The notes: a model not told the origin generated them from the letters alone. 56,737 bases of DNA from Candidatus Saccharimonadales bacterium (GCA_041742395.1 JBGSIS010000003.1:1-56737), one strand, 5' to 3'; shown: positions 1 through 56,737, counted from the stretch's first letter. A program made the numbers and translations.

Positions 1-380
1 AGGTTGAATGTGGCAATATTTCCAGGCGTGACGTTAGTAGATAAGTTTTTTCCACTAGCATTCCAGACTTCTGGTCCTGTTCTGAATTCTGCTAGAGCTA
101 TTCCAAAAGCACCAGCAAATGTAGACGATCCAACGTTTTTAATTCTAACTTTTGCAGTGAATACTTCTCCCGGCCTAACTGATGTTTTACTGGGCGTATT
201 TTCTATGCAGGCTGCTCGATGGATAGGGTCGGTTACATATGGAGCGGCTGCTTTGGTGCTTAATAACAAGAAAATTCCACCAATTATTCCAAAAATTAAA
301 AAGAAAATTAAAAAATGTATTTTTTTAGATTTTTTAACTTTGACTTTTGATTTGCTTTTAGCTCTTGATGTTTTTGGCAT
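1..380 (-). CDS. Exported protein with Ig-like domain, runs off the window edge (not in ORF track)
   Basis: Manual minus-strand translation from ATG at 380: MPKTSRAKSKSKVKVKKSKKIHFLIFFLIFGIIGGIFLLLSTKAAAP...VRPGEVFTAKVRIKNVGSSTF...VTPGNIATFN; basic N-terminus, TM/signal segment, NBR1-Ig/CARDB-like motifs. Confidence 0.8.
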   Translation of the reverse strand, partial: MPKTSRAKSKSKVKVKKSKKIHFLIFFLIFGIIGGIFLLLSTKAAAPYVTDPIHRAACIENTPSKTSVRPGEVFTAKVRIKNVGSSTFAGAFGIALAEFRTGPEVWNASGKNLSTNVTPGNIATFN

Positions 381-461
381 TTTTTCTTTTTTTATTTATC
401 TCGGTTAATTATATAACAAAAGCGAACAGATAACCAAATTAAATCCTAATACATAAGTGTA

Positions 462-490
462 TTGACAAAAAAGCAAAAATAATGTAAGAT
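462..490 (+). promoter_or_regulatory. sigma70-type promoter for the 1066-aa gene
   Basis: TTGACA-17 nt-TAAGAT. Confidence 0.7.
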
Positions 491-561
491 GCATGTCTAA
501 CTCTAGATACGCTTGTTATTAAATTAACAGCCTTGTTTACGAGAGGAAAGGTATTATAACT

Positions 562-3500
562 ATGTCTGAAAAACCAGACTTACATATTGCTGATGAATAT
601 GATCGGATTGTTGAAGAAGTAACAAGAGCAGTTAATCTCCGCGTTACGGAAATTGAGAACGCGCCATTTATTCCAGAACAACCTCGTTGGAAAGACTCTG
701 GAGAACCAAGATTAGTTTTACCTTTTGTACAAATACCCAAAAATGGAGATATTAAAGGACACTTTAGTCCTGCCTCGAAAAGAAGTGCATATGAAATTCT
801 TAAAGAAGATTTAAGTGAAACTAGAGAGCGACTAAGACTAGCTGCTAGAGAGACTTTTATGGTACCAGATGGTGAAAGTGGTATACAGCAAATGCTTGCG
901 ACTCCATACGGAGTAGCTGAAGAGTTACAGAATGGAATAAATGCAACTAAATATGTATTTAGTAGTATTGTTGAGCAAACTGGTGAAGTTCCTAGAAAAG
1001 TGCTTGTTGCTAGTGTTGCTGTGGCTACTTTATTTTCAAGTCTAAATATTATTACAGACAGTAACAATAGGTCCGAACAAGCAATGGGGCCAGACGGTGT
1101 TATAGGTACTGAACTTATTGTCGATAGAAGTGATAAAAATGCCAAAGTTACCTTTAGCCCTGAAAACCAAGATATAAAACTATCCGAGATAGCTGCAGAA
1201 CAACTTTTAGGTGTACCAGAAACTGAAGTTGTTATTGATGGTAATAAAATAAAATATATAGGACAGGCTATGAAATCTTCTGACGAAGAACTAATAGCCG
1301 CAACAATGGAAGCACAAAGACCCGATTTATCAAAAGTTGAAGTTGTCATTGAACCAAAAGTGGAAAAGCCAAAGTTTCCGACAACTCCTGAAGAAAAATT
1401 TTCTGCGGAAATTATCGCTATTGAAGACACTTTAAAACATGCAATCAAAACAGGTGGAGATTTAGGTCCACTAACCCACATGATCGCAAATTCACCAATA
1501 TTCCAACCAAGGTATGACCTGCCCGGTGATCTAGAGAATGGAACGATTCGTGTAATGCCACCAGCAAACTTATTAAATATCGATGGGCTAAAATACGAAT
1601 TTTCACAAGGTGCGCCAGATAAAGAGAGAATGGCTACTAGCAATACTGTTGCCTTAACCCTCGCTACTGCTTATGCATATAATCAATCTATTACTGCGAA
1701 TGAAGAGTATTCAGAAAAGTATGGAGATTCTTGTATAAGAGTTGGTGATTTGTCAGCCGATAAAGATCATGTTTCTCATTTTGGTTCTCAGGTCGACATA
1801 ACTTCAGTTTTAGAATGTGAGTTGATTGAAGGACATGAGATAGCTAATGGCCCAGTTTTTTGGATCAATCATACAGTAGGCGGAATGGATCAAGAAATAT
1901 CTAATCCCGTTCACGATGAAGGTCTTGATAATTTGATGCTACATTTTATCGCTAGTTCTCACATAGAGGGAAAGTCTATTACAGGAAAGATTTTATATAG
2001 TAAGCCAGACACTCCTGATAGGGTAGTCCCTCATGATAATCACAGTAATCACATTCATATAAATGTTGCTCCACCACTAAAAGATTTAGATCTTAAGGAT
2101 TTTGCTGAAGGCGGCGATAGACCGGAGAGAAACCTAGATCAACTACGTGGCCAAATTTCAGCAGACTATAACGCAGGCTTAGGTGTAGAGGGTATATCAA
2201 TAATACCAAAATCAAAAGAAGAAATTGTTAATTCAAATGAAAATCTTACTTTAGAACTTAGTCCTGATGCAGTAAAAGTATTAGATGGATTTATGCCAAA
2301 GATTGAAGAGCTGAAGTCAGTGTATCAAGAAATAGAGAAACAGACTGGGGTTCCATGGCAATTAATGGCCGCACTTCATAATCGAGAAGGAGGAAATAGG
2401 TCTGATGCTTCTATGTTTGCTGGCGAAAAAATCGGTAGTATTAATCCAGATCATGACACACCTATTGGTTCAAGTTTGCTAGAAAACGGAATAAATGCAG
2501 CTGAACACTTCAAGTTAATGTCTAATAGTATTTACGGTGTCGAGGTTTCTTCGAATATGACAAATGAACAGCTTCAGTATGCGTTTCTAGCTTACAACAG
2601 AGGCAACATGTATAAAAATGCCAAAGATTATATTGGCAGAGAAATGACCCCTCAAGAATCACCTTATGTTATGAATGGTCTAGTTGGTTACGAAAATATG
2701 CTTTGGCCAAACAAAGGGAATTACAGTAAGTCAAACTCAAGAGACAGTTGGGGTGAACCAAACTCCGTACAAGGAAAGCCCAATAAGCAACTTGGAGCTA
2801 TTAGCGTTGCAATTGGTCTTGGGTTTGGATCACAACGTAGCCAACCTTCACAGAACAGAATTTTGGTTTTAACTGGTGATTCTTTAACTGTTGGGCTTGA
2901 TGAAAATCATGCAAACATTCAAGAAATGGATATTGATTTCGGCGTCAATGTAATTGCACTTAATGCCAGGGGGGGTAGACCCTTATCTCGAGGACAGGAT
3001 AGCGGAATGGATTCAATTGAAGGGTTGATTACCGCAGGAAAAATCCAGGATGCAGATGTTGTTTATTTAGCTTATGGAACAAACTTTGAAGAAAAGATAC
3101 AGTTTGAGCAAAATCTACGAAAAGCTATTGCAAGAATACATGAAGTTTCTGACGCAAAAGTCGTGATGCCATTAATTTTCTCACAAGTTAAATATAGACA
3201 TTCCAGAAATGAAATTATTATGAACGTAGCTAAAGAAACAGGGTCTGAAGTTATTAATCCGGGAGATGGATTATCACTTAGCGATGGTCTTCACCCTAGT
3301 CCAGATGGCTATCGAGAAATGGCTAAAAGAATTCTAGATGAAGTTTCAAAGATGGATTTTACTCCTGAACCAATAAATACTGCACCTTTAGCGCAACCGG
3401 CTGTGCCAGTAGAACCGTCCAGCGATAAACCTGTAGAAACTATAGATACACCAGAAGAACAAGATTCTGCAGATAATAAGCCTATTACTGAATTTGAAAA

Positions 3501-3762
3501 AAATGAATCAAATGAAACTCCAGAAGAGACAGAAAATAAACAGGAAGAAATTTGGTTTAGTGAACAAAGTGCTAGAAAGGTATATGAAGTCTGGTTTACT
3601 GAAAAGGAAGAAACCGAAAGTGGAGAAATAATTTTTAAGGTAAATGAACAATCTCTTGATAATTGGATGACAAGTAATGTTAAGTCTGAAGAACGTGAAG
3701 GAAAAACAGTTTATCAGATTGATTTTAATAATGTTCCAACTGAAACTGAGCGAGGAGAATAA
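562..3762 (+). CDS. Membrane-anchored multidomain putative peptidoglycan hydrolase (MepA-like peptidase + lysozyme-like + SGNH/GDSL esterase)
   Basis: TM segment VLVASVAVATLF; RVGDLS..HVSH..G..VDI and HSNHIH; TGVPWQLMAALHNREGG...AYN.G...SPYV; GDSL, GTN, DGLHP. Confidence 0.7.
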   Translation: MSEKPDLHIADEYDRIVEEVTRAVNLRVTEIENAPFIPEQPRWKDSGEPRLVLPFVQIPKNGDIKGHFSPASKRSAYEILKEDLSETRERLRLAARETFMVPDGESGIQQMLATPYGVAEELQNGINATKYVFSSIVEQTGEVPRKVLVASVAVATLFSSLNIITDSNNRSEQAMGPDGVIGTELIVDRSDKNAKVTFSPENQDIKLSEIAAEQLLGVPETEVVIDGNKIKYIGQAMKSSDEELIAATMEAQRPDLSKVEVVIEPKVEKPKFPTTPEEKFSAEIIAIEDTLKHAIKTGGDLGPLTHMIANSPIFQPRYDLPGDLENGTIRVMPPANLLNIDGLKYEFSQGAPDKERMATSNTVALTLATAYAYNQSITANEEYSEKYGDSCIRVGDLSADKDHVSHFGSQVDITSVLECELIEGHEIANGPVFWINHTVGGMDQEISNPVHDEGLDNLMLHFIASSHIEGKSITGKILYSKPDTPDRVVPHDNHSNHIHINVAPPLKDLDLKDFAEGGDRPERNLDQLRGQISADYNAGLGVEGISIIPKSKEEIVNSNENLTLELSPDAVKVLDGFMPKIEELKSVYQEIEKQTGVPWQLMAALHNREGGNRSDASMFAGEKIGSINPDHDTPIGSSLLENGINAAEHFKLMSNSIYGVEVSSNMTNEQLQYAFLAYNRGNMYKNAKDYIGREMTPQESPYVMNGLVGYENMLWPNKGNYSKSNSRDSWGEPNSVQGKPNKQLGAISVAIGLGFGSQRSQPSQNRILVLTGDSLTVGLDENHANIQEMDIDFGVNVIALNARGGRPLSRGQDSGMDSIEGLITAGKIQDADVVYLAYGTNFEEKIQFEQNLRKAIARIHEVSDAKVVMPLIFSQVKYRHSRNEIIMNVAKETGSEVINPGDGLSLSDGLHPSPDGYREMAKRILDEVSKMDFTPEPINTAPLAQPAVPVEPSSDKPVETIDTPEEQDSADNKPITEFEKNESNETPEETENKQEEIWFSEQSARKVYEVWFTEKEETESGEIIFKVNEQSLDNWMTSNVKSEEREGKTVYQIDFNNVPTETERGE

Positions 3763-3764
3763 AT

Positions 3765-4655
3765 ATGGCACATAGACCTTATGATCAAGATGAAATAACA
3801 CCTGAAGGAATGGGAAGGTATGTTATTGATCAACCGCAGTCAAAATTTCAAGAGCTGCCATCAGAACATAGAGATAGTGATGTAAGACAACCAGAAGTAG
3901 TTACAGTGTTGCATGAGCATCGTAATAAACTTGGTGCAATGCAAAAAATTAAAAGAATTGGTCTGGCCGTTCTTGTCGCGGTCGGTAGTTATGCAGGATA
4001 TCGGGCGGTTAATTTTACAGCTGAAGTTGCTCCTAAACCTCAAGAATCGTTTGATATTGATGGTTTTAGGCAAGCAGTCAGCACAAAAGATACTGTAGCT
4101 ACTGGTCAAGTTCTATCGTCTGCAGATGTTCGATCAGAATATAATTTTTGGTGGGGAAACGCAGAGTGTGAAGGAGATATTAAAGGATATCAAAACTTTT
4201 TCATGATTTCACAAGAAGATGGAACAAACATTAGTTTAGAAGGCAAAAGGATAATTGTAGAGCTTGAGGAAAACGATATAGTTGTTGATGAACAGACTAT
4301 ATCTTTGCCTGATGCCAAAAAGGTTTGTGAAGCTAATATAGTCGGTCGACAAGGTATTTTTAAAGATGAAACTAAAGCTTTTGGTGTTATCACTGATAAA
4401 GGACCTTCTGAATTCAGGGAACAAACAGAAGTACAAAATCCAAGCGAACTTTTAGCCCTAAACGACGGTGAACTTGGCATTCAGTTGGCGCAATCAGCAG
4501 CTTCTACTTACCAGAATATTGGTGGCAAAATACTTGAAATAGCCGACTCTGATCTAACCTTAGAGTTTACTTATAACGGCGAAATTATAAAGCCTTCGAA
4601 TGAAAACACATTATCAGTAGATGTTCAGGCAGATAGATTAGACTTAAGGGAATAG
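3765..4655 (+). CDS. Hypothetical single-TM protein (loosely DUF4230-like)
   Basis: 296-aa ORF starting 3 nt after the previous stop, SD GAGGAG, one TM segment. Confidence 0.6.
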   Translation: MAHRPYDQDEITPEGMGRYVIDQPQSKFQELPSEHRDSDVRQPEVVTVLHEHRNKLGAMQKIKRIGLAVLVAVGSYAGYRAVNFTAEVAPKPQESFDIDGFRQAVSTKDTVATGQVLSSADVRSEYNFWWGNAECEGDIKGYQNFFMISQEDGTNISLEGKRIIVELEENDIVVDEQTISLPDAKKVCEANIVGRQGIFKDETKAFGVITDKGPSEFREQTEVQNPSELLALNDGELGIQLAQSAASTYQNIGGKILEIADSDLTLEFTYNGEIIKPSNENTLSVDVQADRLDLRE

Positions 4656-4700
4656 ACTGTTATAATCTATAACCTTGTAGTTAAAAATAAAGGAGAATAA

Positions 4701-5213
4701 TTGGAAATACCACATAAACTAGGACGACCTTCAGCAAATCCTGAAGAATCATACATACCGTACTTGCCCGCTATTGAGTCTGGTCTAATCGAACTAGAAA
4801 GTGTCAAAGTAAATAAACCACAAGATGCTGCTCTTTCTATTATTAACGGAAAAATGCCCCAAAAAGGTGGAGTTGTTAAACTTTCAGACGATTCTCATGG
4901 AGCGTTTGACTTGGTGGCTTTGAAGCATGGATCAGATAAAGAACTTGTACTTTTTCCTACTTCAAAGGATGCAGTGTGTGATGATAACGATGAAATTAGA
5001 AATACAGGTCTAGTAATTTTTAGTACAGACGAAGGACTAATTAAACCATTTGCTTTTGTAGATAGGGCTAGTAGAGCAATTTGGCGGCCAGAAGAATATA
5101 GAAATTTCGGCTCGGTATCACTAAGGTTTCTAGGCCTTTCAAGTAGCTATGAAGCTGTAGAGGTTGAGAGTAGTGGGGTTATTGTTGCTAGAAAACCAAT
5201 GCGTTATTTTTGA
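4701..5213 (+). CDS. Hypothetical protein
   Basis: 170-aa ORF, TTG start preceded by AAGGAG. Confidence 0.6.
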   Translation: MEIPHKLGRPSANPEESYIPYLPAIESGLIELESVKVNKPQDAALSIINGKMPQKGGVVKLSDDSHGAFDLVALKHGSDKELVLFPTSKDAVCDDNDEIRNTGLVIFSTDEGLIKPFAFVDRASRAIWRPEEYRNFGSVSLRFLGLSSSYEAVEVESSGVIVARKPMRYF

Positions 5214-5272
5214 TTAATAGATTACAGATAAAATATTTCTGCTAAAATATAATCTGTCTAGCAAATATTTAT

Positions 5273-5346
5273 GGCGCCGTGGCCGAGGGGTTAGGCAGGG
5301 CTCTGCAAAAGCTCGTACAGCGGTTCAAATCCGCTCGGTGCCTCCA
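5273..5346 (+). tRNA. tRNA-Cys(GCA)
   Basis: Acceptor GGCGCCG/CGGTGCC, anticodon arm GGGCT-CTGCAAA-AGCTC, T-loop TTCAAAT, U73, encoded CCA. Confidence 0.95.
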
Positions 5347-5792
5347 GTTAGATTTTTATACCATCCAAATTCTCGAGATGTTTTTCTTTTATGGCAGTTT
5401 GCACACATAACTTGACACTTATCAATTTCTGCCAAAACTCTATCCCACCTATATCCTAGTTTTACTGACTGCGAAATCGAGAAAGACTTGGTATTTAGAT
5501 CTATATGGTCAAACTCGAGTACTACAGGGTCAGATATTTTACAGATCACGCATGACTTATCACTCAAAAAGTCTAACAGGTTATTTCTGTATTCGGTTTT
5601 TAGTTTTGTGCGTCGCTCTTTAGCTCTTTTCCTGTATTCATCTCTGTATTTTTCATAGTGCTCTGAGTAATAATGCTGTCTTTGGACTTTATAGCAGTTT
5701 TTACACTGAGTGTGTAATTTACCACGAGTCTTGTCTTTGACAAAAAAGTCTGAAACTGTTTTTGCTTGTTTGCACTTAGTACAAATCTTCAT
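5325..5792 (-). CDS. HNH endonuclease with zinc-finger motifs
   Basis: CTKC..CKNC, CVIC..LEFDHID..K..CQVMCANCH. Confidence 0.85.
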   Translation of the reverse strand: MKICTKCKQAKTVSDFFVKDKTRGKLHTQCKNCYKVQRQHYYSEHYEKYRDEYRKRAKERRTKLKTEYRNNLLDFLSDKSCVICKISDPVVLEFDHIDLNTKSFSISQSVKLGYRWDRVLAEIDKCQVMCANCHKRKTSREFGWYKNLTGGTERI

Positions 5793-5850
5793 AGTATTAT
5801 TATACTATACTTGTAGTTTGCAGACATATTGTATAATCTATAATCGATGT

Positions 5851-5938
5851 GGGCGAGTGGCGGAACTGGTATACGCGACGGACTTAAAATCCGTTGGCTG
5901 AATAAGCCTTGAGGGTTCGAGTCCCTCCTCGCCCACCA
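5851..5938 (+). tRNA. tRNA-Leu(TAA)
   Basis: Acceptor GGGCGAG/CTCGCCC, ACGGA-CTTAAAA-TCCGT, long variable arm, TTCGAGT, CCA. Confidence 0.95.
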
Positions 5939-5954
5939 AATATAAGGATTGGTT

Positions 5955-5982
5955 AAAAAACTAGCAAAAAGCTAGTTTTTTT
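5955..5982 (+). terminator. Intrinsic terminator after tRNA-Leu
   Basis: AAAAAACTAGC-AAAAA-GCTAGTTTTTTT. Confidence 0.75.
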
Positions 5983-6046
5983 GTTTGTAATTGACCTGAT
6001 TAAGAGGTTATACTTAGAATATAAATATAAGAGGGAGTATTAATTC

Positions 6047-6619
6047 ATGAGCATTGCCTTAATCGCTGTTTTAGCAGTAGCCGGACTATTTATAATCTGG
6101 TTGATTGCGATATATAACGGCTTAGTAAAACTTAACGTAAGAGTAGATGAAGCTTGGAGCGATATAACTGTACAGCTAAAACGACGTGCGGACTTAATAC
6201 CTAATCTTGTAAATACTGTTAAAGGTTACGCTAAACACGAAAGCAAAGTGTTTGAAGACGTAACAAAGGCTCGATCTGCTGTAATGGAAGCAAGCGACAA
6301 AGGACCTGCAGAAACCGGCAAAGCCGAGAATATGTTCCAGTCAGCAATGAAAAGCTTATTTGCTGTTGCAGAAGCCTATCCTGACTTGAAGGCAAGTGAA
6401 AATTTTAAGCACCTACAAGAGGAATTAGTTGATACAGAAGATAAAATTCAAGCAGCTAGAAGATTTTATAATGGTTCATCTAGAGACCTAAATATTAAGG
6501 TTAAGACTTTTCCAAATAATATATTTGCAGGAATGTTTGGGTTTAAAGAGCGAGAATTCTTCGATGTCGATGAAGCTGAAGCAGCAAATATAAGTAAACC
6601 ATCAGAAGTTAGCTTTTAA
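6047..6619 (+). CDS. lemA: LemA family protein
   Basis: YNGLV..AWSDI.VQLKRRADLIPNLV..AEAYPDLKAS..AARRFYN. Confidence 0.95.
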   Translation: MSIALIAVLAVAGLFIIWLIAIYNGLVKLNVRVDEAWSDITVQLKRRADLIPNLVNTVKGYAKHESKVFEDVTKARSAVMEASDKGPAETGKAENMFQSAMKSLFAVAEAYPDLKASENFKHLQEELVDTEDKIQAARRFYNGSSRDLNIKVKTFPNNIFAGMFGFKEREFFDVDEAEAANISKPSEVSF

Positions 6620-6657
6620 CTTAAGTTAACTTAGCTCACTCACTAAGATTGTAAGTT

Positions 6658-7527
6658 ATGTACTCTGAAATATCAGCCAACAAGAGAAAAACCGTCTTTA
6701 TGATGTTCTTGTTTGTCATATTGGTTGGTGCTCTTGGTTGGCTTTTTGGACTTTATATAGGTGATCAATTCGTTACGGTTTACGTTTTGATCGGTGCAGT
6801 AGTATATGCGTTTTTCAGTTTTATGATGTCTTCAAGAACTGCGTTGGCAATCAATGGGGCGCATCAAATTGAAAAGAAAGATAATCCACGACTTTGGAGA
6901 ATAGTCGAAAACTTAGCCATAACAGAAGGTTTACCTATGCCTAAAGTTTATATTATGGAAGATCCAGCTCCCAATGCATTTGCCACTGGCATAAATCCCA
7001 ATAAAGCTTCTGTGGCAGTAACTACTGGTCTATTAGATATTATGAGTGATGCTGAGTTGCAAGGTGTAATGGCTCACGAGCTTGGTCATGTAAAAAACTA
7101 TGATATTCGTGTATCGATGATAGCTTTTGCTTTGGTTGCGGTTATTGGAATAATTGCAGACATTATGCTCAGAATGGCATGGTTTAGAGATGATGACGAT
7201 ACTAACCAAATAGGTTTCATAGTGGGAATAATTGGTGCAATTTTAGCACCCTTTGCAGCCATGCTTATACAAATGTCAATATCTCGAAAAAGGGAGTACT
7301 TAGCCGATGCAACAGGTGCGTTGATTACGAGGTATCCAGAAGGTCTCGCTAGTGCCCTAGAAAAAATAGCAAAGTCGGGAAGCGCAATGAAGAAGCAGAA
7401 TTCTTCAACTGCTCACCTTTTTTTCGCTAACCCATTGAAAGGGAAAAAGATAGCTAGTATGTTTAGTACTCATCCGCCAATTGAAGATAGAGTTAAAAAG
7501 CTTAGACAATTGGAAAATCTTAGCTAG
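6658..7527 (+). CDS. htpX: M48 zinc metalloprotease HtpX
   Basis: PNAFATG, HELGH, SRKREYLAD, FSTHPP; lemA-htpX pairing. Confidence 0.93.
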   Translation: MYSEISANKRKTVFMMFLFVILVGALGWLFGLYIGDQFVTVYVLIGAVVYAFFSFMMSSRTALAINGAHQIEKKDNPRLWRIVENLAITEGLPMPKVYIMEDPAPNAFATGINPNKASVAVTTGLLDIMSDAELQGVMAHELGHVKNYDIRVSMIAFALVAVIGIIADIMLRMAWFRDDDDTNQIGFIVGIIGAILAPFAAMLIQMSISRKREYLADATGALITRYPEGLASALEKIAKSGSAMKKQNSSTAHLFFANPLKGKKIASMFSTHPPIEDRVKKLRQLENLS

Positions 7528-10484
<2,957 letters not shown>

Positions 10485-10517
10485 CAAAAATATAATTTGT
10501 TATAAGCTTAAGCTATA

Positions 10518-10591
10518 TCGTGCGCACAGCGGCGACTGTTTGAAACAAAAATAAAAAAAACAAACTCCCGCCGCAGGGTGGGCGCGCACGA
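10518..10591 (+). ncRNA. Candidate structured small RNA of unknown family
   Basis: Nested stems TCGTGCGC/GCGCACGA, GCGGCG/CGCCGC, GTTTG/CAAAC around an 18-nt A-rich loop; TTGACA(10481)-16 nt-TAAGCT upstream; terminator downstream. Confidence 0.6.
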
Positions 10592-10592
10592 G

Positions 10593-10623
10593 ATAGAGAT
10601 CTGTCGACAGATCTCTATTTTTT
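10593..10623 (+). terminator. Intrinsic terminator (perfect 26-bp palindrome + T tract)
   Basis: ATAGAGATCTGTCGACAGATCTCTAT followed by TTTTT. Confidence 0.8.
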
Positions 10624-10647
10624 GTGTAAAATATTTTGGTAAATAAC

Positions 10648-10724
10648 GGGGATATAGCTCAGTTGATTAGAGCGCTACGCTGGCAGCGTAGAGGTCCGGG
10701 GTTTGAGTCCCCGTATCTCCACCA
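10648..10724 (+). tRNA. tRNA-Ala(GGC)
   Basis: GGGGATA/TATCTCC with G3:U70, CTACG-CTGGCAG-CGTAG, CCA; atypical T-loop TTTGAGT. Confidence 0.93.
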
Positions 10725-10732
10725 AATATACA

Positions 10733-10755
10733 GCTGGACATATAGTCCAGTTTTT
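10733..10755 (+). terminator. Intrinsic terminator after tRNA-Ala
   Basis: GCTGGAC-ATATA-GTCCAG-TTTTT. Confidence 0.65.
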
Positions 10756-10847
10756 CATTTAAAATACTTGACGATGATAAATATTAAATGTTGTGACAAA
10801 TACCGTTTTGGTGTTATCTGGTAGTGAATACTGATACAATTAACTCT

Positions 10848-11777
10848 ATGATTGGGAAAATTAATAAATCTAATAAATCATTTTCGAAGTTTAACTACGC
10901 TTTGCTTGTAAAAGCCATAATTGTTATATCAATTGTAATATTTGCATTTTCTTCTGTTTTTTGGTGGCGAGAAGTTAGAAATAACCCCGAGAACCTGTTC
11001 AATTCAATGCTTAATAATAACTTGAAAACAGCAAGCGTAACTCGGACCGTCACTCAAGATAACGGTTCCCAAAAGCTTGAGCAAATTATGAGAATACAGA
11101 ATAGGACTCAACACATTACTAATGGCAAGACAACAATTACACAGGATAATGGCTCGACGGTTATTGTGACTGAAAGCATTGGTCAGCCTAATGTTGAATT
11201 TATTAAATACACAAAAATTGACACTAATCAAAAGGGTGCAAAAGGCAATAAACTAGATTTTGGAGAAGTTCTTAATACTTGGGGTGAAAATAAATCAGAA
11301 TCTAATGATCAGCTAACTGAATTGTATCAAGATGTAACAATCGGTAATTTATTTATGTTTGCTGATTTGGGTAAGCAAGATAGACAAACTATGTTGAATC
11401 AAATAAAAGATAACAATGTCTATGAAGTTGATTATAATGACGTTAAAAGAACTTCTCTTGATGGCCGAAAAAAAGTTAGCTATAAGGTAAAGCTAAACCC
11501 TAAACAATATATATCAATGGTAAAAGAGTACGGTAAAATGGTTGGATTGACGCAGTTTGAAAGTTTGAACCCTGATGATTATTCAGATTCAAAACCAATT
11601 ACATTTGCAGTTACTATAGATGTACTTTCTCAAAGGGTAGAAGCAACCAGATCAGCAGATGGTGCTAATGTTCAAACTTTTAATGGCTATGGAGTAATTG
11701 AAAACATTGAATTACCAAAAGATTATATTCCGGCTACTGAACTACAAAAGAGATTGACAGAAAAAGCTAGCGCTTAG
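10848..11777 (+). CDS. Membrane-anchored exported protein, possible LolA/LppX-like fold
   Basis: N-terminal TM, beta-rich body, C-terminal IELP; start reassigned to ATG 10848, 7 nt after TACAAT. Confidence 0.65.
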   Translation: MIGKINKSNKSFSKFNYALLVKAIIVISIVIFAFSSVFWWREVRNNPENLFNSMLNNNLKTASVTRTVTQDNGSQKLEQIMRIQNRTQHITNGKTTITQDNGSTVIVTESIGQPNVEFIKYTKIDTNQKGAKGNKLDFGEVLNTWGENKSESNDQLTELYQDVTIGNLFMFADLGKQDRQTMLNQIKDNNVYEVDYNDVKRTSLDGRKKVSYKVKLNPKQYISMVKEYGKMVGLTQFESLNPDDYSDSKPITFAVTIDVLSQRVEATRSADGANVQTFNGYGVIENIELPKDYIPATELQKRLTEKASA

Positions 11778-11817
11778 AATATATCTAACATATAATTGAT
11801 CTATAAATTAAATATAG

Positions 11818-13428
11818 GTGAGTTTAATGTTACCAACTGAAGAAGATAATGATATGGCAAGTAATGATAAAAGTTCTGATGAATTTCATAGCACTACCAG
11901 TCAAAATATCGATAATAACAAGAGCATTAGCAACATGGCATTTAGTGAGCACAAGGTCATTAAGCCGATATCTAATGCAGAAAATGTGTCAACTAAAACA
12001 GCTACTTCAAATAGCACACTAATAACTGCACCGAATAACATCATTGAAGAAGCAGAACTAATGCCAGACCAGCAACCAGTTGGTGATGGAATTGTGAGCG
12101 GTGGTGTTGATCCACTAGAGTTGGATAATGTGAAGACTAAGACTAGTCAAAAAAAGCCATTTTTTAAAAAGTTAACAGCTTTACCTATAGCAATAATTGC
12201 TGCTTTGTTAATTATTGGTGGAGGCTCAGCTGCTACATATTATGCTGTTATTGTTCCAAATAATCCTGAAATGCTTTGGAAGACTTCACTTTCTAACAGT
12301 GCGAAAGGATTAGAAAAAATTGCTGAGTACCAGAATAAACAATCGGAATCAAAAGGACAATCTTTTAACGGCTCATTTAAAGGTAAGGTGAGTGATGTGG
12401 TTTTTGACGGTAACATAAACGGTAAGACTTACGAGTCAAATTCGGAGACTAACTTAGATGTGGGTGCTGCAGGAACTCGGTACACCCTGGATCTCAAAAC
12501 CATAGTTCCAGAAAATGCAAATAATCCAGATATTTATTTTAAAGTTACTGGCGTTAAAGGCTTGGTGGATATATTGGGTGCTGCAGATCCAACAATTCAA
12601 TCTCAATTTGGCTCGATAGACAGTCAGTGGTTTTTTATTGACCACACGCTTTTAGATCAGTTATCCGAGGGTTCAGAAAATAAAATATCAACTCAAATTA
12701 GTCCGGAAGATTTGAATCGTATCGTACAAACAGTTGTTTCTAAGACTAATGAATATATTCTATCTAGTGATGAGCAAAAAGCAGTGATTCTCGTCGCTGA
12801 GAATGTTGGTGCAGAGAAACTGGATGACCGAGATGTGTATCATTATAAGGTGCAGATTAATAAAGATAACTTCAAATCATACGTAAAGTCATTATCTGAC
12901 AGTATAAATCAATTAAATATTGAATCTATTAAAGTTGACGATAAGACCGTAGAAGAAATTAACAAGTCAATTGATTTAATTAAAGATACTACAACTGCAG
13001 ATATGTGGCTCGATAAATCAACTAAGCTGATCAGAAAACTAAAATTTACTGATCCAGAAAGTGCGGAAAACAGTTTAGAAATATCCTTAAACTATAATGG
13101 TGGTGATGTCTTACCTCTGTTGATAAAATTTACCAGCTCAGAAAAAGACAATAAATCTCTACTATCTTTTGGTTTTGATTTGAATACTAAAGAAAATTCA
13201 ACAAAAGTTACAGCAAATTTTTCCAACGAAGGGGAAAATGATGACTCTAATTTTAATCTAACTGTTGATACTAAGCCAAATAACGAACAAGTTGATACGA
13301 ATGCACCTGAAGGTGCAAAATCTGTAATTGAACTAATTGATGGTTTTTCTAAAATACAACCAGCGGGATTTGAAGATTCTTCGGCAATCACTAGGACTCT
13401 TGGAATTTTTGATGATCGTGAAATGTAA
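11818..13428 (+). CDS. Membrane-anchored exported protein, possible LolA/LppX-like fold
   Basis: Disordered N-terminus, TM, IYFKV..QWFFID, YHYKV, DMWLDKSTKLIRK, APEGAKS; exact start uncertain. Confidence 0.7.
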   Translation: MSLMLPTEEDNDMASNDKSSDEFHSTTSQNIDNNKSISNMAFSEHKVIKPISNAENVSTKTATSNSTLITAPNNIIEEAELMPDQQPVGDGIVSGGVDPLELDNVKTKTSQKKPFFKKLTALPIAIIAALLIIGGGSAATYYAVIVPNNPEMLWKTSLSNSAKGLEKIAEYQNKQSESKGQSFNGSFKGKVSDVVFDGNINGKTYESNSETNLDVGAAGTRYTLDLKTIVPENANNPDIYFKVTGVKGLVDILGAADPTIQSQFGSIDSQWFFIDHTLLDQLSEGSENKISTQISPEDLNRIVQTVVSKTNEYILSSDEQKAVILVAENVGAEKLDDRDVYHYKVQINKDNFKSYVKSLSDSINQLNIESIKVDDKTVEEINKSIDLIKDTTTADMWLDKSTKLIRKLKFTDPESAENSLEISLNYNGGDVLPLLIKFTSSEKDNKSLLSFGFDLNTKENSTKVTANFSNEGENDDSNFNLTVDTKPNNEQVDTNAPEGAKSVIELIDGFSKIQPAGFEDSSAITRTLGIFDDREM

Positions 13429-13448
13429 CTACTGTATAATTTTTAGTA

Positions 13449-14210
13449 ATGATAGATAAAAAAGTAGTAGTCGACGGTCTATTAGTAAATTATAGGATTT
13501 ACGGTGAACAGGGTGAAACTATACTTATGCTACACGGCTGGGGAGATAATCTAGCAACCTTTAAGGGAATCTCTGAAGAATTATCAAAAGCATTTTATGT
13601 AGTTTGTATTGATTTACCTGGTTTTGGTCAATCAGATAGCCCTAAAAATACATGGGGACTGGATGAATACGCAGCATTTGTTAATGATTTTTGTAATAAA
13701 ATAAATCTTAATGTAGGCTATTTAGTTGGTCATTCTAACGGCGGTGCTATATCCATAAAATTGGTGGCCGAGGGCCTTTTTAAACCTAAAAAATTAATAT
13801 TACTTGCTAGTTCAGGTGTTCGAACAAATTATAAGGGACGTAATAAAGTGCTTAGAATTGCTACAAAAACAGGTAAAATATTTACTAAACCCTTGCCCGC
13901 TACTATGAAAACTAAAATTAGAAGAAAGGTTTATGACTCTGTCGGTTCAGACATGTTAGTTGCGGAGCATCTTCAGGAAACTTTTAAAAAAGTTATAAGA
14001 GAAGATATTACTGAAACATCGTCTAAAATATCTATACCTACACTTTTAATTTACGGATCAGATGATAAAGCTACGCCTCTTGAATATGGAGATATTTTTT
14101 CAAAAAAAATAAAAAATAGTAAATTAGTAGAAATAAATGATGCAGGTCATTTTATTCATCTTGAAAAACAAGAAGAAGTTATAGATTTGATAGAGGAATT
14201 TATTCGATGA
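13449..14210 (+). CDS. Alpha/beta fold hydrolase
   Basis: LHGWG, DLPGFGQS, GHSNGG nucleophile, DDKATP, AGHF. Confidence 0.92.
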   Translation: MIDKKVVVDGLLVNYRIYGEQGETILMLHGWGDNLATFKGISEELSKAFYVVCIDLPGFGQSDSPKNTWGLDEYAAFVNDFCNKINLNVGYLVGHSNGGAISIKLVAEGLFKPKKLILLASSGVRTNYKGRNKVLRIATKTGKIFTKPLPATMKTKIRRKVYDSVGSDMLVAEHLQETFKKVIREDITETSSKISIPTLLIYGSDDKATPLEYGDIFSKKIKNSKLVEINDAGHFIHLEKQEEVIDLIEEFIR

Positions 14211-15619
14211 AGTGGTTTAGATTTTTATACCCGAATGCAGTCTATAAACAGGTTTATATGCTTCAACAATTTGAGTATGATCCATATAAACTAGCTAAAT
14301 GGATATTCACCGTACCGGATCTAAAAAATGTGGTCAACAGAGGAAAATTAGTTTTTACAGCTAAGTCTATAATCCTATTTGCTGTAGGTTATTCTATGTT
14401 TTTTGGCGCAATACTGTCAGGAATTTATTTAACATACCAAGGGTTATATATTCTGGCTTTTATTCTTATTTTCTTTTCTTTTGATTTCAGCTGGATAAGT
14501 CTATTTATATTAAGTTTAGTTGGCAAAGTCTTGATCGAGACTAAAAGAAGACCATTAATGGAAAATGCAAAAGAATTATTTGAGAATTTTGAAGGTCAAA
14601 AAATTGCTGTTTTAGGAAGTTTCGGTAAAACCTCCATGAAAGAACTTCTTAATAGTGTGTTGTCAAAAAAGTTTAAAGTTTCATATACTCCAGGAAACAA
14701 AAATGTACCAATTAGTCATGCTAGGTGGGTAACAAAAGATGTTTCAATGGACGAAGATTTTTTAATAATTGAGTATGGTGAAGGCGAACCAGGTGATATT
14801 AATAAGCTAGCTAAATTAAGCCGGCCTAACATTTCAATATTTACCGGACTTGCACCTAACCACTTAGATCATTACAAAACCCTAGATAACTTAATTTCTG
14901 ATTTTCTCGAAATTGAGGATTTCACTAGCTCACAAAAGCTATATGTAAACAGTACTGCAAAAGATTTGATTAATAAGCTTAAGAACAATGCAATACTTTA
15001 TTCAGATATTGAGGTTGATGGGTGGAAAATTGAAAATATAAAAGTTTTTGTTGGAAAGACAGAATTCTTAATGAAAAAAGGTAGCGACACATTAAAGTTA
15101 AAATCAGGGTTAATTGGAAGACATAACGTTGGACCGATAGCCTTGGTTAGTTCAATTGCCTTTAAGAACGGTATGACTAAGCAAGAAATTGAGTCGGCAA
15201 TTTCAGAGACAGTTCCGTTTGAACATCGCATGCAGCCTAGAAACATAAACGGAGCTTGGATTGTTGACGATACTTATAATGGAAACTTTGAGGGCTTTAA
15301 GGCTGGTATCGAGTTTCTGAATGAGATTAATGGTCAAAGAAAGATTTATGTAACTCCAGGTTTAGTTGATCAGGGCGAAGAAAACGAAAGAGTTCACACG
15401 GAGATTGCTCATCTGCTGTTTAAGGCAAACTTTAGCCAAGTTGTTTTCATGGATAACCAAAACACAAGAACAATGCACCAAGTACTTAAAAGCTTAGGAT
15501 ATAAGGGTGAAGTTAAGATCGAAAATAATCCCTTAGCTTATTATCAGAATATTGACCAGTTCATTGCTTCGGGAGACATAATACTGATGCAAAACGATTT
15601 ACCCGACGCTTACAGCTAG
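14207..15619 (+). CDS. murF: UDP-MurNAc-tripeptide--D-Ala-D-Ala ligase with N-terminal membrane segments
   Basis: GSFGKTSMKE, IVDDTYNGN, HRMQ, NDLPD; adjacent to ddl. Confidence 0.82.
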   Translation: MKWFRFLYPNAVYKQVYMLQQFEYDPYKLAKWIFTVPDLKNVVNRGKLVFTAKSIILFAVGYSMFFGAILSGIYLTYQGLYILAFILIFFSFDFSWISLFILSLVGKVLIETKRRPLMENAKELFENFEGQKIAVLGSFGKTSMKELLNSVLSKKFKVSYTPGNKNVPISHARWVTKDVSMDEDFLIIEYGEGEPGDINKLAKLSRPNISIFTGLAPNHLDHYKTLDNLISDFLEIEDFTSSQKLYVNSTAKDLINKLKNNAILYSDIEVDGWKIENIKVFVGKTEFLMKKGSDTLKLKSGLIGRHNVGPIALVSSIAFKNGMTKQEIESAISETVPFEHRMQPRNINGAWIVDDTYNGNFEGFKAGIEFLNEINGQRKIYVTPGLVDQGEENERVHTEIAHLLFKANFSQVVFMDNQNTRTMHQVLKSLGYKGEVKIENNPLAYYQNIDQFIASGDIILMQNDLPDAYS

Positions 15620-15669
15620 TTAATTGTATTCACAAATTGTATACTTAAATTGTAATTGGAGATTGTAAA

Positions 15670-16830
15670 ATGAAGACAGTTGCAGTAATTTTTGGAGGCA
15701 AATCAACCGAACATGACGTTTCGATAATGACGGCCATATCTAGTGTCATTCGACCCCTCGAGTTGACAGGAGAGTATCATGTTGAACCAATTTATATTTC
15801 TAAAGATGGAAAGTGGTTTTGGGATTTAAAGTTAAAAAACATAAGAATGTTTCAAAGTGGTGAAATAGATGAATTTATACAAAAGGCTCCGAATGTTCAC
15901 CTCTCCTTCGAAGGTGGTTTAGTATTGGTTAAATCAAGTCAGTTTGCTGGAAGAAAAAAATATAAAAAAATTGATATAGTATTCCCAGCTATGCATGGGA
16001 CACATGGTGAAGATGGCGAATTAATGGGGCTTCTAGAAATGGCTAATGTACCTTATGTTGGTTGCGACCCTGCTTCTAGCGCCGTTTCAATGGATAAGGT
16101 ATTAGCAAAGCAAGTCACTCAGTATGAGGGCATTGAATCAACTCCGTGGGTTTGGTTTTACTCCAAAGACTTAGCTAGAAAACACTCCGAAATAATTAAA
16201 ATGATTGAAACTCTGACATATCCATTATTCGTTAAACCAGCACACTTGGGTTCTAGTATAGGTATATCTAGAGTTGAAAGTAATGATCATTTAATGAATG
16301 CCCTTGAAGTGGCGGCTCATTATGACGACAAAGTAATCGTAGAACAGGCAGTTAACAATCTTATCGAAGTTACTCTTCCGATTATTGGTAATGATGAGTT
16401 GACACCTGCTTTAGTAGAACAGCCATTAGTTTCTGCAGAAGATTTCTTTGATTTTGATACTAAATACATGAAGGGCGGCAAAGGTAAGAAGTCTGGAGCC
16501 AAAAAAGGCGTCCATGGCTACAGCAATTTACCTGCAAAGATATCTGATGAACTTTACATTAAATCCGAGGAAATGGCTTTAAAAGTTTATAGAGTGGTTG
16601 GATGTAGTGGTATAGCCAGAATAGATATGCTAATAGATAGTAAAACCAATAAGGTATATTTTAATGAAATTAACCCACTACCAGGAGATTTGTACGCTCA
16701 TAATTGGCGGGCTTCCGGAATGCCGCAAGTTAATTTGGTGCAGAAATTAGTTGCATTAGCAGAGGAAAGATGGAAAGAGAAAAACCAAAGAACTACAACT
16801 TTTACTACTAATTATTTAAAGCAGTTTTAA
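15670..16830 (+). CDS. ddl: D-alanine--D-alanine ligase
   Basis: FGGKSTEHDVS, HGTHGEDG, MDK, GSSIGI, FFDFDTKY, EINPLPG. Confidence 0.95.
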   Translation: MKTVAVIFGGKSTEHDVSIMTAISSVIRPLELTGEYHVEPIYISKDGKWFWDLKLKNIRMFQSGEIDEFIQKAPNVHLSFEGGLVLVKSSQFAGRKKYKKIDIVFPAMHGTHGEDGELMGLLEMANVPYVGCDPASSAVSMDKVLAKQVTQYEGIESTPWVWFYSKDLARKHSEIIKMIETLTYPLFVKPAHLGSSIGISRVESNDHLMNALEVAAHYDDKVIVEQAVNNLIEVTLPIIGNDELTPALVEQPLVSAEDFFDFDTKYMKGGKGKKSGAKKGVHGYSNLPAKISDELYIKSEEMALKVYRVVGCSGIARIDMLIDSKTNKVYFNEINPLPGDLYAHNWRASGMPQVNLVQKLVALAEERWKEKNQRTTTFTTNYLKQF

Positions 16831-17318
16831 TGTTAGTTGAAGTGTCAAAGATGGTTCCAAGTTTAATTATTGATTTAAGATACAAGTCAAAAAATAATAT
16901 CGCTGGTACTGAGTTATATGACGAAGGATTTACAGCAAAACTAGATATAGAAGCTGTTCAAGCAATAAAGACTGCTGAGAGTGATTTTAATAAACTAGGC
17001 TTCAAACTAGTTATTTGGGATGCATATAGACCAGAAGAAGTGCAAAAAAAGCTCAGAGAAATTTGTAATGATGATAGGTATGTTGCTAAGGTATCGAATC
17101 ATACTAAAGGCTTAGCGGTAGATGTTACGTTAGCAGATTATGAAAATAGTGAGTTAGTAGATATGGGGGGTGATCATGATGAATTCAGTATGGAAACCAC
17201 AACAGATAGACAGGCAAATAATAGGAACTTGTTATCCGAAATAATGCAAAAGAATGGTTTTAATGTAAATGAGTTTGAATGGTGGCATTTTGACTTTGGA
17301 GTGATTAATGAGAGTTAG
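16830..17318 (+). CDS. ddpX: D-Ala-D-Ala dipeptidase (VanX/DdpX, M15)
   Basis: DLRY..NN..G, WDAYRP, SNHTKGLAVD, EWWHF. Confidence 0.88.
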   Translation: MLVEVSKMVPSLIIDLRYKSKNNIAGTELYDEGFTAKLDIEAVQAIKTAESDFNKLGFKLVIWDAYRPEEVQKKLREICNDDRYVAKVSNHTKGLAVDVTLADYENSELVDMGGDHDEFSMETTTDRQANNRNLLSEIMQKNGFNVNEFEWWHFDFGVINES

Positions 17319-18603
17319 AATTACTCATCCTGGAGCAGGTGAGCTAAAATATGAGATTAGAAGTATAGTTGAGTTTGCTAATAAGCTAGAAAAGACTGGA
17401 ATAGATATTATATGGGAGAATATTGGCGATCCTATTGCTAAAGGTGAAGAGGTACCAAAATGGATTCGACAAAAAGTAGCCGACGAAACACTAAATAATA
17501 ATGATTCATTCGGTTATTCGCCAACAAAAGGCCTGGACTATTCTCGTCAGTACTTAGCACGCACAAGGACTGACGAAACAGGAAATCAACTAAATGCGGA
17601 AGATATTATATTTTTTAACGGACTGGGAGATGCAATACACGAGGTATACACTTGGCTTAGCCCATTTGCGCGAGTTTTAGGCCCTAGCCCGGCATATCCG
17701 ACGCATTCTTCAATAGAGGGTGCTCATGCGAGGAGTAGGCATCAGACATACAATCTAGACCCTCAAAATTCATGGTTGCCGGATATGAATGACCTAAGAG
17801 ATAAAGTGCATTTCGATGCTGAAATTGCTGGACTATTGATTATAAACCCTGATAATCCAACTGGAATGATTTACACTAAAGAAATTCTGAAACAGTTTGT
17901 TGAGTTAGCTAAAAAATATAACTTGTTTTTGGTTGCAGATGAAATATATGCAAACTTAGCATTTGATGATAGCTTTGTTTCACTTGCTGAAGTTTCGCAG
18001 GATGTCCCGACTATGATAATGCGGGGACTCTCAAAGGAAGTGCCGTGGCCAGGGAGCCGTTGTGGTTGGGTTGAATTTTATAATACCGACAAAGACGAAG
18101 ACTTTGCTAGATACGCAAAATCAATAGAAGAAGCTAAAATGAACGAAGTGTGTTCGACCACTCTTCCTCAGTCAGTTCTACCTAAGATTTTGAACGATAA
18201 GAGATATTCCCCACATTTAGAATCTAGGCGAAATAAATATATTAAAAGAGCAAAAACAGCTTCTGATTTGTTTGGTAAAAGCAAGTTTTTTGATGTAGTT
18301 GAACCAAAAGGAGCATTTTATCTAAGTGTAACTTTTAGTGATTTATTTTATAAGAATCCCCCAAAACCAAGACCAGTAAACGAAAAAGCTAAATTATTGC
18401 TTGAACGTGAGCTCAAAAAGGATTCAGAAATGCCGATTGATAAAAAATTTTGCTTGCAGTTATTAGGTGCTACCGGAATTTGCACTGTTCCGCTATCTAG
18501 TGGATTCAATAGTCATATCCAAGGCTTTAGGATGACATTACTTGAAGAGGATGAAGAAAAATTTGAACAAACAATTAATAAGATTTTAGAAATAACAGAT
18601 TAA
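17308..18603 (+). CDS. PLP-dependent class I/II aminotransferase (AlaA-like)
   Basis: YEIR, ENIGDP, INPDNPTG, DEIY, GLSKEVPWPGSRCGW. Confidence 0.85.
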   Translation: MRVRITHPGAGELKYEIRSIVEFANKLEKTGIDIIWENIGDPIAKGEEVPKWIRQKVADETLNNNDSFGYSPTKGLDYSRQYLARTRTDETGNQLNAEDIIFFNGLGDAIHEVYTWLSPFARVLGPSPAYPTHSSIEGAHARSRHQTYNLDPQNSWLPDMNDLRDKVHFDAEIAGLLIINPDNPTGMIYTKEILKQFVELAKKYNLFLVADEIYANLAFDDSFVSLAEVSQDVPTMIMRGLSKEVPWPGSRCGWVEFYNTDKDEDFARYAKSIEEAKMNEVCSTTLPQSVLPKILNDKRYSPHLESRRNKYIKRAKTASDLFGKSKFFDVVEPKGAFYLSVTFSDLFYKNPPKPRPVNEKAKLLLERELKKDSEMPIDKKFCLQLLGATGICTVPLSSGFNSHIQGFRMTLLEEDEEKFEQTINKILEITD

Positions 18604-18625
18604 GTAATATAATACTTCTTGAATT

Positions 18626-21511
18626 ATGAGACGATATAACCCAAAAGAGATAGAGCCAAAATGGCAAGATAGATGGTCTCAGGATAAGATTTATTCTGCT
18701 ACAGACTTTGATGAAAATAATCCAAAATATGTAATGCTCACAGAGTTTCCTTATCCTTCAGGTGATGGTCTTCATCTTGGACATGTTCGCGAATATGCTC
18801 TTGGTGATATTATGGCCCGCTATAAACGAATGACTGGTCATAATGTTTTGTACCCAATGGGTTACGATGCATTTGGATTACCTACTGAAAATTTTGCTAT
18901 AAAGAATAAAATAGCTCCTCAGGTAGCAACAGAGCGAAATATAGGTAATTTTAGAAAACAGTTTAATTCACTAGGTTTTAGTTTTGATTGGGATAGGTCA
19001 TTTAGTACTACAGATCCGAGCTATTATAAATGGACACAATGGTTATTTTTGAAGTTTTATGATGCGGGACTTGCCTATCAAGATGAAACAACTATAAATT
19101 GGTGCCCTAAGTGCAAGACTGGGTTAGCAAATGAAGAGGTCGTCAATGGAAGACATGAAAGATGCGATACCTTAGTAGAGAAGAAGACTCTTAAGCAGTG
19201 GCTACTTAAGATCACAGAATATGCCGATAGACTTATTGATGGTCTTGAAGATATTGATTATCCAAGCAGAGTCGCTGATCAACAAATAAATTGGATTGGT
19301 CGTAGTAAGGGTGCAGAAGTTATTTTTATGCTGGAAAATGGGGAGAGTGTCACAGTATTCACGACTCGTCCCGACACATTATTTGGTGCCACCTTTATAG
19401 TATTAGCTCCGGAGCATCCACTGATTGAATCAATTACTACTTCAGATCATAAGGCCTCTGTAAATTCATATATAAAGTCAGCACAGTCAAAATCTGAAAT
19501 TGAGCGTCAAGATACAAGCCGTGAAAAAACAGGTGTATTTACTGGTGCTTACGCAATTAATCCAGTTAATGGAGAAAAAACACCAGTATGGATTGCAGAT
19601 TATGTACTCTATGGCTACGGAACAGGAGCAATTATGGCTGTACCGGCTCATGATGAGCGTGACTTCGAGTTTGCTAACAAATTCAACCTACCCGTGAAAC
19701 AAGTAGTTGCTTGGGCGGAGTCAGATACTCATAATCCTCCACTTCCAGGTATGCAAGAGGTTGAGCGTGATACGGTAATCGTTCATTTGCAAGATAAATC
19801 GACAGGCATGTTTGCAATCTTAAATTGGCATGAAAGCTTAGAGGGAATTACTACTGCCATTATGGGTGGAATTGAAGATGGTCAGACACCAGAAGATGCC
19901 GTACGATCAGAAATAAGCGAGGAAGCAGCCTTAGATAATATAAAAATAAAAAATACCGCACAGTGGATAACCATATCACGCTACTGCGCTTCACATAAAA
20001 ATCAAAATCGAAAAGCAATAACTCGTGCCTTTTTAGCTGAGATTGACAATCTTGAATTACAAAGAGAAATTTCACAATCTGAACAGAAAATTCATACTCT
20101 AAATTGGGTGGAAAAAAGTGAAGTAATTAACTCACTGACGCCAACTCATCAAAAGTATGTATGGGAACAATTGTGGAGCGAAAAGCCTTTTACTGGCGAA
20201 GGTGAGATGATTAACTCAGGCGAATATAACGGAATGTCATCTAGCGATGCTCGTGAAAAAATCGTTAAAGATCTAGAGGCAAAGGGCTTAGGTAAAGAAA
20301 AAACTACTTACAAGTTGCGAGATTGGATATTTAGCCGTCAACATTATTGGGGAGAGCCAATTCCCATAATTCATTGCCAAAATTGTGGCGTTGTGCCAGT
20401 ACCGGACAGTCAACTTCCTGTAGAGCTTCCTCCGGTTGACCACTATGAACCGACTGAAACTGGCGAAAGTCCTCTATCATTGATTGAAGAGTGGGTAAAT
20501 GTAAAATGTCCAAAATGTGATAGTCCAGCGAAACGTGAAACAGATACTATGCCAAACTGGGCAGGGAGTAGCTGGTATTATTTACGTTATTTTGATGCAC
20601 ATAATGAAAATGAATTTGCCAATAAAGAAAAGCTAGAATACTGGGGAATGGTAGATATGTACCTGGGTGGCATGGAGCATACAACTCTGCATTTGCTTTA
20701 TTCAAGATTTTGGCATCAATTTTTCTACGACCAAGGTTTAGTTCCTACTCCAGAACCATACAATTCTCGTCGAGGTCAGGGTATTATCTTAGCAGCAGAT
20801 GGTTCAAAAATGAGCAAAAGCAAAGGCAATGTAATTAACCCTAACGAAGTTATTAATGCTGGATACGGAGCTGATGCTCTACGTGTTTCCATAGCTTTTA
20901 TTGCTCCTTATGACCAAACCACTCCATGGAATCCAGAGGGTGTGGCGGGTACTTATAGATTTGTGTCTAGACTTTGGAATTTGACATATGAATACATTGA
21001 ATCAAAAAATGAGGGAACTAAGTCAAGTCCAGAATTGCTTTCCTTGATGCATAGAACAATTGCTAAAGTGTCTAGAGATTTGCATGAAATGGGATTCAAT
21101 ACGGCTGTTTCAACTCTAATGGAGTACGTAAACGCTTTGTATAAATTAAAAGTCGAAGATAAGTTTGAGCCCAAAGAATGGAAAGAAGCAATAAAAGTAC
21201 TATTACAGCTATCTGCACCATTTGTTCCGCACGTTACAGAAGAGCTTTGGGAGGTTATTGGTCAGGAAGATTCTATTCACCTAAGTGTCTGGCCTATACA
21301 TAACGAAGATTACTTAATTAGTGACACTGTGAAAATTATAGTTCAGGTTAATGGAAAAGTTCGAGCTAACATAGAAGCTCCTAAAGGAATATCAGAAAAA
21401 GAAGTCATTGATTTGGCTGAAAACAATGAAAAAGTAGCCACTTATATTAGTAATCAAGAAATAAAAAAGATAGTTTATGTTACTAATAAATTAATTAATT
21501 TTGTAATTTAA
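18626..21511 (+). CDS. leuS: Leucine--tRNA ligase with NUDIX-like insertion
   Basis: FPYPSG..HLGH, FTTRPDT, GTGAIMAVPAHDERD, RDWIFSRQ, KMSKS, VQVNGKVR. Confidence 0.97.
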   Translation: MRRYNPKEIEPKWQDRWSQDKIYSATDFDENNPKYVMLTEFPYPSGDGLHLGHVREYALGDIMARYKRMTGHNVLYPMGYDAFGLPTENFAIKNKIAPQVATERNIGNFRKQFNSLGFSFDWDRSFSTTDPSYYKWTQWLFLKFYDAGLAYQDETTINWCPKCKTGLANEEVVNGRHERCDTLVEKKTLKQWLLKITEYADRLIDGLEDIDYPSRVADQQINWIGRSKGAEVIFMLENGESVTVFTTRPDTLFGATFIVLAPEHPLIESITTSDHKASVNSYIKSAQSKSEIERQDTSREKTGVFTGAYAINPVNGEKTPVWIADYVLYGYGTGAIMAVPAHDERDFEFANKFNLPVKQVVAWAESDTHNPPLPGMQEVERDTVIVHLQDKSTGMFAILNWHESLEGITTAIMGGIEDGQTPEDAVRSEISEEAALDNIKIKNTAQWITISRYCASHKNQNRKAITRAFLAEIDNLELQREISQSEQKIHTLNWVEKSEVINSLTPTHQKYVWEQLWSEKPFTGEGEMINSGEYNGMSSSDAREKIVKDLEAKGLGKEKTTYKLRDWIFSRQHYWGEPIPIIHCQNCGVVPVPDSQLPVELPPVDHYEPTETGESPLSLIEEWVNVKCPKCDSPAKRETDTMPNWAGSSWYYLRYFDAHNENEFANKEKLEYWGMVDMYLGGMEHTTLHLLYSRFWHQFFYDQGLVPTPEPYNSRRGQGIILAADGSKMSKSKGNVINPNEVINAGYGADALRVSIAFIAPYDQTTPWNPEGVAGTYRFVSRLWNLTYEYIESKNEGTKSSPELLSLMHRTIAKVSRDLHEMGFNTAVSTLMEYVNALYKLKVEDKFEPKEWKEAIKVLLQLSAPFVPHVTEELWEVIGQEDSIHLSVWPIHNEDYLISDTVKIIVQVNGKVRANIEAPKGISEKEVIDLAENNEKVATYISNQEIKKIVYVTNKLINFVI

Positions 21512-21538
21512 TCAGATATATCACTGAAAATAACGCTC

Positions 21539-21961
21539 TTAGATTTCAATAGCAGAGATATCGTTAATGAAGCTGTCGCTATATAATTTTGAGGATGTTT
21601 CTGTTGTTAAGGGTAAATCAGCAACAGGGCTACTGGCTTCAATATCTGTAATTTCTTGGTCACTTATGCTTTCCCAGTAGAAGGCACCCCCAATTAATGT
21701 CCCAATAGCTACTATGACTGCAATTGCAGTTTTTCCAGCTCTTCTATTTACTTCTCTGTTATTGGTTGGTCTGGGGTAATTATTTTGGTCTGGATCCAAT
21801 ACCTCAACAATACCCCTGAACTTTTTACCGAGTAATTCAATAGAATGATTAACCTTTTCATTGCGGTGTAACTTATCTCTTTTTTTCATTTTCTCATCTA
21901 AGCTAGGATGTCTGTACTCTCGTTTTGGTGACACTCTGCTCATGCTTTTTACAACTTTCAT
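21539..21961 (-). CDS. Hypothetical single-TM protein
   Basis: ORF with TM segment; start reassigned to ATG 21961, 6 nt after TATAAT. Confidence 0.55.
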   Translation of the reverse strand: MKVVKSMSRVSPKREYRHPSLDEKMKKRDKLHRNEKVNHSIELLGKKFRGIVEVLDPDQNNYPRPTNNREVNRRAGKTAIAVIVAIGTLIGGAFYWESISDQEITDIEASSPVADLPLTTETSSKLYSDSFINDISAIEI

Positions 21962-22040
21962 AATAATATTATACCAATTAGTAAGAAAATAGTCAAAATC
22001 GTGCAAACCACTAAGCAAATTTTAAGGTTTATTAGAGATA

Positions 22041-22069
22041 TTGAAATAGCCGCTAAAATGCGCTATAAT
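22041..22069 (+). promoter_or_regulatory. sigma70-type promoter for rpmF
   Basis: TTGAAA-17 nt-TATAAT. Confidence 0.7.
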
Positions 22070-22115
22070 TATACGCAAGTTTATTAGGTAACGGCCAAAG
22101 GAGCGCTGATTTAAT

Positions 22116-22259
22116 ATGGGAAAACCCAAGAAACGAACAACGCCTAGAAGAACTGGTGCAAGAAGAAGTCATCTAATAGTGAAGTTGGCTCGTGCAGTTA
22201 ATGCTAAATCACCGGTTAAAGCGTATACAACCAGACGTGAATCTGGCAAAAAAGCCTGA
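22116..22259 (+). CDS. rpmF: 50S ribosomal protein L32, 47 aa (not in ORF track)
   Basis: MGKPKKRTTPRRTGARRSHL...; AAGGAG upstream; precedes nusB. Confidence 0.88.
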   Translation: MGKPKKRTTPRRTGARRSHLIVKLARAVNAKSPVKAYTTRRESGKKA

Positions 22260-22311
22260 TAAAATTTGCTTATTAACGTATACTAAGTAGTAAGCATAGG
22301 GGATTAACAAT

Positions 22312-22779
22312 ATGGCATCAAACCGTCATCTCGGTCGTATCATCGCACTACAAACTCTGTATGAACAGGACTTTAGATTAGATTGTAATGATATTGATTT
22401 GGATCTTGATGAAGTACTTTCACGTAACGTAAAACGTTATAAAGAAATGGTTGATGATAGAAAATTCATTGAAGACATTGTTAACGGGGTTGTACTAAAA
22501 CAAGAAGAGTTAGACACAGTCTTACAGCCAATTGCACCAGAGTGGCCAATCGCTAACATTGCTAGAATGGATAGAATTGTCCTGAGAATGGGAACATATG
22601 AGTTAATTTTCAGACAAGATGTTCCACCTAAGGTGGTTATTAATGAAGCCGTAGAGCTTGCAAAAGCTTTTGGCGGTGAAAATTCAAGTAAGTTTATCAA
22701 TGGTGTACTTGGAACAGTTTTAAGACAGCAAGAAGGCACAGATAAGCCAAAAGAATCCAATACTAAGAAAGAGACCTAA
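22312..22779 (+). CDS. nusB: Transcription antitermination factor NusB
   Basis: ALQTLY, VPPKVVINEAVELAKAFG..SSKFINGVL. Confidence 0.96.
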   Translation: MASNRHLGRIIALQTLYEQDFRLDCNDIDLDLDEVLSRNVKRYKEMVDDRKFIEDIVNGVVLKQEELDTVLQPIAPEWPIANIARMDRIVLRMGTYELIFRQDVPPKVVINEAVELAKAFGGENSSKFINGVLGTVLRQQEGTDKPKESNTKKET

Positions 22780-22781
22780 TA

Positions 22782-23279
22782 ATGAAAAGACCTAAACCAA
22801 TTCAGGGTTTTAAGAAATTTGTGAATAAGCGCAAGCCAGCTATAAGCGAGGTTGTTCGTGAACCAACCGCTGGGGGTGTTATTTTTAGACGCAATGACAA
22901 AAATAAATTAGAAATATTATTAATTCAGGATGCAAAGAATAGATGGACTATACCAAAAGGCCACATTGAAGAAGGTGAAACTGCCAGAGAGACCGCAGAA
23001 CGAGAAATTCAAGAAGAGACTGGGCTGCAAGAGATGAAAGTGCTTGGCTGGCTAGGCAAGATTAACTTTCGATATCGCAGGGTTTCTAGTTTGGTTCTTA
23101 TGACAACTGATATATTTTTAGTTCAAGCACTCGGAGATACTGATAAGCTTAAGCCCGAAGAATGGATGAATGGAATAAAATGGTTTTCTACATCAGATGC
23201 GTTAGATAAAATAGAATATGAAGATATCGGAAAAATAATTCTGATTGGAATGAAAAAAATTAGAGATGCAGGACTATAG
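22782..23279 (+). CDS. NUDIX hydrolase
   Basis: PKGHIEEGETARETAEREIQEETGL. Confidence 0.93.
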   Translation: MKRPKPIQGFKKFVNKRKPAISEVVREPTAGGVIFRRNDKNKLEILLIQDAKNRWTIPKGHIEEGETARETAEREIQEETGLQEMKVLGWLGKINFRYRRVSSLVLMTTDIFLVQALGDTDKLKPEEWMNGIKWFSTSDALDKIEYEDIGKIILIGMKKIRDAGL

Positions 23280-23961
23280 TAATTATAAAAATTTCACCAA
23301 AGATAAGTTAAAAATTGATTTTAATGACGTTCAATTATTAGTTACTGCTTTTACACACAGATCTTATGTAAATGAGCATAAAAAAACCGTAAAAGAGCAT
23401 AATGAAAGGTTAGAGTTCCTAGGTGACGCAGTACTAGAATTAGTTGTTACCGAGTATTTGTATGATAATTATTCTGAACCAGAAGGTGTTTTAACTAATT
23501 GGAGAAGCTCTTTAGTAAGGACAGAAAGCATCGGAGCGGCTGCAGAAAGGCTGGAGTTTGAGCCATTACTGAGACTTAGTCGTGGTGAAAAACGAGGTAC
23601 ACCTAGAGCAAGAGCGCAAATACTTGCCAATTCGTTTGAGGCAGTTATAGGAGCGGTCTACTTGGACCAAGGATATGAAGTTGCAAAGAGATTCATTAGC
23701 GATACCCTATTGGTAACCTTTGCTGAAATATTAGAAACTGGCTCTTGGCAAGATCCTAAATCAAGCTTACAAGAAGCAGTTCAAAGTAAAGTAGGGTTTA
23801 CTCCTCAATACAAAGTTTTAGCTGAGGTAGGCCCAGACCATGAGAAGACATTTACTGTCGGAGTGTTTGTCGATGGGAAGTTAAAAGGTCAGGGCCAAGG
23901 GCCGAGCAAGCAAGCTGCACAAGTGTCTGCCGCCGCCGCCGCCCTTGAACAATATAAGTAA
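23266..23961 (+). CDS. rnc: Ribonuclease III
   Basis: NERLEFLGDAVL, FEAVIGAVYLD, C-terminal dsRBD. Confidence 0.97.
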   Translation: MQDYSNYKNFTKDKLKIDFNDVQLLVTAFTHRSYVNEHKKTVKEHNERLEFLGDAVLELVVTEYLYDNYSEPEGVLTNWRSSLVRTESIGAAAERLEFEPLLRLSRGEKRGTPRARAQILANSFEAVIGAVYLDQGYEVAKRFISDTLLVTFAEILETGSWQDPKSSLQEAVQSKVGFTPQYKVLAEVGPDHEKTFTVGVFVDGKLKGQGQGPSKQAAQVSAAAAALEQYK

Positions 23962-23990
23962 TTGACATTTTTAACGAACAACAGTAAAAT
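23962..23990 (+). promoter_or_regulatory. sigma70-type promoter for rpsP
   Basis: TTGACA-17 nt-TAAAAT. Confidence 0.75.
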
Positions 23991-24027
23991 ATGTCAGTTA
24001 TATTAAGTAAAGAAGGGAATTCATAGG

Positions 24028-24474
24028 ATGTTAGTTATCCGTATGCAGCGAACTGGTCGAAAAGGCCATGCTCAATTCCGCGTTGTAGTCCAAGACTCAC
24101 GCCGGACCCCTAGTAGTGGACGCGTAGTAGCGAATCTAGGTAGTTATGATCCACATACAAAACAAACAACTCTTAACAAAGAAAAAGCTGAATATTATCT
24201 AAGTAATGGCGCTCAGCCATCGGAGAGAGTAATTAGATTGCTTAAGTCTGAGAAAATCAAGCTTCCTGAATGGGTTAAAGATCCTGCAGATAGAAAAAGA
24301 GGAGTAAGAAACCCAGAAAAATTAAGACGTAATCAGGCAACTGAAGAATCTGTAAAAGAAGAAACACCAGAAGCTATTGAAGAACCAGTAGTTGAAGAAA
24401 CAAAGGAAGTCGTAGAAGACAAAGAGACTCCACAAGAAAGTGAAACAAAAGAGGACGAAGAAAAGTCAGAATAG
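24028..24474 (+). CDS. rpsP: 30S ribosomal protein S16 with acidic C-terminal extension
   Basis: MLVIRMQRTGRK..FRVVVQDSR..LGSYDP..GAQPSE. Confidence 0.96.
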   Translation: MLVIRMQRTGRKGHAQFRVVVQDSRRTPSSGRVVANLGSYDPHTKQTTLNKEKAEYYLSNGAQPSERVIRLLKSEKIKLPEWVKDPADRKRGVRNPEKLRRNQATEESVKEETPEAIEEPVVEETKEVVEDKETPQESETKEDEEKSE

Positions 24475-24495
24475 TCACTCTTGAAGTTGTAATTT

Positions 24496-24526
24496 AATAC
24501 TGCACAACTATGTGCAGTATTTTTTT
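24496..24526 (+). terminator. Intrinsic terminator after rpsP
   Basis: AATACTGCACA-ACTA-TGTGCAGTATT + T run. Confidence 0.75.
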
Positions 24527-24568
24527 GTTATAATAAGTTCTGTAAACAGTAAAAAGGGAGTTTCAGTA

Positions 24569-24949
24569 ATGAGCAGTACTATCGACCAACAGTTTGTTGA
24601 GTTTATCGTAAAATCACTTGTCAGTAATCCAGACGGAGTAAGTGTAAGTAGGAGCGTAGATGAAAAGGGTGTTTTATTAGAACTGACAGTAGATCAAGAG
24701 GATTTAGGTAGAGTAATTGGTAAGCGTGGTGCTACTGCGCAAAGCCTAAGAACGCTACTTAGAGCTTTAGGTACTAAAAACGACGCAAGATATAATCTTA
24801 AGATTGTAGACGTCGGCGACGGTTCTTATAGTCGACCAGAAAAAACAGACCATAGTGAATCTGTTGTAGAAGAATCCACAGAAGTCGAAAATGATGTTGT
24901 TAGCAAAACTAGAAAAGAACTTGACGACTTAGACGACTTAGATATATAG
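24569..24949 (+). CDS. khpA: KH-domain RNA-binding protein KhpA
   Basis: DLGRVIGKRG; start reassigned to ATG 24569 after AAGGGAG. Confidence 0.9.
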   Translation: MSSTIDQQFVEFIVKSLVSNPDGVSVSRSVDEKGVLLELTVDQEDLGRVIGKRGATAQSLRTLLRALGTKNDARYNLKIVDVGDGSYSRPEKTDHSESVVEESTEVENDVVSKTRKELDDLDDLDI

Positions 24950-25044
24950 TAATTGTTATGCTAATCGGCTGAGTCCTTAGCAGCGTAAAGACAAACAAGC
25001 TCTTGCGAGCCATTTGCTGATAAAGTAAATGGGAGCTTTATGTG

Positions 25045-25080
25045 AATAAAACAACCCCAACTATAGGGGTTGTTTTATTT
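25045..25080 (+). terminator. Intrinsic terminator
   Basis: AATAAAACAACCCC-AACTATA-GGGGTTGTTTTATT. Confidence 0.8.
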
Positions 25081-25097
25081 GTGATATAATATATTGA

Positions 25098-25742
25098 ATG
25101 AAAATACAAATAATAAGTTTATTTCCTGAAATGTTTGACGGAGTGTTTAATAGTAGCATGCTTTTAAAAGCTCAAAAGATTAATGCGGTTAAGTACCAGG
25201 TTATTAACTTACGTGATTATGGAATTGGACCAAGAAAACAAGTTGACGATATTCCTTACGGAGGTGGTGATGGCATGGTATTAAAGCCAGAACCGATCAT
25301 CAAAGCCATTGCTGCCGCCCGTAAAAATTCTCCCAATTCGATAGTAATTCTCCCAACTCCTAGAGGAGAACTATTCAAGCAGTCGATTGCAAATAAAATA
25401 GCGTTGGATAACAAAGACTTGATAATTGTGTGTCCAAGATACGAAGGTTACGACGAAAGAATTATTGATTTTGTTGATATGCAAGTATGTATTGGTAACT
25501 ATGTTTTAACTGGCGGAGAAATTCCAGCAATGGTTATTACCGATAGCGTAACTAGACTGCTGCCTGGTGTTTTAGGTGGTGAGACTAGTGTAGAAAAAGA
25601 ATCTTTTCAGGGTGACGATAGTACTATAGAACATCCTCATTACACCAGACCGGAAGAATATTTAGGAATGAAAGTTCCAGAAGTATTACTTAGTGGTCAT
25701 CACGCAGAGATAAATAAGTGGCGCGAGGATACAAGTAGCTGA
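25098..25742 (+). CDS. trmD: tRNA (guanine37-N1)-methyltransferase
   Basis: LFPEMF, VDDIPYGGG.GMV, RYEG.DER, YVLTGGE, PHYTRP, LLSGHH. Confidence 0.97.
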   Translation: MKIQIISLFPEMFDGVFNSSMLLKAQKINAVKYQVINLRDYGIGPRKQVDDIPYGGGDGMVLKPEPIIKAIAAARKNSPNSIVILPTPRGELFKQSIANKIALDNKDLIIVCPRYEGYDERIIDFVDMQVCIGNYVLTGGEIPAMVITDSVTRLLPGVLGGETSVEKESFQGDDSTIEHPHYTRPEEYLGMKVPEVLLSGHHAEINKWREDTSS

Positions 25743-25793
25743 TCCTGCAATTTAAAAATAGACAAATAGTAATAAAACTTATATAATATTAAG

Positions 25794-26657
25794 ATGAATG
25801 ATTTTGAAAAAGGCGGTGAAGTAATACTTTTTCCAGGCGCTGCCGAAGCTCAAGTTTCGGCACGCTATAGCAATGAATACGCATCTGACATGGCTCCATA
25901 CTTAGTGCAGTTTTTAACTAAACATGGATTAAGCCCAATACTTTGTAGTGTAGTTAAAACGCATATTGAAGATCTGAGTCTAATAGTAAATAACGACTCG
26001 TATGAAACAGATTCAACTAAGCGGCTAATTCATAACAACACTTCTAGATTAACACTAGAGAAAGTAGAAACTTTAGAAGATCCTACAGAATCCGAATGGA
26101 GAAGAGTACTTATTGTCGACAGGTCAGATTACGATGATCGAATAAAAATTATCGAAGATCAATTTAAAACATTTCCATACAATAGACACTATTTTAATAA
26201 TGATGAACTTGAAGCTTGTGTATATGATTGGATTTTAGGGGAAGAAGCTATTACTGTCGTAGCTAATTCCGTACATATGTTTAGGACATTCGGTAAATAT
26301 ATACCAGACTTTAATGGTCAGAATCCTCACAGTAAATCCGAATTAACAATTAATGCAGATTATATAATTGGTAGTCAAGTAAATTTAGATGAAACGAATG
26401 ATTTATTTGATATAACTTGTGACTATTTAAATTTAAAACGCGGATTTGGACTAATTGTGCTTCATGATAGCTTGCTTGCTCGTGGAGTTCTTAACTCTTC
26501 ACGTGTTGCTGACGGAATTTTAGCCAAAATTAGGTCAGTGGATAAGTCTGCTTTTAGATTCGAGGAAATTGGCAAAAGATTAAAATCGATTCGACTGAAT
26601 CAAGTTATGCTACGGAAAATATCTGAGTATGCATTATCTCTAAGATATGATGAATGA
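25794..26657 (+). CDS. Hypothetical protein
   Basis: 287-aa ORF with upstream TATAAT; no recognisable motif. Confidence 0.6.
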   Translation: MNDFEKGGEVILFPGAAEAQVSARYSNEYASDMAPYLVQFLTKHGLSPILCSVVKTHIEDLSLIVNNDSYETDSTKRLIHNNTSRLTLEKVETLEDPTESEWRRVLIVDRSDYDDRIKIIEDQFKTFPYNRHYFNNDELEACVYDWILGEEAITVVANSVHMFRTFGKYIPDFNGQNPHSKSELTINADYIIGSQVNLDETNDLFDITCDYLNLKRGFGLIVLHDSLLARGVLNSSRVADGILAKIRSVDKSAFRFEEIGKRLKSIRLNQVMLRKISEYALSLRYDE

Positions 26658-26725
26658 TACGCAGGAAGAAAATAGCTAATAACTAAAATCTCGGCTATAC
26701 TTTTACTTATAAAATAGGAGAGATT

Positions 26726-27106
26726 ATGTTTAAAATAAAGCAAGTATATGCTCACTGCGATTTACCATGTGGTATTTACGATCCCGCACAGGCAAGAATT
26801 GAGGCTGAATCGGTTAAGGCTATAATGGATAAATACACGTCCGATCTTCATGAAGAGGATAAAATTAGAGCTATTCTTATAAAAGAACAAAGATGCGAGT
26901 TAGTAAAAAATCATTTATGGGTTTTATGGACAGACTATTTCAAGCCAGAACACTTAGAAAAATATCCTGAACTTCATGATAAATTCTGGAAAGCAACAAA
27001 ACAGGCAGGACAGTGTAAGAAAACTACTGATTCTACTGAAGCTCAAAAACTATTAGATATGATTGAAGAAATCTCAACGATTTTTTGGGAAACAAAAAAA
27101 GCATAA
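26726..27106 (+). CDS. sodN: Nickel superoxide dismutase precursor
   Basis: Ni-hook HCDLPCGIYDP after a 9-aa leader; LWTDYFKP. Confidence 0.96.
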   Translation: MFKIKQVYAHCDLPCGIYDPAQARIEAESVKAIMDKYTSDLHEEDKIRAILIKEQRCELVKNHLWVLWTDYFKPEHLEKYPELHDKFWKATKQAGQCKKTTDSTEAQKLLDMIEEISTIFWETKKA

Positions 27107-27108
27107 TT

Positions 27109-27390
27109 ATGTGGCCGCTAGTTATTAGAAGGGTTAGCGGTAATAGTATGGAGCCTAATCTCAAAAAGGGCCGTTTAGTTTGGGGACTCAAGTGGTTCAA
27201 TACCTTAAAAGTAGGTAATGTTGTAATTTTTGAACATCAAAGCCGAGAAAAAATAAAAAGACTCAATAAAATAAAAGCAGATAAGCTTTACTTGCTAGGT
27301 GACAACAAGACCAGCTCAACCGATAGTCGTGACTTTGGCTATATAGACATAACTGCAGTAAAAGCAAAAGTTATATGGCCAAGAACTTAA
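27109..27390 (+). CDS. sodX: Ni-SOD maturation protease (S26 family)
   Basis: VSGNSMEP, IKR, GDN..STDSRDFG; directly after sodN; start reassigned to ATG 27109. Confidence 0.85.
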   Translation: MWPLVIRRVSGNSMEPNLKKGRLVWGLKWFNTLKVGNVVIFEHQSREKIKRLNKIKADKLYLLGDNKTSSTDSRDFGYIDITAVKAKVIWPRT

Positions 27391-27391
27391 T

Positions 27392-28573
27392 CTAATCAGG
27401 AGCACATCTTGGGCAGGAGTTCTCTTCATTGTCCTCTATACTCCATAATTGAGCAGCAACCTGCCAGGGCAAGTAGTCATTGTAGGCCATAAAATCTGCC
27501 GCACGTCTCAATAGGTAGCCTAAATATCCATAAATTCTAATTCTTCCCCAAAGTACTGCTGCATATTTTGGTCCAGCCGGAACTACATATATTGGTTTTT
27601 TGGCCCTGTATGCTTCGGGCTGCTCATTAGCTACAAGGCGCTTTAGGTTTTTTGCTATATATTTACCATCATATAGGGCAGTTTGAGCCATGCCGCTATA
27701 AGGAGTATCAGCATTATCGCCGATTACATAAACTCCGGGTTCAGCTTGTAAGAACTGATCCACTCTTACCTTACTATTCTGGGCAAGTTGGAAATCATTT
27801 TCGTTAAAAAATGGATGATTCGTTACACCAGCGGTCCATATTACTGTATGGCTTCTTATGGGTTTTTTGTTAACAGTTAATTCCGTAGCAGTTTGTCCTT
27901 GTACTGAGGATTTTAAATATACTCTAACCCCTATTTTTCTTAAGTGTTTCTTAACAGATCTAGAGACGTCTTTAGGCATTTTAGGTAACAAACGAGGAGA
28001 TGCTTCGATTAAATCAATATGAATATTTCGTGATCGAACAGCGTGGTTATCAGTTATTTGTTTTATATAAGTCGGAAGAGCTCCAGCAAGTTCTATACCT
28101 GTCGGACCGCCTCCAATTACAACATAGTTACTATCTAAGTGATTCTCTTCGATTAACTGTCTATGAAGGTGATCTTTAAGTTTTTCGGCGTCTTCGATAG
28201 ACTTTATACCATAGGAATATTTTTCTAATCCTTCTATATTAAAATAGTTCGTTTTAACACCAAGAGATAAAACAAGAGCATCGTATTTTACCGATTTTCC
28301 ATTAGTTGTTTCAACTAGCCGTTTATCCTTATTTATAGAAATTACAGAATCATGAACTAAATTAATCTTTTTCCCTGCGAAAATATTTTTTAGCGATACT
28401 TCAGATATATTTCTTTTGCCACCAGTTGCAGTTCTATACAACGCAGGGTAATACTTGAAATTTAAATTATCGCTTATTAGGGTCACGTCGAATCTTTTAT
28501 CATCAACTAAATCCAGAGCTGTTTTAACTCCGCCGAAACCACCACCAATAATTGTTACTTTATATTTAATCAC
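27392..28573 (-). CDS. ndh: Type II NADH:quinone oxidoreductase family flavoprotein
   Basis: IIGGGFGG, VIGGGPTGIELAG, IWTAGV, YVIGD..AQTA. Confidence 0.85.
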   Translation of the reverse strand: MIKYKVTIIGGGFGGVKTALDLVDDKRFDVTLISDNLNFKYYPALYRTATGGKRNISEVSLKNIFAGKKINLVHDSVISINKDKRLVETTNGKSVKYDALVLSLGVKTNYFNIEGLEKYSYGIKSIEDAEKLKDHLHRQLIEENHLDSNYVVIGGGPTGIELAGALPTYIKQITDNHAVRSRNIHIDLIEASPRLLPKMPKDVSRSVKKHLRKIGVRVYLKSSVQGQTATELTVNKKPIRSHTVIWTAGVTNHPFFNENDFQLAQNSKVRVDQFLQAEPGVYVIGDNADTPYSGMAQTALYDGKYIAKNLKRLVANEQPEAYRAKKPIYVVPAGPKYAAVLWGRIRIYGYLGYLLRRAADFMAYNDYLPWQVAAQLWSIEDNEENSCPRCAPD

Positions 28574-28673
28574 TTCAAAATTTTATAAACATTAAACTTT
28601 TATACTTATGTTAATCTTAACATGCAGAGAAGTGCTTGAAAAGTAAGGTTGATTCGTCGTAAGCTTAATCAGT

Positions 28674-30317
28674 ATGGAAAAATTTATTGATAAACTTAAA
28701 AACTCTGGATTTCAAGGTGAAATTCTCACCGACCAAGAATCTAAGGATTTTTATAGTCACGATGCCAGTATGTTTGAGCTAATGCCAGAAATTATTGTCA
28801 GGCCAATTAATAGCGATGATGTAAAAAAAGTAGTTGAAGTCGTAAGTGAATCTAAAGATAAGTCAATAACTATGAGGTCTGGTGGAACTTGTATGAGTGG
28901 TGGATCTATAAGTGAATCTATAGTAATGGATATGGCCTCTAACTTTAATAAAATATTTAGCGTTAATTCAACCGAAGCTGTAACTCAACCAGGCGTTTAT
29001 TATCGGGACTTTGAAAAAGAAACACTTAAAAACGATGCTTTGATGCCTAGTTTTCCTGCTAGTAGAGATTTATGTACTGTTGGGGGTATGGTCGCCAATA
29101 ACTCTGGAGGGGAGAAATCTTTAGAGCACGGTAAAACAGAAAGATTTGTAAAAAAGTTAAAAGCAGTTTTTGCCGACGGTAACGAATACGAAGTAGTTCC
29201 TTTAAACAAACAAGAACTAGACGATAAGATTAAGCAAAATGACTACGAAGGTAACATTTATAAACAGATTTTTAATCTTATCGAAGATAACTACGACTTA
29301 ATAAAAGAAGCAAAACCAAAAGTAAGTAAAGATTCTACAGGTTATCATCTATGGAATGTTTGGGATAGAGAGACTCAAATATTTGATCTTAATCAGCTTC
29401 TAGTTGGTTCGCAAGGAACTCTAGCTCTTATAACTGAGATCACCTTTAAACTTGTTCCCGCACCTAAGCATTCTGGAACTTTAGTTATTTTTCTTAGAAA
29501 AATTGATGAACTCGGAGAAATAATAAATAGAGTATTAGAGCAAAAACCTGCCACTTTTGAAGGATTTGATAACTACACTTTAATGCTTAGTTTTAAATTA
29601 TTTTTCTATTTTCATAAAACTTTAGGTTGGTGGGGAATGATTAAGCTGGCAGTACAATTAATTCCTGATGCATTTATGCTATTTAGGGGTATCCCAAAAA
29701 TGGTACTTCTTGTTGAATTTAATGGTGATACTCCAGACGAGGTTGCTAAAAAAGTTCATAATATGCGTCAGTCTTTAGGGAAATATGCTAAATATGCTTT
29801 GTTTGAAGAAGATGAGACTGAGGCAAAAGCTAAAAAGTTTTGGATTATGCGAAGGGAAAGTTTCAATTTACTTAGACAAAAGGTGAAAGATAAACATACA
29901 GCACCCTATATAGACGACTTAGTAGTTCCTCCTGAGCATTTACCAAAATTTCTACCGGAGCTAAGACGGATTCTATCAAAATATAAATTACTGGCTACTA
30001 TTGCAGGACATATGGGTGATGGTAACTTTCATGTAATACCATTGATGAAGATTGAAGATCCACAGGAAGTTGCTAAAATTGAGCCTTCAATGAAAGAAGT
30101 AAATGAACTGGTTCTTAGCTATGGAGGAAGTTTGAGTGGTGAACATAATGACGGAATGAGTAGGGGTCCATGGTTAAGACAGATGTATTCAGAAGAAGTG
30201 TTTAAAATATTCAAAGAAACAAAGCTAATTTTTGATCAAGACAACATTTTTAACCCAAAGAAAAAGACAGACGCTGACTGGGACTACAGTATGTCCCATC
30301 TTAGGGATCACTTCTAG
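28674..30317 (+). CDS. FAD-linked oxidase/dehydrogenase (D-lactate dehydrogenase/GlcD-like)
   Basis: RSGGT..SG, GGMVANNSGG, VGSQGTL, GHMGDGNFH, SGEHNDG, D..NIFNP. Confidence 0.88.
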   Translation: MEKFIDKLKNSGFQGEILTDQESKDFYSHDASMFELMPEIIVRPINSDDVKKVVEVVSESKDKSITMRSGGTCMSGGSISESIVMDMASNFNKIFSVNSTEAVTQPGVYYRDFEKETLKNDALMPSFPASRDLCTVGGMVANNSGGEKSLEHGKTERFVKKLKAVFADGNEYEVVPLNKQELDDKIKQNDYEGNIYKQIFNLIEDNYDLIKEAKPKVSKDSTGYHLWNVWDRETQIFDLNQLLVGSQGTLALITEITFKLVPAPKHSGTLVIFLRKIDELGEIINRVLEQKPATFEGFDNYTLMLSFKLFFYFHKTLGWWGMIKLAVQLIPDAFMLFRGIPKMVLLVEFNGDTPDEVAKKVHNMRQSLGKYAKYALFEEDETEAKAKKFWIMRRESFNLLRQKVKDKHTAPYIDDLVVPPEHLPKFLPELRRILSKYKLLATIAGHMGDGNFHVIPLMKIEDPQEVAKIEPSMKEVNELVLSYGGSLSGEHNDGMSRGPWLRQMYSEEVFKIFKETKLIFDQDNIFNPKKKTDADWDYSMSHLRDHF

Positions 30318-31240
30318 ATATTATCTAATAATTTGTTGTACTGCTGCACGCTATAGTCGTATTTATTTTTAATACTAGTACATTCATTAAATTGTGCTTG
30401 AATTTGACGAACCATATAAATATCGTCGATTTCATATTTCTGTTCTTTCTCTTTCAATTCACTAATGCAGTTTCGGTATTCCTGTTCTAAGCTGTTTATT
30501 GTATTTTTTTGAACAATAGCTTCTTCAGGAAGACCTTTGGGCTTTTGAGCATACAAAAAAGCAACAAGAACAAAACTTGCGCATAAGCAAGCAAACACTA
30601 AGATGTATTTAGTCATATTTTTTTGTTGTCTGATATGTTCATTAATAATAAAACTCTCATTTTTCTCTTTTGAGCGTCCTGTATGCTTAAATTCCAGGTA
30701 CGGTCTGTTACTTTTTAATGTGTGTTCTATAATTATGTCGGTATCAAATTGGTTTCGTTTGATATAGTCATTGAATCTTCTAGAGAATTCTTTTTTACTA
30801 ATGCTCTTCAAGATTTCTAGTCTTTTATTTTTGTTTGTAAAAATATTACTAATTATTTTGTCAGACTGAAAAGAGTTAATAACTAACAGTCCTAATCCGA
30901 AATCTATTAATGCTCTCTCAACATTTTCTTCAATCACACTTACTTTTTTTCTGATCAGGTAATATTCCATACATTGTTTAGTAATTAGGGCGACATTTAT
31001 GAACACTGATTCATCAGGACGAGTAAATATTATGAATATGTTCTTAGATTTAAGATCACTATTAAAATAATTATTAGAATACGTTACATCAACGGGTTTA
31101 ATGCCTAGCCATACAAAAATCATTTTGGCAATAATTTCAGTACCTTGAATTGTATGATCAAATCCATATATATTTGAATCAGGCAGAAATAATCCGTCTC
31201 GATTATGGAAATCTGTTAATAGTTGACTATATTTACTCAT
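30314..31240 (-). CDS. Hypothetical membrane protein with C-terminal coiled coil
   Basis: 308-aa ORF with TM near the C-terminal third. Confidence 0.6.
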   Translation of the reverse strand: MSKYSQLLTDFHNRDGLFLPDSNIYGFDHTIQGTEIIAKMIFVWLGIKPVDVTYSNNYFNSDLKSKNIFIIFTRPDESVFINVALITKQCMEYYLIRKKVSVIEENVERALIDFGLGLLVINSFQSDKIISNIFTNKNKRLEILKSISKKEFSRRFNDYIKRNQFDTDIIIEHTLKSNRPYLEFKHTGRSKEKNESFIINEHIRQQKNMTKYILVFACLCASFVLVAFLYAQKPKGLPEEAIVQKNTINSLEQEYRNCISELKEKEQKYEIDDIYMVRQIQAQFNECTSIKNKYDYSVQQYNKLLDNI

Positions 31241-31363
31241 ATTAATTAAAGGTATATTACTATACTACTTAAGAACATTGGTTATACACAATAAAATTAT
31301 AAAATAACTTGCTATTGCTTATTAGAAATTATAAAATTCAGTAAAGTAAACGAGTATATAAAT

Positions 31364-32299
31364 ATGAGAGTGTACAAAAAAATATCAAAGACAACTACAG
31401 TAACTTTATTAATTATCACTTTAGTTTTTGCATTTATTAGTGACACCGCAAGAGTTAGTGCTCAAACAGCATGTGCAGCACTTCCAACTGATAAGGGACA
31501 AGCAGTTTCTGATATATCGGCAACTTCAGCAGGAACATACTATGTATGGGTAAGAATGATGGCACCTGATACTGTAAGTAACTCAGTCTATCTTCAAGTT
31601 AATAACTCGCTTTGTAACGTTAACTTTGGTGACAGCAGTATACCTCCCAATACTTGGACTTGGGTAAATTATAGAGATGGCACTTCGGCTAGTAAAGTTA
31701 GTACTAACTTAGTTTCGGGTGCTAATAAGCTATATATTGCGGGACGTGAAAATGGCGTTAAGGTTGATAAGGTTATCTTTACCGCGAATTCGACATGTAT
31801 TCCAAGTGGGTTTGGTGAAAATTGCACAACCAACCAGCCAGACACAACTCCACCGTCAACTCCAACTAGTCTTACTTCTTCTAGCGTAAGTCAAACAGGG
31901 CTCAGATTATCCTGGAACGCTAGTACTGACGATAAGGCAGTAACAGGTTATGAAATATTTAGAAATGGTACTAGAATAGCAACTTCAACAACTAATAGCT
32001 ATACGGTATCAGGATTAACAGCCAGTACTACATATTCATTCTATGTTAAAGCTTATGACGCAGTTCCGAATATATCACCATCATCAAACACTATTCAGGT
32101 TACTACGCTCGCTTCAACTCCAGTTACCAGACAAGGTGACATTAATAATGATAATAAAGTCGATCTAGTCGATCTTAACTATCTTATTAGTAACTGGGAT
32201 CCAAGCGGCATTAAACCAGGATCTTTAGCTGACTTTAATAAAGACAATAAAGTCGATCTAGTTGATCTTAACTATCTTATTAGCGGTTGGACTGGATAA
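31364..32299 (+). CDS. Secreted protein: CBM-like domain + fibronectin III + C-terminal dockerin
   Basis: Signal peptide; GTYYVWVRM..REN.VKVD; DTTPPSTP..LSWNASTDD.AVTGY..VKAYDA; twin GDINNDNKVDLVDL/ADFNKDNKVDLVDL. Confidence 0.85.
   Translation: MRVYKKISKTTTVTLLIITLVFAFISDTARVSAQTACAALPTDKGQAVSDISATSAGTYYVWVRMMAPDTVSNSVYLQVNNSLCNVNFGDSSIPPNTWTWVNYRDGTSASKVSTNLVSGANKLYIAGRENGVKVDKVIFTANSTCIPSGFGENCTTNQPDTTPPSTPTSLTSSSVSQTGLRLSWNASTDDKAVTGYEIFRNGTRIATSTTNSYTVSGLTASTTYSFYVKAYDAVPNISPSSNTIQVTTLASTPVTRQGDINNDNKVDLVDLNYLISNWDPSGIKPGSLADFNKDNKVDLVDLNYLISGWTG
32153..32283 (+). repeat. 38-bp direct repeat (two copies, 1 mismatch) encoding the dockerin EF-hand pair
   Basis: AATAAAGTCGATCTAGT(C/T)GATCTTAACTATCTTATTAG at 32153-32190 and 32246-32283. 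Confidence 0.9.
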
Positions 32300-32424
32300 T
32301 TTAAAGCTTGAAAAAATAATTAACCCAGAGTAAAGTAAAAGCATAAACATTTAAAAACAGAGATCTTTAAACAAACAAAAAATTAACCGAAGCAGCGAAA
32401 ATTGCTAGATTTTAAAAATTTAAA

Positions 32425-33015
32425 ATGAAAAAATATAAGTTAAATAAAAAAAGAAAATACTACACAGTTGATTATGTTAAGTACTATTCTATTGGAGTAA
32501 TGCTAGTTGCGGTATATTTATTTATTAACGTAATTTCTCCGATAGTAATTCCAGGTAAGGGCACAGCCTACGCTTCGACAAGCGAGATAAAATCATCACT
32601 CAAGGATAATAATAGAATTATAGTGCCAAAGCTTAACTTGGACGTCGAATACTTTACTGGAACACAACAGGTTCTAAATAAAGGAGCTTGGCACAGATTT
32701 CCTGAAAGAGGAAATCCCAAAGAAGGCGGTAATTTTATTCTTGCAGCTCATAGGTTTAAATTAGACTGGACACCATGGAGTACTAATCATAGTTCTCCTT
32801 TCTATAATATAAATAAACTAAATGAAAGCGACCAGATAATTATTCAGTATGAAGGTGAAATATTTGAGTATAAAATAAGTAAAATATATGAAGTTAAGTC
32901 AAATGATACAAAAATTGAGGCAACAACAACTGAAAATAGACTAACACTTTACACATGTACTTTAAATGGTAGCGATGATGGTAGGATTGTTATTGAAGCC
33001 TCAATTGTAAACTAG
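32425..33015 (+). CDS. Sortase
   Basis: N-terminal TM; GNFILAAHR, LTLYTC, GR (H-C-R triad). Confidence 0.9.
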   Translation: MKKYKLNKKRKYYTVDYVKYYSIGVMLVAVYLFINVISPIVIPGKGTAYASTSEIKSSLKDNNRIIVPKLNLDVEYFTGTQQVLNKGAWHRFPERGNPKEGGNFILAAHRFKLDWTPWSTNHSSPFYNINKLNESDQIIIQYEGEIFEYKISKIYEVKSNDTKIEATTTENRLTLYTCTLNGSDDGRIVIEASIVN

Positions 33016-33137
33016 TTATGCTATAAGCTATAAATTAGGTTAAAAGATATTATTTTCGTGTTAACTAATCTAGTACTTTAGTTAAAATAATATTTATTCA
33101 AAAAATGCATGCAAATCAACTTAATAATAAATATCAT

Positions 33138-34799
33138 CTACACACCTATTTCAATTGTTTCGCCGCCAAGTTTTCTAGAAAATATACTATCGTGAGATAT
33201 ATAAATTACTGCACCACGATAGTCTACTAATGCATTTTCTAGTTCTTCGATACTTGGAAGATCAAGGTGATTGGTAGGTTCATCAAGTATTAGAATATTG
33301 GGGTCACCAGCTAACATTGCAATAAGTTGTAAACGAGCTTTTTGCCCACCACTTAATCGGGTAACAGGCATATCTATATCTGCCATTGGGTTAAATAGAT
33401 AATTACTAAGTAGTTGCTTTACATGTTGTGGATTAATAGGAAGGTTCTTATCGCGGAGTATTTGTTCGACGGCTTGCCCTAAATTCATTTTCAAGTAATC
33501 AGAGTCTATTTCTTGTTCGTATAATCCAATTGATATTTCTTTTTCTAATATTATGTTGCCAGAGAATTGCTGACTAGTTAGTTTCTCATCGTTTAGTTTA
33601 GATATTATTGCTCGAACAAGCGTAGTTTTTCCGGCTCCATTTCTGCCATTAAGACGTAATCGTTCACCTTCATTAATAATAAAATTGATATTGTCAAATA
33701 ATGGCTCGTCATCGTAACCTAAACTAAGTTTAGTTACTTGAAGTAACTTTCTTTTAGTTTTTTCAGATGAATGTTTTTTAGTATCGATCTTTATATTAGT
33801 AGCTTTGTATTTATCATAAGCAGCTGTTAGTTTAGTACTCATGTTTTCAGTAGATTCTTGATCAATCCAGAATGATGGCTTTTCCTTTTGTAGTAGACTT
33901 TTAAGTTCAGCCTCTGCCTTAGATTCTTGAGATTTAAATCTTCGAATTGTACCCGGCGTTCGAGATTTTTCCTTAAGTCGTCTAAATCTTACAATATCTT
34001 GTCTCAAGTTACTAATCCGACGTTGCGATATATCATATTCATTAACCTTAGATGTCACTTGGCTAGTGTTAGTCCTAAGATATGCATCATAATTTCCACG
34101 AAAGTTATATGCTCGGCCATCTCTGACTTCAATGATGCGGTCTACGTTACTAAGCACGTCACGATCATGTGTCACGACTAACACAGCTTCTTTAGTTTCT
34201 TTAAGCCATTTAATAAATGATTTCTTAGCTACATAATCCATGTGGTTGGTCGGTTCATCTATTAGTGCTAAATTACCTCGGCTTCGTTGCACTTTAATCA
34301 GCTCAATCATTCTTTTCTGCCCACCACTTAAAGTACCTATTTTTCGGTGTAAGTGAGAAGTATCTATTTGGTAAGTGTCAAAAGCTTGTCCAAGCTCATC
34401 TTCGAGTTGGTAATAGCCGAGATGCTCAAAGCGTTCTATGGCATCCGAGAATTTTTGAATCATATGAGGCTTACTTCCCATTGTTTCCGGGTAAGTATCA
34501 ATAATATGTGTCAAGTCTTGATATTCAGGCAGATCCCCTTGAATATACTCCAGGACAGTCTTATCTTCATGACCATGATGCTCTTGTCTACTAGAAATAA
34601 CTACTGTTCCAGTTTTGGACAATATTTCACCTTCAAAATCTTTGTCGTCGTTAATAATTATATTAAGAAGTGTTGACTTGCCAGTTCCGTTCCTTCCAAC
34701 TAACCCAATCTTTTCACCTTCTTGAATATCAAAATTTAGATCCTTGTATAGAACCTTGTCGCCAAAAGATTTTTCAGATATATTTACGGAAAGTAGCAT
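33138..34799 (-). CDS. ABC-F family ATPase
   Basis: Two NBDs (GRNGTGKST, LSGGQ, DEPTNH twice), no TM. Confidence 0.93.
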   Translation of the reverse strand: MLLSVNISEKSFGDKVLYKDLNFDIQEGEKIGLVGRNGTGKSTLLNIIINDDKDFEGEILSKTGTVVISSRQEHHGHEDKTVLEYIQGDLPEYQDLTHIIDTYPETMGSKPHMIQKFSDAIERFEHLGYYQLEDELGQAFDTYQIDTSHLHRKIGTLSGGQKRMIELIKVQRSRGNLALIDEPTNHMDYVAKKSFIKWLKETKEAVLVVTHDRDVLSNVDRIIEVRDGRAYNFRGNYDAYLRTNTSQVTSKVNEYDISQRRISNLRQDIVRFRRLKEKSRTPGTIRRFKSQESKAEAELKSLLQKEKPSFWIDQESTENMSTKLTAAYDKYKATNIKIDTKKHSSEKTKRKLLQVTKLSLGYDDEPLFDNINFIINEGERLRLNGRNGAGKTTLVRAIISKLNDEKLTSQQFSGNIILEKEISIGLYEQEIDSDYLKMNLGQAVEQILRDKNLPINPQHVKQLLSNYLFNPMADIDMPVTRLSGGQKARLQLIAMLAGDPNILILDEPTNHLDLPSIEELENALVDYRGAVIYISHDSIFSRKLGGETIEIGV

Positions 34800-35106
34800 A
34801 AGTGTTATAGTATACTCTATTTTTTGATAAACTACTACAGCTTTACTAAAAAATTAGTTCAAATAATATATTTAAACTATTATAAAATCTAAAGTATCCA
34901 ACTTATTTTTATAGAATCATGGGCATACACTCTTGTTTAAATTAAAATTTATAATGATTTGAATATAAGTGAATATAGGGAAGTGACTAAATAATTTGTC
35001 TTATAAATATACTTTGATTATCAATTATTTGTCTATAGAATGACATACAATCAAAAGCTCTCTTAAAATTAGCACAATGCAATTATTGAAAGTATTAAAA
35101 TATTAT

Positions 35107-37260
35107 TTATTCTAAGCTACACCAAAGTAAGAAACAGTTTGCTTTGGCTGAGGTTGTTGCAGCATCTGACGTATTTCCTGCAGCATCTTGAGCTTCGATT
35201 CTATAGTTATACAGTGTTCCACTTTTCAAGCTGGAGTCTTTATAATTTGTACTAGTTGTTTTACTAATAACTGTGCCGTTGCGACTTACGACATATTGAT
35301 CTACTCCAATATTGTCACTTGATGCATTCCATTTTATTTGTAAATCATATCTCAATCTAGCTGCATTTAATATAAGACTTCGACTAATATTGGTTGGACT
35401 AGTTGGTTTTTGGATGTCTAAAGTTGGTTGAGGAATTGGAGTAGGAGCGGGAGTAGGCGTCGGAGCAGGAGCTGGAATCGGTGTCGGGGCAGGAACAGGA
35501 GTAGGATTTACACTGTTAGCTGAACTAATAGTGGCATCATCTAGATAGAATACTTCTCCGTACTCTGCACCTTCAATGAAAAGTCGTAGTCCAACATTAG
35601 TTGTATTAGCTGGAGCAATTGCGCTGCAGGTTCGGGTTGTCCAACCAGTTGTAGTAGTTGTTGATGTACCTGACACTGTAGATAGGATCTTACCTCCATT
35701 GTAGAACCGAATTTCACAACGAGCATTCCTTTGATTCGAAGCAGATTTTACAGCTAGTGAAGCAGTAATGTTTTGTCCGGCTGTAGTAGTTAGACCTTGA
35801 GTATATTGAGGTGTGCCAATTCTGATAGTTTTAGAGTTATCTGGGAATTGACCACTAGCGTCAGCTTTGACAACTAGAGCTCCAGCTTTCTTTTGACCTT
35901 GAGCTGTAGTGTGAGTAAATGATGCATTACCTTGACCTACCCAGTCAGTAGTGCTTACATCGAAGCTGTATGTGGCCGGTAGTGTTGCTTGTATACTCTC
36001 AGGTTCAGCTGGATCGTTTGGACTTGGTGCAGGTATCGGTTCTGGTGTAGGAGGGACAGGCGCAGGAGTAGTTGTAGTAGTAGTTGATCCCGGTACTGGA
36101 GGTGGGATTGGATCGCCATCGTAGACTGCTCCAATAAAGTCGTTTATTTTACCTACTTTTCCGGCATAGTTAGAAGTTACTCCGGTTGTTTCATCCAATA
36201 TTCTATCGCCATAGTTGTTCTGGGTGATAACATAGTCAGCCCTTTGATTTCCGAAACCGATTGACCATGTACGTATAGATAGTCCTGGATAATATCTGAG
36301 GTTAGGCCCAATTTCATTATTTCGTACCATTTGTGGGTTACTGGGATTGGTACCCATTATAGATATGCCAGTATTGAAGCCATTAATATAATTGTCTTCT
36401 ACTAATACACCTTCAGCCCCTGAAGGGCCTGCTGAGCCGGTGGCTGTATTCGGAACCCATATTCCGATGTTACCACCGTTTTCTGGTCCATCTTGAGCAC
36501 CAGCTGCAAGGGCACTTTCACTTGGATGAACTCCGGTAATAATGGTGTTATGTCGAGCAATCCAGTTAAATTTGAAATATTCACCTTGAATTCCATCAAC
36601 ATGACCAGGTGAATTTTCAGTACCTTGTCCGGAAATATTCAGATAGTTGTGTTCAAATAACGAGTTAGTACCAGACTTAATCCCGTCACCCGATCCTTTA
36701 ACTAAACTATAGCGAACTGTTCCCGGATAATAAGCATCAATTCCAGAGATAGACCAGCCAGTTGGACCTTGATCTATAATACAGTGATCGATAAGGTAAG
36801 GACTACCACTTGTTTTCTTGATTGCAACAGTTCCTGTACCTACAGTTTTTGTTGTATAGGTTACTTTACAGTCAATAAGAGCAACTTTAGGTGCCTGTAT
36901 ATACAATGGTCCTTCAAATTCGTAACCCTGTAATCGCATCCAACCATCAGCTCCGCGTGTTCCTGAGCTTTCAGTTATCGTAGTTCCACCAGTCCACTTT
37001 TTTAGTGGACCATAAGGTTTATGACCATAAGTTGATGCTTGAGGACCAACATCAGCTTGTGTAATAAACTTATTTGTCGTCGCTGCATTAGACATAAATA
37101 CTAGAGCAGAACCAATAACTGCAAATATTAATGCGAATACAATAAACATACTTCGTTTAGAATAATTAGTTAAGAATCCATAACGAGAAGTTTTTGTTGT
37201 TTTTTTACGGTTAGTAGTTTTACGAGTTGTAGGTTTGTTTTTATTGGCTTGCTTTGCCAT
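35107..37260 (-). CDS. Large exported protein: beta-helix + Pro/Thr linkers + CBM4/9-like + FN3
   Basis: TM; DGIK..EHNY..HVDGIQ..RHNTI..EDNYING; PAPT repeats; WNASSDNIGV..AQDAAGNTS. Confidence 0.8.
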   Translation of the reverse strand: MAKQANKNKPTTRKTTNRKKTTKTSRYGFLTNYSKRSMFIVFALIFAVIGSALVFMSNAATTNKFITQADVGPQASTYGHKPYGPLKKWTGGTTITESSGTRGADGWMRLQGYEFEGPLYIQAPKVALIDCKVTYTTKTVGTGTVAIKKTSGSPYLIDHCIIDQGPTGWSISGIDAYYPGTVRYSLVKGSGDGIKSGTNSLFEHNYLNISGQGTENSPGHVDGIQGEYFKFNWIARHNTIITGVHPSESALAAGAQDGPENGGNIGIWVPNTATGSAGPSGAEGVLVEDNYINGFNTGISIMGTNPSNPQMVRNNEIGPNLRYYPGLSIRTWSIGFGNQRADYVITQNNYGDRILDETTGVTSNYAGKVGKINDFIGAVYDGDPIPPPVPGSTTTTTTPAPVPPTPEPIPAPSPNDPAEPESIQATLPATYSFDVSTTDWVGQGNASFTHTTAQGQKKAGALVVKADASGQFPDNSKTIRIGTPQYTQGLTTTAGQNITASLAVKSASNQRNARCEIRFYNGGKILSTVSGTSTTTTTGWTTRTCSAIAPANTTNVGLRLFIEGAEYGEVFYLDDATISSANSVNPTPVPAPTPIPAPAPTPTPAPTPIPQPTLDIQKPTSPTNISRSLILNAARLRYDLQIKWNASSDNIGVDQYVVSRNGTVISKTTSTNYKDSSLKSGTLYNYRIEAQDAAGNTSDAATTSAKANCFLLWCSLE

Positions 37261-37522
37261 TATACATCCTTTTTATTTTTTAATGCTTATGGCTTTATTT
37301 ATATCATATTTAGTAATTTGATGTAAACGAATAAAAGGAAGCTAATAATTTGTAAGATTTCTATTTTTGGTCAATCTGACAACCATTTGTTGTCTCTCCA
37401 TAGCAAATGCTGAACACATATGGGTCAATTGTTCTCGTTTTAAAAATCAAACAAGGTGTCTATGTCAAAAAAATGTACTTATATATAAATGGACGCAATT
37501 AATTCTGGAATAAATATTGAAA

Positions 37523-39496
37523 TTAATCCCTTTGGTCCTGACCAACTAACCTCGCTCGCATTTCAGTGAATCGTTGTTGGTCTTTTAGGGCAAGTTCTCC
37601 GGGCTTCGTTCCTTTATTGGCATGTTTTGTTTTAACGTCAACTTTTCCGCCAATGATATTAATTACCGTTATTACAATCGGACTACGTCCAGTATTTTCA
37701 TACATAAAGTGAGTTATAAAATCTCGTATTTCCGCCTTCAAACGATCCAGATTAACACGTTTATATCTCTGCGTTAAAGATCGTTGAAGCTCTTTTCTGA
37801 ATAGACTCATAATTTCTTCGTTATCTTTCATTTCTATGAACCCCCGACTAATAATGTCAGGACTTGTTAATAACTGACCAGATTTTTTGTCTAGGGTTAG
37901 GATCACGGCCATTATACCTTCTTCACCTAACATCAAACGGTCTTTGACTACTAAGCCACTCACAATACTACCATTTTGATCAACCAATAAGCTGCCATGA
38001 GGTTCCTGTCCGCCGTGTTCGATAGTGTCGGGAGTCAAGTAAAGACAGTCTCCGTTTTCAAGAATCATTATATTCTTACGCGGAATACTTTCCTCGACTC
38101 CGAGTTCAGCATGGTAGATGCGACGAAGTGTACCGGCGTGAACAGGAATGAAAAACTTAGGACGAACTAGTTTTAGCATTTCTCGGAGTTCACCTCTACG
38201 GGCATGTCCGGATACGTGCAGAGGGCCACAGCCGTCAACCTCGTGTGTTGGGTGCCTAAAAAGGTGTACACCTTTTTGCTTAAGACGGTTACTGAGCTGG
38301 TCATAAGAGACTTCATTTCCGGGAATCGGAGATGAGCTAATGACAACCGTATCACCATCGCTAAGATTAACATGCCTATGTTCACCTTCACTCATACGTT
38401 GAAGTGCGGCATTAGGTTCACCTTGTCCACCGGTACACATTACAAGTAATTTATGTGGAGCAATATTGCTGGCCTGCTGGATTGGGATAACTGTGCCTTT
38501 AGGAATTTTTAGAATACCTTGTTTTACGGCAATTTCGGCATAACTGAGCATACCGCGACTGTCGAGGGCTACATTACGTCCAGCCGCCACTGCAGCATTA
38601 ATGATCATTTGGGTGCGGTTCATGTTACTGGAAAAAGCGGCCACAAAGATTCGTCCAGTCGCTTTACCAATAATGTCATAGAAACTCTGCTGCAATGTGC
38701 TTTCCGTTGGCACACGACCCTCTACATCGGCATAGCTACTATCACTCAGCAGCAGTAAAACTCCTTTATCACCAAGCTCTTTAAGGCGTTTTGTATCACT
38801 GGGCATTTTATCTAGAGGTTCAGGATCTAACCTAAAATCTCCGGTGGCAATAATGCGTCCCACAGGCGTGTCAATGCAAAGTGCTGCTGCATCAGGCAGG
38901 GCATGTGTTACTCGCACGAATTCTACAGAGAAGCTAGCAATATTAAACTTCTCATGCGTATCTAGTTGAGCGGTAACTACCTGAGGTTTAAATTCCTGTC
39001 CAGTATCGACAAATAGATCCTCAAAAGCCTTTTCTACTAACCCAATTGTGTAGCGTGAGCCGTATATTGGCGCAGGATACAGTGGTACTGTATGTCGAAG
39101 CCCACCAATGTGATCTAAGTGGCCGTGGGTGATAATATATGCTTTAATCTTATGTTTAATGGTTTTAAGGTATGAGATATCATTAACTGTATAGTTAACA
39201 CCAGGCAAATCTATACCCAATGAGTTGCCACAGTCTAGTATTATGGCCTCATTTTTATATTCGATGATGGCCATATTTTTTTCTCCGACATCTTCAAGTC
39301 CACCTAGGAAGGTTATTTTTAGTTTATCAAAGTAATCTGCTATGATATTTGCACGCTTAAGAGATCTCTGTGATGCATCTGCATACTTTTTAATGACGAG
39401 GTTAGCGTCGTCTTGATTACGCTTTTGTGCCCGAATTGCTGCACCGCGAGTTTTTGCAGAAATACTACGTAGTTCTTGTTTATTATTATTGTTCAT
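37523..39496 (-). CDS. rnj: Ribonuclease J
   Basis: LGGLEDVGEKNM, THGHLDHIG, TGDF, GGQGEP, PIPGNE, HVSGH, PVH, SRGF. Confidence 0.95.
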   Translation of the reverse strand: MNNNNKQELRSISAKTRGAAIRAQKRNQDDANLVIKKYADASQRSLKRANIIADYFDKLKITFLGGLEDVGEKNMAIIEYKNEAIILDCGNSLGIDLPGVNYTVNDISYLKTIKHKIKAYIITHGHLDHIGGLRHTVPLYPAPIYGSRYTIGLVEKAFEDLFVDTGQEFKPQVVTAQLDTHEKFNIASFSVEFVRVTHALPDAAALCIDTPVGRIIATGDFRLDPEPLDKMPSDTKRLKELGDKGVLLLLSDSSYADVEGRVPTESTLQQSFYDIIGKATGRIFVAAFSSNMNRTQMIINAAVAAGRNVALDSRGMLSYAEIAVKQGILKIPKGTVIPIQQASNIAPHKLLVMCTGGQGEPNAALQRMSEGEHRHVNLSDGDTVVISSSPIPGNEVSYDQLSNRLKQKGVHLFRHPTHEVDGCGPLHVSGHARRGELREMLKLVRPKFFIPVHAGTLRRIYHAELGVEESIPRKNIMILENGDCLYLTPDTIEHGGQEPHGSLLVDQNGSIVSGLVVKDRLMLGEEGIMAVILTLDKKSGQLLTSPDIISRGFIEMKDNEEIMSLFRKELQRSLTQRYKRVNLDRLKAEIRDFITHFMYENTGRSPIVITVINIIGGKVDVKTKHANKGTKPGELALKDQQRFTEMRARLVGQDQRD

Positions 39497-39778
39497 ATTT
39501 TTCCTTTATTTAAGGTTGTTATTTTTTAATATTTAATGATTTTTACTGTATATAACAGCTGATTATAAGTAGATTATTGGAGTTCAATAGTGTAGTTGTA
39601 AAAAAGAGATTTATAATGGATTTCAGAAAAGATAGCTGTTGAATATCTTAAGAAGATACTCTAGTTACGTACAATAATAGCATATGCATTACAATAAGTC
39701 AAGGATTTTATCAAGTTTATGTATTTGGCTAGCAGGATGAGAATCAACTCATTTCTGTTCAAAAGTTCTTTACAAAAA

Positions 39779-39813
39779 GAAAAAGACCGTTTATAGCAAA
39801 ACGGTCTATCTTT
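39779..39813 (-). terminator. Terminator after tRNA-Gln
   Basis: AGACCGTTT/AAACGGTCT stem with an A run (T run on minus strand). Confidence 0.65.
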
Positions 39814-39825
39814 ATAATCACTTCG

Positions 39826-39899
39826 TGGCTGGGGATGAGGGATTTGAACCCCCGATCCTGGGACCAGAACCCAGAGCCTTACCACTTGGCCAATCCCCA
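39826..39899 (-). tRNA. tRNA-Gln(CTG)
   Basis: TGGGGAT/ATCCCCA, CTGGG-TTCTGGT-CCCAG, TTCAAAT, G73-CCA. Confidence 0.95.
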
Positions 39900-39939
39900 A
39901 TGATAACGGGGAAATTGTAGCAAAAATATGTGTTTATAT

Positions 39940-40389
39940 CTAGTTTAGTTTTTCTAATGGTCCAACTAGATAATCTTCTAATTGTAACTGTGCTTGTGAG
40001 CTATGCGGTGTACCTGATCCAATAGAATCTCCTTCAGAAGTTTTTCTTTTTTCAAAGAGGGCTGTACCGTCATTTCCGCAAGATTGAACAATTACATTAC
40101 CTCCAGGATGTTGAGATATATAATCAGAAATGTCATAGACATTACCAGATACGATAGTCCAGCAATCTTCCTTAGAATTGTGCTTGGCTACTTCTTCATT
40201 TGTAAGTCTTGCTGAGCCTTGTATATCATCTGATTTAATAGAGTCAGACGGTGAACTTAACGGCGCAGAAGTTAACTGTTCTGTAGTAACTTGACCTTTT
40301 TGTTCACGAGTCAATCTGAAAATTGTAAATCCGAATACTCCAATTAATATAATTCCTAGAAATAAAACAAGTTTTTGAACTTTATTCAC
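39940..40389 (-). CDS. Membrane-anchored cytochrome b5-like heme-binding protein
   Basis: EVAKHN..DCW..VYD..HPGG..CGNDGT..HS. Confidence 0.92.
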   Translation of the reverse strand: MNKVQKLVLFLGIILIGVFGFTIFRLTREQKGQVTTEQLTSAPLSSPSDSIKSDDIQGSARLTNEEVAKHNSKEDCWTIVSGNVYDISDYISQHPGGNVIVQSCGNDGTALFEKRKTSEGDSIGSGTPHSSQAQLQLEDYLVGPLEKLN

Positions 40390-40503
40390 GTTTTGTGCCT
40401 CAATTAAATTGATATAATTATCTCAGATTTTAAAACATAAAAAAATATTTTAGTTCTAATGCTTTTATGTTAAAGTTTATTTATATAAGAGGTCCTTTCA
40501 TAA

Positions 40504-42111
40504 ATGAAATATTATTCAAAACTAAAAAATGGTTTCTATGTTTATTCTGCTAAAAAAACAGCATTAATAGCCATATTAATAATGGCTATTTTGTTAATTC
40601 CAGTATCAAATTACATTAACTACACATTTGCTTCATCAACGACTAAGGTTTTCTTGACACCTTCAACAAACTCGGTATCTCAGGGATCAAACGTTAATAT
40701 AGGTGTAAATTTGAACACTGGTGGTGAGAATATAACAAGCGCTAAAGTGGTAATTAACTACGATGTATCCAAATTAGAATTCGTTTCATTTGACTATTCA
40801 TCAAGTTCTTTTTCAATACATTCTGATACGTTTAACAAGGTAGAATCAGGTAAATTATCGTATAATACTTCTGCTTTTACTGGAGTAAACTCGGCTAATG
40901 CAAATATTTTTAGTATTAGGTTTAAATCAATTGGAAGTGGAAGCAGTTCGGTTACTGTCAGTCAGCCGGAGTCTGTACTCCTAGGTCCATCATCAGAGCT
41001 TAACCCTCCAAATCTTCTAAGTGTTGTTGAAGGTGCCAGTGTTGACATTTCTAGCCCAACACCTGATCCAGAGCCAAACCCTCCTACAACCAATCCAACT
41101 CCAAATCCAACACCTGATCCAGAGCCAAACCCTCCTACACCCAATCCAACTCCAATTAGTGAACCAAGCCCTACTTCTAATAGCTCAAATCCAAAAACTA
41201 GCAATTGGTCACAGCCGTCCGTTAATTTAAAGAAAGATCAAACCCAAGCACCCCAAAGTAGTAGTGCTACCGCTCCTCAAATTGCAAATGTAGAGATAAA
41301 CAACCTTGGTTATAGATCTGCGGATATTAGTTGGTCTACCGACAAGCCATCTAATTCAATATTAAATTTAGGAGCAGATAAGGACTCACTTGCAATTAAT
41401 GTTAAATCAGACGGTATAAAAAACGCTCATTCTGTTAGGCTTGATGAAAACTATCTTACACCTGGCACAACTTTCTATTTCAAAATAACCAGTTCTGATG
41501 AAGCTGGTGAAAAAACAGTGAGCGAAACATATAGTTTCGTAACAAAAGGGTATGATGTAGTAGCTCAGGTTGTAGACAAGCAGGCTAATCCAGTTTCTGA
41601 AGTTATAGTGACATTAAACTCAGACACTCGTATATCCGAAACTGATGAAAATGGAAATGCTTCTTTCTATAATGTAGCTCCTGGTCAACACACCGTTTCT
41701 TTTGAATACGGAGGAGAAGTCTACAGTCAATCAATTAATGTTGAAGATAAATTGAACGTTTTAACATCTGCAGTACAGTATTCTGAAGCAACAGGACAAG
41801 CCCAGGTATTTACTGTGTCACTTGATCAGTCAGTTAATAGATTTATTAATAACCTTATATGGATAATTATCATCCCTATTGTACTAATTGTTTCCTATTT
41901 CATAATTAGAAAAGGAATTCCAGTATTACACAGAAAGAATAATGGAGCGTCTTTCAACAACTCTACAAGTATTAATGTCGGAAATACACCTGATGATATT
42001 AATTCTTCAGTATCACAAAAATCACCTATTGAACTAGTAGACGGAGTACCTATAGAAAAACCAGGTTCAACTATAACTCCAAAAAACAACGACTCTGATA
42101 CTTATAACTAA
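40504..42111 (+). CDS. Surface protein: cohesin + Pro-rich linker + FN3 + carboxypeptidase-regulatory-like domain + C-terminal TM
   Basis: LTPS..V..G....V.LNTGG..I....V.INYD.SKLEFVS; ISWSTDKPS..H.V.L..LTPGTTFYF; TDENG.A.F.NV.PG.HT; TM followed by RK. Confidence 0.8.
   Translation: MKYYSKLKNGFYVYSAKKTALIAILIMAILLIPVSNYINYTFASSTTKVFLTPSTNSVSQGSNVNIGVNLNTGGENITSAKVVINYDVSKLEFVSFDYSSSSFSIHSDTFNKVESGKLSYNTSAFTGVNSANANIFSIRFKSIGSGSSSVTVSQPESVLLGPSSELNPPNLLSVVEGASVDISSPTPDPEPNPPTTNPTPNPTPDPEPNPPTPNPTPISEPSPTSNSSNPKTSNWSQPSVNLKKDQTQAPQSSSATAPQIANVEINNLGYRSADISWSTDKPSNSILNLGADKDSLAINVKSDGIKNAHSVRLDENYLTPGTTFYFKITSSDEAGEKTVSETYSFVTKGYDVVAQVVDKQANPVSEVIVTLNSDTRISETDENGNASFYNVAPGQHTVSFEYGGEVYSQSINVEDKLNVLTSAVQYSEATGQAQVFTVSLDQSVNRFINNLIWIIIIPIVLIVSYFIIRKGIPVLHRKNNGASFNNSTSINVGNTPDDINSSVSQKSPIELVDGVPIEKPGSTITPKNNDSDTYN
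41056..41155 (+). repeat. 51-bp tandem duplication encoding PTPDPEPNPPT(T/P)NPTP
   Basis: CCAACACCTGATCCAGAGCCAAACCCTCCTACA.. at 41056 and 41107. Confidence 0.9.
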
Positions 42112-42223
42112 CCGTACCTTATAACACAATTAGATTTTAGGTTTTCAGGTATATCTCAAATAACTATAAAAAAATAAAACTAATTTCATATAAGTTAAGA
42201 CTAGTTAGTAAAAAGATACTATT

Positions 42224-42907
42224 TTATAAGTTATTTAAAACGCAAACACCAAAACTACTGTAGGCTGGCTGTCTGAATAGTTCGGAAGCATGGAAGCCAC
42301 TTGAGTCTCCAGGATATGATTCTGCAACATTATCGCAATCTATAGTATCTGGAAACTGATCTTTAATAGCATTCCCGATTTCATCTAATTGATTATTTTG
42401 TCCAGTCCACGTGGGCTCAACAGCGTAAACCACATTAGTGTCGACATCTGTAAGTTGACTATCGAAATCAGTAATCGCCTGAACAATCTCTGCTTTACTG
42501 TAGCCGTTTGAAAGATCATTAATGCCCCCAACAACTACTATGTTTTCTGGGTTTGCCCCAGTCACGCTAAGAGAATATTGTGTGTTTTCTAAAATAGTTC
42601 TTCCGAAAGTAGGGTCAGTTTGTAAGAATCCTGAACCACCTACTGCTACGTTGAATGTATTAGGAGTATAAGTTCCAGTCCAAACACCATTTGAGTCACC
42701 AGCAATCCACGTAGAAGTGTTTGGATCATCTATATCGTTAGGATATGTATTTCCAGTACCTCCACCTCCAGGAGCAGGTACTGCACACCCAGCTGCAAAT
42801 GTTGCACCTAATAAAGCGAGCGCACCAGCTTTTATTCTTAGCCTGTTAAATAGGCTCGGAGTTGATTGATTTTCTATTCTAGTTTCTAATTCTGGATTGA
42901 TTGACAT
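42224..42907 (-). CDS. Putative lipoprotein, SGNH/GDSL hydrolase
   Basis: FAAG-C lipobox-like; AGDS, AVGGSG, GGIND, D..GFH. Confidence 0.75.
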   Translation of the reverse strand: MSINPELETRIENQSTPSLFNRLRIKAGALALLGATFAAGCAVPAPGGGGTGNTYPNDIDDPNTSTWIAGDSNGVWTGTYTPNTFNVAVGGSGFLQTDPTFGRTILENTQYSLSVTGANPENIVVVGGINDLSNGYSKAEIVQAITDFDSQLTDVDTNVVYAVEPTWTGQNNQLDEIGNAIKDQFPDTIDCDNVAESYPGDSSGFHASELFRQPAYSSFGVCVLNNL

Positions 42908-43022
42908 ACTTTCCTTTTCTAAATATTATTAACTAATAATATACTAACACAAATACATTAAAAAATCAAATATCATTAATGCTTATAGTATTCTACTAAC
43001 GCTTACTGATATAATATGTCAA

Positions 43023-43928
43023 ATGGGTAAAAAAATTACAATACTGTTAACAGTTTTGTCGATTATTGTTCTTATTGGACTAGGTTATATTTATCTAAAA
43101 GACCAAAATATAATGCTAATCAACACAAAAGGCATTATCGCTGAAAAGCAAAGAAATCTAATTTTTATTGCTACTGGACTGATGCTAATAATTGTAATAC
43201 CCGTATATTTTATGGCGGCTTGGTTTCCATACAGGTATAGAGAATCTAGAAAGTCAAATGATTATCGACCAGATTACGACAGCAACAATACACTTGAAAC
43301 TATTTGGTGGGGTATTCCCATAGCAATAATAGGCGTAATTGCTGTTATTACATGGATAAGTACTCATGAATTAGATCCTTATAAACCTCTTGCTAAAAAA
43401 AACCAACAAAAAACAATACAAGTAATATCTATGCAGTGGAAATGGTTGTTTATTTATCCTGAAGAAAAAATAGTTTCAGTAAATAAAATATTAATTCCTG
43501 AAGACAAACCAATAAGTTTTCAGATAACTTCAGACGCCCCTATGAACTCTTTTTGGATTCCTCAGCTTGCTGGGCAGATTTACTCAATGAACGGAATGTC
43601 TACAATGCTCCATATTGAAGGTAATGAGCTGGGTAGCTATGAAGGAATGTCATCTAATATTAGTGGTGAAGGTTTCTCTGATATGAGATTTAAAGTAGAT
43701 GTGGTTAATCAAAAAGAATACGATAGTTGGGTCGATAAAATTAAACAAAGTAACGAAGTTTTCGGTATGAGTCAGTATAAGCAATTAAGTACTCCCAGTA
43801 TCAGAAATGTTCAACAGCAATTTGTCTTGACAGACGAAGACATTTACCAACAAGTAATGGCGAAATATATGGCTAAAGAAGGTATGACTAAAGATAATCA
43901 CCAATCACATGCAGGGGGAGGAAGTTAA
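43023..43928 (+). CDS. cyoA: Cytochrome bo3 ubiquinol oxidase subunit II
   Basis: LETIWWGIP, THELDPY, WKWLFIYPE, MNSFWIPQLAGQIY; no CuA cysteines. Confidence 0.95.
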   Translation: MGKKITILLTVLSIIVLIGLGYIYLKDQNIMLINTKGIIAEKQRNLIFIATGLMLIIVIPVYFMAAWFPYRYRESRKSNDYRPDYDSNNTLETIWWGIPIAIIGVIAVITWISTHELDPYKPLAKKNQQKTIQVISMQWKWLFIYPEEKIVSVNKILIPEDKPISFQITSDAPMNSFWIPQLAGQIYSMNGMSTMLHIEGNELGSYEGMSSNISGEGFSDMRFKVDVVNQKEYDSWVDKIKQSNEVFGMSQYKQLSTPSIRNVQQQFVLTDEDIYQQVMAKYMAKEGMTKDNHQSHAGGGS

Positions 43929-45902
43929 ATGTTAACTATGTTTACAGTCTTTGGTTCAACCGAAGGAACTGATCCGTTTTTGATGGGTGCCAAAGTGATG
44001 CTTGTTGGGGGTGTGATATTCCTTGCATTGATTGTCACGCTTCTAAAAAGATGGAAATGGATATGGAAGGAGTGGCTCACTTCTCTTGATCCAAAGAAAA
44101 TAGGTGTAATGTATTTAATAGTTGCATTCGTGATGTTGCTTAGAGCAGCAGTTGATGCTGGAATGATGAGAGCTCAGCAAGCTATTGCTTCTGGTGGGTC
44201 TGATGGCTTTCTGAGTGCAGATCATTTTCAACAAGTTTTTACGGCTCACGGTACTTTGATGATCTTGTTTGTAGCAATGGGTCTGATGTTTGGACTGATA
44301 AATCTTATTGTTCCTTTGCAAATTGGTGCAAGAGATGTTGCTTTTCCATTTTTGAACTCACTAAGTTTCTGGCTTTATGTGGCGGGAGTGGTTCTAATAA
44401 ACGCTTCTCTAGTAATAGGAGGAGAGTTTTCTATAGCAGGTTGGCTCGCATATCCGCCGCTATCTGGAATTGAATATAGTCCTGGACCGGGAGTAGACTA
44501 TTGGATATGGAGCGTTCAGATCGCTGGTATTGGCAGTTTACTCTCTGGTATTAATTTCTTTACTACAATAATCAGAATGCGTAGACAGGGAATGACTTTG
44601 ATGAAAATGCCTATTTTTACATGGTCAGTATTAGGAAGTATGTTGCTGGTTCTTGCTACATTCCCAATTTTAGCGGTGACCCTTGCTTTACTTTCTTTAG
44701 ATAGAACGTTTGGTATGCATTTTTTTACATCGAGTTTTGGTGGAAATCCAATGATGTACATTAATTTGATATGGGCCTGGGGCCATCCGGAGGTTTATAT
44801 ATTAATACTCCCAGCTTTTGGAATTTTCTCAGAAGTGGTTTCTACATTTTCAAAGAAGAGACTATTTGGATATAAATCAATGGTTGGAGCCATAATAGCA
44901 ATAACTTTTCTATCACTAGTAGTATGGCTTCATCACTTCTTTACTATGGGGGCTGGGGCAGATGTTAATGCGTTCTTTGGAATTATGACTATGATAATTG
45001 CAATACCTACTGGTGTGAAAGTATTTAACTGGCTGTTCACGATGTATAAGGGCAGGGTAAAAATTAGTCAATCAATGGTTTGGTTTATTGGATTTTTGTT
45101 TACTTTTACATTAGGTGGGATGACGGGAGTAATATTATCTATACCAGCAGCTGACTTCCAATTACACAATAGTTTATTTTTAGTGGCTCACTTCCATAAC
45201 ATGGTAATTGGTGGAGTTGTTTTTGGCTATATGGCTGGAATAACTTATTGGTTCCCTAAAATATTCGGATTTAAGCTTGACGAGAAACTAGGTAAAATAT
45301 CTGCTTGGTGTTGGATAATTGGATTCCTGGTAGCTTTTGTCCCAATATATATTTTGGGATTGATGGGGGCAACAAGAAGGTTTGAGAAGTTTGATGAGTC
45401 GCTTGGATATCAACCGTTATTTATTGTTGCAGGCGTCGGAGTTGCTATTATTGGCATTGGCGTGGCATTTATGCTCATTCAGCTAGCCTACAGTATTTAC
45501 AATCGAAAGAAGTTGGCAGATAAAACAGGTGATCCTTGGGACGGTAGAACACTAGAATGGTCTACTCCGTCTCCGGTGCCTTTTTACAATTTTGCCTTAG
45601 AGCAACCAGTAACTGAAAGAGATGAATTTTGGGCACAAAAACAGAAAGGTATTACATTTAGGTCAGACTACTCTGACATTGTTCTTCCAAAGAATTCACC
45701 TATAGGACTATATTTGGGATCAATTGCAGCTATTTTTGGAATGGCAGCCATCTGGAAAATATCTTGGTTAGCTATATTATCTCTTATTACCGCAATAGTA
45801 TTTGTGATTATTAGAGCTAGTGATGACGAAACAGAGTATGTACTAACGTCTAGAGAAATCAAGAAATTAGAATCTAAAATATCTTCAGGAGGCGTTAAGT
45901 AG
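43929..45902 (+). CDS. cyoB: Cytochrome bo3 ubiquinol oxidase subunit I
   Basis: FTAHG, WGHPEVY, WLHHFF, VAHFH, GDPWDGRTLEW. Confidence 0.97.
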   Translation: MLTMFTVFGSTEGTDPFLMGAKVMLVGGVIFLALIVTLLKRWKWIWKEWLTSLDPKKIGVMYLIVAFVMLLRAAVDAGMMRAQQAIASGGSDGFLSADHFQQVFTAHGTLMILFVAMGLMFGLINLIVPLQIGARDVAFPFLNSLSFWLYVAGVVLINASLVIGGEFSIAGWLAYPPLSGIEYSPGPGVDYWIWSVQIAGIGSLLSGINFFTTIIRMRRQGMTLMKMPIFTWSVLGSMLLVLATFPILAVTLALLSLDRTFGMHFFTSSFGGNPMMYINLIWAWGHPEVYILILPAFGIFSEVVSTFSKKRLFGYKSMVGAIIAITFLSLVVWLHHFFTMGAGADVNAFFGIMTMIIAIPTGVKVFNWLFTMYKGRVKISQSMVWFIGFLFTFTLGGMTGVILSIPAADFQLHNSLFLVAHFHNMVIGGVVFGYMAGITYWFPKIFGFKLDEKLGKISAWCWIIGFLVAFVPIYILGLMGATRRFEKFDESLGYQPLFIVAGVGVAIIGIGVAFMLIQLAYSIYNRKKLADKTGDPWDGRTLEWSTPSPVPFYNFALEQPVTERDEFWAQKQKGITFRSDYSDIVLPKNSPIGLYLGSIAAIFGMAAIWKISWLAILSLITAIVFVIIRASDDETEYVLTSREIKKLESKISSGGVK

Positions 45903-46489
45903 TGAGTCACATAAAACACACCGAACAATCGGAGCAAAAAACCTTATTTGGATTTTGGGTATACCTTATGACAGATGCAATGCTTTTTGCGACTCTTTTT
46001 GCAACATACGCCGTGCTAAGAAATAACACTTTTGGTGGCCCAAGTGGGGGAGAGTTATTTAACTTAAATTTCGTATTAATTGAGACGCTGATCTTATTGA
46101 TGAGTAGCTTTACTTTTGGCATGGCATTAATTGGTCTACAAAACAAGCGTAAAACACTTTTAGTTAGATGGTTAATGGTGACATTCATACTTGGAATTAC
46201 ATTCTTAGTTATGGAAATATATGAGTTTAGGCAATTAGTTAACGAAGGATATAGTTGGACTTCAAATGCATTTTTATCAAGTTATTTTACATTAGTCGGC
46301 ACACATGGCATACACATTCTGTTTGGTTTAATTTGGATAAGCGTAATGTTTTATCAAATTTTCATGAAAGGTCTTAAACCTCAAGTAAGTAAAAGAATTA
46401 AAATGCTGGGAATGTATTGGCATTTTCTTGACGTTATTTGGATATTCATATTTACGTTTGTTTATCTTTTAGGAGCAATTAAATTATGA
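45902..46489 (+). CDS. cyoC: Cytochrome bo3 oxidase subunit III
   Basis: FGFWVYLMTD, GTHGIH, YWHFLDVIW. Confidence 0.96.
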   Translation: MSHIKHTEQSEQKTLFGFWVYLMTDAMLFATLFATYAVLRNNTFGGPSGGELFNLNFVLIETLILLMSSFTFGMALIGLQNKRKTLLVRWLMVTFILGITFLVMEIYEFRQLVNEGYSWTSNAFLSSYFTLVGTHGIHILFGLIWISVMFYQIFMKGLKPQVSKRIKMLGMYWHFLDVIWIFIFTFVYLLGAIKL

Positions 46490-46869
46490 AACCTACACAA
46501 GAAAACGTTCATTATCTTACGACAAAAAACTATATTATTGGATTCGTTGGTTCATTGTTGCTAACTATTGGCTCATTTTTATTAGTCACTAATGATGTAT
46601 TTAGCTCGAGAGTTACTTTTATTATTATTGTTAGCTTTGCCCTAGAACAATTTTTACTACAGGTATTTTTATTTCTTCATTTAGGCCAAGAAAAGAAACC
46701 AAGATTTAATAGCGCAATTTTCTTATATATGGTAATGACCGTGGTAGTTATTGTTATAGGTACGATGTGGATAATGTATAATTTGGATTATAATCATGCC
46801 GGTCATAGCATGTCAGCAGAACAAACAGAAGTTCATTTACTCGATGAAGAAAATATACACAAGCATTGA
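46486..46869 (+). CDS. cyoD: Cytochrome bo3 oxidase subunit IV
   Basis: YIIGFV.SLLLT, FLH, GTMWIMYNL. Confidence 0.93.
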   Translation: MKPTQENVHYLTTKNYIIGFVGSLLLTIGSFLLVTNDVFSSRVTFIIIVSFALEQFLLQVFLFLHLGQEKKPRFNSAIFLYMVMTVVVIVIGTMWIMYNLDYNHAGHSMSAEQTEVHLLDEENIHKH

Positions 46870-47723
46870 TGATTAAAGACTTCATTGATTTAACCAAGCC
46901 AGGAATCGTAAGAGGTAATTCATTAACTGCATTTGCGGGTTTTATGTTAGCCTCAAATGGCAGTATTGACATAAGAAGTCTGTTTGGATCAATTGGTGGA
47001 TTATCTTTAGTGGTCGCATCAGCATGTGTCTTTAATAACGTTATCGATCAAGATATTGATAGTAGAATGGAGAGAACAAAAAACAGAGCTATAGTTAGAG
47101 ATAGAGTTTCAAGGTTAAGCGCATTGATTTACGGCTACATACTACTTATTTTTGGCATAGTTGCTTTGCATATATTTACCAATATTTTAACCCTTACTTT
47201 AGCTCTTATTGGTTTTTTGTCATATGTAGTATTGTATGGATATTTCAAAAGAAGATCGATGTACTCAACTGAAATTGGTAGTATATCTGGTGCAATTCCA
47301 CCGGTTGTTGGATATGTTTCAGTTTCAAATAGATTAGATTTTGCAGCACTATTTTTGTTTGCTTTTTTAGTTCTATGGCAGATGCCACATTTTTATGCAA
47401 TAGGTATAAAAAGAGTTATAGATTATAAGAATGCTGAATTACCTATAGTTTCAGTAAAGAAGGGAATAAAACATACTAAACTAAGGGCGCTTGTATACTT
47501 GATACTTCTTTTAGCTATAACTCCTCTCTTAACAATTGCTGGGTACACTGGCTGGACTTATTTAGTAATAATGACATTATCTGTAACGATCTGGCTGTCT
47601 GGTTCCATAGTTGATTTAAATAAGTTAAAAGACAAGCAATGGGCAGGTAGAATGTTCAGGGTGTCATTAATTATACTAACTCTATTTAGTGTACTTTTAG
47701 TATTTAACGCATGGTTGCCTTAG
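46866..47723 (+). CDS. cyoE: Heme O synthase (protoheme IX farnesyltransferase)
   Basis: TKPGIV.GN, NNVIDQDID..M.RT..R, WQMPHFYAI. Confidence 0.96.
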   Translation: MMIKDFIDLTKPGIVRGNSLTAFAGFMLASNGSIDIRSLFGSIGGLSLVVASACVFNNVIDQDIDSRMERTKNRAIVRDRVSRLSALIYGYILLIFGIVALHIFTNILTLTLALIGFLSYVVLYGYFKRRSMYSTEIGSISGAIPPVVGYVSVSNRLDFAALFLFAFLVLWQMPHFYAIGIKRVIDYKNAELPIVSVKKGIKHTKLRALVYLILLLAITPLLTIAGYTGWTYLVIMTLSVTIWLSGSIVDLNKLKDKQWAGRMFRVSLIILTLFSVLLVFNAWLP

Positions 47724-47741
47724 TAGTGTATAATATTGCTT

Positions 47742-48002
47742 ATGATAATAACTACACACATATTTATAGCAATACTAAGTATAATAATAGCAACTTACGT
47801 TTTATTTAAACCTTCATATAAAGGATTATTTTACTCCTATATATTAGTAGGTTCAGCTCTTATTAGTGGAACTTATCTTGTTGTATCCACTAAATCTTCA
47901 ATATTAAGCGCCTGTATAACCGGTTTAATATACACAGCCTTAGTTACAGCTACACTAATAATTGCTGAGAAACGATTACATAAAGAAAAAATTAATAAAT
48001 AA
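47742..48002 (+). CDS. Small 3-TM membrane protein
   Basis: Hydrophobic ORF with HIFIA and SGTYLV; ATG 47742 is 7 nt after TATAAT. Confidence 0.65.
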   Translation: MIITTHIFIAILSIIIATYVLFKPSYKGLFYSYILVGSALISGTYLVVSTKSSILSACITGLIYTALVTATLIIAEKRLHKEKINK

Positions 48003-48016
48003 ACCTTTTTGCAAAA

Positions 48017-48050
48017 TAAAAAAGACCGGAATAAAAGCCGGTCTTTTTTA
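48017..48050. terminator. Bidirectional terminator between convergent genes
   Basis: TAAAAAAGACCGG-AATAAAAG-CCGGTCTTTTTTA. Confidence 0.8.
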
Positions 48051-48064
48051 AACTTAATTACTAC

Positions 48065-48649
48065 TTATGAAGGCAGTAATACTCCGCTAATTATATGAAC
48101 AACTCCGTTGTCAGCATTAACATCAGCTTTTTCAACTTTTGCTTTGTTACCTTTAGCGTCTACAAAGTAAACCATATCTCCTTCAATTGCTACCGTTAGA
48201 TCTCCGCCTTGGACTGTTTTTACAACTTGTCCGTCCTTAAGATCTTGGGCTAATACCTTTCCACTTATTACGTGGTACTTTAGTATTGAAGCTAGTTGGT
48301 CTTTGTTTTCTGCTTTAAGTAAGCTCTCTAGGGTACCTTCAGGTAAAGCTGCGAATGCACTGTTAGTAGGCGCTAGAACTGTGAATGGACCTTCGCTCTG
48401 TAGTGTTTCTACTAGATCAGCTGCTTTGACTGCTGTTACAAGTGTTGAAAGATCACTTGTGTCTGAAGCTAGTGATACTATAGTTACTTTTTGTGCCTCT
48501 GCTGGTTGCTGTTCTTCAGCCGGCTGTGATTGGCTAGTTGTATTTGAAGTGTCTTCATTGTTGTTGTTGACAAACCATAGTGCTCCACCAGCAATAACAA
48601 TTACTGCAATTACTCCTGCGATTATAGCGGGTGTTTTATTATTTTCCAT
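48065..48649 (-). CDS. Fasciclin (FAS1) domain protein
   Basis: STLVTAVKAADL..GPFTVLAPTN.AF, ILKYHV, NGVVHII..VLLP. Confidence 0.95.
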   Translation of the reverse strand: MENNKTPAIIAGVIAVIVIAGGALWFVNNNNEDTSNTTSQSQPAEEQQPAEAQKVTIVSLASDTSDLSTLVTAVKAADLVETLQSEGPFTVLAPTNSAFAALPEGTLESLLKAENKDQLASILKYHVISGKVLAQDLKDGQVVKTVQGGDLTVAIEGDMVYFVDAKGNKAKVEKADVNADNGVVHIISGVLLPS

Positions 48650-48695
48650 TAATTTCTCCTTACGTTATTTACATTATTACTATACACCTATCGGT

Positions 48696-48712
48696 GTATA
48701 GTTTTCGTTAAG
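48696..48712 (-). promoter_or_regulatory. Putative OmpR/PhoB-type tandem operator upstream of fasciclin gene
   Basis: CTTAAC-N5-CTATAC, 11 nt upstream of TATAGT. Confidence 0.5.
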
Positions 48713-49723
48713 TTAGAAATTTATACTAATTGTTGTCCCTTTGCCGACGATACTATTTATATTTAATTGTGCATTATATATTTTTGTAAATTTTGCTACT
48801 ATTGCCATACCTAACCCGGTACCCTCTATTTTAGAAGTATTTCCAGCCCGGTAAAATCTTTGAGTAATATTCTCGATATCCTCTTTTGGAATTCCGATTC
48901 CTCTGTCTTTTACTTTCAATTCCCATCCGCTTTTGGTAGATCTTAGGTTGATTTCAATTGTGTCGTTCTTTCCGCTGAACTTAATTGCATTTTCAATTAA
49001 GTTTTTTAGAATGTATATAAAATGTTGGGAATCTATTGCTGCACTAAAATTATCTGGGATATTCATTTTTATTTTTATATTTTTTTCAAGTGCTAGGTGA
49101 TGGAGCTCCTCAATAATATCAGTAGTTAAATCTTGAAGATTGATTGTTTCTAGGCCAGGATATTCTCTTCTTTCAAGCAATAGAAGATCATTAGTAATTG
49201 CAGATAAGTGATTGGCCTGTCTATCCAAAGAACTTAAAAGTTTAGTTTGGTTATTCTTTTCCGGAGGATTATTAATAGCTTGCTGAATTTGCGATTGCAT
49301 CGCTGCCAAAGGATTTCTGAGTTCATGTGCTGCATCTTGCATGAATCTTCTTTGCGAAAGAAATGAATCCCTAACAGGATTTAGCAGCAGCCGTGATAGA
49401 AACCATGCAATAAGGCCACTAAAAATAAAAGTTAAGATTAGAATAAACGGCAGCATTCTATTTATGTTTTGCCTATCTTGATTTTGTATTATTCCAGCTA
49501 TGGCATCAAAATGAGCGTGGTTTTCTTCTTGAGATTGAATGTATTGGGATAGTTCAGGATTATTTTGTGCAAGAGTCCCAATTTTAGATGCATTAATATT
49601 TGTACTTAAGGCTTTGTCGGATACATAGTACATACCTAATGTGCTTATAGAAGCACAAGCAATAGCAATTAAAACGGTTGCAATTGTTATTTTTTTTCTA
49701 GCGGTAAGTAAGGCTTTGTCCAT
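48713..49723 (-). CDS. Sensor histidine kinase
   Basis: Two TM, DAAHELRNPL, NLIENAIKF, DRGIGI, RFYR, GTGLG. Confidence 0.95.
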   Translation of the reverse strand: MDKALLTARKKITIATVLIAIACASISTLGMYYVSDKALSTNINASKIGTLAQNNPELSQYIQSQEENHAHFDAIAGIIQNQDRQNINRMLPFILILTFIFSGLIAWFLSRLLLNPVRDSFLSQRRFMQDAAHELRNPLAAMQSQIQQAINNPPEKNNQTKLLSSLDRQANHLSAITNDLLLLERREYPGLETINLQDLTTDIIEELHHLALEKNIKIKMNIPDNFSAAIDSQHFIYILKNLIENAIKFSGKNDTIEINLRSTKSGWELKVKDRGIGIPKEDIENITQRFYRAGNTSKIEGTGLGMAIVAKFTKIYNAQLNINSIVGKGTTISINF

Positions 49724-49726
49724 AAG

Positions 49727-50404
49727 TTAATCGTTTAGCATGTATCCCATGCCAGGTATTGTATTGATAATTTGTAATTTGTTATCCCCAATTTTATTTC
49801 TAAGATTAGAAATATGGATTCTTATTGGGGGATTGTTTAGTGAAGAGTCTTCACCCCAAGCATATTCAATTAAGTCATTGGAGTTAACAGTAGAGTGATT
49901 AAACTGCATTAGTTTTAACATAATTCTAAATTCTACTGAAGTTAGCTTCTTCTCTTGTTCTTTAATGAAGAATTTGTGTCTCTTTGGTTCTATTCTATAA
50001 TTACTAGTCTTTACTGACTGTAAATCGTTGTATGAACCGATTATCCTTAGCTGAGCCTTAATCCTAGCTTCAAGCTCCCTTAAATCGAATGGTTTTATTA
50101 TATAGTCATTCATACCTGATTCTAAGCCAATAATTTTGTCATCTACTGTATCTCTAGCTGTTAAACCAATTATTGGTCCGTCATATCCATTTGATCTCAT
50201 ATACTGAGTTAACTCAAGACCAGTCATCTTTGGAAGGGCAATATCTAGTATTGCTAAATCGCAGGTATTTGTGTAATTTTCTGAAATAGCTGATTCAGCA
50301 CTTGCAGAGGATAAGACTTGATATCCACAATCTAGCAAATACTGTTTTACAGCATCTCTCATGTCGTTATTGTCTTCTACTAGAAGTACTTTAATTTTTC
50401 CCAT
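49727..50404 (-). CDS. OmpR/PhoB family response regulator
   Basis: LLVED, LDIALP..G, LTARD, DY..KPF, HISNLRNK, TIPGMGY. Confidence 0.95.
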   Translation of the reverse strand: MGKIKVLLVEDNNDMRDAVKQYLLDCGYQVLSSASAESAISENYTNTCDLAILDIALPKMTGLELTQYMRSNGYDGPIIGLTARDTVDDKIIGLESGMNDYIIKPFDLRELEARIKAQLRIIGSYNDLQSVKTSNYRIEPKRHKFFIKEQEKKLTSVEFRIMLKLMQFNHSTVNSNDLIEYAWGEDSSLNNPPIRIHISNLRNKIGDNKLQIINTIPGMGYMLND

Positions 50405-50426
50405 AGTATAATTTTAACACTCAAAA

Positions 50427-50443
50427 GTTAAGTAGTCGTATAG
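50427..50443 (-). promoter_or_regulatory. Putative autoregulatory OmpR/PhoB-type operator
   Basis: CTATAC-N5-CTTAAC, 10 nt upstream of TAAAAT. Confidence 0.5.
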
Positions 50444-50488
50444 CTTATATTATACAAAACATATAAAATAGTCACTATAGGGGGAAAC

Positions 50489-51147
50489 ATGAAACGAAAA
50501 TACATATTAGTGTCCATAATAATATTAGTTTTATTTGGCCTACTAAGTTTTTTGTGATTAGTCTAAAAAGTAAATCAGACGGTAACTCTAATAATAATGA
50601 GCAAAATACAGAAATTGTTGATTCAAACGATAAGAACTTTGATGCAGTTTCAAATAATAATATTTCATATTTGGCAACTATTACTAATAAAGATGCGGAC
50701 AAGGTATATGTTAGTACTGTTGAGTTTGATAGCAATTCTAAAATATCAAAATATAATGCTGAGATTGGCGGCAACAAAGCTACAATTTACTTTACTGAAA
50801 ACGACTATGTGTTCTGTCAAACCGAAGATAATTGCATAAAGTACTCAAGTAACAATATAAATGGGTCATCTTTTGATCCTAACACTATTTCTTTTGGTGA
50901 AAAACAAATTGAAGAATTGAAGACTACGTCATCATATAAGGGAACAGCTAATTGTGCTTACGGGGAGTGCGATATCTGGAAAATAAATCGTGAAGGACTT
51001 GAATCTATTTTTTATATTGATACTGAGACTAAAAGGATTGCAAAATTTGAAACACAAACACCAACTGGATCTGCCGAAGTACAATATGATTTCAAGGAAA
51101 TAAGTTTAAGCCTGCCAGAAAATGCTCGAACAATTCCAGGTCAATAA
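50489..51147 (+). pseudogene. Exported LolA-like protein interrupted by a 1-nt frameshift in a T6 run (or a sequencing error)
   Basis: SD AGGGGG + ATG 50489 encodes MKRKYILVSIIILVLFGLLSFL-stop; adding one T at 50548-50553 joins it to the 50554 frame. Confidence 0.7.
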
Positions 51148-52981
51148 AGTGATAAATATTTTTCGTAACTTTAATCGACCTTTTAAAATTTTATTCTTTG
51201 TTTTATTTATTGTTCTGTTGTATATATTTTCAACCAATATTGTGACTGCTCAGTCAGTCGATGATTTTTTTATTGAATCATTTACAGCTAAATACTACTT
51301 ATCAAATAATGACAAGAACATAGCAACTTTGGATGTTGAAGAGAATTTAATACCTAATTTCATTAACAAAGATATTAACCATGGGATAATTAGGGCTATT
51401 CCGGAAGAATACTCAGGAGAAAGCTTGGGTCTAAAAATACAAAGTGTAACAGATGCTAACAATCAACCAATAAAATATTCAACTTCTAGAAAAAATAATA
51501 ATTTAGTGCTAAAAATTGGTGATCCAAACGTATATATTAACGGAGAATATGAATATAAGATAAAATATCAAATGACTAACGTAGTGAGGTTCTATGATAA
51601 TCATGATGAGTTTTTCTGGAATGTTAATGGTACTGAATGGCGTCAACCAATAAATAGAATATCTGTAAGTCTTAAAATAGATCCCCAGATAAATCTACAA
51701 AGAAAGTCAGAAATTAGGTGCTATACGGGATCTCTTGGAAGTAAAGATAGTAATTGTGAGATAGTTGGCATAAACCAAGACTATAGCGAGATTAATGTAA
51801 ATTCGTCGAATTTGGAGAGTGGAGAAAATTTAAGTATTGTAACGGGATTTAATAAAGGCACTTTTAGTCCTGATGTAAATTCGAGATCTATTAAAAAAAT
51901 TGTCAATATATTGTCTTTGATAATATTAATATCTGCTCCAATATTAACTCTAATATCTATGGTTATTGTATGGCGAAATAATGGCAGAGACGAAACAGAA
52001 CTAGGTACAATAATCCCGCAATATGAACCCCCATCGGGTTTTAGCCCTGTAGCTGCAGATTCTTTACTAAAAGACAAATTCGACAAGAAGTCATTGACAG
52101 CTAATATAATTGAATTGGCTGTAAATCGTTACATAAATATTAATGCTTTGCAGTCGGACAACGTTAAAGACACCGAGTTTGAACTAGAAATATTATCGTT
52201 AGCAAATTCTTCAATAAAACTAGACAGTCTAAACGATGAATTATTGAAAGCATTATTTAGTAATAATTTACAGCCAGGACACAAAATAAATTTAAAATCG
52301 CTTAATAATAAATTATATAAATCCATACCGTTATTTAATAAAAGCATCTTTAGTGATTTAACTAACCAAGGCTATTACAGGATTAATCCTGAAGAATATA
52401 GAAAAAGGTATATTTTATTTGGTGTATTGCTCATTATCTTTGCGACTCCTCTCATTTTCTTATTGAGCATCAGTAATACATTTAAACCTTTAATAGGCTC
52501 TTTATTTGCAGCATCTATAATAAGTGGAATTATAATTATAATATTTTCTAGGTACATGCCAGCCAAGACAAAAAAGGGTCAAGACATGAAAGCTTACATA
52601 TTAGGCCTGAAAGAATATATTAAAATGGCTGAAGTTGATCGAATTAAATTTCATCAGAACCCTGAAGCAGCTATAAAATACGGTGAATATAAAGATAAAA
52701 AAGTTAAGGTAAAACTTTATGAGCAACTTTTGCCGTATGCGATAATTTTTGGTCTTGAAAATGAATGGTCTGAGTATTTTACAGATATTTACGATTCGCC
52801 TCCAGAATGGTATGGGAATAATAGCTCTTCATTTAATTCCATTTATCTAGCTAACTCCATATCAAATTTTTCTAATCAAAGCGATACAAGCTTTAGTGCT
52901 CCGGCTAGTTCTTCTTCTAGTGGATTTTCTGGCGGAGGAAGCGGCGGTGGTGGCGGTGGTGGCGGTGGTGGCGGTTGGTAG
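51122..52981 (+). CDS. DUF2207 family membrane protein
   Basis: HGIIRAIP, IGDP, DEFFWNVNGTEW, QYEPP, YEQLLPYAIIFG, C-terminal poly-Gly-W; start may be slightly downstream. Confidence 0.92.
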   Translation: MLEQFQVNKVINIFRNFNRPFKILFFVLFIVLLYIFSTNIVTAQSVDDFFIESFTAKYYLSNNDKNIATLDVEENLIPNFINKDINHGIIRAIPEEYSGESLGLKIQSVTDANNQPIKYSTSRKNNNLVLKIGDPNVYINGEYEYKIKYQMTNVVRFYDNHDEFFWNVNGTEWRQPINRISVSLKIDPQINLQRKSEIRCYTGSLGSKDSNCEIVGINQDYSEINVNSSNLESGENLSIVTGFNKGTFSPDVNSRSIKKIVNILSLIILISAPILTLISMVIVWRNNGRDETELGTIIPQYEPPSGFSPVAADSLLKDKFDKKSLTANIIELAVNRYININALQSDNVKDTEFELEILSLANSSIKLDSLNDELLKALFSNNLQPGHKINLKSLNNKLYKSIPLFNKSIFSDLTNQGYYRINPEEYRKRYILFGVLLIIFATPLIFLLSISNTFKPLIGSLFAASIISGIIIIIFSRYMPAKTKKGQDMKAYILGLKEYIKMAEVDRIKFHQNPEAAIKYGEYKDKKVKVKLYEQLLPYAIIFGLENEWSEYFTDIYDSPPEWYGNNSSSFNSIYLANSISNFSNQSDTSFSAPASSSSSGFSGGGSGGGGGGGGGGGW

Positions 52982-54157
52982 TTAATGTGTATTATTATTT
53001 TTTCTTGATAACAAAAATAAGCCAACACTTCCAGATATAATCGATGCAACAAATATACCTGCAGTTGCTGCATTTTTCAGGCTTGGATTACCTTCATATG
53101 CCAAACTTGAAATTAGCAGTGATATTGTAAAACCAATTCCTGCTATGAACCCTACCCCGTAAATTTGTCTCCAGTTGAGGGATGTTGGCTTTTTTGCAAT
53201 TTTTAGAATCGTTGATATCTTAGCGGCAGCAATTATTCCAATTGATTTACCAATTACCAGTCCTAAAACTATTCCTAAGAAAACATTAAATGACGCTTTA
53301 TCGTCAATTTCAATCGAAGAAAATTTTACACCAGAATTAGCAAAAACAAACAGTGGGACAATGATATAAGAGGTAAGTGGGAGTAATATATCTTCGGCAA
53401 CTTCTGACATTTGCAGTTTTTTTGATCCTTTTCGCCTCGTATTTAGAGGTGCTAAAAATGCAATTAGAACTCCTGCTAGAGTACCAGGTACTCCTGATAT
53501 GATTAGTAAGTACCATGCAATAAATCCAAGAATACCAAACCACATAATCCAATACTCGTTTTTTCTTATTACGGCAATTATTAAGAAAAATAAAATTGCT
53601 AGCAAAAAAGCAAACATGTTATCTGGTCTGCTATAGAATAAACCTATTACTAGTATTGAACCTATGTCATCGACAATCGCAAGTGTCAGTAAGAAAAGTC
53701 TAAGAGACTTATTTATACGATTTCCTAATAACCCTAAAATTCCAATAGCGATTGCTATATCTGTAGCCATCGGAATTGCCCATCCGCTATTTTCTGGAGG
53801 ATTTGGATTAATCAACGAGAAAATTAATGCTGGTAAAATCATACCTCCTAGTGCGGCAAAAAATGGAAATGATGCTTTTTTCCAACCCTTCAATTCGCCA
53901 TCAATCATTTCCCGCTTTATTTCAAGACTCACTACTAAGAAAAAAACAGCCATTAGTCCTTCATTAATCCAGTGTTGGACGTCCATTGTTATGAGCCCAA
54001 TAGTGATATCGTAGTTCAAGAAATTGAAGTATTGATTTGAGAAACTTGAATTTGCTAAGACTATACCAATAATTCCAGCCAAGATTAGAAGTGCACTGCT
54101 TTTCGATTCTTCTTTTATAAAAAAACTGAAAACATTTTTAGGATTTAGTACTTTCAT
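52982..54157 (-). CDS. nhaA: Na+/H+ antiporter NhaA
   Basis: WINEGLMAVFF, EIKRE, GWAIPMATDIA, LAIVDD, GIGFT.SL. Confidence 0.95.
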   Translation of the reverse strand: MKVLNPKNVFSFFIKEESKSSALLILAGIIGIVLANSSFSNQYFNFLNYDITIGLITMDVQHWINEGLMAVFFLVVSLEIKREMIDGELKGWKKASFPFFAALGGMILPALIFSLINPNPPENSGWAIPMATDIAIAIGILGLLGNRINKSLRLFLLTLAIVDDIGSILVIGLFYSRPDNMFAFLLAILFFLIIAVIRKNEYWIMWFGILGFIAWYLLIISGVPGTLAGVLIAFLAPLNTRRKGSKKLQMSEVAEDILLPLTSYIIVPLFVFANSGVKFSSIEIDDKASFNVFLGIVLGLVIGKSIGIIAAAKISTILKIAKKPTSLNWRQIYGVGFIAGIGFTISLLISSLAYEGNPSLKNAATAGIFVASIISGSVGLFLLSRKNNNTH

Positions 54158-54236
54158 TTTATTAACAGTTTAGCATAAGCAAGGTAGAAGAATAATTAGT
54201 ATATCGATAGAGTATAATAAATATTAGGAGAAAATA

Positions 54237-55115
54237 ATGAGAGATCAACATGAGCAGAATATAAGAGATCAACTTATTGAAGCTGGGATTACAAGGTATT
54301 CACTTAGAAAAAACGAAGTAAAATATTTACCGAATGTAATACATGAAGACGAAGTTATCGGCGCTGCAGTTAACGGCAAGTCCGATTTAGGTTCTGTGAT
54401 GTTAGTGGCAACTGATAAAAGAGTTATATTTCTTGATTGTAAATCTTTTTATACCACAGTGGATGAACTTACTTATGATGTAGTTTCTGGTGTGGCCCTT
54501 CGTGTTCAGGGTCTCTTCGCTAATGTGACTCTGCACACAAGAGTGGGTGAGTATAACTTAAGGATAGTAAATCTAAAACAAGCTAATAGATTCACTGAAT
54601 ATATTGAAAAAAAGAAACTAGAGAATCCAGAGAAGCCCGTAAGTTCAATTTTAGGCAGTGAGGAGACAAGACCGGAACAAAATACATTAAGCAAACATAA
54701 AATCATCAATTTGAAGACAGCGGAAAGTAATTTTTTAAATACTCATTATTTGGGAGTTTTATCTAGCGTAGGACGAACCGGTATTATATCAGGTTCAGCT
54801 GTCTACTACTTAACAAAAGATAGCAAGATATACTTTATTACTAAATCTGAAACCGAAAAAGCAAGAAACATTATTAGCAATCCACAAATTGCATTTACAG
54901 TTTTTGAAGAGTTGACTTATGAGACTCTTCAAATAAGTGGTATAGCATTAGTTGTGACCGATATAGAAACTAGAAATCAAGTGTTTCAAAATATTTTGAA
55001 AATAAGAAATATGCAAGATAATGTAACGACACCACCTGTCACAAAATTGAATCAAGGAAGTTACGTGGTGTTTGAAATCGGAATAACTGAAGCTAAATAT
55101 CATAAATATAAGTAA
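54237..55115 (+). CDS. Bacterial PH domain fused to a pyridoxamine 5'-phosphate oxidase-like split barrel
   Basis: DE.I.AAV.G..MLVATDKRVIF; VLSSV..IYFITK.ETEKARNI..NPQIAF. Confidence 0.8.
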   Translation: MRDQHEQNIRDQLIEAGITRYSLRKNEVKYLPNVIHEDEVIGAAVNGKSDLGSVMLVATDKRVIFLDCKSFYTTVDELTYDVVSGVALRVQGLFANVTLHTRVGEYNLRIVNLKQANRFTEYIEKKKLENPEKPVSSILGSEETRPEQNTLSKHKIINLKTAESNFLNTHYLGVLSSVGRTGIISGSAVYYLTKDSKIYFITKSETEKARNIISNPQIAFTVFEELTYETLQISGIALVVTDIETRNQVFQNILKIRNMQDNVTTPPVTKLNQGSYVVFEIGITEAKYHKYK

Positions 55116-55156
55116 TAGCTTACAAATAAAAACTTTTTTGTGACATAATTATGGTT

Positions 55157-56086
55157 ATGTCTGAAATTTATTATGGTTCTGCTAGTTCAGCGGAAATTAA
55201 GAAAATTGATAACCCCACTAAAGGTTGTTGGATTCACGTTGTTAATCCAAGTGATGAAGAACTAGTTGAGCTATCTGAAAGTTTTAATCTAGAGCTCGAC
55301 TTGCTACAAGATGCTAAAGATCTTTATGAATCTCCCAGATTAGAGGTAGAGAATGATCAAGTATATATTTTTGCTAGATACTTTGATCAGAATGCTGATG
55401 TTATTAATGCAACTGAGCCGGTGCTTATAATCTATCATCCTGATTATGTTATATCTATTTTAAGGACAAAATCCTCAATATTTAAAAGGCTTTATTCTGA
55501 TGATAGCAAAGTAACTACAACTCAAAAAACTAAGCTAATTTTGCAAATGATGATTTTAATTAATAATTCTTATCAGGGATACATGAACCGAGTAACTCGG
55601 TATATCCTAAAAGTACGCTCAGAGCTTAAGAAAACAAACATTAAGAATGAAGCGTTACTGGGTCTAATTGAAATTGAAGATGATCTTAATGAAATTCTTT
55701 CTGCACTAATACCGTACTCTTCGGTTCTAAGAAATATATTAAATGGTAAAAAAATTAAACTGTATGAAGATGATAAAGATCTGATAGAAGATTTATCTTT
55801 AAGTACTGACGAGCTGATAGAACAAGTTAAATCAAGGTCTAAAACTCTAGTAAATATCAGACAAGCATACGAAGCATTAGCTACTAATGATCTAAATAGA
55901 ACATTTAAAAGTTTAACAAGCATAAGCATATTCTTGATGGTACCTGCAATCATGGCAGGAGTTTACGGAATGAATATAATTTTACCCTTCCAATCTGATA
56001 AAAATGCATTCTGGTTGGTCAGTATTATTACAATTTCACTTACTGTGTTTTTGCTTTGGGTGTTTAATAGAAAGCGTTGGCTATGA
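55157..56086 (+). CDS. corA: CorA family magnesium transporter
   Basis: WIHVVNPS, D.YESPR, YGMN signature, two C-terminal TM; start 55151 or 55157. Confidence 0.92.
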   Translation: MSEIYYGSASSAEIKKIDNPTKGCWIHVVNPSDEELVELSESFNLELDLLQDAKDLYESPRLEVENDQVYIFARYFDQNADVINATEPVLIIYHPDYVISILRTKSSIFKRLYSDDSKVTTTQKTKLILQMMILINNSYQGYMNRVTRYILKVRSELKKTNIKNEALLGLIEIEDDLNEILSALIPYSSVLRNILNGKKIKLYEDDKDLIEDLSLSTDELIEQVKSRSKTLVNIRQAYEALATNDLNRTFKSLTSISIFLMVPAIMAGVYGMNIILPFQSDKNAFWLVSIITISLTVFLLWVFNRKRWL

Positions 56087-56484
56087 TAAAAATTAGCAAT
56101 GAAGAGTTTGAGGAAATCATAGGAAAAGCAATTGATGATCTCCCGGAGCTTTATGCAAAAAAGATGAACAATGTAGCAGTAGTCTGGGAAGACCAACCTA
56201 CAGAAAATCAGAGAGAAAAACTACGCTTACGAGGTAATCAGACGTTATTTGGACTATATGAGGGAATACCACTTACGAGTAGGGGATCCAACTACAATCT
56301 TGTTTTACCAGATAAAATTACTATTTTTAAAGATCCAATATGTGACTACGCTCAATCATTAGAACAACTAGAAAATCAAGTTGGTCATACTTTATGGCAT
56401 GAAGTGGCACATCATTTCGGCCTTAATCATGATAGGATTGATGAACTAGATCAAAGAAATAAAACAAAGAAAAATCAATATTGA
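56077..56484 (+). CDS. Zincin-like metallopeptidase (DUF1025-like)
   Basis: LFGLYEG.PL, LPDKITIF, HEVAHHFG. Confidence 0.9.
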   Translation: MAMIKISNEEFEEIIGKAIDDLPELYAKKMNNVAVVWEDQPTENQREKLRLRGNQTLFGLYEGIPLTSRGSNYNLVLPDKITIFKDPICDYAQSLEQLENQVGHTLWHEVAHHFGLNHDRIDELDQRNKTKKNQY

Positions 56485-56537
56485 TAACCTTAGTTAATAG
56501 GCATAAGATTCATATAGGAAGTTAGAGACTTCCGTGA

Positions 56538-56568
56538 GATCCCAGGCAATAGTCTGGGATCATTTTTT
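56538..56568 (+). terminator. Intrinsic terminator
   Basis: GATCCCAGGC-AATA-GTCTGGGATC-ATTTTTT. Confidence 0.8.
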
Positions 56569-56639
56569 ATATTGTTGCAAATAAGCATTATAATGCAACA
56601 AAATTGCATTTAGTATAGTTTAAATTTAAAGTATTGATT

Positions 56640-56737
56640 ATGAATGATTTTATAATTATGGTAATTTTCTCACTTATAGGTGGAGTAGTTTCTTTAGTTG
56701 GTGGATTTATTTTGTTGAGAAGTAAAAAATCTGCAGA
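56640..56737 (+). CDS. Membrane protein, probably ZIP family metal transporter (partial)
   Basis: MNDFIIMVIFSLIGGVVSLVGGFILL; upstream metalloregulator-like palindrome. Confidence 0.5.
   Translation, partial: MNDFIIMVIFSLIGGVVSLVGGFILLRSKKSA

Follow-up and report, generated by a model that had tools for sequence, protein, structure and literature searches.

The DNA analysed here, which we call the window, is a stretch of 56,737 nucleotides (GCA_041742395.1 JBGSIS010000003.1:1-56737; contig C3 of its genome) from Candidatus Saccharimonadales bacterium. The genome, that of a Saccharimonadales relative (1.1 Mb, 98.8% complete), belongs to the lineage Saccharibacteria, whose cultivated members are epibionts according to PMC10633639. 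The locus carries a gene for a dockerin protein and a gene for a cohesin protein, with the following features:

31364..32299, + strand: gene for a secreted dockerin cargo protein of 311 aa (ORF; Pfam fn3 and Dockerin_1)
31364..31462, + strand: predicted Sec signal peptide, aa 1-33, cleavage after VSA (read from the sequence)
31463..31843, + strand: CBM-like domain, aa 34-160, related to GH115_C / CBM6-35 (ESM-Atlas neighbours; a relative's domain)
31856..32089, + strand: fn3 domain, aa 165-242 (Pfam PF00041, E 5.6e-11, 42.9 bits)
32135..32281, + strand: dockerin, aa 258-306, two near-identical repeats of Ca-loop and helix (PF00404)
32425..33015, + strand: sortase, a neighbour with no demonstrated part in the system (PF04203, E 6.9e-20)
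35107..37260, - strand: 717-aa surface protein (beta-helix-like, CBM-like, fn3) with no demonstrated part in the system (weak fn3 match)
40504..42111, + strand: gene for a membrane-anchored single-cohesin protein of 535 aa (ORF)
40630..41052, + strand: cohesin domain, aa 43-183, type-I-like (PF00963, AF2, Foldseek)
41053..41292, + strand: Pro/Thr/Asn-rich linker, aa 184-263 (read from the sequence)
41293..41718, + strand: two Ig-like stalk domains, fn3-like aa 264-347 and CarboxypepD_reg-like aa 354-405 (sub-threshold Pfam matches)
41851..41907, + strand: C-terminal transmembrane helix, aa 450-468 (mean Kyte-Doolittle 2.69)
41908..42108, + strand: predicted cytoplasmic tail, 67 aa, ending KPGSTITPK (read from the sequence)
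C10:41674-44208: second cohesin protein, 845 aa, on another contig (profile scans)

The 311-aa protein is laid out as signal peptide, CBM-like beta-sandwich, fn3 domain and dockerin, and orthologs with the identical architecture occur in public metagenomes (89, 89, 80 and 66% identity). Its N-terminus is Sec-like, with a K-rich start, a hydrophobic core and a predicted cut between VSA and Q. The Dockerin_1 family (PF00404) scores 26.1 bits in the Pfam scan (cut-off 22.9) and 29.7 bits in the genome scan, and the type I layout is present: tandem 12-residue Ca-binding loops (D1, N/D3, D5, D12), each followed by a helix. Both loops (DINNDNKVDLVD and DFNKDNKVDLVD) keep D1, N3, D5 and D12; across an alignment of 29 dockerins the first and twelfth residues of the loop never vary, and positions 3 and 5 are at least 90% conserved. 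The CBM-like domain has no sequence match in Pfam or the PDB. Two leads suggest a beta-sandwich of the carbohydrate-binding type: in the ESM-Atlas it lies closest to the clusters GH115_C (0.93, with 184 features in common) and CBM_6/CBM_35 (0.90), and a domain of the relative G027, with which it shares 32% identity (E 2e-29), reaches 23.8 bits on GH115_C, narrowly short of the cut-off of 24.1. A reading of the sequence alone had described a secreted CBM-like/FN3 protein ending in a twin EF-hand dockerin, and that description holds, with Dockerin_1 above its cut-off, a clear fn3 match and a CBM-like part suggested by its Atlas neighbours.

The Pfam scan of the whole 535-aa protein lists no cohesin at E<=0.1; with aa 43-183 scanned alone, PF00963 scores 33.6 bits (cut-off 24.1, E 5.4e-8), and in the genome scan 32.9 bits. 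The AF2 model of this domain is all-beta (pLDDT 94.2, pTM 0.88) and, together with its Foldseek matches, fits the nine-stranded flattened beta-sandwich (jelly-roll) of cohesins. Against the PDB it gave 115 matches at E<=1e-3, the best rows of which are all cohesins (TM 0.62-0.78), led by 6kgf_C (E 2.7e-10, TM 0.75). There are 342 relatives of the domain at E<=1e-3, and Pfam Cohesin matched in 44 of the 57 aligned homologs. The sequence-only reading had staked itself on a cohesin fold in this N-terminal domain, and such a fold was found.

An ortholog in the same genus (37% identity over the full length) has the identical layout, with a (PT)n linker in the equivalent place and the tail motif PGSTI.P in common. 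In the stalk, Pur_ac_phosph_N reaches 23.9 bits (cut-off 30) and CarboxypepD_reg 25.4 bits (cut-off 32.3); the latter scores 35.2 bits in the same-genus ortholog, and of the cohesin proteins scanned from 12 relatives 7 carry it at E<=1e-3, making 8 of 13 when the window protein is counted too. The residues RK that follow the transmembrane helix would agree with the positive-inside rule. Of the TM-anchored, N-terminal cohesin on a Pro-rich/FN3 stalk that had been proposed, the cohesin, the linker and the helix stand, but the FN3 stalk consists of sub-threshold Pfam matches; the name of mini-scaffoldin suits a TM-anchored protein with one cohesin. The protein was also considered as a sortase-anchored surface protein and rejected as such, given that it has no LPXTG and that its tail after the helix is 67 aa, not short.

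The dockerin and cohesin genes of the window lie 8.2 kb apart, and the genes between them, on both strands, include the sortase, an ABC-F ATPase, RNase J and a cytochrome b5-like protein; with such unrelated genes in the gap the two form no operon in the window, unlike in the relatives. The genome encodes five sortases, whose LPXTG substrates lie elsewhere: among all ORFs, a pattern scan finds an LPDTG protein on C2 and an LPNTG protein on C26, and no LPXTG motif on the cohesin proteins, the dockerin proteins or the 717-aa protein. The intervening sortase had been recognised correctly, whereas the beta-helix/CBM/FN3 protein was only partly so: it is a 717-aa surface protein, but its fn3 match is weak and its beta-helix is indirect, by way of a paralog on C33 (Beta_helix at 2.8e-12). 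Genome profile scans found no dockerin on it. Taken together, the LPXTG and dockerin searches show no link of the sortase or the 717-aa protein to the putative cohesin-dockerin system.

Profile scans of the whole genome, a count that the sequence-only reading had called for, yield three dockerin proteins (C3, C26 and C31) and two clear cohesin proteins (C3 and C10). The custom dockerin HMM was trained with these three dockerins included, so that their high scores are there by construction and only the absence of further matches is informative. On PF00404 the C26 dockerin scores 31.7 bits; that of C31 scores 18.9 bits in hmmscan, below the Pfam cut-off, and 22.2/23.1 bits in the genome scan. 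The three are 58-73% identical to each other, as against 20-47% to 26 dockerins of relatives, and share the linker NWDP.G.KP. Two of them carry CBM-like cargo; the third, the C31 protein, belongs to a conserved Patescibacteria family and has a 440-aa domain with no more than a faint MltA-like resemblance. Among relatives the cargo includes polysaccharide deacetylases, Ig-repeat proteins, and CBM_4_9 with a CE4 deacetylase. There is thus more than one cargo to interchange, as had been suggested, but "glycan-binding adhesins" is too narrow a label in view of the non-CBM protein on C31 and the deacetylases of the relatives. The second cohesin protein consists of a signal, the cohesin, some six fn3/Big_7 domains and a CarboxypepD_reg-like end, without a C-terminal TM helix. 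Its cohesin is 53% identical to that of the window (3.5e-37 on a cohesin-family HMM built without it), which means that the window anchor is not the sole possible partner of the dockerins.

Among 40 genomes of the same order, 13 have both domains, one has only a cohesin, two only a dockerin and 24 neither; these and all such counts are lower bounds, since the scans for both domains missed the C10 cohesin in its own genome. The lone-cohesin genome is 81% complete, and of the two dockerin-only genomes one has a match below the cut-off and the other is 88% complete. Two genomes of the same genus (99% and 95% complete) yielded neither domain, so the module is dispensable within the genus. In 200 genomes sampled across the phylum, a hand count gives 41 with both, 23 with a cohesin only, 23 with a dockerin only and 113 with neither; about 20 with both would be expected under independence, though kin are not independent. 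In 11 of the 13 same-order genomes having both, the two lie within 3 kb of each other on one contig. ORF maps place the dockerin gene, whatever its cargo, directly upstream of the cohesin gene (G018, G023, G025, G026, G033, G036 and G011), and in G015 the two domains are in a single protein. Metagenome loci L156, L162, L165, L167 and L171 add five more pairs of adjacent genes. Every one of the 13 cohesin proteins examined (the window's and those of 12 relatives) has a hydrophobic segment at the N-terminus and a TM helix towards the C-terminus, after which come 23-118 aa of tail. Across these samples the predicted cohesin-dockerin module is widespread in Patescibacteria, with the gene pair found again in many related ultra-small bacteria.

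Prediction of the cohesin-dockerin complex, which had likewise been proposed as a check, gave a median ipSAE of 0.43 (runs 0.65, 0.41 and 0.43), and the best of three controls reached 0.03. All three runs predict the same contacts (100% agreement), with a partner pLDDT of at least 84. Of 157 solved complexes 116 attain the pass mark for this score, as do 2 of 215 mismatched pairs; a score of 0.60 or less occurs in only 18 of those 157 complexes, and in both mismatches that passed. The result favours the pairing over the controls, but weakly: this is a textbook pair of which like complexes have been solved, and the predictor may simply be reproducing those.

On the whole, we think it probable that the membrane-anchored cohesin and the secreted dockerin proteins constitute a non-cellulosomal tethering module of this Saccharibacterium, whose pairing is predicted. 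Conceivably the two are unpaired, the dockerin being a Ca-dependent stabilising or target-binding module (for a host surface component, for example) and the cohesin-like domain binding something else. The weak complex score would allow for this, as would the phylum-sample genomes in which one domain is found and not the other; moreover, non-cellulosomal dockerins have been proposed as adhesins (PMC10066038, citing Peer 2009). Nevertheless, the strong co-occurrence of the two domains and their direct adjacency in relatives, together with the resemblance of the three in-genome dockerins despite unrelated cargo and their intact Ca-loop residues, make such a separation quite unlikely. Slightly less unlikely is a different partnership, in which the dockerins bind the C10 cohesin protein and build with it a long fibre, secreted or held by its N-terminus, while the window protein has another ligand. 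The close similarity of the C10 cohesin and the presence of three dockerins for two cohesins speak for it; against it, the conserved layout is the TM-anchored one, which in relatives directly adjoins the dockerin genes. Given how alike the two cohesins are, the dockerins may bind to either, and C10 binding is therefore more likely an addition than an alternative.

Cohesin-dockerin pairs assemble cellulosomes. The classical reading of CPR dockerin and "cellulosome anchoring" genes would be a small cellulosome-like machine that degrades environmental plant or algal polysaccharide for food, and the dockerin-like and cellulosome-anchoring genes of SR1 were interpreted in this way in the account of Kantor 2013 (PMC3812714). 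The CBM-like domains in the cargo, and the CBM_4_9 and CE4 deacetylase cargo of relatives, would suit such a machine. Yet none of the three dockerin proteins has a glycoside-hydrolase Pfam match, and neither GH5 nor GH9 was found in this 98.8%-complete genome, as expected of the system without cellulases that the sequence-only reading had described. GH48 was not found either, but its control also matched nowhere and that search carries little weight. With one cohesin per anchor, no multi-enzyme scaffold would be formed. This makes food degradation the least probable of the readings considered here, and a cellulosome as such was rejected: each of the two cohesin proteins has a single cohesin, and the dockerins are borne by proteins without a glycoside-hydrolase Pfam match.

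Among known systems, OlpA (Cthe_3080) and OlpC (Cthe_0452) of Clostridium thermocellum resemble the window anchor in having one type-I cohesin on a cell-bound protein, by which single dockerin-bearing proteins are held directly at the surface, and their cohesins are among the Foldseek matches (3ul4_A, E 3.5e-7; 4dh2_A, E 1.1e-7). OlpA and OlpC attach to the S-layer or cell wall through SLH domains, whereas the window anchor has a C-terminal TM helix and a cytoplasmic tail, and the Pfam scan of this 535-aa protein lists no SLH family at E<=0.1; they carry cellulosomal enzymes, whereas the cargo of the window genome includes no glycoside hydrolase. ScaE of Ruminococcus flavefaciens (type III cohesin; 2zf9_B, E 1.4e-6 in Foldseek) is likewise cell-anchored with a single N-terminal cohesin. 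It is covalently linked to peptidoglycan through LPXTG, which the window protein lacks despite the nearby sortase gene. Non-cellulosomal pairs include Clostridium perfringens NagH/NagJ (2ozn), the Archaeoglobus fulgidus cohesin (2xdh) and the Ruminococcus bromii amylosome. Unlike the window module, these systems assemble secreted enzymes or toxins mutually or on scaffoldins, and we know of none described as a one-cohesin type-I membrane protein with a cytoplasmic tail. The new aspect of the predicted tethering module is its anchor, a TM helix.

Two reports concern epibionts. In Chlorobium chlorochromatii, the adjacent genes Cag_2037/Cag_2038 encode a C-terminal dockerin and an N-terminal cohesin, and AlphaFold 3 models led to the proposal that the pair retains a symbiosis protein at the surface (bioRxiv 10.64898/2026.03.19.712371). 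As described there, these are neighbouring cohesin and dockerin genes in a bacterial epibiont, comparable to the adjacent pairs in relatives of the window genome; their products are, however, giant proteins of T1SS/RTX type in a Gram-negative member of the Chlorobiota with the cohesin on the exported effector, whereas the window proteins are small and Sec-type with the cohesin on the membrane anchor. In Southlakia epibionticum, of the same phylum and class, the dockerin-domain protein SEML1_0315 is essential for epibiotic growth (Tn-seq call ES), and its authors speculate about host glycan targeting (PMC10633639). By its description there it is comparable to the window cargo, a dockerin-bearing envelope protein with Ig/fn3 domains; the main text of that paper mentions no cohesin partner, and in the Tn-seq table its gene lies next to a hydrolase gene and a tRNA gene.

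If the tethering module operates as we propose, the 535-aa protein would be exported N-terminus out and retained in the membrane by its C-terminal helix, with the 67-aa tail inside, and the Pro/Thr linker and two Ig-like domains would hold its one type-I-like cohesin away from the membrane. Outside the cell, the dockerin-ended proteins (the window's 311-aa protein and those of C26 and C31) would fold their two loops, presumably around Ca, and plug into the cohesin, so that exchangeable cargo stays on the cell surface rather than diffusing off. The near-identity of the two dockerin repeats would permit binding through either face, the dual-binding mode. The likely purpose would be the binding or modification, at the cell surface, of polysaccharide or cell wall, perhaps belonging to a host bacterium; the host attachment put forward by the sequence-only reading may be part of that purpose.

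More tentatively, and with greater doubt than we attach to the module itself, Patescibacteria may possess a phylum-wide, modular surface display. A single-cohesin type-I membrane protein with a cytoplasmic tail, usually encoded directly after the cargo gene, would hold exchangeable dockerin cargo, comprising enzymes active on peptidoglycan or polysaccharide (CE4 deacetylases, the 440-aa domain) as well as glycan binders, and might thereby be what allows wall-dependent epibionts to take hold of the host envelope and open it. If true, such a display would explain the essential dockerin protein in Southlakia.

Both ORFs named in the sequence-only reading are present in the window, which is contig C3 of a Candidatus Saccharimonadales genome (G000; 1.10 Mb in 34 contigs, 98.8% complete). 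Their products belong to a small set of cohesin and dockerin proteins in this genome:

31364-32299 (+), window: dockerin protein gene, an ORF with a 311-aa product
40504-42111 (+), window: cohesin protein gene, an ORF with a 535-aa product
C26:3-638 (+): dockerin protein 2, a 5'-truncated ORF with the end of a CBM-like domain, Big_7 and a dockerin
C31:263-1870 (-): dockerin protein 3, a 535-aa protein with a 440-aa domain and a dockerin
C10:41674-44208: second cohesin protein, 845 aa, with a signal, a cohesin, five fn3 and two Big_7 stretches and a CarboxypepD_reg-like end

Whether the N-terminal domain of the window's 535-aa protein has a cohesin fold was set beforehand as a refutation test, and the AF2 model and Foldseek agree that it does. 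The modeled domain is all-beta (pLDDT 94.2, pTM 0.88), and of its 115 PDB matches at E<=1e-3 the top rows are all cohesins, mostly of type I (for example 6kgf_C, E 2.7e-10, TM 0.75); OlpA, OlpC and the non-cellulosomal A. fulgidus cohesin are among them. A Pfam scan of the entire protein does not list a cohesin; when aa 43-183 are scanned alone, Cohesin reaches 33.6 bits against a cut-off of 24.1 (32.9 bits in the genome scan). An index-free search with this region found 342 relatives at E<=1e-3, as against only 2 with a word index, and 44 of the 57 relatives aligned match Pfam Cohesin; the entire protein as query against genome contigs gave no related locus. The cohesin is followed by an 80-aa Pro/Thr/Asn-rich linker, and a strong TM helix (aa 450-468) precedes a 67-aa tail starting RK. 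Between linker and helix lie two Ig-like domains with sub-threshold Pfam matches; these domains and the linker correspond to the Pro-rich/FN3 stalk of the sequence-only reading. Aligned from end to end, the ortholog in a genome of the same genus (G003) shows 37% identity, and the tail motif PGSTI.P is common to both. In the anchors (window 41908-42108 (+) and relatives), the tail predicted to be cytoplasmic is of low complexity and in several cases, about 7 of 13 by eye, finishes with a short proline motif (KPGSTITP, QPGSTIAP, KPGNVIEP, QPGEVVSP, PTVVQP), which hints at an intracellular partner.

The 311-aa protein opens with a lysine-rich start, a hydrophobic core and VSA|Q, which together read as a Sec-type signal, and has an fn3 domain at aa 165-242 (Pfam, E 5.6e-11). 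Its C-terminal dockerin reaches 26.1 bits against the Pfam cut-off of 22.9 and 29.7 bits in the genome scan. Both Ca-binding loops, DINNDNKVDLVD and DFNKDNKVDLVD, are canonical; across the 29 dockerins aligned, taken from G000 and relatives, loop positions 1 and 12 do not vary, and conservation at positions 3 and 5 is at least 90%. The CBM-like domain (aa 34-160) has no Pfam match and no PDB sequence match (best E 0.83, to nanobodies). Two leads support its being a carbohydrate-binding type of beta-sandwich: the closest ESM-Atlas clusters are GH115_C (0.93, 184 shared features) and CBM_6/CBM_35 (0.90), and it is 32% identical (E 2e-29) to its counterpart in a relative's dockerin protein, which itself scores 23.8 bits on GH115_C (cut-off 24.1).

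A genome-wide count gives three dockerin proteins (window, C26 and C31), by Pfam, by pattern scan and by a custom HMM run on all 8130 six-frame ORFs of at least 40 aa; since this HMM was built with these same three dockerins, only the absence of further matches is informative. The corresponding count of clear cohesin proteins is two (window and C10). The PF00963 genome scan overlooked the C10 cohesin, and our genome-scan tallies are therefore lower bounds. As the sequence-only reading had it, cellulases play no part: Pfam gives no glycoside-hydrolase match for any of the three dockerin proteins, and neither GH5, GH9 nor GH48 was found in G000, the GH48 control itself having matched nowhere. 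Three DNA runs (X1-X3), all from one study, contain 45-79% of the sampled words; no RNA run is listed. At the start of the window, an ORF cut by the contig end (3-380 (-), 126 aa visible) has an N-terminal TM/signal segment and a beta-rich start and matches cohesin weakly (14.7 bits with Pfam; E 1.7e-4 with the custom HMM, across the signal peptide and first strands). Because it is cut and the match lies mainly in the hydrophobic N-terminus, we left it out of the count; the fragment may belong to a CARDB-like surface protein or to a third cohesin-like one. Contigs C25 and C26 begin inside paralogous genes (C25:3-743 (+) and C26:3-638 (+)) whose first 46 residues, the end of a CBM-like domain, are identical; the former runs on into two fn3 without a dockerin, the latter into Big_7 and a dockerin. 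This repeat probably broke the assembly, from which the N-terminal halves are absent. Elsewhere in the window, a 1066-aa ORF (562-3762 (+)) has a C-terminal region that is acidic and of low complexity.

The relatives provide a broader view of the pairing. Among 40 genomes of the same order, cohesin matches occur in 14 and dockerin matches in 15, with both in 13 and neither in 24 (two genomes of the same genus show neither, these scans being lower bounds). Cohesin stands alone in a single genome (81% complete) and dockerin alone in two, one of them below the cut-off and the other in a genome 88% complete. In 11 of the 13 genomes with both, the two lie at most 3 kb apart on one contig. The ORF maps reveal a recurrent two-gene unit, in which a secreted X-dockerin gene lies directly upstream of a gene encoding a signal, a cohesin and a C-terminal TM (G018, G023, G025, G026, G033, G036 and G011), and in G015 a single protein carries both domains. 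Five further adjacent pairs were found in metagenome loci picked by similarity to the dockerin protein; a metagenome scan with that protein yielded no close ortholog with context, most of its matches being at the fn3 level. The layout is shared by all 13 cohesin proteins that we examined (the window's and 12 from relatives): the N-terminus has a hydrophobic segment, and a C-terminal TM helix is followed by 23-118 aa of tail. A CarboxypepD_reg-like domain precedes the helix in 7 of the 12 relatives' proteins and is below the cut-off in the window protein. The relatives' dockerin cargo includes Polysacc_deac_1 with or without CBM_4_9 (G018, G026), Big_7 repeat proteins, fn3 proteins and a GH115_C-like domain. 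In this Saccharibacteria lineage, then, dockerins accompany a conserved membrane-anchored single cohesin, often encoded by the next gene. The module is recurrent across Patescibacteria: of 200 genomes sampled across the phylum, 64 have cohesin, 64 have dockerin, 41 have both and 113 have neither, where about 20 with both would be expected if they were independent (a hand count of tables in which kin are not independent and some copies are missed). In G013, the ORF directly upstream of the cohesin-TM gene (L009:2013-3251 (-)) ends in what resembles a single dockerin repeat (…GDGQVTGRDLSILL…), uncalled by Pfam; one-repeat, truncated dockerins may be under-counted in these genomes.

Prediction of the complex, from a cohesin alignment, a dockerin alignment and 2 Ca, gave a median ipSAE of 0.43 (runs 0.65, 0.41 and 0.43) against 0.03 for the best of three controls, graded as weak support; agreement of contacts between runs is 100%, and partner pLDDT does not fall below 84. 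Of 157 solved complexes, 116 reach the support mark, as do 2 of 215 mismatches, and scores of 0.60 or less comprise only 18 of those solved complexes plus both passing mismatches. Because cohesin-dockerin complexes have already been solved, such a pass may reflect likeness rather than binding by this particular copy, and the case for binding therefore comes mainly from co-occurrence, adjacency and the similarity of the dockerins within the genome. The three G000 dockerins are 58-73% identical to each other, as against 20-47% to 26 dockerins from relatives, and have the linker NWDP.G.KP in common despite unrelated cargo domains, which would be the expected product of selection for a common partner. 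Less probably, the dockerins bind the C10 cohesin, which is 53% identical to that of the window, rather than the window anchor; the C10 protein is without a C-terminal TM. We consider it likely that the window cohesin binds the dockerin.

The genes between the pair show no link to the module. G000 has five sortases, of which one adjoins the dockerin gene; LPXTG-type substrates are encoded elsewhere (C2, C26), and a link of this sortase to the module was rejected because a pattern scan found no LPXTG motif in any cohesin or dockerin protein. The 717-aa protein has no dockerin and is a member of a small paralog family (C33, C24), of which the C33 paralog matches Beta_helix. The 717-aa protein (window 35107-37260 (-)) and its 586-aa paralog (C33:13420-15177 (-)) share a C-terminal Cys motif, NCFL[LA]WCS[LI][EQ], right after the last fn3; it occurs in no other G000 ORF and might serve as a sorting or attachment tag of a kind not yet recognised. 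Also between the pair are unrelated housekeeping genes for ABC-F, RNase J and a cytochrome b5-like protein; RNase J has its relatives exclusively in Saccharibacteria/Saccharimonadales MAGs (best 87% identity). Just upstream of the cohesin gene lies a membrane-anchored cytochrome b5-like protein (39940-40389 (-); PF00173, E 8.7e-19), and just downstream (43023-45902 (+)) are ORFs that read as putative quinol/cytochrome oxidase subunits II and I; these would appear to be aerobic respiratory equipment in a 1.1-Mb genome.

The cohesin-dockerin module, a probable tethering device, is real and non-cellulosomal: it lacks the defining features of a cellulosome, each protein having a single cohesin and none of the cargo being a glycoside hydrolase. 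In function it comes closest to OlpA and OlpC, single-cohesin anchors of C. thermocellum whose cargo differs; they are anchored by SLH, as against a TM helix in the window protein. SEML1_0315, a dockerin-domain protein, is essential by Tn-seq in the Saccharibacterium Southlakia, where the authors speculate that host glycans are its target (PMC10633639). The main text of that paper nowhere uses the word "cohesin" and names no partner, and the strings "cohesin", "dockerin", PF00963 and PF00404 are absent from its Table S2. Other reports interpret dockerin-like and "cellulosome anchoring" genes of SR1 as carbon degradation (PMC3812714), propose the non-cellulosomal dockerins of Omnitrophota as adhesins (PMC10066038, quoting Peer et al. 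2009) and model a neighbouring cohesin-dockerin pair in a Chlorobiota epibiont (bioRxiv 10.64898/2026.03.19.712371). Our literature search, largely of papers outside subscription journals, found no cohesin partner or TM-anchored cohesin described for Saccharibacteria.

The C31 protein (locus L003) carries a 440-aa extracellular domain with 178 homologs at E<=1e-3, all unnamed or "hypothetical" and, where a source is named, from Patescibacteria. They vary C-terminally, with a precomputed dockerin match in 12 of 120 among the matches listed and Big_7, fn3 or nothing in the others; Cys and an E-I-R-H-A motif are among the residues that do not vary. The domain has no PDB sequence match and, outside the dockerin, the protein has no Foldseek match at E<=1e-3; the AF2 model is confident, without a clear PDB fold match and with a faint MltA-like resemblance.

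From this anatomy we infer how the module might operate. The anchor would be inserted as a type-I membrane protein, its linker and Ig-like domains carrying the cohesin outward through the wall, and the secreted dockerin proteins would fold with Ca2+ and dock onto it; either dockerin face could bind, because the two repeats are near-identical (17/20 positions). The original proposal, a mini-scaffoldin with exchangeable glycan-binding adhesins for host attachment, is partly supported: the module is non-cellulosomal, tethering by it is likely, and attachment to a host is a plausible role that we infer. In culture, Saccharibacteria are found attached to host bacteria, and few of the molecules that serve this contact have been described. 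A membrane-anchored cohesin offers a concrete, testable mechanism for keeping dockerin proteins on the cell, and the "cellulosome" annotations of CPR genomes are to be read as surface tethering, not as plant-fibre digestion. The C31 domain represents a widespread cargo family without a clear fold match, which merits structural and enzymatic work, and the module as a whole supplies a testable partner for dockerin proteins that matter in epibiotic growth.
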